Shown here: one piece after another, positions 1 through 64,000 of the stretch | Layout: every line of letters begins with the position of its first letter | Numbering within the stretch: position 1 is the stretch's first letter | From: Phoronis australis | Lineage: Eukaryota > Animalia > Phoronida | Assembly (NCBI GenBank): GCA_002633005.1 | Contig: NMRA01000248.1 | Span: 124,001 to 188,000 of the forward strand | Direction of reading: 5' to 3' | DNA: 64,000 bases | The notes under the pieces: generated by a model | What the model saw: only the letters and a program-made list of their open reading frames with translations | The model's database searches: none | What the model was told of the DNA's origin: nothing | Made by a program: the position numbers and the translations under genes

Positions 1-1615
1 AGCATTTTCCTTGATTCCTGAAGTATTATCCAAGAAAAAAAGGCAAAAAAAAAACACGGAGAACGTGTCAAACAGATAAAAAAGTGCAGGTATATCAAAG
101 ACTCGAACTCACTACCTGGCGCTTAGAGCACACGTACGTTACCACTACACCACCACGACTTAACTACACGAGTTATACTAAAAGACTTACTTGTTTATGG
201 GCCACAGCGTTTGCGCGCGAAACCTACTTCTTTTTGTAATGCTTATTACACGTTTTATATTTTGTGCCATCAATTCTTAACAAATTTGTCGTATTTGAAA
301 TAGTCTTCAAATGCCCAAAAGACCAAATCCATTTTTCGTGTTGGCAATAATGACGGGATTGCTTTGGAAACCGTTTTAAGATAAGGTTTGACAAAGAGAG
401 TATTGCGAGTTTCTGAGTGATTCACTAAGGCTTCGATTAAAATTCACATCTTACCAGCAGCTTCTGTTTTTTCATCGTCACTCAGGTTCCATATTCTTTA
501 AAAAATAAAGTAAATTTTCTTCATTGCACAGTGGAGCAGACGACGGAAACGGAGTCGTAGCGCACAGCGCCGCTGCCGGTCGCCTAGGATTTCGCGGGAG
601 ATTCTATACTTAGCCATAGTTCCGTTACGAACGCGCCGTGTTCCGAATTTGACACTTGAAATTGGATTTGAGCCCCCCCAACACTAAAACTGCATACATT
701 TAAATCTTTTTTCATCCGTATAATTTTAATTACCGGGGTTAATTAATATACTTACCATTTCCTTACGCTCTTACTGTTTTATTTTTTTTGCGGCAGCCAA
801 GGGGGGGGGGGGCGGGCCCCCTGGGCCCCCCCCTAAATCCGCCTATGCCGAGAGTGGTTCTGAGATACAGTATTTAGAATTTCGTTGACCACTTCCCGAC
901 AGAGGATGTTGAATAACGATTGACACCGTTCTACATTTAATAGTTGCCCGTCAGTGGTTTGGATATTTATAGCAAAATAAACGTGGACTTAAACCTACCA
1001 TTTTGAATAACGACCAATTTTAACAACTAATCACATCAATCAAAGAAAGTGGCTTCTCTAGACCTTGCTCTCTGTACGTGACCTTGCCTTTCGTTGGCTA
1101 GTGGAAACCATATTAGCTTGACATTAACCAATGGAAATGGCGCTTACGTAATAACATATAATCACCTACCTCAATACCAGACGGCAAGTTGAAAGAGAGT
1201 AATCCGAACTTAATAACTCAGATAATTCGCGATTTTGAGCTAGACATTCCCTCAAAGAAGGATCAGTTGCAGTTTCAGATAACTTTAACACGTGCTGTTT
1301 GCTACTAACAAGACAATCGTCATAAAAATTTTATTAAGAAGACTTCAAGTTTTGGCCTGCTGACTATTTAAGGATGCTAGACTAGACAAAGAGCGTTCTT
1401 TTCCTTTGTGCTCACTCAAAGAATAGATCTCAACTAACTGATAGGAGTCCCTTCATAACCGTCGCGCCCCCTATGACTTGGTATCGCTTTACTTATGCTA
1501 GGCTGCCGTTTTGCCACAGCTTCCACTGTAGCACCTGTCGCCATGGATACGGCTGCGTCTTGTGCTTTTGCTACCGTTGGACAACACATCACTGTCTCCC
1601 TGAATTCTGTTGCAG

Positions 1616-1732
1616 GTGTACATTATTTGAAAGTTCAAGTGATAGGCAAAGGGATCATTACTGAACTCCTGAACTCTTTACTCGAAAGCTTCAATCAGAA
1701 ACACACGATTGACCACCTAACCTCCAATCTCA
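1616..1732 (+). CDS. DCST1: DCST1 exon (end of DC-STAMP extracellular region)
   Basis: tgcag|GTGTAC...CTCA|gtaagt; encodes VHYLKVQVIGKGIITELLNSLLESFNQKHTIDHLTSNL. Confidence 0.88.
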
Positions 1733-4700
1733 GTAAGTGAACACGATTGCGCTTTGATAAACATGTTTACCGAAACAAGTTCAAACACTAAACTCTGTAT
1801 GAAATAATACTCCTTGTGGTTCAAAGTAGCTCCTGCAGTAATTACCATGTGTTGATTGTAGATTGCCTGCCGCACCCAAGTCCCGTAGAATATCATTACA
1901 TCTGGAAAATTGCTCTGATTTATGTTGCCATTTGGTTGTTAATGGCTTTAGAGGCCTACGGACTGCGACTGCGACGAGTTGTCACTGCTTTCTTTTTCAA
2001 AAAGGTAGGGCAAAATCTTGTACGATGAAATACTAACAAGTCTTGTACGATAGGGTACTAACAAGTCTTCCTGACGAGTTAGTCGAAGCGCAATCCTGAC
2101 AACGCATGAGAAACGAAGTCATTCAATGTGTTACCTAAATTACACACATGACTGTATCTAATTCTCCTTTGTTACAGAGATATAAAGTGCATTGTTTGAT
2201 TTACCCAGTTTTGTTCTGCTCAGTCAGTGACGGAACTCCATTTTCCATTATGTATGCCACTATTGCAATTCTGGCAGAAAAACTCGTTTAGTATTAGTTT
2301 TAGAATGATGCCATAACAATGTCGACTGATGATTAGCGCCGCTGTAGTGTACAACTGTGCGCCAAGTATCCTGCCAAAACAGAAAGGCGAGTAAATGATG
2401 CAGATTTAGAGAAAGCGCTGATGCATCTTCGAAATTAGCTGTTCATACGTAACACTAGCATGACTTGAAGTAAAACATGTAACCATCTCAAGCTCATATA
2501 TTTATGTCAATTTGTTACCTGTGTTATAGCGAGAAAAGAAGCGTGTTCTTTTTCTTTACAACGATATGCTGAAGAAAAGAAAAGGCTACACAAGGTTTCT
2601 AAGACACAGGGCTCGTAGACAAGCCAGGGAAAACACATTAGAGGTACACATGTAATAGTTGTGCACCTAGTATACATATATACACATACAGAAAGTGGCG
2701 TAGATGAAATGATAGCCCACGAGATATTATTCCGCGTATTGACGAAGACAGAATGTATTTATCCCATACTCTTCGAATTCTTAAATTTCTTTAATTTCTT
2801 AGGCAGTTTTTTTGAATGCTTCACCCACACTGTTCACGTGGCGGATCACAACAAGTAATGAAGCACTTTATTGTCACTCCCTGTAACTGACCTGTATCTG
2901 TGCTTCATCACTTGTTGGTGGGCCTATCTAGGTGGCCACTATATTCTCTCTGCTGATGATGGTGTTTGAATAAATGACACCGAAACATGTCAAGTCGATT
3001 TAAAAGCGTGATTGTTTTTATTAATATATGCTGCTACTTGCTATCATTGAGTCATGATATTTACTGTGAAATACTGGAAAGTAGAGCCAATCCGTATACA
3101 CCGGTAGATGCCGTAAGCAGTGCAGTCTCCTGGTGGAGTAAATTCGCGTGTACGACGCCAAATTTGACTGGGCTCGCTCCTTTGGGCTACCTAAAGCACT
3201 TACCCAAGGGACCGTTCCTGAAAAGCAGTTTTACTACTCTAAAAAGTATAAACTTTCTCCGATGAAAATTCCGATGCACCGTGATCAGGTTTGTAATTTT
3301 AGGTCTCGCTGGTTTTTATCTGGGTCATAATAAATGGGTCAATTGACCTATCGCAAGCTCCGCCCCCTTGCGAAATGTCGACAAACAAACAATAAGTTTT
3401 ACCCGGCAACGTGTTGTTTGTCGGGTAAAATGGCGGCTTGGAAACGAAGAAGGCTGCGTTCTGATTGGTCACTTAAGCCGTCCTGGCGATAATCAATAGC
3501 GGATTTGCAGCGCAAACGAACTACGCATTGCGCATGTGCGAGTTACTTCCTGCGCGAAGGCTCATGGGATAGCTTGTGGTCAGGCGTGTCTTGAGCACGC
3601 TTGATAGTGTGTGAATTTGGAGTGATTTGCAAACTAAAAACCATGTTTCATTTTTTGCTTTATAATACCAAGCAAGTCCTCTCTCTCGTTTGTAAACACA
3701 GCGTAGCTATGATCAGTGACCGTGTGACCGAGGGCACGACTGTCGTCATGTTCAGTATTGGGGCTATCGGCGATGATTTCGAAATCTCCTCCGGTTTCAG
3801 ACAAGTTGAGAGTTCTTGGGTTGCTTAACTTTGGTAGCTTTCGCCGTGGATATGCTAGAGACGTTAATTTTAGGAGGAAACTCCGTCGGAATGTTGTTCT
3901 CATACGTCTTTTTTCCACCACGAAAATGTTCGCTGCACACACGATGGCCCCTAGGCAATTATATCGCACTGGATGCCGCAGGCATTCACGGGGGTGAGGT
4001 ATAAAAAGTTACTCATTTCAAAATACAGCAAATAAAATCAAGTGAACCATACATATAGGAACACGGAGTTATAATTAACACATAACACGACTCTGGATAC
4101 AATTTAGTCAGCAAAACTTGAACAAATCGATGAAAATCTGTCGCGGTTTCCTCGAGTTTCTGTCAGTTACCGGGTGTCATTGTGAGGAAGTTACGTGAAA
4201 TTACGCTTGTTGACGAATAAAAATGTCCAAGGGACACACATCTTACAAGTTTCACCCGATACCTTCTCATGCTATTTTAAAAGTGTCACGCGCTAGCGTC
4301 ACGCGCTAGCGTCACGCGCTAGCGTCACGCGCTAGCGTCACGCGCTAGCGTCACGCGCTAGCGTCACGCGCTAGCGTCACGCGCTAGCGTCACGCGCTAG
4401 CGTCACGCGCTAGCGTCACGCGCTAGCGTCACGCGCTAGCGTCACGCGCTAGCGTCACGCGCTAGCGTCACGCGCTAGCGTCACGCGCTAGCGTCACGCG
4501 CTAGCGTCACGCGCTAGCGTCACGCGCTAGCGTCACGCGCTAGCGTCACGCGCTAGCGTCACGCGCTAGCGTCACGCGCTAGCGTCACGCGCTAGCGTCA
4601 CGCGCTAGCGTCACGCGCTAGCGTCACGCGCTAGCGTCACGCGCTAGCGTCACGCGCTAGCGTCACGCGCTAGCGTCACGCGCTAGCGTCACGCGCTAGC

Positions 4701-6862
4701 GTCACGCGCTAGCGTCACGCGCTAGCGTCACGCGCTAGCGTCACGCGCTAGCGTCACGCGCTAACGTCACGCGCTAACGTCACGCGCTTCGCTCAGTCTC
4801 GCGTTAACCTTTGCCTAACTCACGTGATTCAGTTGACATGCTTTGTGGTTATCGGCACGCGGTGATAAAATTAATGGCAACCAAAAAAGTGGAGTTGTAG
4901 TTCTTCGCCAAAGTCAACTTAATTCTCACAACTAAGCTTCATCAAAGATATGTAGAGAAGAAGAAAGGACCAATGATGAAAGTAAGCGTTTTTTTAAATG
5001 ATAGTTTTAAGTGTAGAATGTATTTTTGACTAGGTGAAAACTCGAAATCGGTAACCCTGGGTCACGGCCCGTTTAAAATACACTGAAGTAACGACATGAG
5101 TACAGAAAGCGAATGGAAGTATTGTAGCCTCTGTATGGCCAACGCAGTGGCTACGTGTTGCCTACTAGATGGCCCGCGTTGGTTTGAATGCGCTAAATCT
5201 CCCCTTACTCCCAGCTCTCCAAATGTTGTTTATCCATTTTTCACGAAGTTCTTGGTTTGCTTGCCGTGGAACACATAAAAACTCAGATTTTTATCTCTCT
5301 TGTTGTTTTTGAAGCGGCCAAGAACACAACAAGTGTATCCGCCGTAAGTTTTCTTCGCGCTCATACCGCGTATTATGCTTGTTACTATGGCCGCTTTTGG
5401 AATCCTGACCACAGCACCCACAATGCACCATTTTAACCTAATTTCATTATGGCGTCGCTGCAAATCCGCTATTGCCTAGCACGTAGCGTCTCCAACAAAA
5501 TGAGGGAATATCTAATGCAAATCAAACAAATACGTAGGTATAATTCAAATCAAACGAAAACCTTTTGTTATAGATGCATACAGTGTATTTTTACACCGTA
5601 TACATGAATCGCATTGATGTTGGAGGTATCTATTTCGTACGGGTACGCTTGGAATCTATTTTCCGGTATCGATTTTTAAACTGTCTTGTAATTCTACATT
5701 TTCCGGAGATAAACAAATTCCCGCTCTTTGTCACATTTTCAATTATTCTGTATTGCCTCTTCTTCACTATCCACGTATATCTGTAAATTAATATGTACAC
5801 ACATTTGAAAATCTTACCTCTCCTTGCTCCCTCCAGAGAAATGCTGACGTCATCAGCACTTTAATGACCACCTTTCCAAGCAAGTTTGGTTGGTTGAAGA
5901 AGCTTGGGTTCGGAAAGGAGCCCTGCTTGATTTGCGATGAATCACAAACGAAGGAGTCGCATCTCTGCCCCACGCCTGAATGTCACGCGGTCTATTGCAA
6001 GGAATGCTGGCGAGATCTCAAGGTGACGCGTTTCGATTTTGGTCAATAACCATTGTAAAATTGGTCTCATTTTGTCAATTATTGAAAATAGTTGCGATTT
6101 CTGGACTTGGAAAGAAATGAACCTGGAATTTATAAGAATGGTCTGAAGAAATAGCGAACCATAAGCCCTTCCTGAGCCTAGAGATCACTTTAAACTAAGT
6201 AAGGGAAAAAGGAAGTCCAATCTTATAGCGGTAAGCGGCTCAAATCAAAATTTGACGGAAAGCACCGGTTTAATGGCACTTTAAACTTATACTTAAGGCC
6301 ACAGAGAATGAAGGTGAAAGATAACAAAAAAGACACAGTAGTCAAACATCACATTCTCTGGGATTACATGTATGTCTTTGCTCGCAGACTTTATAAATGG
6401 TATGCTGTCCACTTTCTCGTTGAATTCTTGTTTTGCCTTCACGTGTAAATCTAACTGTCCAATATCGTTTAGTCACCATGTGATCGTGTTTGCTGAAATG
6501 GCTTGATAATTTCTTTACAGCACCGTTGTTTCGTTTGCACTGACGAGGTATTCAGCAGCGACACCGACATGCAGACTGCAAGTTCGTCAGGCTCAACAGC
6601 ACTTTCAGACTTAAGCCAAGGCGACTACGAATACCGGACGAATTACAAATATGGAAGTCGCACGAGAGATTCAGTTGCTTCGGGCTATTCAATGGGCACT
6701 GTGGAGTCCTCAGACTCGTCTGATTATACGTACGAATATCCCGATTACCCAAATGCGAACTTAATCGGGGCTCAACAGAGAGACACCGAGAACTCGTATG
6801 CAGATTATGATTACGAGATGGACATAAAGTACAAACCAACGACAAAGTATAGCCGCGACTAA
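1616..6862 (+). CDS. DCST1: DC-STAMP domain-containing protein 1 (DCST1/SPE-42/Sneaky family), 3' part; exons 1616-1732, 1862-2004, 2530-2643, 5837-6022, 6521-6862; 5' exons lie upstream of the window
   Basis: Five GT-AG exons join in frame (phases 1,1,0,0,0): HYLKVQVIGKGIITELL...SNLNCLPHP...LEAYGLRLRRVVTAFFFKK/REKKRVLFLYNDMLKKR.../CLICDESQTKESHLCPTPECHAVYCKECWRDLK/HRCFVC. This matches the recalled DCST1 motifs CLPQP, [30 protein letters not shown] and the C4C4 RING-like finger. Confidence 0.93.
1862..2004 (+). CDS. DCST1: DCST1 exon (last transmembrane helix)
   Basis: tgtag|ATTGC...AAAAAG|gtaggg; encodes CLPHPSPVEYHYIWKIALIYVAIWLLMALEAYGLRLRRVVTAFFFKK. Confidence 0.92.
2530..2643 (+). CDS. 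DCST1: DCST1 exon (basic cytoplasmic linker)
   Basis: ttatag|CGAGAA...TTAGAG|gtacac; 38 codons REKKRVLFLYNDMLKKRKGYTRFLRHRARRQARENTLE; too short for the ORF track. Confidence 0.92.
3341..3497. mobile_element. MITE family A (~180 bp, terminal ATTGACCTATCGC), copy 1
   Basis: Near-identical internal sequence (ttttacccggcaacgtgtt...gggtaaaatggcggcttg) to the copies at 45082, 59874 and 61033, which are in the opposite orientation; right terminus degenerate. Confidence 0.8.
3951..5167. mobile_element. Non-autonomous hAT-like insertion with 8-bp target-site duplication
   Basis: GATGGCCC is duplicated at 3943-3950 and 5168-5175; short imperfect inverted ends (TAGGCAA / TTGCCTA); it splits the THAP coding sequence. 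Confidence 0.75.
4285..4788. repeat. 13-bp tandem array (GTCACGCGCTAGC)n, about 38-39 copies
   Basis: Directly visible; units are identical except the last few (GCTAAC variants). Confidence 0.97.
5837..6022 (+). CDS. DCST1: DCST1 exon (RING-like finger)
   Basis: ctccag|AGAAAT...CTCAAG|gtgacg; contains CLIC-x10-CPTPEC-x4-CKECW. Confidence 0.92.
6521..6862 (+). CDS. DCST1: DCST1 last coding exon (final CxxC plus Ser/Tyr/Asp-rich tail)
   Basis: tttacag|CACCGTTGTTTCGTTTGC; HRCFVC completes the finger; ORF ends at TAA 6860-6862. Confidence 0.88.
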   Translation, partial: HRCFVCTDEVFSSDTDMQTASSSGSTALSDLSQGDYEYRTNYKYGSRTRDSVASGYSMGTVESSDSSDYTYEYPDYPNANLIGAQQRDTENSYADYDYEMDIKYKPTTKYSRD

Positions 6863-8427
6863 ATGCTGAAGACAATACATTGTCAGCACTGCATGTAGGC
6901 GTATTTAGGCCCATGTACCTAAATGTGAAAGTTTGCCTATAGACTGAATTCTGCGCATATGCCTATGTGCGAAACCAGTCCAGAAAAAAGAGCGAACTCT
7001 AAATACTCTGTCAGTGAAACTCGATTTATCATAACAAAATGGTCGATGGTGACTCGTATTCAAACTTTAAAATTAATTATTAGAATAAAAACATTAAAAA
7101 TTGGTAAAATTAACATGACAGCAGTTAGTTTACGTCGTGATAATATATAAGATACCAGTATGCGCTTAAAAGTGAACCTTAGGCGCATGAGCCTATATAT
7201 GGAACACTTGAGGAAATGTTTTCGTTGAGAAAACGCGTTAATCGGCTATAGGCAAATGGACCCAAATACGCACATATATGCAGTAGACGAGGTGACAGAA
7301 AACGAAATTGACATGTACAACGTTGTTATCGATTATTTATTTCTAACCTTTAAACAGTTTTCCTGTGCGTATTGTAGGTGCGTCCTGGAGGGGGAGGGGG
7401 GAAGGGGGGTGACCGAAAGCTGGACAAATGAGGGGTAGGTACAAGCCAAAACTGCACAGCAGACGCTCTTTCAGAAACGGGAGGAGGGTGCTTATGAAAA
7501 CTCCAATGAAAAAGTTAATTAACGAAGTGAAAACAAAAGGTAGTCAAAAAACATCAGCTCTAAATCTGGAGGCTATTTTGATTTACATGTAAAACATCTA
7601 CCAAAGATTTTAAAGTTGGTATAAAGTTTTCTTATTCAGTTATTTTCTGAACTTGTGAAAAGTAGTTAATACTGTTCGAAACTAAGCTCAATAAGTCGAC
7701 TTTGCACTGTGGGATATCTATTTGTGCCGAGCATAGCCTCGCAAGCTCTCTCTATGCCCAAATGCACACGTATAATCTGAATAGGAAAAAATTGAGGACC
7801 CAACTTTACTGCCAATCACTCGCCGTAACCAACCTCTCTTAGTTTGTCATTTCCTTGAATTCCCATTTTGAAAAACAAGACGACTTGTCAGATTTATCAA
7901 TTGCCTTATTTCTTTCTAGTTTTAAGACACGAACTATTATCTTAAGAATCTCGTTGTACTAACTCCACTTGTATTTACCCCCCCCCCTCCCCACCAAAGT
8001 TACCTTACAAGACCACACAACGTGCCCAACTTTCCCCACATTTGCCGACAGTAGCATTCATACCATCAAATTCATTGAACTTGTGACGACATCGTACACT
8101 GAACGTAGCATGTGATAGCCACAAAAAGAAGTCCATTTGTTGTAATCTGTCAACTGCGGGCAGTGTATTGGTTATTGATGTGAAAAATAGATGGCGCAGG
8201 TGTGGGAATAAAGATGGCAGCCACCAGACAACATGACTGAACTGTGTGATATCCTGTGTGGTTTGTTTACACAGACGCACACAACATTATACTGTGCATG
8301 CCATTCCAGGCCATCCTGTCGTACTGTTTCTTCCAACCGAGTGAAACTTCTCCTCTTCACGTCGACCGTCCTCCAATACCACAGAACAACGATCTTTCCC
8401 TAGACAGTGACCACCGTCTGTAGCTGT

Positions 8428-8781
8428 TAGAGACGGTGTAGCTCCTGTAGGAGCTTCATACGCCGGTAGGTTGTAGGCAAGTTATGCCTCACACTGACTA
8501 AAACCTCAAAGTCATGTTGTTATAAATACCTTTTGTGTAGAGAGAGACACCTGTGGAAGTCGTTGATGTATTTTATTTCTTCCAACTCGTCGAAATACTC
8601 CCAATATCAAACGTTTTTCTTCGAGCGGGAATATTTCGTTGAGTTGGAAGGAATTAAAAACATCGACGGCCTCCTGAGGCATATGAAATAAGGTGACTTT
8701 GATGTTTTAGTCAATGTGAGGCATAATTCGACGAAAAGCTTCCGGCGTACGAAGTTCCTATAGGAGCTACACCGTCTTTAG
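8428..8781. mobile_element. Fold-back (palindromic) MITE, ~350 bp
   Basis: Arms agacggtgtagctcct...tgcctcacactgactaaaac...ttccaactc and gagttggaa...gttttagtcaatgtgaggca...aggagctacaccgtct are reverse complements along most of the length. Confidence 0.8.
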
Positions 8782-11318
8782 TCGGCTTTCCTTTAAATAA
8801 TCTCCAATTTCTTAAACGTCCTCACATCAAAATCTTCTCGCACTGGGGACATTCCTCGTATCAACTCTGTGTGGTGAAATCCGCTCTTGGCTGCTGCAAT
8901 CCTTCCTCTGGACTTTACTTTCTACCTGAGGAAACACTAATCTGCAAACCACTGATGGTTTCCTCTTTCGAGTTTCAAAGTATCAGAAAAGCTCTACCGC
9001 ACTTTAAATTCTTTCCATATCGATCGCCTTGGTAGGTTCACAGTGGAAGATATGTTCTTAACGCCCAATCTAGTGAAACATGGACACATGCTGAACCGTT
9101 CGGTCACCCATCTACTTTCCATATTCGCTGTTGCTGTAATACATGTAGGTACACAGATTAATGCCGGGAAAAGTCCAAATCTCGACAAAAATCTCCTGAA
9201 AACACCCAGGTAATCTGCGCGTCCCAATGTTAAGCAGATTCAGTCTAGTCAGAAACAAAAAGAGGAGCTTTATTCAATATAACCACCCATTGATTAAGTG
9301 ATTATAGAGTCATATCTGACATTGATAACGCCTGTAGCTAAACAAATGTATTATGGATAATGCAATGGAAATAATTAAAGGTAGACATTTCCTTGAACGT
9401 TTGTGTCGATAGATGACATCGCACGCAGAAGTGTACATTTTGTCGCGGTGCCTGTTCAATCATTGAACCGTGTCTGCATGGATATGAGTCCGTAAGCCGT
9501 ATTTTGTGTCTGCGGGCACGAGATTACAGGCCCATGATCCGTGTTTATATATGGTACTATGCAATTCAGGTAGCCTTCATGACGTTTCCCTATGTGTGCA
9601 GGCAGGCCGACGGTTACTGTAGCCTTTGTGCCTCCAGCTTCTAGGCACCTTTCATAAACAACACCATCAGCACTCATCCACAGTGTGTGGTTTCAACCGC
9701 CTCTTCCAATTCTTTCGCTGGTGGATCTAGGATTTTGTTAGAAGAGGGGGCAACCACAACTATCAAAGGAAAATGTCCGCGTAAAATATAAAAGGGCAGG
9801 CTGACGACGTTGGTCGCATTCATGTAGGCGCTTGAACCCCCCTAAGTACCGTACAACCGGCCGTACTCGCAGCTAAAACCGCAGTTTGCTATTTTTATTG
9901 CCATTCGGTTCATTAAAAGGATATCAAACCCTGTTTTGTCCATTTAACAGGTATTAAAGAGTACTTTCCCCCCAATATCCGAAACAAAATAATTCTCAGT
10001 AACCTCTACAGCCCTCAAAAAGTTTGGAGTAGAATGGAAAACTACGTCAAAGTCTACTATACGGGCAAGCGTGACCTATGCTTTTAGCGAATTACTTGGC
10101 AACTGTGGGGAATGACCATCCATCAAGAACGAACCATAATTTGCGACATCTGTGACATAAGTTTTTAGTTGATTCCTGCTGGAATCTTTTTCGCCAATGA
10201 TGCTTTAGCAGCTGACAGAACGAAGATTGGCTGAAATACAAAACAGGGTTTAGTGGTTTGTGAAGATAATCGTTAAACACGACTACGGTTCATGCTCGAC
10301 TTTACGTCAACTTCAATATTTCCTTCATTTCAAGGCAGGGGGTTCCACTCGCAGTCGGTCACGTGTCTACAACCGTCTTAGTTGTGACGGGCATTTGATA
10401 TAACATGACCCCATATGGATATTCCTTCGTCATCTCTCGATAAGAGTGCGATGCATATGATTCCGCTGTATTAAAGTGTTTATACTGGCGCAATGACAGG
10501 ACGCAGCTACTTCTTTCAAGAGGCTTTGAAAAAATTTTGCGACTATGGAATGCCTTTGCAGGCCTGTCTCCGTTCGTCACCACAAATAAACTGGACTATT
10601 AAAGAGAATATGAGTATTCTTTTAGACGAGCACTTAACAGTGAGTACTAAGTTGCCGTCACAATGGTGATACGTGATGATGTCTAAAATAGAAAGCTTAT
10701 CTTTTCCAGCCAATCAAATAATATTTGGATATCATTCGCTAGGTTATGATAGCGCTTATTAAATGTAATTTAGTTCAATTCAGATTCTGTGACCATTATG
10801 AACACAATTACGTCGACAAACAACCGATAGGCAATATATTTTAATTCCGATGACCGATGATATATTTACAGTTGTAATCGAATACAAAGGATCTCTTTGT
10901 TTTCCAACTGTATACGCAAGGGTAACGAAGGGAACAGCAATTTCGTAGACGAGATGGGGTCTTCAGTTATAACCCTATAACAGCAATAATACTCAACACT
11001 GAATTTTACTATTTGCGGATTCAGTTGAAGAGATCAAAGTAGTTCAATCAGTCACGACATTTGCCCTTCTTGTCTATTACCTGTAATCGCATTTTAACTT
11101 TGGAAAGGCCACGTAATAATTCCACTGCACGATATCAGTTTTATGTTTTGTAATCACAGCTTTACTGATTTTGACGGCAGAGTTAGCACAGGATTTTGAG
11201 TACCTCAACTTTCAGCGTTTTCGGTTCTACACAACCATTTTTTTCTTTCATGCTTTGTTTGATAATCGTCGTGTTTTTAATAATGAATAATTACACTACA
11301 GCACACATCACGAATTTT

Positions 11319-11460
11319 TGGCCGACCGGTCGGAAATTGGTCGACGACCGGCCGTCGACCGGTCGGCAAATTAGCCGACCGGTCGGCTAAAAATTAGCCG
11401 ACCGGCAGCCGCCCGCAGTGCCGACTCATAAGGCGACCCCACAGCCGACCCTTCAGCCGA
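11319..11460. repeat. GC-rich array of palindromic CCGACCGGTCGG motifs running into the assembly gap (probable transposon subterminal repeats)
   Basis: Repeated ccgaccggtcgg and gccgac motifs immediately before the N run. Confidence 0.6.
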
Positions 11461-12035
11461 NNNNNNNNNNNNNNNNNNNNNNNNNNNNNNNNNNNNNNNN
11501 NNNNNNNNNNNNNNNNNNNNNNNNNNNNNNNNNNNNNNNNNNNNNNNNNNNNNNNNNNNNNNNNNNNNNNNNNNNNNNNNNNNNNNNNNNNNNNNNNNNN
11601 NNNNNNNNNNNNNNNNNNNNNNNNNNNNNNNNNNNNNNNNNNNNNNNNNNNNNNNNNNNNNNNNNNNNNNNNNNNNNNNNNNNNNNNNNNNNNNNNNNNN
11701 NNNNNNNNNNNNNNNNNNNNNNNNNNNNNNNNNNNNNNNNNNNNNNNNNNNNNNNNNNNNNNNNNNNNNNNNNNNNNNNNNNNNNNNNNNNNNNNNNNNN
11801 NNNNNNNNNNNNNNNNNNNNNNNNNNNNNNNNNNNNNNNNNNNNNNNNNNNNNNNNNNNNNNNNNNNNNNNNNNNNNNNNNNNNNNNNNNNNNNNNNNNN
11901 NNNNNNNNNNNNNNNNNNNNNNNNNNNNNNNNNNNNNNNNNNNNNNNNNNNNNNNNNNNNNNNNNNNNNNNNNNNNNNNNNNNNNNNNNNNNNNNNNNNN
12001 NNNNNNNNNNNNNNNNNNNNNNNNNNNNNNNNNNN
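11461..12035. other. Assembly gap (N run)
   Basis: 575 N characters. Confidence 0.99.
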
Positions 12036-12105
12036 ACACATATATACCTACTTTACATATGGACAAATCATTGTTTCGAGTATTACTCATCGATACCGGC
12101 TACAT

Positions 12106-12432
12106 ATGACGACATTTCAAGTCTTCCTGCTTATTATTTTGCTCATGGCAGCACCCACCAACGGAAAGGCTGCTCCTTGGGCTGGAAAAGGTAAGATAAC
12201 AAATTTTCTAATCGTAGGCCAGCCTCCTGGGTGAAAACCTATGCGCATTTTTATAATTAATTATAAATTCTTTTCAGGGAATGTTGAGATGAGCAAAACA
12301 ACATTAGACCGTCCTGCTCGTTGTATCGGCAAATACTCACCGTGTTATAGACACAGTCACTGCTGCTCGGGTTATAAGTGTAGATCTTTGAACTTCAGCG
12401 CTTTTGTGTATACCAAGAAAAGATGCATGTAA
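12106..12432 (+). CDS. Secreted inhibitor-cystine-knot (knottin/toxin-like) prepropeptide, 79 aa; exons 12106-12190 and 12278-12432
   Basis: Exon 1 MTTFQVFLLIILLMAAPTNGKAAPWAGK (signal peptide) ends G|gtaaga. Exon 2 starts ttttcag|GG and gives GNVEMSKTTLDRPAR-CIGKYSPCYRHSHCCSGYKCRSLNFSAFVYTKKRCM*. Cys framework C-6-C-5-CC-4-C-14-C; the phase-1 intron joins in frame. Confidence 0.88.
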
Positions 12433-14479
12433 ACAGGTAAGTGATGTAACCCGTTAAAGGTGCACGAATACACTACTGTGTGGGTGCACCGAGTGTTTCG
12501 GAATTATTTAAAAATATATTTAGCATATTAACAGATATTCATCTTGAAAAAGCCTCATCGTCACCATTCCTCAAAATTAGCATCAAATTTGAAACTTCAT
12601 TACCAAGTTTGTTAAATTGGCACACGTTGATTACGATTTGGACAAGCCACACGTGTGCGGGAGGCAGCCCACAAACAAATTATTTGATAAATCATCTAAA
12701 ACTAATTCTTGAAGAATTGATCAAGTTAAATCAAGAAATGTTTAGGTGGCACTCAACTATGAACGGACGACTTATTGGATTAATTTGGTGGCGAGATCTC
12801 TTTAATCAACTGACCAATGTTTGAATACTTCGATGAGCGAAGACTTTTTCACCGAATAACTGAACAAATATGTTAAGTTTCTCAATCAAAGTTTTCAAAT
12901 ATGAAGCAGCTGATAGCCAAAGTCGGGGACCGCTATTAATTTTTAGGTACACGTGGGTACTAGGTAGCAACCTGACTATTTTCACTGCTACTTGACCTAT
13001 TTTACTCATTTAATTTCTTCAGTATGACCAACAGTGTTTCAACACGTCTGTTAAAATGCATGAGCCAATACTTCTTATTAATAATTATGCACTGTACAAG
13101 ATCTCTAAATTTCAACAGTTCGTGGCTTTTATTTTATTCATTAGCAAATTACACGAAAACTTTCAGCATAAAACGCGGTAGATCTTAAATTCAGAATGGG
13201 CACCCAAGAATGAGATTGAAAATGTCAACATAATTTGCCGCTCGAAAGTGCTCGTGCATTGGTTTGTAAAACTACAATTCAGGTCTACTGACTAATAGCG
13301 GGATAAAGCTCACCTAATACTTATGCGACATCAAAAGGCGTTAGTTTTCCCGTGTCCAAAAATGTACCATGTCTGCATGAAATTCTTTTTTCGTCACTTG
13401 GGTGGCATTCAACAGTTTTTTCCTGATTTTGAGCTTAAAAAACTAGATTTTGGCAGCGCAAAAAATGCTAGGAACGCAAAAACTTTGCGAGGGAACGTAA
13501 AAACTTTTTTCGCAACATGTCTTTTTTAGATGCTCCGTAAACATGACTTGACGGACACCCTGTTTTTCTTTGCTCAAGGTACTGTTTGTGTGAGTGGTGC
13601 CATTGGTGAACGATGGGACAGATCACCAAGTCTTACCCCATTAAATAGCATGTGATCTCTGACAGAAGTAGTTATTTGCCTTGCAAAGAGACTGCGTTCG
13701 TCTTTGACAAAATGGCAACGACTGGGCTGAAGTCATTTTTGGTGTTAAATTTCTGATGGGCAGCTATTGAAAACACTCAACATATAACTTGTTTGGAACT
13801 AAAACTAGCGTAACGGCTCAGCAGGTTTGTCCAGATCCCATTTTGATAAAGAATTCAAAAAATTGAGCGTCACTGGATTTTTTCTTAGCTCAAGCCGCTG
13901 TAATTCAAGGCGTTCCACCGAAATTGGAACCCCAGTGTAAAACAGATATCCTGGAGTCGAAAACAGACTCCCGTATCTTCAAAACAGCTAACCAGCCCGA
14001 TCTGTTTTACACTGGGGTTCCAGTTTCTATGGAACACCTTGTAATTATATGTAGAAGAACTGAACTGCAAAGTATCAATGAGATATTTTATGCAAGTCTC
14101 CCACCAATGAATTTTGGCCAGTCTTGAATTGCCAGATCAAAATCCGTCATGGGTCGAAGGCAGCTGACCGTCATTCTGTAGAAGGAATAGCCAGGTGAAA
14201 GATCACGCAAATCTTCGTGATACATCGCCATGTAACTATACATGTAAAGTACTTAGGCACAGGCTTTAATGGCGAGTCTCTTGCTTCTACGGAAGTCCGC
14301 CTAGGTTATCTATATTATACAGTTATGGACTAGACTAGAGGCCACAGGGGGAGGAGTGGGGGTACGTAATGACATTAGAGAGAAAATGGTAGTGACTGTG
14401 GAGGAATAGCGAACTTGACTTTGTCTTCAATGCACACGTATCTACCTCCACTCCTACCTATCGGCAAACCAAAAGACAA

Positions 14480-14728
14480 GGGTCCCGTTCCAAGAAACTG
14501 ACTTAAGTTCATTTTTGACTTAAGCCTAAGATTTGTCTTAACTTCCAAACTTTGAAACTTCCACATCCGGTCAAATAGTTAAAATTAAGATTGAACTTTT
14601 ATCAAAAACTTAATTCAAACTTAGGACCTCTTGCTTAAAACAGTCTCGAGACAAGTTTAAGTTTTATCTTAAAATTTACTAAAATTTAAGATTTGTCTTA
14701 GCTAAGTCAGTTTTGTTGGAACGGGCCC
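14480..14728. mobile_element. Palindromic MITE (PIF/Harbinger-like GG(G)CCCG termini)
   Basis: gggtcccgttccaagaaactgactta... and ...taagtcagttttgttggaacgggccc are inverted termini around a TTAAG-rich interior. Confidence 0.65.
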
Positions 14729-15798
14729 AAGGTCAATTCAGCAACAGTCAAATTCGGAATATTCCGCCTACAGCGCTGCTGTCGTTTTTACATTGCTTTC
14801 TGCCGGCTGGGGACGATTGTGAGCTCGTAAAGATGAACATGAAAACATGAACATAAAGCTAACGTGATCACATGCTTCGCTGGGAATACATGTTTCATGA
14901 AGAATTACGTATCTTAACATATAACAATTTTTGTATCCGTCATCTACAGAACGCAGGTCTGGAGTTTTAGGTGGAGAATTCACAGTGATAGGGTGGGGCG
15001 TGGCTCGAGAATCTTTCGCTCAAAAGAATTGTCAATAGTCGATGGATTCATTAGATGCATTTTGAATCCTCCTTTAACAAGTCTATTCTAATTTATCTAT
15101 TTTCGGCATACATGTATTTCCCGACATAAACTCAAGACCGTCCGCCAGCGATGCTAAGTATTCAAAAATAAAAGAGGCAGTGGGGTTGGCGAAAATGGCA
15201 AGTTATTATGACGTAACCATGCCAAAATTATAACGAGTAGAATCTCTCGAAAGGTGGGCACTGAAAAAGCACCAGTAGAGGTACCTGTAGCAGTAAATGC
15301 GTATTAAATTGCCCCTCTTATTTTGACTTCTGCGCAAAGTGATGGTTTTGTTCTTCATGTTTGAGTTGCAGTTTTAAACTAAAACTAATTGAACGTTTTT
15401 CATATGTTGGCAGGATTTCAAATAGGGAGCTGCAGTATGTATATTAATGTTAATTGGCTGCATTTTGAGTTGTGTTCCATTTGTTTGTTCGATTTTGGCC
15501 ATGGCAGTTTCATTTAAATTCGTTATATTTACAGGCTGGATGAAAACAATCCGGTTCCTCGAATCCAGAAGAAAAGTGGTCAATATAAGGAACGGAGATT
15601 ACTAGATGACCCCGAAATTTAACGTGCGTCTCGAATATATGGTGAAAATTTGGGTAATTGGATGGAAATTATAATAAATAAAGCGAAAATTAACTGCAAT
15701 GTTGTGTAATTGAGCCTAGTTTCAAAGTCCCTGCTTGCTAACTGAAATACATGCTTACCAACACGTTTAATAACCTAAGAGTGTTCACATTGTGCTTT

Positions 15799-15838
15799 TA
15801 CACACACACGCACCCACGCACGCACACACACACACACG

Positions 15839-15869
<31 letters not shown>
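15799..15869. repeat. (CA)n microsatellite
   Basis: Visible imperfect CA run. Confidence 0.95.
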
Positions 15870-15872
<3 letters not shown>

Positions 15873-18800
15873 CACAACTTTCTTATGGGAACACATTATA
15901 TTTTATTAGCCAATTTAACATTGCAATTAATAATGAATTATTGGACTGGAAAACATACAAACATTTTAGACAAAACTCTAGGTTGCGTGGGCATGCACAT
16001 TTTGTCGAATCCTCTGCAACGTATGCCAGCGTGCTTCGGATGCTTGTAACTTGTGCAATACGTATGCGAAAGTTGTGTGAGCTACGCTAGCGTATTTGCC
16101 AAAATTTTCATACGTCGTCATTGGCCTTTAATGAAAGAGTGTATATCACTTCCCTATACCACCACAAATAGGGTGATTTTTCATTTGTTTACATAAATTC
16201 TGCCAGCTTAGGTTTTAATCGAAGGTTGTTTCAATGTATTTTATCAAACCTTCAAATCTCTTTGTAGATATTTTCAAAATATTCATTTTTGCATTCATTT
16301 ACTTGCAGGCCGGACCATTCAAGATCATTTTTACGCCAACATGGCCGAAAATAACTATGCAAGAAAAAGTAGACAATACCATTACTTGTTGTGTTGAAAC
16401 AGACACATTTAGGTTAAAGATCTTGAAATCCCTATTGATCAGTCATGAAAAACATCTGCTGAATGAGCAGCTCACAGGTGTGTACCGCTCGCTGGCTCTG
16501 TTTCGTTAGACTTGTGGTCTTCCTACCGTGTGATACATTCACACTCTTTGCTTGTATGCCCTTCTACCTACAGTCATAATCAGGTTACACCTTCAAAATA
16601 TTCCGCTTTTTGTAACACGGCGAAATCAACTTATTATAATAGTCCTATTTTCCCGTTCGACTAAAAAGGAAAAAACGTGACCTGTTCATGAGGATTGACG
16701 GCACCCACAATTTCCCGGCCGACTGGAAAAGCAGCAAAAACACCTTCGGACGCTTTTGGGTGTAATGGCATAGATCCAATTGTCCCGCTTTTCAATTCAG
16801 TTGTCCAGTTTTTTTCATTCTCAAATGTTGATTGCAGTGCAGCGTGTTCCAAATAACATTGCCTGAATATTGTTATTTTCCAATGTTTGAGGCCATTAAA
16901 ATTTGCCGAAAAAATATGGATAAATATGTTCGTTTGTACTATGTAAAAATTCCACCCTAAGCCCTATATTCAATAGCAAGAAACAACACCGGTACACATG
17001 TATGAAAGCAACTACCCACGCATGCGCGACGTTACCTCAGCCGCACGTGATCGAAGTTGGCATTCCAGTTCTGCACATCATCAGATAACTTCCGTGCGTA
17101 ATTTAATACCGTGGACTAAACACAAATGTGCATAAACGGAGTTCTGTTACAGGGGCTGTTATAAAAAGAAATCAAATTTTGATTATCGTATTGTTTATGA
17201 ACACTCTTATTAGCTTTCATAGTGTAGGACCGTAGGAAAATGACCAAATGTGGCTAACTTCGAGAAGTCATATCTCAGAAATAGCAGATCATATTCGCAC
17301 ATGGTTCTCTAAAAAATTTTGGAATTGTTTTTTAAAGATTCCACTTTTGCTCGAGCAGTTGTCAAAATATGGGAAAAATGAACTCAGCGAGTATGCGTCT
17401 GTTTTGTGTGAGGGTAAACGTCCCCTCGCCTCTAGACAATAAAGTAAATGTGCAAATAAGGGCGCTGATGAACAATCCATTTAGCGCTAGCATTTCAAAT
17501 GCCTGAAATGGTAGATTGGGATGTGACGTATTTGCAGACGGTTGAAGTACATAAACCATGCGTATTAATATCAAGGGCATTGGCAAACTTAGAGATGTCA
17601 GTTGACACAACATGAGATTACTCCATTAAAAAAATATTCGCAAAGGTTAAGAACTGCCTTAATGCATCATGGGTTCCTTTGTTTTGTTCTATTATTGTCG
17701 TTTTCATGATCAATACGATACACGAGCTCAGAATTTCAACATGCGTTTGAACGTTATTCCAATCGAGAAAACGTACCTGAGTGAGGCTGCTTGAACTTCT
17801 ATAAACGTGTAGACTGATTTTATAATCTCTGTGCATTCTGTTTTTTTTCATGTGCTTGCTGGTAATTCAAAATCAGCATATGAACATGATCGTTGTTTCG
17901 TTTCTTGAAAATATAAATTTTGACGAAGAAAATTTTATAATAACCCCAATATCACAATTTTGTTATCGCACCTGCTCTTTCATTTGTTTTCAGTGGCAAC
18001 AAGAAACGGTTACCCATGAGAACAAAAAAGCCAGGGTTGTATTCTGAGACATTTGAAGTAAAACATTGAAATCAGACACCACTGTCATTGCGAAGCGACT
18101 ACAGACTCGGATTGTGACAAATCATTATAACATAAATATACTTACACAACAAATCTCTGGGTATCAGGGTCCGTTTTACGACAGCTTAAGTCTGAAAATT
18201 TCATTAATAGGATGACGTCAACCACGAGTTCAACAAGTGCAACGTGTTGAAAAACATCTTTCGTTTTATTTCTTCGAACGATTACTTTCAGTTTTATAGC
18301 TTTGTATATTAGGTCTGGGTTGTATACCAATATTTAGGCCTAGATGAGATCACGTTTAATCAAGCCTCACTAACTCCAACAATAGGTCGGCTTAGGAACA
18401 CAAGGGATTGGACCATAGGGCTTTTAAGTTATGAAACACCACTTTCCTGAGGCTCTGAGGTAAACAAATTTATCGATTAGAAATGTGTGCAATACCTGTA
18501 AATGGAAAAATCGCTGATAAAAACACGTTTAAAAATGGTCTGCAGTATTCTTGACAAAAGTACCTCTGTTTATATGGCGTTTGGAATTAAAGAATGCAGT
18601 TCTTCCATTGCGTAGCCATTTGGCATGTTTAAGTCTCAATAGCTATTTGACACCAAATACACGAGTGCGTGCAGTCGTCGAGAAAGCGACGTGACTTTTT
18701 CATGGAGCTGAGCATCTGCTAAATTTCATTTTTCTGTTGCAATCAGAGATCTTCCTATTTTTGCTGTTAATACCCACTACTGGTGTTGCATTTTATACTG

Positions 18801-20124
18801 TTACTCCTGTTGTTGGGCCTTCCTTTTTCTTGCCATGCACGTGAGAAAGGGGTGAAATGTCCACACAGCGATATATATTGAATATACACGACGTGGAGGT
18901 GATGTCAAAACGATTGCTGCTTCAATGAAATCTGTATGAAGATTGAAGATTTGTGAGTTGTAGATTTCCTAGCACTTAGAAAAGACTGAAAGAAAGTAGA
19001 AAGCAAGTAAACATCCAAAGAAGGGCAGGTTTTGGATTGCCACCATATCGTTTGAAAGACACCAGATGGAGTTGACAGTATGTTTTTGAATCGGTCATCG
19101 ATCGCTAGTTAAATCGTCACTAAATTCACACACTTGCGGACCCCTGACATGCCGGACGTTGACACGGGAGGTTTTGATTGTGAATGCTTTTAGTTTTATT
19201 ACTTTACGCCACCCTGATGAATATTTAACTTTCACTTATTGTACTTTTTACAATTGCATTCAAACAAGCAGTGAGTAAGCATTGGTTCACCTTTTCCGAT
19301 TACAGCGGGGAGGTACTAGACACCAGTGGCCAATCCAATCTAATCGATTTAATTCGTGCGATACCGCCACTGGTTCACAATGGGAACAGCCCACTAGTCT
19401 ACTCCGACGGCTCACTACTATAACATCTAACTCCTCCGAATGTTCACTACTTCGAGGTTTCACTCTAACAAAAGTTCAATACTCCAAAAATATATAAAAT
19501 TTCGGACTCATGTGAAATTTTATATTTCTGTATCCAAAATACACATTACTTTGAATATAAACGCAGTGGTGTAGCTATTGAAACCAACCCCCGGGCACTT
19601 AACATAGCGTGTACCTTGTTTGGGCTTCCTGGGCAGTCATGCGAAGTTGGGTTTCAAAGCATGTTTTACGAACATGTAAATATGAGCTCGTACTTGTGCT
19701 TTTAAAAGACCGCGATATATTCACCAAATCTGTGCCACGATCGTGACAGAAATTTACCCGCTGCGCCACTTCCTCACCCACTGCACCGAAACCAAGAGCA
19801 CGGCCAGGTCCCCTGAAACAAGATGCTCTATCTCTGTCAGTTTTTACCAACTGCAGTACTCTGTGGATATCAGTTCTACCCCATTAGCAGAAATTAAAGT
19901 GTTGCGAAATTTTTAAGTAGTGAATCTTCGAAGTAGGGAACCTCCGGAGTAGTGAACTTTCGAACTTGGTGGCATGTATCATTGTAAGTTATAAAATATA
20001 TATAGGTATGTACACATGAGCGTACTTTGTATACATCGACCATAACATACATGTACCTCATAATCAAACACGATATCGTTTTTGAACAATCTGTCTCTCT
20101 AGGGACACGATTAAGTTCCCACCA

Positions 20125-21260
20125 GCAGCTGACGTCATCGAACGTGAAAATACAATGCTTATAAGTGAGCACGCACAATAATCGCATGTTCAACAATGGG
20201 CATTGTACCGACATTTATACCCTGTGAAAAGTAAAAATGCGTGTACCTAGCCTTCGATATAAGGGGGTAAGGCTCGAATTCCCAACGTTATGGACCATTT
20301 GCTAACAAAAAAGCAAGCGGACTGAAAAAAAGGGAACACCTCTGTGAATTGCGACTTTGCGCTTATTTAGTGGAGTTTTGTCCCATTTTCTCGGACTTTT
20401 TGTCTCTCGAGGGCGGGCATGAGTAAGACGCATAATTTCCATAAAACATATTTTAATTCAGTTAAATTTATCTCTATTTTTCTCGAACCCGGTCCGTAAG
20501 AGTTTCGGACAGTTAAATTTATCTCTATTTTTTCTCGAACCCGGTCCGTAAGAGTTTCGGACCGTCGACTTTACCACTCCACCACTCAGCGGTTGACGTT
20601 ATCGAACGTGAATAAATGAGCACGCGAAGCAATCGCATGTTCAACGAACGACATTGCACCGACATTTCTACGCTATGAAAAATATGACGCAAAATTTCAA
20701 TGAAAACAACATCCTTAATTCAGGGAAATTTATCTGTCATTTTCTCTCACTTGCAAATCATCGATCTCCAGTTTGAATGCGAGTAACGTGTGGTCGGGAT
20801 GCTTGGACTTGGACATTGAACTCGGTAACCAGTGGTGACCTACATGTACTTGAGCAGACGATATTTGCACGGTGGAAGCTTAGCATGAAAAGATGTGTAG
20901 TAAGCGAGAGTAGTTTCTTAAAACAAAAATTATTTTACAGATTCACTTTAGTTCTATTTTCTTTCATTTTTTTGATTTTAAGTAAAAACGTCATTTTAAC
21001 AAGAAAATCTCGGCGTTTCTTGAAAGGTCACGACCTCAGGCCTCTGATATAGAAATTAGTTACAAAAGCCGATGCGAGTCGAGAAAGATAGATCGATTGA
21101 TTGCAATGTTTCTCGTTCAGAATGTGGTATAAATAGATTATTACTCGTTCTCAGTCGTTATCTCCCTTATCTAGAGCCCTCGTGGATTTTTGAGAATTAT
21201 CATCTTCGGGCTAACGCCCCTCGGGCGATAATTCTCCCGTCTGTGATTCTATATCATCGA
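20125..21260 (+). mobile_element. Rearranged copy of family B element (tRNA-like segment plus terminal hairpin), with a ~51-bp tandem duplication at 20459-20561
   Basis: Shares gctgacgtcatcgaacgtgaa, gggcattgtaccgacatttatac, agttacaaaagccga and tctagagccctcgtggattttgagaattatc blocks with the 25541-27515 cluster. Confidence 0.75.
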
Positions 21261-21469
21261 CTAATATGCTGGAACCTACTACAACAGCAACGCGGAGCGT
21301 CAACATACACCCCCGTGTGCATTGCAAACGAGTTCAAGTCAAAACAGGGCAAAGCAGTTCTATAGCATATCGTCCACTCATAACGAAGCTGAATAGACCC
21401 CCTGCCCAGCTTGTTCAAATTTTCCATAGCTCATTGGAATATCAATGGGTGGTTGGTCCACAATAATGT

Positions 21470-22520
21470 TCTGCGAAAAATTTACCATTTTGACTGTGAT
21501 GTGGTTTCTCTGAATGAGACGCATTTATGTTCTAAAGATATCATTCAAGTTGAAGGATACAGATTTATTGGTTGAAACCGTGAAAATGTACACATTAATG
21601 CTCCCAAAGGTTCTGGGGGTGTTAGTATGCATATAAATTTGATATAAGTGTAATTATTAAGTCCTTTGACGGTTGAAGTCGCACCGGATCATTCTGTTCT
21701 TGTTTTAAGGTTTAAAATCTCCTCGCCTGGTATATGTTTACCTGGTATCGACACACCTTTAGATACAAATACTCTTTCGAAAAAAAAAACGTAAGCATGT
21801 CACATCCAATATCCCAGCAGAATACAGTAACAACGTGTCTTTTAATGAAGAAATTTTATGTTTAATTGGTTCATTATTGTTATCGTATGAACATCAGAAC
21901 CAACTTGATATAGTGTATCAGTTATTTATTGACCTATTAAGTAAGGAAATGGATTCCTTGCTGGATTACAAGGATTATTATTCGAGACCTAAACTAGGAA
22001 AGTATTTTAAGAGGAACCAGCCTTGCTGGAATTCGGAACTTAACGATTTGTGGAAAAATTTAAAGTACATTCAAAAACAACTTTCAAGAACGGAAATTGG
22101 TCATATTACAAACAATAATTTTCGTGTCCTCAATCTAAATTTGACAAAAAATGTTCATATCAGTTGAAGGTTCATATTGAAAATGAGAATCTGACTACTG
22201 AAAATCCTAAGAATTTCTGGGCATATGTTAAAAAAACTGGGACCAAAACAATTTAGCAAAGTTCCTCTAGAAATCTTGGATTCGATATTAAAGTAAATTC
22301 TGATAGAAATTTTATTCTAAATATTTAAGCACGAGTTTTTAACTGAACCGTATGTGAAGCTCAATTTATCTCGTTCCTAGCTATCTCTTTTGTTCCAGTT
22401 TAGAGTAGGAAATCTCCCATTGCACTCCTGTAAGAGAAAGACTTCTCTTGTGTTGTGGCACTGGTTCTGTGGAGGATGAGCTACATTTTGTATTTGATTG
22501 TTCTCTTTATTTTTAACTCA
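21470..22520 (+). mobile_element. Decayed APE-type non-LTR retrotransposon relic, internally deleted (no RT core)
   Basis: Broken frames give DCDVVSLNETHL...IQVEGYRF...NAPKGSGGV (endonuclease start), WNSELNDLWK, NPKNFWAYVKK, and TEPYV...QFRVGNLPL...GSVEDELHFVFDC (C-terminal zinc-binding motif); many stops and frameshifts. Confidence 0.7.
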
Positions 22521-23317
22521 CTGTGGTCTATTCTATTTCATAATATTTCACTTCAAGTCCCAAACTTTGAAGATTTCAGAAGATTGGACACGTTATAACT
22601 GCTGTTTCAGTATTTCCTTAGGTAAGTCGTCAAATGTATCAAGATTGCGTTTGAACTTTGAAACCGTGGCATTGATGGTGCATCTGAACTGTGTGAATGT
22701 TATATCTATTACTGATTGAATTAGTTGTGCTTATCATTATAATAAGTAAATACAATGCTATACAATACAGCGCAGATACAAGTAATGAACATTATGTTAA
22801 ACATTCCCTTTTTAAATAAAAGTCCCTGGTGAGTTTAAAGCAAGATAGTCAGAAATGTTCTCCTCAATAAGAACACGCCTGCTACATTTCTTGAGGATTC
22901 TTCATATGCTTTGGAGGCTAGGGAGGCAAACGACAAAGGACTCAAAGGCAGCCCTCAACAGAAATACATGCCAACTTTCATGATGATCCAATTGTTACTA
23001 TAGGGCGCAGAAGTCGAATTTGTTTGGAAATCGTCTTCATCCTGTCAATACATTTAGGGGGCGACAATAAGCAATGTGGCTGTACTCATGGCACCTATTG
23101 TTGTACACGGCTCATGCTGTCGCTGAGCAACAATACGCGTTAACGTCGACGATTTATAGTTTGCAACAGTAGTCGCAATAGACAGTCGTAGTAGTGCAAA
23201 CCTGTGGAGGAAAAGCATGGACTTCATGACGGTATTTTTGTAGTAACCGTGTTAGCGTTTCGTGCCATAAACTTGACCTAAGGAGGTGCAACTCACAGTT
23301 TTAGAGCAAGAATTGGA

Positions 23318-23366
23318 ATGGTACGGGCTTTTGTGCTGCTCTCGATGCTTTTTCAACCTTGTTTTG
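23318..23366 (+). CDS. Mosaic lectin exon 1, signal peptide
   Basis: ATG...TTTG|gtgagt; MVRAFVLLSMLFQPCF(A); phase 1 fits the next exon and gives the cleavage site CFA/CK. Confidence 0.7.
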
Positions 23367-26300
23367 GTGAGTGTTTTGAACCTGAGAATTAACTGACCTG
23401 AAAAACGGTCATAGGGTGAAGGATGCATTTGCTCGTTGGCAGTTGTGCGAGTGTATAAAAGCAGATTAAGCAGCTAATAAAAATGACCAAAATATGGCGA
23501 ACTTAGGGACATCACATAAAGGATTTCTGGAAATTGACTCACCCAAAAGTACACTCGTAGGCGTATTTTAGGATTTTTTCCAAAAATACGCCTATGGACT
23601 GATATTCGACAACTGTGTTTGCATGTTTAAAAATCTGATGGATTGTTCTAAAATACGTATGATATATGGTACTGAGGTCTGTGTTTGCTGAGTGCGAAAT
23701 AAGTATGGAAGAATTAATTTTTACTACTGAGATACAACTAGTCAACTATATACATTATAAAGGACCTACTTATTTCAAGCGGTTTCCAAAAATACACACC
23801 CCTTTCCGAAAATACCCAAGGGCGTATGTTCGGTTTCATTTGCCGGTTTTGAAAGGTCGTTTTCTGCCCATTGGGCCTGTTTTTTGGAAATTCCCGGTAT
23901 CTCAGAAATGTCTCTTCAGACTCATATGAAATTTTCAAATACTGTGCATTATACAGTAATCTTCAAAACGCATTTAGGATTTGTTTTTTAAAGGATTCAA
24001 TTTTTGCATGAGAGGTTACGAAAATAGTATAATAATATTTAATAGATAGTACATTCCTGATCCGATTTTTAACCAAACAGCGGGGCCACTCACATTAAGT
24101 GCCATTTTCACACTATAGTACATAGTATCTTCCTGAAGTATGTTGGTTAAAACCACCACAGCTGATAACGCCCTAACATGTCAACAACATTGTTTAAATG
24201 AGACTCTGTTTGACTTTAAATCGGTGATCGTTTACGACGATTTGGACCTGTGTGAACTTAACAAAGCACGTATAGATTAATAAGTGTCGGAGGCAAGTTG
24301 GGCAAAGGACACTTCTTCTGGCTATAATGAAAAAAACATGCCTGGATATCTGTAAGTACAAAAACTACGTAACGGATGAAAGTTAGCAACTTCGAAAGGT
24401 AACAATTATTCTGATGGCTAAAGGTGTTATTATTTCCGGCCCCTCCCAGCCGTCACCGCTTTTGAGCTCTGAGGTTCCCACTCGCCATCTCTACACCATA
24501 CCACTCAAATTTCTTGTCAACCTCTTTGCACAAAATTCCAAATGGAAGACTACGGTAGTCGCTAACCATGCTTCCGACGAACCTGAAACTCGTTAAATTA
24601 AACTCATGTGGTCGATCAATTCGATACAGAAGTCCACACAGATTACTCAATAAGTCAAACGTATGATCATGCATATTTACGTCCATGCAATATGTTATAC
24701 ACCGTTTTAATGTACCAAATTAAAGCAATTACTTGATTAAATATGACAATCCATCACACACGCTGTTTTGAAACTCCTTTATTCAAAACCTTCATGTATC
24801 AAAGTTCTGTAAATAATACATGTACAAAAACAGAACGGCGCTGGACTGGTTAGGCAGCCACACCAGGTGACCCCGATCTCGTCCAGTTATGATTGGCCAC
24901 AATGGGAAGTCAATCAACGAAAGTTGCACTCCCAACAAACTATTTAATACTTAGCAAAATAAAATTTTGCCAGTTATGCTGCTCTGACAATGTGAAAAGT
25001 AGATTTTCTAAGGTACACTTGTTGAAATGAACCCTATCATTTTTTCTCAGATTTACTGTAATTTGAGTTATTTGACCTTCAATTTCAAAAAATGCCTAAT
25101 TTGAAAATTTTCAAAAACTTTGTGAAATTTTGTGAAACTAACTTGTTAGATAGAGTTTAAAACGAGCTTTCAAAATATGCTCTGTATTTTCGCTACAACG
25201 TATCGTTTTTGAATTATTCGGGATTTTCTGATGGTGCTGTTCCTTTGTAGACTGATTTTTGCTGCTGCACTTTTGTTGGTTTACCTTCGGCTGAAAATGA
25301 CAACATTTCTTTCTCATTTATGACATCTTCATTTGTCATATGATTGCTCAACATCGACACCACCACCATCATCATCATCATCATCATTATCATCATTATC
25401 ATCATAATTGTCATCATCATCATCTCCATTGTCGTCTTTTTAGACAATTTTGTTAAGTGTCACTCCTCCGAGCGCTTTCATTGCTTGGCAAAATAGAATT
25501 TCACAAAGTATGTTGTTCTGGCCAATGAGATAAATATATTTATACCACAATATTAGCCTCGAATGGCAGATACAACCGTGTAATAACCCATAAAGTCATC
25601 TCACTAATGAGATAATATTTTGGCGGGAAACCGAGGCCGGATTCGAGCCCGGGCCTCAAGAGTTTCTAGTCGCCGACTTTACCACTACACCACTTAGAGG
25701 CTGACGTCATCGAACGTGAAAATAGAATACTTACATTTGTAAATGAGAAAGGGCATTGCACCGACATTTATACGCTATGAAAAATAAGACGCATAATTTC
25801 CATAAAAACGATATATTAATTCAGTGAAAATTTTCTCTCGTGTTCTCTCACTTGTAATTCACCGATTATTACATGTTCTCAGTCGTTATCCCCCTTATCT
25901 AGAGCCCTCGTGGATTTTGTAGAATTATCAACCTCGGGGCTAACGCCCCTCGGGCGAGCATTCTCCAAAATCCACTCCGGCTCTAGATAACGGGGAATAA
26001 TGACTTCGCCATGTAATAATCTATATTGATACCACAATATTAGCGTCAAATAGCAGATACATATAGATTATTACATGGCGAAGTCGTTATCCCCCGTTGT
26101 CTAGAGCCCGAGTGGATTTTGAAGAATTATCGCCCGAGAAACTTGATGAATCGATTTACCTTTTCTGACTCTCCACGGCTTTGTAACTACTTTCTATGTC
26201 AGAGGCCGGGGTCGAAGGTCGTGACCTTTTAAGAAAAGCCCGATTATTTTTGTCAAATATTGCTTTTACTCAAAACCAATTGAAAACTTAAATATTATAG

Positions 26301-29300
26301 AAATAAATTGAATTTATAAAGTAAGGCTTACCAACTATTATAGCTTAAAACACGTTTTTTTCACGCTAAGCTTCGACCGGGAAATTATCGTCTGCTAAAG
26401 TAGGTTACCACTGGTAACTGAATATAATTCTCAAGTCAAAGATGCTGACGACACGATACCCGCATTCAAACTAGAGATCGGTGATTTACAAGTAAGAAGA
26501 CATGAGAGAAAAATTTCATGGAATTAAGATATCATTTTTATGGAAATTATGTGTCTTATTTTCCGTAACGTATAAGCACAGTACAATGCGGTTTGTTGAA
26601 CGTGCGATTATTGCGCGTGCTCATTTAAGTATTCTATTTTCACTCTTGATGACGTCAGTCGCTGCGTGGTGTAGTGGTAAAGTCGGCGACCAGCAACATT
26701 AGGGTCCCGGGTTCGACCCCGTCCTCGGTTTCCCGCCAAATCGTTATCTCGCTAGTGAGATAACTTTATGGGTTATTACACGGTTGTATCTGCCATTTGA
26801 CGCTAATATCGTGGTATAAAACCGTGTAATAACCCATTTAGTTATCTCACTAGTGAGATAACATTTTGGCGGGAAACCGAGGCCGGTTTCGAAAAAGGGC
26901 CTCAAGAGTTTCGAGTCGCCGACTTTACCACTACACCACTCAGCGGCTGACGTCAACTTATCGTGAAAATAGAATACTTAAATGAGCACGCATGATCAGC
27001 AAAGGGCATTGTACCAACATTTATACGCTATGAAAAAAAAGACGCATAATTTCCATAAAAACGATATTTTAATTCAGTGAAATTTTTCTGTCGTGTTCTC
27101 TCACTTGTAAATCACCCATCTCCCATTTGAATGCGGGTATCGTAACGTCGGGATCCTTTGACTAGAGCATTATACTCAGTTACTAGTGGCAACCTACTTT
27201 AGCAGACGATATTATCGCGGTCGAAGCTTAGCGTGATAAAATGTGTAGTAAGCTACAATACTTTCTAAACCTTAATTTATAGATTCACTTTATTTCTATT
27301 TTGTTTAAATTTTCAATTGGTTTTGAGTAAAAACATTTTTTGACAAGAATAGCTCGGCTTTTCTTAAAAGATCATGACCTCCGACCCCGGGCCTCTGACA
27401 CAGAAAGTAGTTACAAAGCCGAGGCGAGTCGAGAAAGGTAGATCATGGCATTCTCGTTCAGTATGTGGTATAAATAGATTATTACATGTTCTCAATCGTT
27501 ATCCCCCTTATCTAGCCATTTTGTTTTCGATTTCAGATTCAAAAACCCATAGAAGCCGCATTTTTTACGTACACGGCTGAAAATCAGTACGTTTATTAGC
27601 AGACATGTACTACCAGATTTTCCATAAATTATGCACTTCCGGTCCAAGATGGTGGAAGTATCGGCCATTGAATTTAGACACCCCGATTTCAGGAGGAAAA
27701 CTTTTGTCCTGCATAGGGCGCATGGTAGAACCAATTGCATTCTAAATTTTTCACGTTTCAAGTTTTTTTAGTAGCTGCTTAACCTGAAGTTGTTTTCAGA
27801 ATGGCAGTCTGACGCATTTTCATTAATTTTCAATCATTGGGGGTTTTATTTTGAACGGGAAAACCAAATGACGTTAATTTTTGCATGCAGATTCTCTGAA
27901 GTACAGTCTTTAAATGTACTGAACATTTTTTTCTCCATTCCACTGTTCTTGTTCGCGTAAAAGTTATTTGTACATACCAATGACATCGTGAATAAAATCT
28001 ACGGTATCTAAATCAAAAGTTTGAGAAGAACTATCGGCACATTATATCTTATCCTACTTCCTGACTAGTTCTTGCATGACTCGTACAAAAATGAAGTAAG
28101 AAATGACACTGACCGGTATGCTGGCGACTACCCGGATGGTGGCATCAACCACTTAGTGTTCCCACTCGATCTTTTTGAATTCTTCACACAAAAAATAATC
28201 ACAAATGAACTACTTACCCCCATTTACTGCTCTGCCAAGTGAATTAGTTTTCATCTGCATTCGAACAATTCGGAACCACGTCAAGTTACACTCCAAAGCC
28301 TCTAGTGCGAACACCGGCCAGTATTAGACTTGGTCGCATCACCCTCATGAGAGAGAAATCACAAAAGGTATCCTTCTGCATATTGCGGCACAAAAACGCT
28401 ACCACAGTAATGGCCGTGATTTTATCTGTCTACCATCAACGGATAAACCTCTTCACGCAGAATACCGGATGCAAAATATTCTTTGTGAGAAAAAAATCAC
28501 ATCATAATCTAATAGCAAGCCACAGGTAGTTTATGGAATATGTTGCAAACAGTTTATCCCGTTCAATCCGCCATCTTCTTGTCACATCACGTGACCTGAT
28601 GAATATAGGTCCGAAAAGATTTCTGCTCCCGACCGGGACCCGAACCCAGGACCTTCTGCTAACGATGCAGACGCTCTCGCTGGCGGATTCAACGGGATAA
28701 AGTGCTTGCAACACAGGTAGTTGTAGCAAATTTATCGCTAATAGATAAGGATGTCATACGAAACCACTTTCTCAACGTTGGAGCAACTACTTGAATTCAC
28801 CTCTTTGCCTATCCTGTTCTTTTTGCCCATCTAAATCTGAAATTATTGGGGGTGTCAGAACTCTTCTTCGCAATTAGAATGTTGTAATGAATGTCCATGC
28901 ACTAAACTATAGTACGGTTACAAATCAATTTAATTTCAATGACATTAATTGACATTTTCTAATGAAAATTGTTTATTTTAGTACCACAATTTTCTTTAAT
29001 CTTATGTTATGCGTCTTACAGCTTATTTCATGTTAACACACAGTATATGCCTGAGAGTCCTCTCTGCTAACAGCTGCTTAAACATTTTGCGACAAAATCA
29101 TTTTACCGCAACAATGTAGCTACTAGCGTCAGCCAAGACTGCTTCTGCAGGCTGCACCGACAGCTTACATGTTTTTCTTGCAGCATGCAAAACTGGTTGG
29201 TATACTTGGCGCGGACAGTGTTACAAGTTCTTCACGGAAAGTGCTTCTGGAAACTCCAGCAATGCCTGGCATAACGCTAAGGACGCTTGTATGGCAGAGT

Positions 29301-32300
29301 CGGCCATGTTATCAAGTATCAATAGTGCCGAAGAAATGGATTTCGTCAAAAGCATTGCCGAGTAAGTATTTACATATGTTGATGAACTTTCTTTATTGAA
29401 ACAATTAGCTCAGTTTTTGATACGAACACACGGATCCTTACGTAGCGACGAGTGAATTTTCAATTTGACATCATTGAGCTCCAATATCAAGATTTCTGTA
29501 AATATCACAAACAAAACATTAAAAACATCATTTTACTTAATCGGGAATTGTTTAAAGCTGTTCTAAAACCGCATTTGGTCAAAGATAAAAAGTTTTGATT
29601 TACACCTCTCGCCGTCATGAAACTGGTCTCAATGCGTTCCTTACTCAATTGTTCCTTCAGACATAGAAATAACTCACTATTTCTTAAGACCATGCTCAAA
29701 CCAAGCCCCAAAATCCCCTAGTCCCGTCTTATTTGAGTAAGGAGAAAATTGGGACATTTTTTGTTTTTTTAACAGAAGGCAGTGGTTTGTACTTACTGTA
29801 AACAAACCCAATCGCACGTCACTCTACTAAATGGCACATCATCTCATGAGAGGGGCTCCATGTACATGTATATTGCCTCTTTGTTAAAGCAGTTTTGTAT
29901 TGTGATTCTTACAAAAGTGTTGTTGTTAGGTTACGTGCTGTCTAGAATGAAATATATAAATAAATAACGAGCTACATGATAGCACAGTTACAGAAAATGT
30001 CTAAAACATGCAGTGCTATTTTGAAGCACGTCTGGCAATCGGTTATGCATATTTAGTTAATTCGGCACTGTATTTTAAGTTGTGAGATCTATCTCCAAGC
30101 GCCGTCATTTTGTAAAATTACTTCCCGTCACTTAACCGCTAATATTCAACGCAAATTTGCTGGCGATCAAGTGTCGACTGAAATGTATGGCAATTTGTGG
30201 GCTTTGCAACGAACCGGGAGACAAACGGACCACCAGCACAAGTGTCGACTGTATTTTCTTGTGGGGGATGGCCCTATTGTGCTTCCTCTGAGGCTACCCC
30301 GGTGTTGCTAAGAATATAATTGTTTCCCACAGAAAACACTACCCTGCCAGCAAGTTTTACATAGGACTGTCCTACGGTGTTCATGGGCATGAATGGGCTG
30401 ACAACTCTGCGACGTTCTACACACACTTCGGCCATGGTAGGTTCACTTCAATTTATGCATCTGTATATGATGACTTGACTATATGCAATAGCAGACGAAC
30501 ACTTGGTGTTACTAGTGGATGTATAAAAATGAATAACATAAATTTTATGAGTGTCATAAAAAAGAAATTTTTTGGCTAATATAGTCACGGCTCTTTGGAA
30601 AACCTGAAAGCAAAATAGATGCAAATGAAACACACCAGGGAAGAGTTCAATAACGCTAGAACCTCGCTAAATACATGTAGCAAGCTTTCTCAAGATAACG
30701 CGAGATATTGCCGTGTATATTAAATGGGAGCACGTGATTTTGGCAAGACTTTTCTCGCCTCGAGACAGCTACTGAACTCTACCCCGGAATATGCAGGTGA
30801 GGTGGTACGGAGATCTCTTACCTGGCATTACTTAGCAATTGAAAGCAAGGTTTAGTCGACTGCTGACGATTCAATCAATTGACTTTTTTTTGCTTTTTGA
30901 CTTAAGCTTGATGACAGATATATTCTAAAAATAACTTAACTTTGATTGTTTTGTTTTCTGCTTTTGACGAAACGTTTGTGTTCTGTCTAGTCGAGCAGAT
31001 TATGGAGTCAGCGATTTTGTGTTGTAAACAGAGGTTCAAACTTGTCCTGCTTTGGTGAAACAGCCCAAGTTCTCCATTGACTTAGCTTAGCCTAAAATCA
31101 AAGGCCAAATTCCAAAAGACGGTTCGAGAAACAGGGCTTTGGTGTCGTCTATCGATCTTTAGGCAAGCGGCAGGGCACTTTAAACCTACGTAGGCACATC
31201 TCTACTCAACAAAGTCCATGAAAGAATTTTGCTGTATCGTATACTGTGCTTCGTCGCAGGACAAATGATAAGCAGAATCGATATGCTGCTGATGTTTTGC
31301 TGTTCATACCCATGCGCGTACATGTATATATCTCTTTTCGAAATGTTCTATTATTTACACCGAACAGGTTTCCTTGACCGAGAAAACTTATACATGTATA
31401 TCGTGGGGTTACCGAGACACTGAATGTTATTTCATCATTTGTTTATCAGTCGACTAAAAGGGTGGGAAGTGAAATTCCATATTAATTTTTCAAAAACCAG
31501 CAAATAAGCATGCGCGGCGAACATAACGCAACATTAACCCAGTGTTGTCTGTTAGAAAATACGTTTTAATTGAGATCGCTTACGGCTACAAAACTGGTTT
31601 TGTGAGGTAGCTTTAATCCTTACTCACATGCAGTTTAGAAGCGATATCTGAGTTCGGAAAGAACTGGCACTCCGTTATTTTGTCAGGCAGAACGAATGAA
31701 ATTTCTGGTCACAGAGTCTGGAGAAATAATGAACGGTCAGTTCCTTCGAAGATAACACCCACCTCCAAATTGACTAAGGATCAATTTCACAATGGCGAAT
31801 GCTTTAACTCATGTTTGTGATAGAAGGTATGGAACAGCTTTAAATTAATTTTGATATGGGCGTGGTGTCTTTTATGAAAAAAAACATCCGCGGGCGAGGA
31901 AAAACGCGTGGATAATCGTTTTGCTTCATATTCTGAATTGTTTGTGACATATAGGCTTTTGTGAACAGTAAAGATTGTAAAGAGAAGGCTTACGAACTAT
32001 GTAGTATTGAGGGACGGAGATAACACTTTGAATGGCTCTAGAAAATCACATACTGTACAGTCTTTTGGGAATTCAATCGTCCCCCCCTGAGAAACCGTCT
32101 AGCAGAACATAGACGTCCCAGGTTGTGTCGCATTCCCTAGATACCGACCATGTCATTTACCGGAATAAAGTGAGACTTTTGACTTCTGACTACACTTGGT
32201 TTGTGGGGTTGGAGCCAAGTCGCAATGAATGTATACGGTGTTGGTAACCTGGCCGAGTTACGAAAGCACGTGTTTTCCTGTTCCGAATGAATACCTGACT

Positions 32301-35300
32301 GAATTAGCACAGTCACACCTGATTACTTGATACGTCATGCTGCGCAAAATTTCAACAAGGCAATCACTTGAATGATAAACTTGTGATTTCCCAATTGTGG
32401 CGGTCTGGTTAGTGGTATCAATAATGGCGTCCGAAATATTGTTCGCTGGTTTTGTTTCCAAAACTTGGTTCCACTGTCCGTTTATTTTTTATGTATGCTC
32501 ACTTATATAAACACAAGAGGGATTGCAGGGTTGCGTTCATGAAGTGTTGGCTTTTAGAAATTCAGCGTGCAAAGTGGACAACGAAAATCAGATTTGTTTT
32601 TATGGCTACCACAGCGGCAGCAGCACCATCAGAATATCACTAATGCAGTAAAAGATCTGCAGACGAGCTTTTGGACATTTAAAGGGAATTGGCTTTGGTT
32701 TAAGAAGAAATAACTTTGTAATGGAACTTTTGGCGGCGTGGCCTTGCTTTTTTACACCCTTGCGTTCATATGCGCCAGGTGTATATTTGCACGTATGTAA
32801 ATTTAGAGGTGATGTAATTGGACACCCGTATGTAGTTTTACACCCAGGTGTATTTGCGTGTACATGTAAAAATACACACCGTATGCAAATATACATGCAA
32901 ACTCAGGTGGGAACGCAATCTTCTAAGCGGGGTTTCGAATTGTGCATTCATTTCAGCTGGGCTCTAAACTGATAAGTGGATTTTCTTATTCATTAGCGGT
33001 ATATTTGCAAAATGATTGCACAACTTTCAAACCGCCCTTGGTCTTAGCAGATACATTAATTACTGAAATGTGTTTTATCACCAGTCCTACAACCGTTCTT
33101 AACAAACACACTTGCAATTGCGAGATAATTCCAAAAGTAATCCCCGGGGATCGATGCCAGGGCCTAAGAGCTCCCCACTGAGATTCAAAGCAATTTTATT
33201 GTTCTAGAACAATATTCTCTTTTCTAGCAAATGCTGCTTGTGTCGACTCCGCTGCAAAATGTATGGAGTACTGAGCGCAAAAAATGTTGCTTTTCTCTTT
33301 CACCATACAAACGCGATGTAAATTTACATCTACAAAAGGGTATAGATTTGCGTTTGGTGTATATTTACATACTAGTGTAAAAGCGCAGCATATAAACGGG
33401 GTTTTAGTCACCCCTGGACCGCTCCAAGAAATGCCGAAGATCACTTGAACTGGTCAGATTTTATAATCAACATGTCTTGAGGTTCGTCGGTGACCGAAGC
33501 CTTGTCTACACTCATTGATTTGACGATAGCACACGACACAAAATATCGGAACGTGTAGACAGACCTTTAGTTGAACATATACGTAAGATGTCGGACAATG
33601 ATTGGGGTCATTTAAGCACAAGTCGAGTAAAACCTTAAATTTAGAGTGTCAAATTTCTGCTTTTTTCAGGTTACGGTGTGACGAAGAAGATTGTTTGTTT
33701 CCCTAACCAACTGTCATTAACCTGCCCACTTGGTAAAGTTCTCCGTATACACAGAGCAAATTTTGGGCGGACGTCAAGTAACGTATCAGGCTGCGAAACT
33801 GAGGTAATGTCATCGTTTTCCCCATTAGGATTACTACGCACATCTTTGCTAAACATGCACGAACATTAAAGGATTTGATACATTTGTTTTTTAAAATAAA
33901 ACCGATTCCAGTTTCGTGTTTAATACAAACTGTAGTATTTTATCCCATTATCACACACAACTGTGCATGCATTGTTGTTTGAAATAATGACTTATTTTTT
34001 CAACAGAAACACATACTTGACTGCATCTCGCCGTCCAGTTTTACGATAATTCACAGCTCCTGCCATAATAAGACATCTTGCACCGTTAATCAAAGCACTT
34101 CTGTGTTTGGTGACCCCTGCCCAAGCGAAAAGAAGTACATTGAAGTAGACTACGATTGCGTAACAGGTATGATGCCGACAGTTGATGATGCAAGTGCTAT
34201 CTTGCCACTGCGACTGCGCATAATGGTTGACTGTCGGTTTCATCGGTTCAACCAGCTAAGACGTCCGATTGTTCTGTACGCTGGAAGCTGTCATCGATAA
34301 GCAACCAGAAATGTCTTGGCCGGTCGACACTGCAGAACCATGGGAGTCAATTAAGTGCAGCTTATGCATTAACCATAGCAGAAACATTTTCACCTATGAT
34401 TTGCGTCAAGCCGTTTTGTAAGAAAATCGCAAAAAATTATCAAATTACCACTTACTTTGAAAAATGTCATATCTGCTAACGCAACTTAAACTGTGGGTAT
34501 CGTTGGTGTAGCTGGCCGTAGGAAGCAGGGGGAGGGTGGGAGGCAAGTGCCCCCCACTAATTTTCGAGCTTCAGGGTTAAACCATGGTGACAACCGCCAT
34601 AGGCGTGGAGCCGGGGGCTGTCGAGAAAAGAAAGACAGTGAAAGTTGGGGTAGGGAGAAAATTCAAGAGACCATTTGTCCACTAGCAGTGCTTGGTTAAT
34701 AATAATATTATTTAAAAAAGGAGGCCGAAGTGATATAAAGAACTATAGATCCATGAGCTTATTAGCCCATACATACAAACTCTTCACAAGGCTATTACAA
34801 AATAGAATGGAGAAACAACTGGATGAAAATCAACCCCGAGAACAAACAGGGTTTAGAAAGAGCTACTCAACAACAGACCATCTGCAAGCCCTTGGACAAA
34901 CAATTGAAAAATGTAACGAATTTAACCTGCCACTTTGTGTTGGTTTCATAGACTATGAAAAGGCTTTTGATTCAATTGAACACTTTGCCAACATTGAAGC
35001 CCTAAAAACATCAACATAAATGAAACATATGTAAAACTGCTTGAAAATATATATACAGATGCCACCGCCAAAATACACATCGACAACCACGTCTCTGAAA
35101 GATTCAACATAGAGAGAGGGGTTAGACAGGGTGACCCAATTTCACCAAAACTGTTTACACTGACAATGGAAGAAATCTTCAAATCTTCAGACCTTCCAAG
35201 GGGAGTAAACATAGACGGAGAACGCCTAACAGACCTAAGATTTACAGATGATGTTGCTTTGTGCACAGAAGACATAATACAATTTGAAACAAATTTAAAT

Positions 35301-38300
35301 ATACTGAATGAAGAAAGCAACAATGTGGGATTAAATATACAAAAGGACAAGACAAAGTACATGACAAATTTTGAAACAAATGAACAAGTAATGGTGGAGA
35401 ACAAGATCATTGAAAGAGTCACACAATATAAATACCTGGGACAACATATGACCAATGAAATACAACTCCGAATAACAGCTGAATGGAGTTTATTTGGAAA
35501 AAATAGAGAAATATTCCAAGATAAGAACATACCCATATCCCTGAAAAGAAAAGTATATGACCAGAGCATCATCCCCACAATCACCTATGGATACCAAACA
35601 TGGACCTTAACAAAACAGACAATTGCCAAGCTAAGAACAACACAGAGAGCAATGGAGAGAAAAATGCTTGGAATAAAGTTACTAAACAAGATTCCACACA
35701 CAGAGATAAGGGAACAAACAGGAGTCGTGGACATAATCAAGATAATTTTGAATTTGAAATGGAGGTGGGGCGGACAGGTGGCCAGAGCACAGGACAACAG
35801 ATGGACAAAAAGATGCACCGAGTGGCAAACCAGATATGGAAAGAGATCAAGAGGACAGCCCCAAGCCAGATGGAGAGATGACATCGAGAAGACGAGAGGT
35901 ACAACGTGGATGAGAGCGGCAAGAGACAGAAAAATTGGAAGGCATTGTCAGAGGGCTACATCCTGCAGTGGATGGTCAATGCCTAGAGTCAGAGTCAGTG
36001 AGAGTAAGTTCCTGGTTTAACCTTTGAGGTTCCAGGCCAGGGAATTGTTAGGGGACCCCAGTTTCTTGCAGCATTGATCATCTAAGGGTACTTGAAGACG
36101 CACACTTAATCATTCATACAGGTATTTCGATAAAGGTCGAGAAAATATGTAAAGCACAACTTTTGCAGGGCATATTAATTCATGAGAGTTTTGAATTCAG
36201 GAAGACAGTTTTAGGGAGTGCAAAACTATATTTTTCTCGTCAAGTCTTTTTTCGTGTTCTTTCTCAAAATTGTATATCACGTGGTAAAAAGTGAGAACCT
36301 GACATATAGCAACGATTGCTTCTCATTTCCTGTTTTTTATTATAGATCCTCTAATATTTAAGAGCCCAGTCCTTGTAGGGGGCCCATTGATGGCATCCAT
36401 GCGGCCACCCTTTTCGTGCCTTTTATTGATAACTTTTTGGAGGCAGCTCACGGACAAAGGGCCCAGTGATTGCATTGACTGCCTCTATTTTCTGTCTTTG
36501 CGAAATCGAAAAACTTTTTATGTTAATGAAAGTCACTTCTTAGAGGGACACACGATGATGGAATTAACTAACACTCTACCATTTTTAAATGATATTTAGC
36601 CTTTCATATCAAGGGTACCCCTTTCAAACGAGGTCCTCACTCGGAGGGGCATCCGGGGTACTTGCTGATTCGTCCCTCTATCAGCCCGACTCTGCCAAAT
36701 ACTCACGAGGGGAAGAAGATAGGATTCCAAATTCACCTAAAAAGTAAATTCGTGCAAAGCACAGCAGTGTCAAGACATTCAGCCGCAAGAACAAAAAGGT
36801 TGCAGTGAAAAATGCAATTGGATAAACCGTCATTGAAAGGATGAGAGTTTGAAGAACTTGAAGAGTCCTATTTGTGAAATACACAAAAGAAATAGTCCCG
36901 ATAAAATGTCGCATACTCACACATGTCGGACAAACTGTCGGGGGTAGGATTTTTGACGACCATAAACAGAGTACATTTCAAATGGATGGTACTCAAAGAA
37001 TTATACAAGAATTGGCTCTCATAAGCAAAGAGTTCAGCGAACTTTGAAGTAAGTTCGATTTTAGCCCATAAACCGTAATAGCAACCTGCACAATGAGCCA
37101 AATTACTCTTCAAAACGAGTAAATTCGGAAACATTTTGGCCCCATACCTGGCGGGATACCCTCTCCCACGTTCCCCAGATAGCCCGTCCAGAATCTGCAA
37201 GCAACCTTCGGGAATTGCTAATGCTATTCTGATTTGATAGAGAACGAATTCGTTGGTTTCAAATTTATGCGTTTACGTATCTACGAAAATCTTTTTGGAC
37301 AATTAGAAGGTAATCGTATAAGAATTCATGTTTCAGTGAATGTACTTGTAGGCTACACTAGACAATCCTTGCCTATCTGGAATAATTCTCAAAGGTATTG
37401 ATGAAGTTTGAACAGTTCTACAGTGTCTCCCAACAAAGTACTCGCAATTCAAATGGCAACAAATGGTTCTTGAACACGACTGGTGATTTTAATTTAAAAC
37501 AAGATATCAAAAAGGGCTGAAGTCTTTCAATCACATTAAACGCATTGCCAATTATACGTACCTTCGGAAAATTAGGTAGCTTTGCACTTGGCAGCAGGCA
37601 AGGGCGTAGAATCGGATACACGGGAACGAAATTGATCTGTTGACGTTGTACAGGACATAGTGCGAGTACAATTTTGGGACACCCCCTGAACAATTTTCCC
37701 CAGCCACTAAAATTAGCGCTACCCGTGCTTTAACAAAGGATCTTTAAACAATTCCACAAGCAGCGTATCAGGGACACCGGAACGTCACACTTACAAATTT
37801 TATGCCTTTTAACCATGACTGTTTTCCGCAAACTGGACCACAAGGTTTGCCTCCTACCCAAGCAAAGCGTGGGAGGTCGGTTTAAGATTGGCAATATTTC
37901 AGATAATGGAGGGAAGAAGAATGGTAACGGTTTTCTAATCGATTTTAACTTATGTGCTCATGACACTGACGAACGTTTACAGTTTGGTTTGCACATCTCC
38001 ATGTAGATTTCAAGCTTGGAAGCCATTTCACATAGCCCACCCACAAGAAATGTAATCTGTATCTTTAGTATCATCAGACTTGTGTTCTGTAAGTGCGATT
38101 CCCACTAGGGTGGTCGTCATGAACGACAATGTGGAGTGTCGTGAGACCATGGTTTTCTAAAACTTTTCACGGTCACGTTTGGTCGGTCTATCTCCTCTTT
38201 CTTGAACGGGTGGAAATGACTGCGCTTGGATGCAGATGCACTTGTGCTGACTATAGGTTGCACGTGATATAATTTTACTGATTTCAGATGTCAACTCATG

Positions 38301-41300
38301 CACCGTCTTAGATCCTTCGGTTGGGTTTTCGTGGAAAGATTCATCGTGTAGCCATAGAGATATCGGATACCTGTGCAAGGAAGGTAAATTCAGTACATTT
38401 GAAAAGCTTAGGCGAGGTTTGTGACTAAAACCTGTTGATTTTTATCTTCTATTTCTATGTAATGGTAGATTTGTTTATAGTAAGCAGCCATTCCCACAGC
38501 AAACTGAGTCCCAATCTGGTGGCACAGAGATCAGTAAATTGGCGTATTCATTGTTTCTTTTGTTTTTCCTTGTTATAATAAAGACAATGACAAGCATTTA
38601 TCGATAACCGGCTGAAAAATTAAGGTATTCATGGGACATGTATTGTTACAAGCATATTCAATAAAGACGCAACGAAAGAAAACAATGGTAGCGTTCCATA
38701 TGTAAAAACCATGCGACGCGCTTACGCCCGTCGCACACATGTCGCTAGTTAAACAATACCTTGCGAGATCCATACGACGTCATTTGGCATGGGAACACGC
38801 ATTTTAGAAGTAAGCGACAATAATTAGTTAACCAAATATTATCCGTTAACAATAAGTTGAGCTTCTAAAAACTCTTTAGAGTTAAGGTAATGTATCTCCC
38901 TAGAAATATATCCAAGTTTGGCTAACTTTGGAACATCATATTTCAAAGATGGCTGAACTTATGAAACTTTTAGATACAGTGCATTATGAACTGTCATTAA
39001 AATGCTGTTAGAAACTGTTTTTAAAATGTTCCACGTTTGCGTGAAAAATATGACATTGATGTTTGTTCATGAAAAATGTCTTGAGTTCCACGAAACCAAA
39101 ACGAAATGACATTGTAGAAAACTGTAACACCTTTATTTAAATTTCATCTTGAACGCGTTACGAAAACCCATCACCACCAATTGCCTTACGAACGCGGTGC
39201 GAACCAAGAGTGGCCTACTCAACATGTTCGCGGATTATTTAGGGGACAGGGGACAACTAGTGTAACCCTCAAATTCCTGCGGTGATCGTAAGCATTTTTC
39301 TCATTACTCTGGGACCTCATTCTTAGGAACTCCCGAGCGGCATTCGTGGGACCTCAGAGGTTTCATACGAATCTCCGCGTTTGTAAGAAACATTTGCGAC
39401 CGTCAGTTATCAATATATAAATCATTTCTGTTCCAGCTCGTCAAACATACGCTCCGCTGGACTGCATTAGTGTTCGTAACACTTCCGAAGTCGCTAAATG
39501 TCCCTCTGGTAAGCTTGCACTCGATCATAGAACTCTGGCCTTGGAAAGCCAAGCTTGACCTCGCGCTTCTGCGGTTGCGCCGCGCATGCGTGGCATCTGT
39601 TTGCATTGCTGTGTTCGTTCTCGCTATGGAATTTTATATCACCAAAATTTTTCACAACTCCGTTTTTACCCCAAATTGCATACTAAGAGTCATATCATAA
39701 GGAAGCCCTTCATCAGTTCATTATGGTATATTTTACCAATATTATTCATTTCGCATACCTGACAGGTTTAAAACATTTTTCAATTCTAAAAACCAAGAGT
39801 GTTACCAAATGCAAAAAATAGCTGGATTAGATAGTATAATAAAAAGGAAATGGTCTAGAAAGGTCATGTAAATGACTAATTTAACCACCAGGGAAATGAT
39901 TTCAATGATTTTAAAAAGTTTCTACCCTATCAAGATAAAGAAACTAGAATATGGATCCCCCGGAGTCGTTGTGAAGAACTGTCATGCATTCATCAGAAAT
40001 TAAACATGTTATAAATTAATCAGACCTTTATCTTTGGTGCCGTTTGATACAGTTGTTTCAGGATGCTGTGACATTTACACAAAATGTGATAAACCAATTA
40101 CTACAACTACCTGTCCGAAATTTGCGGATAAAAGATTTCTGATGGATAAAAGCGAACAAACATCTAATTTGGTGTTTTGGGATGCACTTCGTTACCTAGT
40201 TTGCAATGTAACACTTCCCATAGTAGTTTATAAATAGACTGAAATCAGAAAGTAAAAACTAGTGATCCTGATACAGGCAGTCATGTTTTATACTAAACAA
40301 GAGACACTGACTGGAACCAGTGAACGAACTTCAGGAAATAAATGTGTTGGGCCGCGAGGCCAGTTAGCTTGAAAAGTTACTAGTCCTGCTGCCACGTTGC
40401 TGGTCCTGCTTTTTGCATTCAAAATGCATTTTTCTTAAAACTTGTTTTGTACGTCATCAGCTGCAACCCTCCAAGAGCAGAATTTACATGTATATCAATT
40501 ATAATCAATAGAAAATGCAGAAATGAGAACTGCAGATAACTTAATTATCCCTTCCCAGAAAGGGCTTTTTGAAAAACTTTTCTTTCCGTAATATTTATTT
40601 TAAAGCTGAACCAATTTGCTCTGGAAAATTCCAGAAAAACAAGCTTTCTTGGTCTTTCTCGATGTACATGTAGATGTAGGATATGGGTGAGTAGGTGTGC
40701 ATTTTCATGAGAACTAGCTGAATCATAGTGCAATCTATTTAAAAATTGAGTCTTCTAACAAAAGGTCATGGCCCAAAGGATAAATGCAATACTGATATTT
40801 GTCAAATTAACAAATCTTCCCTAAATTTTTTGCTCTTCTACATGTTCCGCTGTGTCTCTGCCACTGCTATAGACCAAAACCAATCCACACGACGGTTTCA
40901 CTCGTAGTTATTGGGACGTGTAACTTCCATGTCCCAGGGTTCATCCTTCATCCTTTATTGAGGTTGCACTGTCCCACATCAACCTCATATGTACAGTTTA
41001 GTGCTGACTAAATTGCCCGAAATACATTTTATACGTGGAAATGCTACTCTTACGTGTTCCACTGAGGCTCCAGGAGAGCCGTGATACCAACAAATTCCAC
41101 GTTCAGAGAGATAAAACAAACTTGCAGCTTATTTAAGAAACTGTATTTTTTAGAATTCCCGCAAGGTGTAGCATGTCGATGCTCCTGTCCAATCAGCCGC
41201 TGGAGAAACTATCGCCGCACGTGCGACTGTTCACTCTGTAGTTCAAATGACGTCAGTGAGGCCCGCTGTTGTAAACCTCAATCCGGATATTCACCTGGTC

Positions 41301-44300
41301 CCGACTACAGACCCTCTGTTGAATGTCTGGAGATTAAAAACCATCTTCCCCATGCAACTTGTCCCACAGGTAGGTACTTCATCGATCATGTGATGCGTGA
41401 AATAATGTGTGTGGGTGTGTGAACGTGTGCGTGCATGCGTGTGGGTGCCTATACTACACACTCTTATTATCTTACACACTGGGGTTACACTCTTTTTGGT
41501 AACAACTTAATTTCCAACATTTCAGCTAGAGCGTTAATGAGAAACGGGATTCTTATACTTTGAACTGATTTACTTTTTTGAAAACCGTCAAACTTGAATT
41601 TTAGTTAAAACTTTTTCGAAGTGATTTGCAACTCAGGTAAATGCCAATCTTCGTTCGATCTTTCTACGAAGTGATAACTATTTGTCCATAACTGCATGTA
41701 CCCTAGTAAATTCTCAGTATTCTTTATTACAACCCGAGTATAACATCATGCAATAACAGTACAGATAACTAGTGCATAAAACGAATCATTCTATCTCAGC
41801 TTATAGCTTGCAAATTATTTCAGAGAAAAATATAATACTGAGAATAATGCACAGAAAACAGCGAAAACAAAACGACATCGTACGGAATTAAAGGACTAAT
41901 GTTTAAAAAATCCCAGAAAACTCAGCTTAGCGTAGAAAATAAACCAGTTGTTACAATGACACCCCGGTGGGAAACTGGGGTAGAATTTAGCAACGCTAGG
42001 ACCTCTATAAAATCTAGCCAAAATCCCGGGTTCTCATTTGCAATACAAGGCAATATCTTACGTACATGTAATCTCTTGAAGTCGTCCTTTTTAGCGAGGT
42101 CTTAGCGTTGCCCATCTCTACCTAGGCTGGAAGCTGGTCGCATAGAGATCGGTAGATTGGGTACATCCATTGTTCACTTGTTATGATAAAGATAAAGAAA
42201 AAAAACATTTATCGGTAACCCGCTGATATTCGACCATGGCGAGATATCCATACTACTTGTACTATTGTATCCAGCAAACACGTAAGAAAGGAAAACATTG
42301 GTAGCGTCCCATAGGTAGTAACCAAGAGCCGCGCTTACACCCGTCGCATTCATGACGCAATGCTTTGCGAGCTCTATACGACGTCACTTGGATTTAAAAA
42401 TGCGATCACTAAAGTTTTGCAGTATTAAAACAATACAGCTGTAACCTAAATTGTGGCAACCATATAATAGCTTGTGAGTTTTTTCAGTCCTATTTCTTCA
42501 AAACATGTGATTGCTGTTGAACATTATGGTAATTTATGTTTTGAAAACAAGAGGAAAGGGCGTGGAGTGATTTGGTTGGCGCAAAAACCTAAATTACGTT
42601 TTCATAAGACTTTCAAGTCAGAATACTGTATTTAAAACTATGTATTTATCCCCGCTACATTGAGATCTGTGTTAAAACAGTTGTGATTTGAAATTTTGCT
42701 ATTGGATGTAGATTTAGGGAGGTTTTAAAAGAAAGATTATGTAAAGTATGTAACCAAAATACTAATAAAGGAGAAATTTATTTTAATTTCGTTTTCACCT
42801 GATGTAAAATTTTATAAACGGGGTTTCGAAATGAATGATCAGTTCTAGACTTGTTTCTAAATTACCTGGAAGCTAGCTCTTGCGAGGTTTTCGATTAGGA
42901 CACAAGATTGTCGAAGGAGTTGCCTATATTGTGTGTAATAAGCGTTTGTTTTTTTAATGGTATTGACCAAGAGGCAGGGGATGTGTCGCATATTAAGTAT
43001 TTTTGTTTTGTATTGTATTCTGCGATGCATCTATTCATTATAATAAATAATGAATATACCAATGTTATCAAACTGAGACCAGATCATTGGATTGGAGGTT
43101 GCGAAAGAGCCGTTCACAAACATCATTATAGACGGGCATGTGAGCAAACAGCGAGCTATTAATTTCATGAACACAATGTATTCTTGACCAATAAAGTCAC
43201 AGTTATTTAGTCTAAAATGTGCGCATGCAACCTTCCACTTAACCGGCGACGTCATCATCGAGATAAGCTCGGCAATAGTTATTCCATCTAATTCATGGTT
43301 GAATTTGGTATGTGAACATAATTTCAGTGTCATACGATTGTGGCGGCCATTTTGATAGTGAACCACGGAAAATTAAATTCGGTTAATTTAGTTAAAGTGG
43401 GGTCGTGTATAACCTGTGTTTTACTCCAATGTTTGCTTTAATAATCGGTTTGAGCAAAATTGAACAGAAGGAAGTAAATAACCCAGACATGACTTTTTGT
43501 GTTTTAGATTTTCCAACAGCCACGGCTTGTTCTTGTAGCAATTGTGGTGCAGCTTTTGAAATCACGACTGACAACAGGTGTAACTGTACTGTTGTCGCTA
43601 CTGACTGGACTTCGGCTCAATGCTGTAGGATCGTGTATACACCTAGAGCGACAGGTTAGTCACTACGGTCTACGTTTCACTTCAAGATTTTGTGAGCCGA
43701 TGGGAATGCAGTGACAAGGTTAAGGTAAACCAAGTAGTTGTGGCAGAGTACTGCTATATTTGAAGTAGATGTATTGTTTTCGTTTAAAGGCCACTCGTAG
43801 ATGAATATTTATGCTAGTAACGAGTCTGGCAATATCTCCCAACGATAGGTTTCGCCATGGCAATGGTCGCAGGTAGGCTAGCTCTTATCAATGTTGAGAT
43901 GTGCACGCCATGGAGCATTTGTTCGGATTGTTCACAAAAGTCACGCATCAATATTCTTGCATAGAACCTTAACTCCGTCACTCTTAAACTTGATGCCAGG
44001 GAATCAAAACCAACTATTGCGTGCGGAGTAGGCTCACCTACAAAATGGTGCAATATATTAACTTGACATTAATCTTCCCTCTTGAGACATCATGGTCTTC
44101 GACAACATTATGCAATGTACAGACGTACATGTATGGACACTGTGAAACTTCACATTACTGTCCGCCCACGATGTAAAAGTTAGGAATACAGTCAAAGGAT
44201 TGTTGCAGTGGCTTTCGGGTCCAAGCAGGTTTTTATACTTCTGAAACCCCGGTGGAAGCTTAATTCAGCAACAATACTGCGTGTTAGTCAGTATCTGTAC

Positions 44301-47300
44301 CACCACTCCAATTATGATATGATTCGTTTTCAAAATCGAAATGCTTTTCGTGGAATGTAGTTATTAATCTTCACCCTGTGAAGGTCTTTCCACGGTAACT
44401 ATGGCAGCACTTAATTCACTTCGCCGATTGCATTCTGCGGGATCCACCGGCTAAGGCAACTGATTGGTTTTTAGACGGACGACGACTTCAGGCTAACAAA
44501 CCAATCAGATCTCTTAGTGGGTGACCCTGCGGAACAGGGAAAATCCATCAAGGGCAGCTTGTCCCACGCCAGATTCTCTACCATCATAATATACAATGTA
44601 GGGCCATTACAGGGAAAAGTTCAATGTCAAAAGTAATAAAAAATCGAAGCCCTTGGACAAGTATCAATTTGGGTCTGTGTCAGTCACGTTATGTATTCGG
44701 TGGTGAGATGAAAGTCGATTGTGTTATTTACGTATTATTTTTGCAGGTGAGTTTCTAATTGAAAGATATTTACAAATAGACGGTATAGTTGTCGACGGAC
44801 ATGATGACTGGACGCCATCCAGCGTGACATCCGAAAAAGAGTGTTTGCAGGCTTGTGAAGACCAGGTAATTAAGTCATCTTTTTAACACAAAATACTACT
44901 CCATTTCCTTGTATTACGTAACCACCTACTTAATGGAATAGGGGCAGTATTTTAAAGTGATTTTACTTCAGTTCCCGAGCACAGAGTTTACTGTGGCACG
45001 TATGGCCGAGTTCGACAATGTAAAATGCCGACAATATTGAACTATATTGTCGCTCAGGCGACATTATCTGTCCATGCCTAGAATTGACCTATCGCCAGGA
45101 TTTTGAGTGACGGCGTAAATGACCATTTAGAACGCAGCATTATTGACACACTTTCGTTTACAAGCCGCCATTTTACCCGATAAAGAACACGTTGCCGGGT
45201 AAAACTTATTGTTTGTTACTCGACATTACGCAAGGGGGCGGAGATTGGGATAGGTCAATTGTACTGTGACACTTGGCTTTCCTCATTTCCAACTGCTGGT
45301 TTATGGTCCATTATGTTGCGCACCCAGCATAATAAACGAAACAGAACACTGGCTGTGCAATACTTTCCACTTAAAATTATAGTATAAAAGATAAATTTCC
45401 TGTCCGACTTTCAAATTTCAAGAACCTTCCTACAATTACCTTCGCGAACTGTTCAAAATAGGCTATTTATAAATTTCAAATTGAAAACTTGAAAATACCA
45501 TTTTTGCTCCAGTGTTTACAGCAATGTTTATGATGGACAATTTGGCGCCTGATTACGCAAATTAATTTGTACAAAACGATCACATCAACTGACGCTGGAT
45601 GGTTTTTAAGGCTATCAAACTGGTTTAGTTGCTCAAACTCGACCGGTGAGAATGTCACCGTTGAATTCCTTTCATGTTGAATGCAGCAGTATCAAAGCAG
45701 TATACACCGGAACATATTGTCGACCCCTAACTGTGTTAAAAAGTAGTGTATTTTAATACAGACTTAAAATCAGATTAAAATCAGTTTTGGCAGATAAGCG
45801 GGTGCAGAGTGAGAACGTATCCAAAGTGAGAGAAAACCTCAGGAAATTGTACGAAACACCAAAACAAGATTGTGGGAACATGACTGGGGGAAAGATCCGG
45901 GAATTAAGTGGTTGGTTTTCATGACAACATGGCCTGATGCGTAAATTTTGCAACCAAGAACATTTAGAATATTAAGAACGTGTGTGACTCCCTCCAAATT
46001 TAGGTAGCTCCTTCCCCCGCCACTCGAACTTCGGATTGGCATTCCGACGACGTGTCACATACTACCGAGAGAGTATCTTGTCAAAGTTTGGATTTGCGCA
46101 TGCCTCCACTTAGTCCTACACGCCCTTTCACGGACAACACTTGTATAAGTAAACACATGGGGATTTCCTAAATATATGAATAAAGGTCGCGCAATTATTC
46201 TCTCTGACTCGTTTTTTGTGCATTGAGTTTTAGTAATTAGTTCTAAAAACAAGAGTTCCATATTTGAAAAGTGCGCAAACTTTGACAAAATCAAAAAAAT
46301 GCCCGTTAGGATGCAGATTTTCAGTTGCTTTTGCCATTAAAATAGCTTGACTAAAATAGTATGATCATATTTTCCGTACAGGTTGGATGCAACTCAGTGG
46401 AGTTCCTGTCGTCGGAGTTTAGTGCATGTAAGCTGAGTCGGTCCTCAATAAAACATGTCGGTATTTCTGGGTTACTGCAGCAGCAGCCGGGATATACGTA
46501 CTACGAAAGGCTGGACGGGGAAGGTAAAGTACCCAATGATCACATTGAGTGTAGGGCCCTGTATATGGCAGGGGCGGATCCAGGATTTTGAGTTGGGGGG
46601 CAAGGTAGAGTATTAGCCAGGATTTTGCTCGTCAGACATTCCCAGCTCCGAACTGCCAAATGGAATTTTAGGGGGGACATGGCCCCCTTGGCCTCCCTCT
46701 AAATCCGTCAGTGTATGGCTATCGAACATATTTTAGCTGTTTAATGTACCTGGGTCATTATCAAATTTTGGGGTCTGAAAATCAACATTATAATCGAGTG
46801 TCAAAATGGCGCGAATGCTTAAATGTTGCTGGTCAGTTTTGAGACGACATCAAGTCGGTGTGGTCGGCTTCCGAATAAACGACTAAGTTTTGAACACGCC
46901 AAAGCAAAAATTTCATAGATGGTAGAAAATGTCGAGCTGAAATGTCAAGACAATTGCAGTCTCCAACGACAAAGCCCCGAGTGGGGAGGCACAACGGATA
47001 TACGGTCCCTGTTTATTGCAAAAAGCCATCACTCATTCAACACTCATTTCAATTTTGGGTTCACGCCCCTGTTCGCTGAGAAATAGCATACATTGAACCC
47101 CTTCCCCCGGAAGAAAACCGTTATCTATTTTTGCCTCCTCCCTTGTGTTGAATTCTTCTGGCAACTCGAGTAGCGATCTCGAGGTACAGAGGGAAAAATG
47201 ATGGCACCATCATTTAATGCTCATTATAAATTTGTTAATACTTTAAGAACTATATTACCTCAAAATTTAATCTCAACCTGGTCTTGGGCGGGTAAGTGAT

Positions 47301-50300
47301 CACCTCCTGTTAAGCGATTCTGAGGTACAAGTGATTCTAAATTTAGGTTTGACGTCATTTTGATATCAATAGTAAGACGGTACAATGTGTGCGAGGGAGT
47401 ATTTGTCCTAAGGAAAATAGCTTAATGCGAGTAATTATACAAATGTTCCGTCGGCGATGATGTATTCTCGATCAAAAATGAACTATTCTCCGCCACACAA
47501 GAAAAAAAGTAGCTACCATCAGGAGATCGGTAAGAGAACAGGGAGAGGAAATTAGGCCATCGTCGAGCACTTGACGCCGCGGCGGCTCAATTGTCGGAGC
47601 TCGAGGATTTTTCCCTAGGAGCTGTAACAGTTGTTTTGATGGGCTTGTTGTGATGTCAAGTGACTCTACAGAAAATTCCAAGAGCGTTTTCTAAGCGGCG
47701 AACTTGGCACAGGAATCGACCATCCGAAACCGCTTCACCGGAGCCTGCATAGACTTTGCACATACATGTACCTAGAAACTAGACGGCTCCGAACTTTCGT
47801 GGCTCACGATTAGTCATAAAATGAGTTCAAGTAACTAAGCAACGCAGGATGGGCCTCCCAACCAGGGCACAGGTTGGTCCTTTCACATGGGCGCACCCAA
47901 TGGGCAAAACGGTCCGTCTCAGCGAAACAAAAAGTCCACGGGAATTCTGCGCGGATGCACAATTCGTAAGCTTGAACATAGTGGCTCCGTTTTTTTTTAG
48001 TCCTCGTTGATTTTTGTCAGTAAAAGGTCCGCATATCGAAAAATTCTAGCGCCCCCACCCCTACATTTTCCTACATTTTAGGCTAGGTGCGCCCATGTTT
48101 CATCGCTATCGTCTTTCACTTTTAATTCCACATTGATGTCAGCTGAGTACCGGCAACACCTTTATATAGCCTCATCAGTACTCGACATGTATAAGCTGTG
48201 CTACTGTTACTTCGAATGGCTGACGCAAACCCAATCCTACCTACCCTACACCTGTAGGGTTCTTGTAATAATTCATTGCGTACAAAATCAGAATAAATTG
48301 GCAGGAGCACCTCAGGTGGACAAAATGTGTTGAATACACCGCCGTGTTATGTAATCTCTATAGCATATTTAAAGGGGAAAGAATCCTCACGTGCCAGGCT
48401 AGCCAACCCACGTGGCTTGCCACATAAGGTAGTCAATACAGTCTGGACTTCTATTTCCGGCTTGTACGAAGCCGACTGCGAGCTGGAGTCCAGGACGAGG
48501 CTATATTCTGCACTGCTTAAACCATTCGTTTTCAATGCCGATTTTCGTTTTTGAGTAGTATTCTTAAATACTGTGATACCTAACATAAACACCAAAGAAT
48601 ATGCTACGTGACACACCCATGTATGAAATGTGTCCACCTCAATTTCTCGGAAATACATGTAAGTAATAAAAACAGACAGTATTTTTTATTGAATTGTCTA
48701 ACATGCTTAAGCTGCTTAAGGAGGTCGTTATAAGACTCCGAATAGTTAACCTACATGTAGTGCTTATGACTACACAATTGTTATGAAAAACAATGAATTG
48801 TGTTTTGCACATTCCCCAAAGCATTTTTACATACAGACTGAAGTGAGTAAATGTAGAACAAATAATCCAGTTGGTTTCCACAAAAGGAAGTGAATACATT
48901 ACACTCATGGTTCACTGTATTAGTTCATTTAATGTCCCCACTTGTTAACGCCCACCAAATATGACTTTGAACAACCACCATTTCTATTCCAGGAGATACG
49001 CGAAACTACTTCCAGAAGTTTGATGGTGTATATGTTGCTGGTGTGAACACAATTGGCAGCATTGCTCAACTGACTTTGAGTTCGTGTATGACCCTATGTT
49101 TGGAGGATAGTTCGTGTAAATCAGCAGATTTCGATGTTTCAGGCAAAATTTGCTACAAGCGTGAAGGAAATAGTTTTGACGGAAATCTTGTTGTATCCAG
49201 ATATTTCTACCATTTCGATATCATAACAAACACACCAGGTGAGAGGTACTATGGCTTTTGTCAAAACGTTTAAAAGCCTTGAAGCAACAATTCACTCTGT
49301 TAAACAATCCAAAAATGAAAATCGAATATGGTCTTTTTCTTTGTCTTAAAATCGGTCACATAATATTCCCTTACTGTGACTGGATTACTTTTCAATTTCT
49401 CGGGCAATGCTTACATGTACATGTACTGTACCATTTTCAAGTTCCCCAATTAAGTCTGAAGCGTTTTCTTGAGACGATGACGTTTCGATGTTCTTGTTGG
49501 TAGAAGAGGTAAAATTCTACCACGGTAATGAGTATTATGACGTGATATAATGAGAGTAAAGGGCTCGTTTTGATTTTAGCTTTATCCAGCTGAACAGGAC
49601 GAAATGCAGCTTTATCTCTATAATCAGCAATTGGTTAAACAATTCTAGAATTGCATCTTTTCTTCTGGTGAGTAGAATGGGATAATTGTCAAGCAATTTG
49701 TCATGTCAAATGTTTTGACATTTAAAACTGTTCACTTCCAGATCCCCTGCTTGCTTGTGACAACGTAAAGAGTGATTTATCCGATGGCAACCAGTTTTCA
49801 TGCGGAGCAATAGGTAGTACAGCTAGATTTTCACTTTCAGTTATGGAGGGTGAGCTGGACGCGGAAGGGTGAGGGTATGGGTAGGCAAGGTGTCAAGAAC
49901 TGGCATAATAGCAAGCAACAAATAAAAATTTCTTTTATATTTCCAAAAACAGTCGAATTTTATAGTAGGTGTAATTTCTTTCCATAAAATAATATAACAT
50001 AACTTTAACAGCCAAAGATGTCTTATTGAAAAATTCCAGGCCATACTATTCCCGGCATCTAGATAGCCTGGCTTCAGGGCGGTGAGTCTATTATACAGAA
50101 TGGCCAGTTCTAAATTTTCTGTTTTGTTAACTAATTTTGCCGATAAGTTGTTGGTTGTCAGGAACCGTACCTCAAGAGTATGGCTTTATGAACACAATAG
50201 AAAATGTCATTGAAGCAATGGAATTAGGCTTGATCTGATAACTACAACACTGGATCAAAAGTCAATCGAGCAGACAGAAATTTTTTCAGTGCAAACTCTC

Positions 50301-53300
50301 GGGATCAGGAGCTCTAATAATAGAATACGTTGGTTACGTGCGGGAGTTGGCATTCGAGGGCTGGAGTTCTATGGTTTACACCGAGTGGTCTTAAAGTGCT
50401 TAAATTCCACAATTTCGTATCAAAACATTAAAAAACAAAAAAAAAAAACAACCCCAGCAGTCTACCAGCTACCAACACCCGCGAACGTTATCCGACGATA
50501 TGTTGATTAGCTGGTCTCTAGTTACGAGCATTTATTGGTCGAAACGTACTACGTAAAATCGGGACAACCAATCACACCACTAGTCATCTTCCATTCTGTT
50601 TAGCAAAAAATCGTCGGATATTACTTCTAGATTTTCATGGTTTGTGGTATAAAATGGAAGGGCAAGGTGTTCGTTTTTGGTGGTTATGACAACTAAGTAT
50701 TTGGCCATGCTGTGGATCTTTTCACTTTCCCACGGGACATCGGAAAAGCTAGGATTTGGCGCGAGTTTGTACAAGGAACTCGCGTGCTGATGGAGATGAC
50801 ACACTGGATCTGGGTACGTTCACGTTTCGTGAACACAAAGTCACAGAGGCTGTGCGGCGACTCGGACTCGGTGCACTTGTTCTCAACGGTCGTATAAGCT
50901 ACATGCGGACTTACAACTCTCTCAGGATTAAAAATACGTTTTGTCTTCGTTATTGCTACACGTCGTTGATTCACTATTATGGCGATCAACTGAATGCCTG
51001 GCGGGAGATTTGAGTAACAGCCCTGCTACTTTTGACCTGGGATAAGTAGTAAACATATTTATGATCGACATATGTCCCGAATAATAGATAAATGATACGT
51101 GCGTCGCAAACTCGTTACCAGAGACGAAAAGGAGACCGAGTTAGGCGATATAAGGTTATTTATTATGACTAATACAATTACAATATAATGAATACCGGTA
51201 ACATACAAATGGTAATCTCTGGTAAGATGGGCAATAAAAAGCGCCACAAGAGATGTTGTAAAAACGCATTCCCCTCCTTTGAAAGTGGTTTTGCTAAGTC
51301 TTTTTCCCGTCACATGGTACATATTTCGTATCTGAAGTTCCCAGAGAATGAAGATGGGGTATTTTGCTTGACGTATCTGAAATATTGTAAAAACGGCCCA
51401 TTTTTTGTGAATAAGGTTTGAGGTATCCTAGTGCTATACGAAAAGTACCACGAACAGTCCTCACGCGGTACAAAGATGTCATTTCTTCTATATTTTATTT
51501 CTTGTAAGGCTTCAAAGGACGAAAGCCCGATGAAGCCGTATAAAACCAAAATTAGAACCTGTTATTACGGATTAATGATCTGTTATTACAAATTGGTAAA
51601 ATGTAATTTGGGATTAACACTCTTACTTAAAACCCGTGCCACACCGTGGTGGATAAGGCCTCTGTGACCGAACGCCATCGAATCCTATTCTTCTGCATCT
51701 GTCTTATTTGCTGCTTGTTGTATCCGGTTTCACGAAGTTCGGCTTCCATTGCCCTCCTCCACGTTAAGACTGGTCTTCCCTGGTCGACAACTTCCTTGCG
51801 GGTTCCAGGACAGGGCTTGTTTCGTGATGCTTTCGTCAGGTTTTCTGAGGGTGTGTCCAACCCACCTCCATTTTCGCCGCCAAATCTCTTCATTTGGGAT
51901 TCTATCCGACCATTCAATCTGTAGGATTTGTCACAGACATCTATTTACAAAGACCTGGACTCTATTAACCAATGTTTTTTTGCAAGTCTCCTCGTCTCTG
52001 AACCGTAAAGAAAAACAGACGTCACATTAGAGTTGAAGATTCTTAAATTTGACTAGAGTGAGTAGGTCTTTGAGCGCCATACTGGCTTTAGCATATAGCG
52101 TGTGTCTGACGAGATTTCTTGATGCGTGCTTTAATGTCCTCTTCCGTTCCCCCACTTGTGCTAACGACACTCCCCAGATAAGTAAACTCTGAGACATCTT
52201 CAGGATAACATTATTTACTTGTCTGCTATGTATACGCATCGTCTTAATCTTCTCGGTGTTGATGGACAGACCTACTCGTTTAGGAGTCTCTGACAGTGCG
52301 GCTGTCCTTGTACACAAATCTTGGAAGCCGTGTGACAGAAGACATAAGTCATCTGCATGCTCTAGGTTATCTAATCGTTTCGTAAATGTCCATTGGATTC
52401 CTGCTGGTTGACCCGAAAAAACAACTTTGGTAATCCAGTCCAGTACTACTAGGAACAGTAAAGGAGAGAGAAGGCAACCATGTCGGACTCCTGAATTAAC
52501 AGGGAACGGTTGAGTCAGCTGTCCTTCATGCAACACCTGACATGTAAAGTCTTCGTAAAGTTTTGTAACTAGTATGACAATTTTCACAGGTTTACCATAG
52601 TGCCTCAGAATCTTCCAGGTAGCGTTTCGACCAATACTATCAAAGGCCTTACGAAAGTCTATAAAATTCATGTAGAGGGAGGAATTGCACTCATTGATTG
52701 TTCACGAGTCTCGCTTGATGATTCCATTGTGTACAAAAACGGCAAATTGAAAATGAAGCAATGAAATTAGGCTTGATTTGATAGCTACAGCACTCGATGA
52801 AAACTCAGTCCAGCTGATAATCGGAAATTCACAGTGCAAACTGTCGCAAGATATTTCGGGGTCGCCTGCTCAATTATTTATGGTTCATGTGTGGGAGTTG
52901 TCAATAATTTGTTGTCGAACTCACATATGTAGGGTTTGTGTTCATTTTCTAGGACATTAGAAAGAAAACGACACACTTACGTTGTTGAGTAGTTTAATAC
53001 TTGCTACTCTCAATATGTCGGTATAATACATGTAGTAACCGGTTTATTTATAATTGTCAAAAAATAAAATAAGCCACTTTAATTCTTCAGCCACCTGGAT
53101 GGAACATTTTACTTACGTCCAAGATGCAGCAATAAGCGGATACAATAATGAGAGGTTGGGCGTCGCTAAAAACGAATGCCTCAAACGGTGTCACGATTCG
53201 GTCAAATGCAAAACTGTAGATTTCTTCGAAAAAACAGGTAAGGTTGTTTTCTTAAGTGTCTCTACGATCTGTGTTAACAGCGCTGTTTAATCACACTCAA

Positions 53301-56300
53301 GTGTTCAATGAAATGTTTTACTTTTCTTAGCAAAAATCTCACTTCTTCAATCCGTAAGCAGTCGCATTTCACAAGTCAAATGGTTCAATGAACACAACAA
53401 AACCCTCCGGTTGGATACCTACATGTCTGACCAGTTGTTTAAGAAACGAGACAAAATTATCTTCACTGTTACTATTAGTTACTGATTGGACCATGAAAAT
53501 CCTGCATCAGGTACCTCATTCAGTGTTTGAAACACCAAATGTATGCAATATCTACCGAAAACAAAATACATTTTTGTGTTATATTTTCCATTTTCTGTAA
53601 GACTTATGTCCTATCTTATCTAATGTCTTTTCTTGCTATAATATGTTTGTATAATGTCAATGTTTAAAGAGGCGATATCGCAGAGGACCCCTGGCATCCG
53701 GATTTACTGTGCTTTACTTCCTAGTAGCACACGTTTTTAACCCTTATTAAATGGTTAGAAGAAATCATAAGGAACCACGCAGTACCTATCCCATAACCAA
53801 TATACAATCCATAGTCGAAGAAAGTTTAAATAAACGCGTCGCTCAAGATTCCGACCCGAAGAACACACCGTCATTTTGAACTAATCGCGAAACCGGAAGT
53901 ACAATTCATTCAGGAACCCAGGCTTAAGAATGCTGGCTGTGCGACTGGAGCAGTGTCTGTTACCAGCCTGCAAACGGGGATAAAATAATCGACAGTGGAC
54001 CTTAACTTTAATGAAACCAAAATAGGGACAATTTGTACTGAAACTGTTTACAAAATGGAGCAAAATAAATTTTGCTTTCATTCTCTTGAAGCTCCCTTCA
54101 AAAGCCATCATGGTTTTGTTTCATACAATAGAGTTCTTAATAAGGCAAATTACCGTTCCTCGTAACATTTTATACCTCCATGGACTACATAATTTTAGTG
54201 ATTGCTCCTGGGGGTCCAGGGGGGAGTTGCCCCCAGGTGCCAGCAAAGGGGTACAAGGGAGGAGTGCAAACCGGGTGGGCGATAAATGGGTGTTGACCCC
54301 CTTCTATGGGGTTCATGGGAGCAGTGCTAAACATGTAAAACCAATGGGGTATACCACACGAGTGTTAAGCCCCTCCCATCGTCACAAATTTTGGTTGTTC
54401 CCCTCACCATTAACAACATGTGCTGAGGTGGTGATAAAGTTTGTCCCTCGTTTTGAGCATTCCACCCGGTCCAAGGACTTTTGCTTGTAATGACTGGTGG
54501 CCATCATGTTTTCCAACTTTTCCTTACAAAGTGCTCCCAGCTCACTGCTCGTTTCATGTCCACCCAACAATTTTGAATGTGTTTCCTATAGAATACGCCA
54601 GGCTGGTATACCTGTGCAGACAATTGGTTTGTGCACTGGGTGTAACACAAGTAAGAAGAAGAAAGAAAGACAATTTATCACTATCACAACACTGTATTCC
54701 ATTTTGCTACTCCCTCACATATAATGTTTGTAGAAGTACATTGACAACAAAGTATGTGCAGAAGGCACAGCGTAACCTGTGCTGTAGCGTTCACTGCAGA
54801 AGAAAACGGCATCGGGACTGCGATCGACTTGTCTTCCAACCCTGAACAGAACACACAAAATGAAAGATAATGCGTCATATTATTGAATAACAAATAATCC
54901 TTACCTTTCTGCATCCTTAGCAAACGTAAAAAATGACACGTCTGGGGTTTTCGTGGATGAATTAGTGCGATTTATCGCACTGCAAAATGCGCCATTCCGA
55001 TTGTTATCGCTCTTCCTACTTGACCGTTGCTTATTCACCACTTGGCGGTGCTAGTAGTAGCGATAATTGCGAACTCACAAGTGAACTTTCCTACTATACT
55101 ACACTCCTTGGTTCCACCCGCTAGAAAATTTATTCCACTATTTAGATTTTCTTAGACTTTCAATGTGCTATAGAGATGCCCGAGAGCTTCCAGTTGGTAC
55201 ATATTTCATTACTATTGGAAGTGTGTGTTACCCTATTTTTTAACTAACGCCCGAAGACTGCTTCATTTGCGGACGTATACGACAGCTGTTGTGCCCTCTA
55301 GTGACACTTTTATTCTTCCGTTTTCTTCTGTATCTTTGAGTTCCTTGGCAGAGTTTTATGAAATTTGTTACATAGGTATCTATTGACAAACCGATGACAC
55401 CTTTGTGTTCTCAGATAGATTTGACGTAGTGCACGCCTCCTAGTGGTCATTTTATTACTTTTGAGCTTGTTTTTGCGTCGGTCAATCTCAGAATGATGAA
55501 TATGAAAATTGGCAGTTGTGTTTCTAATGGGAAGAGGGGCTGGCGACGTTGTTCGAACGGCTACCATTACCGTGGCGCCTCCTAGTAACAGTGTTTTTTT
55601 GCGTCCGTGGCTTTATCTCCTAAATCCTCTGCAGAATCTTTGTTAAACTTGGCAAGTGCATTTGTAAGAACGAGAACGGATGTTAAAGTCCTTGTCTCAC
55701 GCGTTGTTAACCCTTATTACATGGTTAGAAGATGTTATAAGGATCCAAGAAGTACCTACCCCATAACTAATACACGATCCGTACTCGAAAACAGTTTAAA
55801 TGAACGCGCCACTCACGATTCGCACCCGAAGAAACACCGCCATTTTGAACTTGCCGCGAACCCGGAAGTACAATTCATTCAGGAACCCAGGCCGAGAAAA
55901 CGCCGTCAGTGCGACTGGAGCAGTGCCTGTACTGTTACCAGCCAGCAAACGGGGATAAAAAAATCGACAGCGCGCCTTAATTTTGATAAAATCAAACTAC
56001 GGACAATTTTATGGAATTTGCTGAAGAAATGTGGCGAATAAATTTTGACAGAAATTATTTTGCCAGACTCGGGACCGCAGCCTATCGGACCCGGTGCGGA
56101 TCGAGACCAGACACTGGCGAACGGTAAATGCATGCGGTTGCAAGCTGTTTTGTCGAAGTAAAATGGTCAAATGATAAATGCTGCATATATTCAAGGGTAG
56201 TTTCAGACACTTGCATGAAATTACGGGCTGGTTAGTCCTGTGTCACACTGCCGCGGCAGACCTTAGTTAGCCTCAGTCACCAGCTACCAGTGAAGACTAT

Positions 56301-59300
56301 AGTCAAAATACAGCTTGTTAGTAGGCCTATACAGCTTTGCGCCAAGACTACCCTTAGGCCTAACTGGTCGCTGGCCACAAACACAAAAAACACGAAAATT
56401 GAACAAAGTTTCTTTTTTGTAGCAACGTTTGTCAAAATGTATCAACGTTAAATCTTCACAAATTACAAAGTAGCCGATTGAACATGCCTTTCAGTTCAGC
56501 AAAAGTCGACATTGTAGGTGCCGCCAGAAATGAGACGAAGTCCAACGGGAATTGTGAGCACATTTATCACTTAATGAGTAACAACTGCGAGGCTGAAATT
56601 TGGTGAACACTGCTAAATCGTGCAGAATAGTAAGTAAAGATATGTCTAACTAAATTTCACCGTAATTTGTTGGCGAAAACAATTTACACAAAGTTTTAAA
56701 CTCGTAACTCATCCCGCTGTCCTCCAATATGGCCGACGCGATCCAAACAAAGTGACCCAAATTTCGCCACAAAACTTGCAATAACTTTACAGTGCTTGCC
56801 CCGATTTTGATACTTTTTCGATTTTTACTGAGTAGAATGTACTACCTTTCCGATGATAGCAAAGTACTTTTTCAAAACGAGGAAAAAAATAAAACCGAAA
56901 AAAAATTGGTTCGACCCATATTGGTTCCTAGGTTCGACCCGCCTACGTAAGGAACTAAACACCAATGCTATTTTAACATACTAAGTACGCGTAACATTCC
57001 AAAAAAATCAACGACCACTAACTACAAACTATAAATACACTACATATGCAAACGAATCACGATATATTACTAATAAAACAAAATAATGAAGACTTTTCGA
57101 GCAAGCCATAGCACATTCAGTTACAAGGAAAAAATGGCGGCGTTCAGGACAAGTTCCTGAACTGATGAGCCGGAAATGTGGGTACGGAAATAACCGATGA
57201 CAACCGGTAATCATACGCTCAGAGAGAAGGGTCAAATACTGTTACAAAATCGCTTTTGGCAAGAAAGGCGAAAAGAATATAAAGAAAGGGTGTCGAAAAT
57301 AAGAATTTATGTAGTAAGTATTTTCGGATACTGGAACCACATGGGCAGTTTGCAACAAGGACTTTAACGACTTTCAGACAAATCCAACTTCCGCTGTGAC
57401 TACTAGCGGCAGTTTTACTCTGTGTCTTTGAAGTTCGTTGCCGTATTTGTATAAAATTTGACAATGAAGTTACTATTAAAAAAGGCATTGCTACCTTTCC
57501 GTTTTCAAATTGTCATTTCATAATTTTTGATTTAGTGTTTTGGCGCCCGTCTCTACTGGTCAAATCACTCTTAAGTAGCAAATTCTGATAGAACCTATAG
57601 AATCAAAAAATTCTACATGACCAGTCACAGAATTGACTGAAATTTTACCAGTGGATTAATATCCACCTCAAAAGACACCAACCACCATAATACACTCATT
57701 GACCTCTTCGTTTACTTTTATACACCCCTGAATTTTTTACTTGAAACATGCAAAAAAGTAAGGTAAAAATGACCTCTTTTGGTAACAGAACTAACCTGTG
57801 TAGATTGAAAACAGATATTCAATACTGTGTAGCATGTATATTAGTCATTCTCCAGTCCACAAATATAATTTGCATAGAAATGAAATTACCGTGCTTCGTG
57901 GGGGTACTCGTGTTGTCATACCACCTAATTTGAATAGCCAAACTCAACGTTATTGGCAAGGGTATAACAAGCTGTAAGAAAATGACTCATGAAATTTGAA
58001 GACGATGAACAGAAGTTACCATAATAAAGGTCAGAAGTCTGGTATTTTTTATTTCATGCTTAGATATTCGACTGAAATGTGCATTTTTGGTTGTCAAGTG
58101 TCAAGTACTTGCTGTAATTGCTTTTAGTAATATAAAATACAAACAGTGACTGAAAGTTTTTAATTGACAGTAGAAACGTTACAGTGTATTTAGCGAGTAG
58201 AATTATATTGGCAGTTTCTTTGCTCACAGACTTTTTGGTTGTATCAGAGTTGTCATCAGGCTTTTAGTGAAGAGGGTAATTTCAGCAAGTGACTCCTTGT
58301 GCCGCTACAGTAGTAGAACTTCCTGCTCATAGAAATATGGCTGTTGTAGTGTACAGTTTTAAGAGGTAGTCTCCATGAAAATGCTCACATGAAGAGGTCG
58401 TTATCAAAATGGGAAGCTGAGCAATCTACATGAAATGTGAGTGAGTCAGTTTTTGAGTATGAACTCACCTGGTCAGAGTGGGCATGTTTGGTATATAGGA
58501 AATATATACAAAATATTTGTACTAATCGTTGTTTCCGTAAGGGTTAAGTCCAAGGGGGAGCTTCAGATACCGACAAAATTCTCGTCAGATAATTATTTGA
58601 CAGACATCACGGTGTACAGTTTTTAAAAATGCCAGCTACACTTATTTCAGAAACACCAAGTTCATTGGATTTAATAATTACATCCTCCAGCAGGTTTACG
58701 TATTACAAACTCTCACCCTAACACCTCACTACATCACCAGCCTCAAAGAATGTCCTACCTGCAAATGTTTGAATTCAGGAACAAGAGCCATTATCTGGAT
58801 TATCATGTTGAAGTAAATGGAAATAGGACATTTTATGCAAGGGGAAATTTTTACACTCACGCCAGTTATACAGGAATTGTCTAACAAAGGCAGCTTTTTA
58901 GGTGCACAATAATCCAGAAAAGCCATAACATCAATGGCAAAAATTGGTTTATGCAGTCAAGATTCTTTCCGAGTGGCCGCTTAAGCAAAAATTGCTAAAA
59001 ATTCTTTGGGCTAAAACGTATTGTCTCTGAACTACATGTAACAACACAGCTCTCAAATCACAGAGACGATTTCATACCCCATTTCTAAGCCTGTTGAAAG
59101 GTAAAAGTTATTTTTTTCTGGTTACATGGTGCACTCAGTACCAATTTGAAGTGAATGTCACCCCACATGAAAATCGCTAGGGTTAACAGAAAATGGGTGT
59201 GACGGCTCAGTTGCAGTTCTAATTTTGGCATTCCTGTCTATGACAAGAATTTGTCCCTCAAATTATGCGTCAACCTGTTATAGAACAGAAAGCACATTCC

Positions 59301-61978
59301 AAAACAGCTCAGCGCACAGCTAACCGGTAACCTAATTAGGCTCAGTGTACGGTGGACTTTAATTCAGCCGAATAGCCGGATAAGGATTAAGGACTGGCCT
59401 GCACCTACCTTGAATAATACACCACGGAACTCTTTTACTTTTTGGTGGAAATATTGCTACTGACGAGTTCTTGTCTGTGCCGAGCTATACATGTAGGTGC
59501 TACGCCAAATTTCCAACCATTTTTCTTTTCCTTTCCATTGTTTCCTTTATTCTATCCCTTTGTTGGCGAACATCTTTGCGCTGTTTTATGACTCTAGGTA
59601 TACAGGTACATTTCGGGTGAACTCGGTGTGCCGGTATTTGAAATGCATAATAAGACTTTGGAGTTTGTTCATTTGGTTGATATAATTTAGATATCCTGCT
59701 TTTTGCTTCTAGTTATGCTTATGCTGCTGCGGTATGTGCTTCATTTTAAAACATAAGATGATTTTTGTCTAAAAAGTCAGACCACTCCACTCATGGCAGT
59801 GTTGTTAATTTGTTGCATGCACAAAGCAGGGGCGGTTTATGGTCTGGGAAAGAAATTTATTATTTCTTGTGTCCAATTGACCTATCGCCATGATTTCAAT
59901 TTGAGTGACGGCTTAACTGACCAATCAGAAATCTTGACTCACCGTTGTTTCCAAGTCGTCATTTTTCCCGACAAAAACACGTTGCCGGGTAAATATTATT
60001 GTTTGTCTACATTTCGTAAGGGGGCGGAGCTTACGATAGGTCAATTGCTCATGGTGGGCTAGGTAAGCATGATGAGGAACAAGTTGGGACTATGTTTGTA
60101 AATCAAAAGTTTGTCTCTTTGATGGAACACAGTTTTGCTACATCTTCAATGCACTTGACACAGTATAGCCTATCACTCGAACGTCCTTGAGGTGAAATGT
60201 ACAGCGCTACATCATTTTCTATGTTTGGAGACGACATCTCCGTGAAAACCAGTGATAACCCACGACATTTGTTTCAGATAACAACTTTATATGCGACTTA
60301 AGTTACTCTGATCGTTTCACTACCAGCGCATATTCTGGGAGTAGCGGCTACGCGCATTTCGAGCACTTCATTTTCGATAGCTATCGAGGTAAGTAACCTT
60401 AATGCAATGACATACGGATACAGACATAAAGCTTTGCGCTGCGCTAGGTATCACAATACTTGATATTAAAGTCCACGTGCTTATGGAAGGATGCATGTTC
60501 CCGTTGTCTCAGCAAGTTTTTCATGGCCATGAAATTACTGTCAAAGTTAATAAACTGTTCTTGGGTAACACTGAGCCCAGGACCAATAACAGAAAAAAAC
60601 ACTATTTGAATTATAGCAAAGGGCCTCGAATAAGGTTAGTATATGGACGGCCATACACAAATACATATAAATTATTACATGGCCAAGTCGTTATCCCCCG
60701 TAATCTAGAGCCCGAGTGGACTTTGGAGAATTATCGTCGGGGCATTGTCATCAACCTTTCTGTATTCAGTTTCGTAGATATCCGCGAATTTCTTTTTTGA
60801 GGGTTTATTAGGAAATAGCCAATACAAAAAGTATACATACCCAGAAAGCGCCAAGATGCATTGTATCAAGACTGAATAGTACAATACAAAGAAATTTATA
60901 TCCTTGAATTGGCTCTGCAGATGTCTCCCGGATCTCTATTTTCCCTCAACAACGCTTGAAAAGCCCCTTGTCGAGAATAAAATGGCCCCTACAAAGCGGC
61001 TGCTTTGGACAATTTATCGGTACATTGATATCATAGACCTCTGCGGCAAATCGCCAGGATTTTGAGTGCCGGCTTAATTGACCAATCAGAACGCAGTATT
61101 CGTGGCAAATTATCGTTCCCAAGCCGCCATTTTACCCGACAAACAACACGTTGTCAGGTAAAACTTATTGGCTGTTTGTCGATTTTTCGCAAAGGAGCAA
61201 AGCTTGCGATAGGTCAATTTGCCACTGGATTGAAGTTGTACGTATCTGTATTAAGTTTCATCGCAACAGCTTTGCTCGATTAATCAATACGCGTAGAAGC
61301 TTGCAGTGACTTTAGCGAATGTTCACACGGGGTATGTTTCATGAAACTATTTTAGTCTTTATCTTAGACCGAAACAACAATGCTGTCATTCCATCACATT
61401 TCACGTTGTGCTTGTTAAGTAATGCTATTGAAATCATGCCAACAGTGAAACTTTGAGACATAAATGTTCTCGAAACAGAGTCCTGTAGACAACCGTACCA
61501 CAATGCCTTGAAAAACGAGCACCATGTTCGCTAGTGAGTAAATTTCGCAGTAGATGAAATTCCTAAAGTTTTTGACGGAAAATTCCACGTAGTGACGTAA
61601 GCACTAAAGTGGTTTTGTCGTGGTTGAGAGGAGGAGGGTCTGGCTGCTTGTCTCCACTCCCCTAACTGTGCCTGTGTTATTCTCTAGCAGACGGTTGCTA
61701 AACAGAGGATTTGTTTTTTGTATATTTTATAGGCAATTACGTGCGTGATTCATTCCTCAAGGTCGAAGGGCATTCCATCGCAAATGACATTATCAAAGTG
61801 TTTTCTGGCAAAGACGTACAAGAATGCATGCAATTATGCTTCGACGATGCCCTTTGCAAGTCTTTTAATTTATTGTACTCAACTGGAAACTGTTTGCTCT
61901 CAAATGTGACCAGACACAGCCAACCTGCCATTTTCCTGGAATCTCAGTACGACTATTACGAATTCATCGGTAGGCGTG
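23318..61978 (+). CDS. Large secreted mosaic lectin: signal peptide - C-type lectin with inserted SUEL domain - 2 resistin-like repeats - at least 4 PAN/Apple domains; probably continues past the window
   Basis: 14 exons with GT-AG ends join in one open frame: 23318-23366, 29184-29361, 30333-30436, 33670-33803, 34007-34166, 38288-38383, 41154-41369, 43508-43654, 44747-44865, 46382-46523, 48993-49238, 53091-53237, 60278-60388, 61733-61978. Additional small exons may have been missed. Confidence 0.82.
25360..25428. repeat. (ATC)n microsatellite
   Basis: Visible imperfect CAT/ATC run. Confidence 0.92.
25541..27515. mobile_element. Cluster of three family B non-autonomous elements: copy A 25541-26025 (+, internally deleted); copy C 26029-27515 (+) interrupted by inverted copy B 26062-26818 (-)
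   Basis: Each copy starts TATACCAC(A/G)ATATTAGC and carries a tRNA-like block (TGGTGTAGTGG A box, GTTCGA B box). Copy A has the full ~155-bp terminal hairpin ending CATGTAATAATCTATA. Copy C reads cagataca|...|accgtgtaat across copy B, as in intact copy A. Confidence 0.85.
28605..28690 (-). mobile_element. tRNA-derived SINE-like relic
   Basis: Reverse strand reads agagcgtctgcatcgttagcagaaggtcctgggttcgggtcccggtcggg, an anticodon-arm and T-arm-like block with no intact acceptor stem. Confidence 0.45.
29184..29361 (+). CDS. Mosaic lectin exon, C-type lectin N-terminal third
   Basis: ttgcag|CA...GA|gtaagt; CKTGWYTWRGQCYKFF...WHNAKDACMAESAMLSSINSAEEMDFV. Confidence 0.92.
30333..30436 (+). CDS. 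Mosaic lectin exon, C-type lectin middle (WIGL-equivalent)
   Basis: cccacag|A...CATG|gtaggt; KHYPASKFYIGLSYGVHGHEWADNSATFYTHFGH; phase 2 to 1. Confidence 0.88.
33670..33803 (+). CDS. Mosaic lectin exon, SUEL/Gal_Lectin N-half
   Basis: ttttcag|GT...GAG|gtaatg; IVCFPNQLSLTCPLGKVLRIHRANFGRTSSNVSGC contains the AN(Y/F)GR motif. Confidence 0.92.
34007..34166 (+). CDS. Mosaic lectin exon, SUEL/Gal_Lectin C-half
   Basis: caacag|AAA...ACAG|gtatga; CISPSSFTIIHSSCHNKTSCTVNQSTSVFGDPCPSEKKYIEVDYDC contains the DPC and KY(L/I) motifs. Confidence 0.93.
34696..35995 (+). mobile_element. 5'-truncated RTE-clade LINE (reverse transcriptase), frameshifted
   Basis: ILFKKG..DIKNYR.MSLL, QTGFR, FIDYEKAFDS, RGVRQGDPISPKLF, LRFTDDVAL, YKYLG, LKWRWGGQVAR, RSRGQPQARWRDDI; frameshift near 35005. 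Confidence 0.93.
38288..38383 (+). CDS. Mosaic lectin exon, C-type lectin C-terminal third
   Basis: atttcag|AT...GAAG|gtaaat; DVNSCTVLDPSVGFSWKDSSCSHRDIGYLCKE matches the C...WxDxxC...YLCK end of a CTL domain; phase 1-1. Confidence 0.88.
38572..38790. repeat. Dispersed repeat, second copy at about 42180-42392
   Basis: Shared blocks catttatcg(a/g)taacc, ggtagcgt(t/c)ccata, cgcgcttac(g/a)cccgtcgca, tacgacgtca(t/c)ttgg. Confidence 0.65.
41154..41369 (+). CDS. Mosaic lectin exon, resistin-like repeat 1 (C-terminal part) plus start of repeat 2
   Basis: ttttag|AA...ACAG|gtaggt; EFPQGVACRCSCPISRWRNYRRTCDCSLCSSNDVSEARCCKP...VECLEIKNHLPHATCPT. Confidence 0.85.
43508..43654 (+). CDS. Mosaic lectin exon, resistin-like repeat 2
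   Basis: ttttag|AT...ACAG|gttagt; DFPTATACSCSNCGAAFEITTDNRCNCTVVATDWTSAQCCRIV. Confidence 0.87.
44747..44865 (+). CDS. Mosaic lectin exon, PAN/Apple domain 1 N-half
   Basis: ttgcag|GT...CAG|gtaatt; YLQIDGIVVDGHDDWTPSSVTSEKECLQACEDQ (CxxxC). Confidence 0.82.
45082..45260. mobile_element. MITE family A, copy 2
   Basis: aattgacctatcgc ... gataggtcaatt inverted termini; interior matches the other copies. Confidence 0.85.
46382..46523 (+). CDS. Mosaic lectin exon, PAN/Apple domain 1 C-half
   Basis: gtacag|GTT...GAAG|gtaaag; GCNSVEF...ACKLS...GYTYYER. Confidence 0.85.
46569..46713. mobile_element. Short hAT-like MITE (CAGGGGCGGATCCAG ... CTAAATCCGTCAGTG)
   Basis: Imperfect inverted termini; related termini at about 825-848 and 9717-9750. 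Confidence 0.55.
47886..48097. mobile_element. Short MITE with 12-bp TIR
   Basis: catgggcgcacc ... ggtgcgcccatg perfect inverted repeat. Confidence 0.6.
48993..49238 (+). CDS. Mosaic lectin exon, PAN/Apple domain 2
   Basis: ttccag|GA...CCAG|gtgaga; SCMTLCLEDSSCKSADFDVSGKICY...FYHFD. Confidence 0.88.
50650..50800 (+). pseudogene. Degenerate THAP-domain fragment (transposon-derived)
   Basis: VDLFTFPRDIGKARIWREFVQGTR matches the THAP F-x-FP-x-D...W...R pattern; flanking frames are broken. Confidence 0.5.
51620..52700 (-). mobile_element. 5'-truncated RTE-clade LINE fragment
   Basis: FIDFRKAFDSI, SGVRHGCLLSPLLF, GIQWTFTKRLDNLEHADDLCLL, GRPVLTWRR, RIRWRSVTEAL; TAAG-type tail near 51622; internal deletions. 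Confidence 0.9.
53091..53237 (+). CDS. Mosaic lectin exon, PAN/Apple domain 3 N-part
   Basis: cttcag|CC...ACAG|gtaagg; AISGYNNERLGVAKNECLKRCHDSVKCKTVDF. Confidence 0.88.
53665..54010. mobile_element. Non-autonomous DNA element end (TTAA-AG terminus, Kolobok-like); second direct copy at about 55680-55985
   Basis: About 280 bp shared: cccttatta(a/c)atggttagaag...gtaccta(t/c)cccataac...ccggaagtacaattcattcaggaacccagg...gcgactggagcagtg. Confidence 0.65.
59874..60047. mobile_element. MITE family A, copy 3
   Basis: caattgacctatcg ... cgataggtcaattg perfect inverted termini. Confidence 0.85.
60278..60388 (+). CDS. Mosaic lectin exon, PAN/Apple domain 3 C-part
   Basis: gtttcag|AT...CGAG|gtaagt; DNNFICDLSYSDRFTTSAYSGSSGYAHFE supplies the missing CxLS and Y/F-E motifs. 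Confidence 0.8.
60669..60742 (-). mobile_element. Family B terminal fragment
   Basis: attattacatggccaagtcgttatccccc...tctagagcccgagtgga...agaattatcg matches 26068-26135. Confidence 0.7.
61033..61219. mobile_element. MITE family A, copy 4
   Basis: atcgccaggattttgagtg...gccgccattttacccgac...gcgataggtcaatt; left terminus altered. Confidence 0.8.
61733..61978 (+). CDS. Mosaic lectin exon, PAN/Apple domain 4
   Basis: tttatag|GC...CGTG|gtaagt; VQECMQLCFDDALCKSFNL...GNCLLSNVTR...YDYYE. Confidence 0.88.
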
Positions 61979-63635
61979 GTAAGTAGAAGGCTCCTGTAAC
62001 TCCAACCAATGGTACTGCCTTTGTTAAAATATGTGTTCATGCATACAAGCAGGTTTGTAGGAAAAAGCGACGGTTTACGCGAAAAGTACAATGGGCAATA
62101 GCTACCCGACCTGGTCAAATACCCTGCGTGGGACGAAAGTTGAATGACACCGGTTCAAAGCGGTTGCATTTAATGAACGCAATGAAATTTCTGATAGTTA
62201 TTTATTAGGGATTTAGTGCAAGAATGTTACTGCATAGGAAAAATAGCACTTAAATTTGTGTACACAGTAACTGGTGACAATAAATTACGAATAAAATGCG
62301 CAACGTTGAGCAGAAATACACAAATTTATACCAGACAACACTTCAACAGTTGTTCGGGGGTTGTCCACAAAGAAATAATTCGAGGTTTTACGCGGGTATG
62401 TTTTTCTTCTGCTTTCTTTTTTGCAAAATTCTGGAATGTGAGTGAGCTCCGACTTAACCGGCCGTTGAACAACGTGACCATCAGGTACCGTGAAAACCGC
62501 CAAAAGAGTTCAGTCTTGTTCAACAAAACAGAGCCCCGGTAATATTTAGCCCCAAGAAATGCATAAGCTTAATTTTTAGGTTATCAGATTCTCGAAGAGG
62601 ATTTGACCATTTTAGAAATCAAAATTTAGATAATTAAGCCGACTAACCGTGATCATCGATTTCGAAAACTTGAACATCCGCGTGGGGTTCAGTCGGTTAA
62701 TTAGTAAAAGACCGGATATGTTTTAAAACGTGTTCCCTTTCACGCTAAAATCGATCAAATCTAAGCATGAATCCTACGCTGTTACTGGAAAAGCAAACAA
62801 ACTCAGCTTTCTAACCAAGGAACCTGGCCATTTTTGATAATGTTTAATTCATCTCAGACCGCAGTCCAGAGCTCGATGTCGTTCCCAAATGCTCAATATT
62901 CTTCGGCTCATAACCTCCTTATTTCGCATAAACCCAAAAGATTATGTAGAAAAATATTCAAATTTGATCATCATATCTCAAAAATGACTGATCAGATTCA
63001 TATACAATGCTTAACGCCCTCCTCTCCTAAATGCTACTGTTGTGTTTTTGAAATCGATCCCTTGTGCGATGGATTTTATGAGATTTTATGAATTTGGTGA
63101 TTTTCATGAAAAAAACATCAAAAGTGGCATGAAACGAAAACGAAACTACACTTTAGGAAACTTTAGCACAGATTTTGAGATTTCATCTTGAACATTTATA
63201 TCAAACGAAAGTTGGTCCTGTTATTCATACCTTTGTTGTGCTATGAATATATGTTTCTTTTTACAAAAAAAGTCTAAAAGGGCATGGTCACGTGACTTAA
63301 TTAGTGACACACAGTTGATATGAAGTCAATCATCAAAGTCTACAGGATTTTGCTTTACGAAGATCTTTACTTTTACAGAGTTTTTCGGTTGTTAAACCAA
63401 TTGTTCCCTTTTGACTCCGTATCAGTAGGTATTGTGGGACATTAGAAACTTTTAATTTTCATGTTTTCGATTTTATGTCAAATATTACCATGCCTTTTAA
63501 TGAAATTATACAAAAGGGTGTATTCATAGCAAACGCTATGGTATCAGAAACACGACATTTTTTACATAAATGTTGAAGATGAATTCTCAACTTAGTTGTT
63601 GCACCACGTGAATATCGTTTTGTTTTCGATTGATT

Positions 63636-63785
63636 GTACTTCGGGAGCAAGTTTTCTGTTATACAGAATTTGTTGAATGCACGACACTTTTCATTGTTCA
63701 CGGTCTTTATTCCGTTGCGTTCATACTTTCTGAACAAAACTCTACTCTCAACTGAACATAGATACAGTAAATGACCTAGTGACAT
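63636..63785 (-). mobile_element. Possible Penelope-like element N-terminal fragment
   Basis: MSLGHLLYLCSVESRVLFRKYERNGIKTVNNEKCRAFNKFCITENLLPKY resembles the R..E...K...FN..C...LLP.Y N-terminus recalled for invertebrate Penelope ORFs; no RT follows. Confidence 0.4.
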
Positions 63786-64000
63786 AATTAAAAGACACAC
63801 GATATTTCGAAACATACTTGTTACATTCTCAAGTGAAGATAAAATGACGCAGTAATGCCACCACAGAGTATAAGCTGACAACACACACAGTGAGACACGG
63901 CGGGTGTGAAATACTGCAAAGAATGACTAATGAAGGGGGTAACAGGAAAGTCACGCAAACAAGTGTAACGACCCTGTTTGCTGCTCATTCAAAACAGGCT

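Follow-up and report, generated by a model that had tools for sequence, protein, structure and literature searches.

The window, by which we mean the whole stretch of 64,000 nucleotides of Phoronis australis DNA that was analysed, contains on its plus strand a gene whose predicted exons encode the pieces of a C-type lectin domain (CTLD) around a SUEL lectin domain, followed by resistin-like and PAN domains (Table 1). The frame is open across 11 exons, corresponding to 537 amino acid residues (29184-49238), and the other modules of the gene, like the SUEL cassette, are of phase 1-1. The candidate first exon joins the exon at 29184 in frame and offers a plausible cleavage site right before the first CTLD Cys; it is one of four signal-like candidates in 12440-29183. 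A signal-peptide exon at 12106 was rejected as first exon, being part of a separate knottin-like gene. The second half of PAN domain 3 was looked for in the window and not found, and no REJ/PKD exons were seen there. The gene probably extends further, since PAN domain 4 closes with a phase-1 donor, and the 3' end of the gene lies outside what was found.

Table 1. Predicted exons and other features of the locus (positions in the window).
Feature	Coordinates	Strand	Remarks
Candidate first exon	23318-23366	+	Putative; ATG, signal peptide, phase-1 donor
CTLD exon a (CTL-a)	29184-29361	+	Phase 1-2; N-terminal Cys pair, helix 1 Cys (29288), helix 2
CTLD exon b (CTL-b)	30333-30436	+	Phase 2-1; WIGL-like strand, loop-opening Trp, first half of long loop
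SUEL exon a (SUEL-a)	33670-33803	+	Phase 1-0; Cys1-3, Phe at essential Glu position (33699), ANFGR replacing ANYGR
SUEL exon b (SUEL-b)	34007-34166	+	Phase 0-1; Cys4-8, DPC motif, conserved Lys
LINE-type reverse-transcriptase fragment, broken	34654-36017	+	Intronic, after SUEL-b and before CTL-c; RVT_1 matches in two frames; not in protein
CTLD exon c (CTL-c)	38288-38383	+	Phase 1-1; last three CTLD Cys, WKD replacing WND, final strand
Resistin-like domain 1, N-half	39437-39508	+	Pfam Resistin 28-50/88, E 0.034
Resistin-like domain 1, C-half, and domain 2, N-half	41154-41369	+	Pfam Resistin E 0.098
Resistin-like domain 2, C-half	43508-43654	+	Pfam Resistin E 7.3e-7, above curated cutoff
PAN domain 1, two exons	44747-44865, 46382-46523	+	
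PAN domain 2	48993-49238	+	PAN_1 E 4.3e-8
PAN domain 3, first half	53091-53237	+	PAN_1 2-45/76
PAN domain 4	61733-61978	+	PAN_1 E 1e-11; phase-1 donor at end

The five lectin exons all have AG/GT borders, lie on the plus strand and share one reading frame, and, when joined by their coordinates, they give an open product of 223 residues whose 14 Cys correspond to all eight SUEL and all six CTLD cysteines of the sequence. Their acceptors fall within the top 0.26-2.04% of the 3429 AG sites of the window and their donors within the top 2.3-7.7% of the 3759 GT sites. This ranking used leave-one-out matrices, for which 12 other exons of the same window, picked by hand, served as training set. The nested CTLD/SUEL arrangement is confirmed at the DNA level only, its splicing being predicted.

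Searched alone, CTL-a matches Pfam Lectin_C (2-34/107, E 3.5e-4) and CTLDs of the PDB (best E 3.1e-11, to NKG2D), and CTL-c (E 0.002) resembles the C-terminus of a CTLD from a mannose receptor; CTL-b and CTL-c gave no Pfam match singly. SUEL-a and SUEL-b match positions 1-22/80 (E 0.0084) and 33-80/80 (E 1.1e-12) of Pfam SUEL, respectively. The initial annotation had proposed that a complete SUEL lies inside the CTLD and that a profile search should show one split CTLD match bracketing it, and this is what home-built HMMs returned on the 223-residue product, with CTLD segments at 1-97 and 189-215 and the SUEL between them at 101-190 (E 1.2e-28). The hallmarks of the CTLD fold are present, namely six Cys at the canonical places of the bridge between helix 1 and the last strand, of a second bridge flanking the W-x-D strand and of the optional N-terminal pair and, in exon b, YIGL and WADN, corresponding to a WIGL-like strand followed by a W-x-D-G-like loop entry. 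These HMMs and the fragment scan described below also agree with the earlier placement of the insert at the EPN/QPD site of the long loop, a motif that is missing in the nested form and in the form without the SUEL (skip form). WND is a motif of the Ca2+-dependent C-type carbohydrate-recognition domain, and at 38332-38340, where it would be expected, we found WKD.

Two ordinary CTLDs flanking the SUEL, the arrangement named beforehand as the one that would speak against nesting, were sought in the flanking introns and not found. In a scan of 3345 six-frame fragments from the whole window, exons a, b and c were the top three CTLD matches under both CTLD models, and no rival CTLD exon was found in the two flanking introns, where scores reach at most 5.2 bits; since few domains (6 and 17) underlie these HMMs, and exon b or c alone reaches only 7.6-11.2 bits, a very diverged rival exon could escape. 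When 738 acceptors were joined to exons a and b, the one at 38288 ranked first with one model and second with the other, and none of the top eight lies within 30437-33669. In the corresponding test of 101 donor sites, a LINE-internal site scored slightly above the true exon b with one of the two models (17.7 versus 16.5 bits), which we treated as noise.

The three CTLD pieces, modelled as CTLD exons without the SUEL, form one fold. The three-chain model of exons a, b and c scored 0.78, compared with 0.33 for the best of three controls, with runs agreeing in 100% of contacts and a partner pLDDT of at least 81. Among microbial pairs, the mark used was reached by 51 of 78 solved and 2 of 108 mismatched ones, and among eukaryotic pairs by 39 of 65 and 2 of 126, respectively; the pass may stem from likeness to solved CTLDs. 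In the model, Cys35 (exon a) is in contact with Cys29 (exon c), which is the last CTLD Cys; this contact corresponds to the invariant CTLD bridge between helix 1 and the last strand (PMC2440524) and to the pairing foreseen in the initial annotation between a cysteine of the exon at 38288 and the helix cysteine.

The SUEL cassette is symmetric, as had been noted (phase 1-0 for the exon starting at 33670 and 0-1 for the one ending at 34166), and a first alternative is that it is alternatively spliced, one gene giving a CTLD that carries the SUEL and another that is bare and short-looped, with the ligand surface switched between them. The skip form has an open frame and is recognised by the home-built HMM as a single continuous CTLD (62.5 bits), its pieces model as one fold without the SUEL (with the reservation on likeness to solved CTLDs made above), and short-loop, Ca2+-free CTLDs are known in CBCP and group V (PMC514892). 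Nevertheless, we consider such a switch unlikely, given that the Trp-to-Cys loop of the skip product has 18 residues, fewer than in all the natural CTLDs in which it could be measured (23-40 residues; 16 of 17), and that the nested junction gives the Gly present in 11 of 17 comparators, whereas the skip junction gives an Asp, present in 3 of 17 (alignment counted by eye). The suggestion that skipping restores a plain CTLD therefore holds as far as the open frame and the continuous domain are concerned, but not for the short loop, the missing EPN/QPD and the WKD in place of WND; skipping would yield a short-loop CTLD without a sugar site and not a canonical one.

A second alternative, which includes the proposal of the initial annotation, is that what the CTLD displays as a scaffold is a functional Ca2+-independent lectin, either for rhamnose/galactose or with its glycan preference shifted. 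The features of the SUEL fold (PF02140), namely eight Cys, the (AN)YGR and DPC-x-G-T-Y-KY motifs and buried Arg and Lys, are indeed present (8/8 Cys, ANFGR, DPC and KY), and Asp79 and Lys86 of the CSL3 sugar site are kept. These are, however, only two of six site residues, the other four being replaced (Glu7 by Phe, Tyr27 by Phe, Asn74 by Thr and Gly83 by Ser), and a comparison with 371 SUEL domains showed Glu at the position of this Phe in 301 and Phe in one, with only 16 keeping two or fewer of the six residues. The Glu at Cys1+1 is necessary for rhamnose/galactose binding: in latrophilin-1, no binding was left after the replacements E42A and E42R, and about 80-fold weaker binding after E42D and E42Q (PMC2430599). 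In favour of sugar binding, Gly83 of CSL3 touches the sugar via its main chain (PMC3269628), and PMC2430599 leaves room for an unknown glycan as ligand. With the essential Glu replaced by Phe, and Asn74 and Tyr27 changed too, we find a working rhamnose/galactose binder improbable and depart from the earlier proposal on this point; the nested module, judged by its residues, probably does not bind sugar. For receptor RBL domains without this Glu, protein binding has been proposed (PMC2430599), and, as both domains are without key sugar-binding residues, the ligands of the nested unit are likely proteins or otherwise unusual, and not rhamnose or galactose.

Four RNA runs from the same species were aligned over 26000-45900, where repeat-derived reads dominate. 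No exon-exon joint was present among the 15 joints listed of 53, at an exon depth of only about 0-3 reads per run. Reads of the skip form were not seen either, at a coverage too low to have shown them. The two bins holding the SUEL exons contained about 830 aligned bases with the first mate on the minus strand versus about 73 on the plus strand, and two exon-free bins of the next intron contained no such aligned bases. This strand bias is a weak hint of expression: each bin spans 664 bases and may include reads derived from repeats, and the same bias is seen for the LINE fragment in two of three runs.

Relatives were searched with HMMER against cluster representatives, using as query the 105-residue open frame around SUEL-b, including its intron flanks. 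Among the best 150 of the 1466 matches, a set biased to multi-SUEL proteins, identity is at most 51% (47% at best over the full SUEL domain), and the nested arrangement is found in none; seven of these 150 have a CTLD, and in none of the seven do C-terminal CTLD strands follow a SUEL. P0085, in which the N-terminal part of a CTLD is directly followed by SUELs, and P0132, with a partial CTLD ahead of a SUEL, were rejected as nested relatives for this reason. An atlas search with residues 45-210 of P0085 gave only plain CTL or SUEL clusters, and one with the resistin-like exon gave no usable match; SUEL-b, CTL-a and the resistin-like frame, used as queries of word-based searches, gave 2, 3 and 10 candidates, respectively, none scoring, which is weak evidence. 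Gene models can wrongly fuse a CTLD half to SUELs, and P0085, which bears the name of a partial fish rhamnose-binding lectin, is perhaps an example. No description of a nested SUEL was found in the literature searched, including passages of PMC8878817, PMC5297725 and PMC12237041.

The lack of junction reads among the joints listed at low depth, the lack of a nested homolog in the best 150 matches, the possibility of wrong fusions, a weak ATG exon with a phase-1 donor at 32721 and the read-through of SUEL-b to a stop near 34300 would all suit SUEL exons lying outside this transcript, as a small nested intronic gene, a stranded remnant or a local mis-assembly, but we regard this as very improbable, since both exons are intact, on the strand of the gene, phase-matched at both ends and bordered by strong sites (the LINE of the next intron being frameshifted), the 32721 candidate is weakly hydrophobic (1.87, the upstream candidates having 2.5-3.7), the SUEL exons take part in no direct or inverted repeat of at least 40 nt within 22000-64000, and the host loop is short by about what an old insertion would explain.

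We favour, with a probability of about 0.6, the explanation that the five exons are spliced into one unit, in which a whole SUEL-fold domain sits in the long loop of the CTLD. This unit would come first in a mosaic protein that is likely secreted or exposed on the cell surface, and what this protein recognises would likely be proteins or non-canonical ligands, and not rhamnose, galactose or mannose. We hypothesize that a class 1-1 SUEL cassette entered by exon shuffling a phase-1 intron located inside the CTLD loop, not between domains. The CTLD core could accommodate such a graft because the long loop lies at its periphery and because the two ends of the SUEL are probably close together, its first and last strands (1 and 5) lying in one antiparallel sheet, with a Cys2-Cys8 bridge. 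The CTLD would act as a Ca2+-independent scaffold to which two tethers rigidly fix the SUEL, and the surface that both domains form together could serve recognition or adhesion, in immunity or in the extracellular matrix.

Domain insertion, exon shuffling and CTLD and SUEL mosaics are already known; a SUEL grafted into the ligand loop of a CTLD was not found in the literature and the relatives covered above. If expressed, this protein would mean that symmetric modules can land in an intron within a domain and that an entire foreign fold is accepted by the CTLD loop. Under standard annotation, such nested proteins would appear as a broken CTLD followed by a tandem SUEL and be missed, so invertebrate lectin inventories may hide more of them. 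We only tentatively suggest, as a rather doubtful generalization, that invertebrate mosaics use the CTLD long loop as a plug-in socket and that splicing in this gene switches between a CTLD left bare with a short loop and one with a SUEL repurposed from sugar binding to a new ligand, neither lectin binding its textbook sugar. The locus is a simple test case, with one loop, two possible isoforms and the clear prediction of no canonical sugar binding.

The CTLD and the SUEL of PKD1L2 and of sea urchin SpREJ3 stand in tandem order. As in the protein described here, both domains belong to one extracellular protein, but there they are listed as separate domains of PKD1-family membrane proteins (PMC1934368), whereas here the SUEL is inside the CTLD and resistin-like and PAN domains follow; the RBL domain of mouse PKD1L2 is also without one sugar-binding residue (PMC2430599). 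The RBL/SUEL domains of latrophilin, EVA-1 and PKD1L2 likewise combine an intact fold with a lost or weak sugar site and are proposed protein binders, but they are independent domains, none being described there as grafted into another lectin fold (PMC2430599). CSL3 (PDB 2zx0) and SUL-I (PDB 5h4s), the best PDB sequence matches of both SUEL exons, have in common with them the eight-Cys pattern, GR and DPC, but are soluble tandem-repeat lectins with Glu7, Asn, Asp and Lys, of which only Asp and Lys are kept here. Group V NK-type receptors and CBCP also keep the CTLD core and disulfides and have lost the Ca2+/sugar residues, but their long loop is shortened (PMC514892), whereas here it carries a domain of 94-98 residues. 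Finally, the invertebrate SUEL and CTLD mosaics (for example, amphioxus P0132, and P0014, P0016, P0038 and P0096) are likewise modular and extracellular, but in all of them the arrangement is tandem.

The five exon positions proposed in the initial annotation were borne out, every one with AG and GT borders, and joining them by coordinate gives 223 residues with 14 cysteines and no stop, in animal DNA where genes are laid out as short exons and long introns, the domain content suggesting a marine invertebrate. Scored leave-one-out by splice matrices learned from 12 other hand-picked exons, the five acceptors sit within the best 0.26-2.04% of 3429 AG sites in the window, and the five donors within the best 2.3-7.7% of 3759 GT sites. 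A search of 22000-64000 found no direct or inverted repeats of at least 40 nt involving the lectin/SUEL exons. The nested arrangement of a SUEL domain in a CTLD (C-type lectin-like domain) is real and clean at the genomic level, and splicing of the cassette as nested is very probable (about 0.9, summed over readings that include the cassette).

Position and character of the lectin-gene exons and of a separate gene
Feature	Position	Strand	Remarks
Exon a (CTLD)	29184-29361	+	AG/GT bounded, phase 1-2
Exon b (CTLD)	30333-30436	+	AG/GT bounded, phase 2-1
SUEL-a	33670-33803	+	AG/GT bounded, phase 1-0
SUEL-b	34007-34166	+	AG/GT bounded, phase 0-1
Exon c (CTLD)	38288-38383	+	AG/GT bounded, phase 1-1
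Two tandem resistin-like cysteine-rich domains	39437-39508, 41154-41369, 43508-43654	+	
PAN domain 3, first half	53091-53237	+	halts midway at strong phase-1 donor
PAN domain exon	61733-61978	+	terminates in donor
Signal-peptide exon candidate	23318-23366	+	in-frame join; one of four candidates
Separate two-exon gene	12106-12190, 12278-12432	+	signal peptide, then a short Arg-terminated propeptide and a 36-residue peptide

Searched singly against Pfam, exon a matched the start of Lectin_C, SUEL-a and SUEL-b the two halves of SUEL_Lectin, and exons b and c nothing; exon c matches a CTLD from a mannose receptor, at its C-terminal end (E 0.002). Our own HMMs, made from natural domains in the SUEL proteins retrieved (the CTLD models being small, with 6 and 17 domains), placed a full SUEL at residues 101-190 (E 1.2e-28) between CTLD parts at 1-97 and 189-215, the split match that had been expected. 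Aligned to 17 natural CTLDs, the break coincides exactly with the EPN/QPD position, where the SUEL domain had been said to sit.

Two ordinary CTLDs flanking a SUEL domain would need further CTLD exons in the flanking introns, and fragment, acceptor and donor tests gave none. Exons a, b and c are the three best CTLD matches among 3345 six-frame fragments under both models, and the best rival in either flanking intron reached 5.2 bits, on small models that a very diverged exon could escape. When 738 acceptors were each joined to exons a+b and scored by two CTLD models, acceptor 38288 came first by one (61.9 bits, median 52.2) and second by the other (54.4 against 55.0 bits), and 30437-33669 held none of the top 8. 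In the test of 101 second-intron donors, the true exon b took first place by one model; by the other it came second, the donor ahead of it sitting inside a LINE fragment.

RNA from the same species, comprising a contig set and 17-19% of each of three raw-read runs, was aligned to 26000-45900, where repeats dominate the alignment tables. In the two SUEL bins, each 664 bases wide, aligned bases whose first mate is minus number about 279 and 551, against 27 and 46 plus, and two exon-free bins (36624-37951) have zero, a strand bias consistent with weak + strand transcription. No exon junction was among the 15 joints listed of 53 in this repeat-dominated alignment.

Modelled as three chains, exons a, b and c scored 0.78, against 0.33 for the best of three controls, with 100% contact agreement between runs and partner pLDDT of at least 81. 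Among the microbial calibration pairs, 51 of 78 solved ones passed this score mark, as did 2 of 108 mismatched ones; for eukaryotic pairs the figures were 39 of 65 solved and 2 of 126 unrelated. All are unlike the three-exon CTLD case, and the pass may stem from resemblance to solved CTLDs. In the model Cys29 of exon c touches Cys35 of exon a, the predicted pairing with the helix cysteine; a helix 1-to-last-strand bridge is described as invariant in CTLDs (PMC2440524). Since strands 1, 5 and 3 of the latrophilin RBL (SUEL-type) domain share an antiparallel sheet, and Cys50-Cys128 holds strands 2 and 5 together at their ends (PMC2430599), the SUEL ends would lie near each other, away from the sugar loops, and be suited to insertion.

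The CTLD lacks EPN/QPD and has WKD where WND is expected. WND is a motif of sugar-binding C-type lectins. In the rhamnose-binding lectin CSL3 the primary site comprises Glu7, Tyr27, Asn74, Asp79, Gly83 and Lys86 (PMC3269628), and in SUL-I, another such lectin, Glu7, Asn71 and Asp76 (PMC10377782). Alignments to CSL3 gave Phe, Phe, Thr, Asp, Ser and Lys at these six positions. Among 371 distinct comparator domains (506 SUEL matches in the best 150 proteins of 1466, 378 of them full length), the essential-Glu position holds Glu in 301 and Phe in one, and 16 retain at most two of the six residues. In latrophilin-1, the mutants E42A and E42R no longer bound rhamnose or galactose, and for rhamnose the Kd went up from 1.8 to about 140 mM in E42D and E42Q (PMC2430599). 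Because of these mutants and the lost site residues (Phe for Glu, with the Tyr27, Asn74 and Gly83 positions also changed), the proposal of the initial annotation that the CTLD is a scaffold presenting a rhamnose/galactose lectin is unlikely; judged by sequence, the nested unit most likely binds none of the textbook sugars. For receptor RBL domains without such residues, the authors of that work favoured non-carbohydrate ligands (PMC2430599).

The open frame runs through 11 exons (29184-49238, 537 residues), from the nested unit through two resistin-like domains to two PAN domains. The lectin-gene modules start and finish in phase 1, as shuffled extracellular modules usually do. A phase-1 intron splits each resistin-like domain at the same place, the host being an invertebrate-type mosaic protein, and word-based and Atlas searches found no relative of these domains. 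At 22580-22621 (+) lies a short exon-like stretch, of phase 1-1 and flanked by strong splice sites, that reads in translation like a resistin-like domain end; no matching first half was found. The second half of PAN domain 3 was not found in 53091-61732, and the halt may reflect a missed exon, a lost exon or a further interruption. The window showed no membrane segment. Broken LINE-type reverse-transcriptase fragments lie in the lectin-gene introns (34654-36017, +; 52030-52701, -), and the RNA runs contain transcripts of related copies.

Elsewhere, the separate gene lies directly after a 575-N gap, and its 36-residue peptide has a C-C-CC-C-C pattern and weak, below-cutoff knottin/ICK toxin matches in Pfam (Toxin_35, E 0.002; Conotoxin, E 0.013). 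The 3' exons of another gene (5215-6859, +), which presumably resembles DC-STAMP-domain (DCST1-like) proteins, encode a RING/zinc-finger-like Cys cluster and then an acidic tail, with only weak zinc-finger matches in Pfam. Nested inverted and direct repeats clustered at 25535-27515, under heavy cover by repeat-derived RNA reads, probably represent a MITE-like element in several copies, and at 4285-4788 a 13-nt unit is repeated 38.8 times in a near-perfect tandem array (99% matches).

Nesting was seen in none of the best 150 SUEL proteins of 1466 matches, a list that favours multi-SUEL proteins, so the absence carries little weight; 7 of them have a CTLD, all tandem or truncated. In one fish protein model (P0085, residues 49-207) a CTLD ends at the loop cysteine and is fused to SUEL domains without the CTLD end, probably a gene-model fusion. 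Word-based and Atlas searches found no close relatives, and the full-text literature covered, mostly outside subscription journals, gave no description of SUEL inside a CTLD. The arrangement most likely arose by exon shuffling of the SUEL cassette into an intra-domain CTLD intron; a landing intron predating the insertion is plausible, because some fish CTLD genes are known to have introns downstream of WIGL. CTLD and SUEL are known together in SpREJ3 and PKD1L2 (PMC1934368), and CTLD and PAN in nematodes (PMC5297725). Skipping the cassette had been thought to restore a plain CTLD: the skip form indeed scores as one continuous CTLD (62.5 bits, own HMM), but its Trp-to-Cys loop has 18 residues, and the 16 measurable comparators of 17 have 23-40. 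The predicted skip form would be a short-loop CTLD like CBCP and group V (PMC514892), not a canonical one.

Follow-up and report, generated by a model that had tools for sequence, protein, structure and literature searches.

Does this locus encode true relatives of resistin and, if so, what would such domains do in a mosaic protein of a likely invertebrate? The first-pass annotation of the window, that is, the entire 64,000-nucleotide stretch of a Phoronis australis contig analyzed here, had proposed that two resistin/RELM-like domains lie in tandem next to lectin domains, the second of them being assembled by splicing. Resistin is known only from coelacanth to mammals (PMC4467842), has been described as a new domain at the level of mammals (PMC1654190), and is expanded in land vertebrates (PMC12804077); in the literature searched (titles and openings of abstracts), we found no report of a resistin domain in an invertebrate.

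The locus contains a gene that is spliced and weakly expressed. Comparison with four RNA runs (X1 to X4; about 18–19% of each raw run was read) supports 3 of the 13 introns of the gene model, each by four reads in a single run. The joint 41369>43508 (GT..AG), on which the proposed assembly of the second repeat depends, is indeed spanned by four reads in run X1, each with its own start; no such read was found in X2, X3, and X4. The joint 29361>30333 is supported by four reads in X2, and 34166>38288 by four reads (two starts) in X3, at 90% likeness, this joint not being listed at 96%. Expression is low across three raw-read runs. The model itself, a prediction, consists of 14 exons, all on the forward strand and all 14 with AG/GT ends, and is open and stop-free over 705 residues; the predicted order of domains is a C-type lectin domain whose sugar-binding loop harbors a nested SUEL lectin, followed by two resistin heads and at least four PAN domains. 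The encoded product is predicted to be a secreted or surface mosaic protein; the signal peptide, the first exon of repeat 1, and the ten remaining joints are likewise predictions from sequence. A candidate first exon with a signal peptide and a phase-1 donor (23318..23366), one of five candidates from a scan for hydrophobic exons starting with ATG, is in frame with the exon at 29184 and lies outside the stretches compared with RNA.

The two resistin repeats are distributed over three exons. The N-terminal half of repeat 1 (C-x11-C-P-x) would be encoded by a predicted 72-nt phase 1-1 exon (39437..39508), the counterpart of vertebrate resistin coding exon 2 and, from 38382 to 41153, the sole candidate for an exon of phase 1-1; neither of its flanking joints is among those supported by RNA in the portions of X1 to X4 that were read. 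Among 2797 ORF pieces, this exon is the top non-self match of the N-terminal half of repeat 2, at a weak E of 0.43. The middle exon (41154..41369; donor RNA-confirmed) joins the C-terminal half of repeat 1, with eight cysteines and a below-cut-off match to Pfam Resistin, through a 14-residue linker to the N-terminal half of repeat 2, again C-x11-C-P-x. The third exon (43508..43654; acceptor RNA-confirmed) encodes the C-terminal half of repeat 2, with seven cysteines, Cys8 being missing, and a short linker. The latter two exons both have AG/GT ends and are in phase 1.

Searched as the exact exon, the C-terminal half of repeat 2 matches the Resistin profile, PF06954, at 30.1 bits (E 7e-7), above the Pfam gathering cut-off of 25 bits; the stop-to-stop frame, which includes intron-derived residues, scores 34.5 bits. 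All three PDB matches of this exon are RELM-beta or resistin structures (1rh7, 1rfx, 1rgx; E 0.002–0.005), and the alignment shows how the cysteines of mouse resistin are spaced toward its C-terminus. The C-terminal half of repeat 1 alone reaches 13.7–19.9 bits, under the cut-off of 25, the N-terminal half alone has no match, and 0 of the 15 PDB rows for the exon with the C-terminal half of repeat 1 are resistins. At E values of up to 10, the two resistin exons match no other Pfam family. We discounted PDB matches to the GLP-1 receptor (exon 41156-41368, E 0.13 or worse) and to SMA2266 (the 23-residue exon, E 0.49) as fortuitous. The head of resistin and the RELMs is a disulfide-rich beta-sandwich of six strands. 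AlphaFold models of single exons, which cover half-domains and not whole resistin heads, have pLDDT values of 51.6 and 52.4, with no Foldseek matches and with VIA-align giving a best Z of 2.1 for one and no match for the other.

Like resistin and the RELMs (FIZZ proteins: Retn, Retnla/b/g; PF06954; PDB 1rfx, 1rgx, 1rh7), the repeats correspond to cysteine-rich heads of about 58 residues that start with C-x11-C, contain C-x-C pairs, and end with CC, and repeat 2 carries the DW-x-x-A-x-CC motif. The resistin/RELM signature spacing is 11,8,1,3,10,1,1,9,0, the coelacanth coding sequence, read by eye, giving C-11-C-8-C (Hu 2015 supplement); in both repeats, spacings are shifted. Repeat 2 shows C-11-C-9-C-1-C-2-C-11-C-1-C-11-CC, exactly as first read, and thus has nine of the ten head cysteines, the Cys8 position being occupied by another residue. 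Repeat 1, initially placed within 41154-43654 as a diverged copy, is not a partial one: with its first half outside that interval, in the predicted exon 39437-39508, on which this count depends, it has all ten head cysteines in the resistin order (11,9,1,1,11,1,2,9,0). The model contains two instances of a ten-cysteine signature that was relaxed to fit the repeats themselves; when the model was shuffled 100,000 times, no shuffle had it, and when the two-repeat region was shuffled 200,000 times, 2 did. A resistin-type DNA motif, for whose design exon 43508-43654 served as a guide, has one match in the window and none in 100 shuffles. The repeats are identical to each other at 18 of 59 positions (about 31%), a score reached in none of 5000 shuffles. 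The window contains no third resistin repeat; each chain of the model carries two heads.

The introns link the repeats to resistin more specifically. In both repeats, a phase-1 intron lies directly after Cys2-Pro-x. Vertebrate resistin introns are also phase 1 (Hu 2015 S2 Fig). In the Chinese alligator, exon 2 is duplicated as a 69-nt tandem unit that has Cys-Pro-Ser plus one base at its end (Hu 2015 S1 Fig); the two exons of the window that stop at 39508 and at 41369 close as alligator exon 2 does, with Cys-Pro-x plus one base. The intron of both repeats is located in the same place as the boundary between coding exons 2 and 3 of vertebrate genes (Hu 2015), this boundary and the 69-nt unit being taken by eye from one sequence, that of the Chinese alligator. 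Across the window, the pattern of motif plus donor has only these two matches on the forward strand and one more on the reverse strand. The shared intron site argues for common descent with resistin itself, beyond a shared fold. Together with the profile and PDB matches, it bears out the homology that was originally proposed, and the repeats are very probably homologous to resistin proper.

A related arrangement is found in PCSK9, where the C-terminal Cys/His-rich domain comprises three six-cysteine modules that form a pseudo-trimer. The likeness lies in resistin-type modules placed in tandem within one multidomain chain; in contrast to PCSK9, there are two modules here, with ten and nine cysteines, and the window encodes no protease domain. 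The repeats might accordingly stem from a wider resistin/PCSK9-type fold, as single modules like those of the PCSK9 domain, and have become resistin-like through parallel gain of cysteines, in which case they would be uninformative on the origin of resistin itself. The fold that resistin shares with PCSK9 (PMC4474570) and the departure from the vertebrate spacing at several sites are compatible with such a history. It is nevertheless very improbable given that the Resistin profile is matched, whereas neither exon matches a PCSK9 C-terminal Pfam family at E values of up to 10, and that the ten-cysteine order with the terminal CC is accompanied by an identical intron site and phase in both repeats.

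Homology does not make the product a hormone. Resistin and the RELMs are vertebrate proteins whose precursors, of about 110 residues, contain a single head, whereas here two heads follow each other within a protein of more than 700 residues encoded in a likely invertebrate host. The N-terminal helical coiled-coil tail and the tail cysteine are both absent, and lectin and PAN exons flank the heads instead. Because it lacks the coiled-coil tail, which drives trimer formation in vertebrates (PMC13647132), the product, judged by its sequence, is not a Retn/RELM hormone.

Homologue searches returned nothing usable. Against longer proteins, exon 41156-41368 yielded one candidate and no scored match, and exon 43510-43653 no candidates; a two-piece alignment against proteins of 20–119 residues likewise gave no candidates, a three-piece profile found nothing at E up to 0.001 among 1.84 billion representatives, and a protein atlas contained no usable match for either resistin exon. 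These blanks reflect low sensitivity, not absence, because vertebrate resistins were missed too. The 44 loci returned by a motif scan of metagenomes, mostly GC-rich and off-frame and with the upstream resistin pattern in none of the 44, were rejected as chance. The gap in the known distribution, with the published range limited to lobe-finned fish and tetrapods and no invertebrate relative recovered by searches that also missed vertebrate resistins, would be compatible with a sideways transfer of the heads from a vertebrate, or with a contig that is not invertebrate, and the heads would then have no deep ancestry here. However, repeats that are only about 31% identical point to an old duplication, three spliced joints of the gene occur in RNA runs that carry the same species label, and Hu 2015 cautions that its own fish searches may lack sensitivity; we consider a transfer or a non-invertebrate contig very improbable.

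The C-type lectin domain upstream of the heads starts in exon 29184..29361 (Pfam Lectin_C, 21.7 bits, cut-off 22.6; donor RNA-confirmed) and extends to its long loop in 30333..30436 (acceptor RNA-confirmed; open frame; no Pfam match alone). Nested in this loop is the SUEL domain, its first half in 33670..33803 (Pfam SUEL, 17.3 bits; PDB 5h4s, E 1e-6) and its second in 34007..34166 (46.9 bits; PDB 5h4s and 2zx0; donor in RNA), the joint 30436>33670 being a predicted one. The C-terminal part of the C-type lectin domain, with the last three cysteines, follows in 38288..38383 (acceptor RNA-confirmed); it has no Pfam match, and all five of its PDB rows are C-type lectin domains, with weak E values of 0.09–5.8. 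With eight cysteines in the model and a profile match, the SUEL domain resembles the eight-cysteine domains of SUEL rhamnose-binding lectins (SUL-I, 5h4s; CSL3, 2zx0; the latrophilin lectin domain), at E 8e-31 to 5h4s. In rhamnose lectins, the Glu after the first SUEL cysteine contacts the sugar. Because this Glu, present in the repeats of 5h4s and 2zx0, is replaced by Phe at the aligned site here, the ligand of the SUEL domain may not be rhamnose. The C-type lectin domain retains the six-cysteine long-form frame. Ca2+-dependent C-type lectin domains have a WND motif and a long loop that carries EPN or QPD; here, in contrast, the SUEL exons occupy the long loop, EPN/QPD is absent, and W-K-D replaces WND.

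Downstream of the heads, PAN domain 1 is split between 44747..44865 (Pfam PAN_1, 16.2 bits; predicted exon) and a predicted second half at 46382..46523, which is phase-compatible and aligns with the other PAN exons but alone has no Pfam match. PAN domain 2 (48993..49238, 32.5 bits) and the first part of PAN domain 3 (53091..53237, 23.8 bits) are predicted exons as well. The likely second part of domain 3 (60278..60388), chosen for the strongest donor among the phase 1-1 candidates and without a Pfam match, is the least certain exon of the model. PAN domain 4 (61733..61978, 44.9 bits) ends with a phase-1 donor and no stop; the gene continues past 61978, likely beyond the window. Lectin-type and PAN exons thus flank the repeats in the Pfam matches and the model, in agreement with the early reading of the resistin fold as a module beside lectin domains.

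The two heads differ in character: repeat 1 has a net charge of +3 and an Arg/Trp/Tyr-rich loop, and repeat 2 a net charge of -3 and one unpaired cysteine. Several observations speak against the explanation that we propose below: the acidic repeat 2 is unlike a membrane-active peptide and lacks Cys8, the coiled-coil tail is missing, each chain has two heads only, the C-terminal half of repeat 1 stays below the Pfam cut-off, 3 of 13 introns are seen in RNA, and the searches, of low sensitivity, returned no orthologue. Resistin/RELM proteins bind anionic lipids, permeabilize membranes, and form a trimer or hexamer (PMC13647132); in the case of RELM-beta, the isolated head alone attaches to anionic membranes (PMC13647132 section 2.3). 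We propose that the SUEL domain, located in the loop of the Ca2+/sugar site of the C-type lectin, would read glycans; that repeat 1, with its basic charge and aromatic/Arg loop, would hold on to anionic lipids of microbes, in the manner of the isolated RELM-beta head; that repeat 2, with its acidic charge and unpaired cysteine, would aid association of chains, possibly in threes or via a disulfide, resulting in avidity; and that the PAN array would be a stalk or tether. When the halves of repeat 2 were modeled together, in three copies each, the score was 0.42, compared to 0.03 for the best of three controls, which is weak support and may merely mean that the predictor has memorized the solved trimer of resistin; at least 86% of contacts agree between runs, with a partner pLDDT of at least 58. 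In the benchmark, 51 of 78 solved pairs attained the pass mark, as did 2 of 108 mismatched ones, and scores of up to 0.60 accounted for only 5 of the 78 solved pairs and for all 4 mismatches that passed. Derivation of the two heads from the ancestral module of vertebrate resistin is likely, and so is their clustering and binding at a microbial surface beside the lectin; the two jointly have a somewhat better than even chance. A role in microbial or glycan recognition, suggested by analogy because of the neighboring domains and the biochemistry of the RELM-beta head, we rate at about even.

Matrix and adhesion proteins commonly contain PAN arrays and C-type lectin domains without the Ca2+ site. 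Given this typical company, the repeats could be true resistin homologues that are merely structural spacers or oligomerization units in a matrix, shell, mucus, or gamete-surface protein, without any antimicrobial role, which would also suit an acidic repeat 2 with an unpaired cysteine and the low expression in three raw-read runs. The basic repeat 1 with its aromatic/Arg loop, the closeness of the SUEL domain to rhamnose-binding lectins, and the membrane activity of the vertebrate head alone (PMC13647132) run counter to a purely structural function, which we regard as possible but rather unlikely.

Under the preferred explanation, namely, surface recognition by heads of resistin ancestry, the history would start from an ancestral two-exon head, with Cys-x11-Cys-Pro-x, a phase-1 intron, and an eight-cysteine half. 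This head would then have been shuffled as a phase 1-1 module and next undergone a tandem duplication whose breakpoints fell within exons, which would account for a middle exon that carries both the last part of repeat 1 and the first part of repeat 2. Because a likely invertebrate gene shares the intron position of the vertebrate genes, with the heads lying among lectin-type domains, the resistin head likely arose long before the vertebrates, and its first use was likely the recognition of microbes. More tentatively, and with somewhat less than even probability, the head and its intron would be an ancient module of animal innate recognition, older than the split between protostomes and deuterostomes; vertebrate resistin and the RELMs would be its stripped-down, stand-alone derivatives, and the protein encoded here would be a pattern-recognition scaffold not described before, with cationic heads that bind or breach microbial membranes and a SUEL domain that has taken the place of the C-type lectin sugar site and provides glycan specificity. 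A homologue at the sequence level that has the same intron and serves as a tail-less module among lectins in a likely invertebrate would move the origin of resistin back to early bilaterians and favor recognition or defense as the older role, which bears on whether the original job of resistin was metabolic signaling or defense. With one basic and one acidic copy and no coiled coil, the protein offers a natural test case of what the resistin head does by itself.

The two exons that the first-pass annotation assigned to tandem resistin-type heads (Cys-rich domains) are present at 41154-41369 and 43508-43654 on the + strand, with AG/GT ends and phase-1 boundaries. The former encodes the C-terminal half of repeat 1 and the N-terminal half of repeat 2; the latter encodes the C-terminal half of repeat 2. 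The splice proposed to connect them (joint 41369>43508, exon end to exon start) is seen as a GT..AG junction in four reads with four starts from X1, one of four raw RNA read runs under the same species label, with no reads in runs X2, X3 and X4. The first mates of these reads all map to the minus strand, as expected for + strand RNA; judging from the RNA reads, the gene is expressed at a low level. Spliced repeat 2 shows the spacing originally read from the sequence, C-11-C-9-C-1-C-2-C-11-C-1-C-11-CC, with nine cysteines. At bases 43524, 43526 and 43547, within the repeat-2 exon, the window differs from all four X1 reads, and two of the three differences change a residue adjoining a cysteine; they reflect either an allele or a close paralogue.

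Exon 43508-43654 alone matches Pfam Resistin (PF06954) with 30.1 bits against a cut-off of 25, in line with the original family assignment, and Resistin is the only Pfam family that matches either resistin exon. A PDB sequence search with the repeat-2 exon (E up to 10) retrieved three entries, all of them RELM-beta, a resistin family member, or resistin. The C-terminal half of repeat 1 scores under the Pfam Resistin cut-off and had no resistin match among PDB sequences; single-exon structure models were of low confidence and yielded no fold match. Protein searches, protein atlas look-ups and a metagenome motif scan returned no relatives, which we attribute to the short, split queries because vertebrate resistins were likewise missed.

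Repeat 1 is indeed a diverged copy, as first described, but not an incomplete one: its N-terminal half lies outside the interval originally considered, in the predicted exon 39437-39508. This is the sole phase 1-1 candidate that passes the splice filter between the preceding lectin exon and 41154, and it encodes C-x11-C-P-x, the first half of the repeat; with it, repeat 1 has ten cysteines spaced 11,9,1,1,11,1,2,9,0. When the N-terminal half of repeat 2 was compared with 2797 six-frame pieces, the best non-self match, albeit weak (E 0.43), was this exon. The C-x11-C-P-x motif followed by a phase-1 donor occurs at two places on the + strand, namely, repeats 1 and 2, and at one more on the - strand. 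No read joint involves the exon among those listed (threshold of three reads), and its assignment to the gene is a prediction from sequence. The two repeats are identical at 18 of 59 positions, a score reached by none of 5000 shuffles; there is no third resistin repeat within the window.

In the Chinese alligator coding sequence presented in a study of vertebrate resistin genes (Hu et al. 2015), the tandem unit, a duplicated exon 2, was read by eye as 69 nt ending in Cys-Pro-Ser plus one base; therefore, the vertebrate boundary between exons 2 and 3 is marked by a phase-1 intron that follows Cys2-Pro-x. In the window, both repeats are interrupted at the same place and in the same phase, by comparison with this one vertebrate sequence and the statement of Hu et al. 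that resistin intron positions are conserved in vertebrates. The counterpart of vertebrate exon 2 is exon 39437-39508 (72 nt, phase 1-1). The repeats thus likely share descent with resistin itself and not only the wider fold, which is common to resistin and PCSK9 according to one source (PMC4474570); the shared intron is the strongest argument.

The complete model comprises 14 exons from 29184 to 61978 (705 codons, no stop, AG/GT ends in 14/14). With read mapping that extended no further than 53499, at least 3 of the 13 introns are seen among the joints listed, all on the + strand: 29361>30333 (X2), 34166>38288 (X3, at 90% likeness only) and the X1 joint between the resistin exons. The predicted domain order is C-type lectin, resistin, resistin and four PAN domains, which score 16-45 bits in Pfam with three of them clearing the cut-off, continuing beyond the window's last exon. 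The suggested proximity of the resistin module to lectin domains is borne out on predicted joints, with C-type lectin, rhamnose-binding-type lectin (SUEL) and PAN domains in the same model. Rather than standing after the C-type lectin, the complete SUEL domain (Pfam 46.9 bits; PDB 5h4s, E 8e-31) is nested within the long loop of that lectin (29184-38383, +); the exit joint 34166>38288, seen in RNA, links the SUEL end to the last three cysteines of the C-type lectin, and the entry joint is predicted. The exon carrying these cysteines has weak PDB matches, all to C-type lectin domains. The insertion point is where the C-type lectin Ca2+/sugar motif would sit. A candidate signal-peptide exon (23318-23366, +) is in frame with the model. 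At ~24082-24352 (+) lies a decayed PAN-like stretch (Pfam 14.7 bits) that contains in-frame stops and drew no reads when mapping required 96% likeness; it probably represents a dead exon located within the predicted first intron.

With a net charge of +3 (pI 8.4) and a loop rich in Arg, Trp and Tyr, repeat 1 is basic and would likely be a lipid- or polyanion-binding head. Repeat 2 carries a net charge of -3 (pI 4.9) and is acidic; it lacks Cys8 and is the only domain of the model with an odd number of cysteines; assuming resistin disulfide pairing, its Cys5 would be free. It would likely act as an association unit through which the nested lectin gains avidity, and the PAN array would serve as a stalk, in what may be a secreted or surface recognition protein. 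Co-folding of the repeat 2 halves, three copies each, scored 0.42 against 0.03 for the best of three controls, in a setup unlike the calibration (contact agreement at least 86%, partner pLDDT 58-61). Among the 78 solved complexes only 5 passed at this level, where all 4 of the passing mismatches also lay. This gives weak support, and the model may recall the solved resistin trimer. As described in PMC13647132, the vertebrate head has ten cysteines in five disulfides, the coiled-coil tail makes trimers, and the isolated mouse RELM-beta head binds to anionic membranes, renders liposomes permeable and forms multimers on membranes. Given that activity, a tail-less head is workable as a module, and by analogy the head of this protein may work like that of resistin.

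Elsewhere in the window, a small two-exon gene at ~12106-12432 (+) encodes a six-Cys knottin-type peptide, likely secreted, with weak, below-cut-off Pfam matches to Toxin_35 (E 0.002) and Conotoxin (E 0.013). Broken intronic remnants of LINE-type reverse transcriptases lie at 34654-36020 (+; Pfam RVT_1 in two frames, scoring 44 and 56 bits) and 51627-52701 (-; identified from translation only). The end of an upstream gene, at ~5795-6860 (+), encodes a cluster of cysteines of RING/PHD-like type (weak Pfam matches) and an acidic Tyr-rich tail, features that may be reminiscent of DC-STAMP-domain proteins. All 575 N in the window fall within an assembly gap at ~11460-12035.

Because it lacks both the tail and the stand-alone layout, the protein falls outside the Retn/RELM hormone family. 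PMC4467842 records resistin only in coelacanth and tetrapods, with a caution on search sensitivity from Hu et al.; of two further sources, one counts it with the domains that first arise at the highest nodes, from mammals upward (PMC1654190), and the other describes its expansion in land vertebrates (PMC12804077). The literature listings, which exclude subscription papers and bioRxiv supplements, showed no paper describing a resistin domain in an invertebrate. Some invertebrate proteins in public databases may already bear the label 'resistin-like'. What is new here is a ten-Cys signature that is nearly complete, together with the intron shared with resistin and the setting among lectin and PAN domains.
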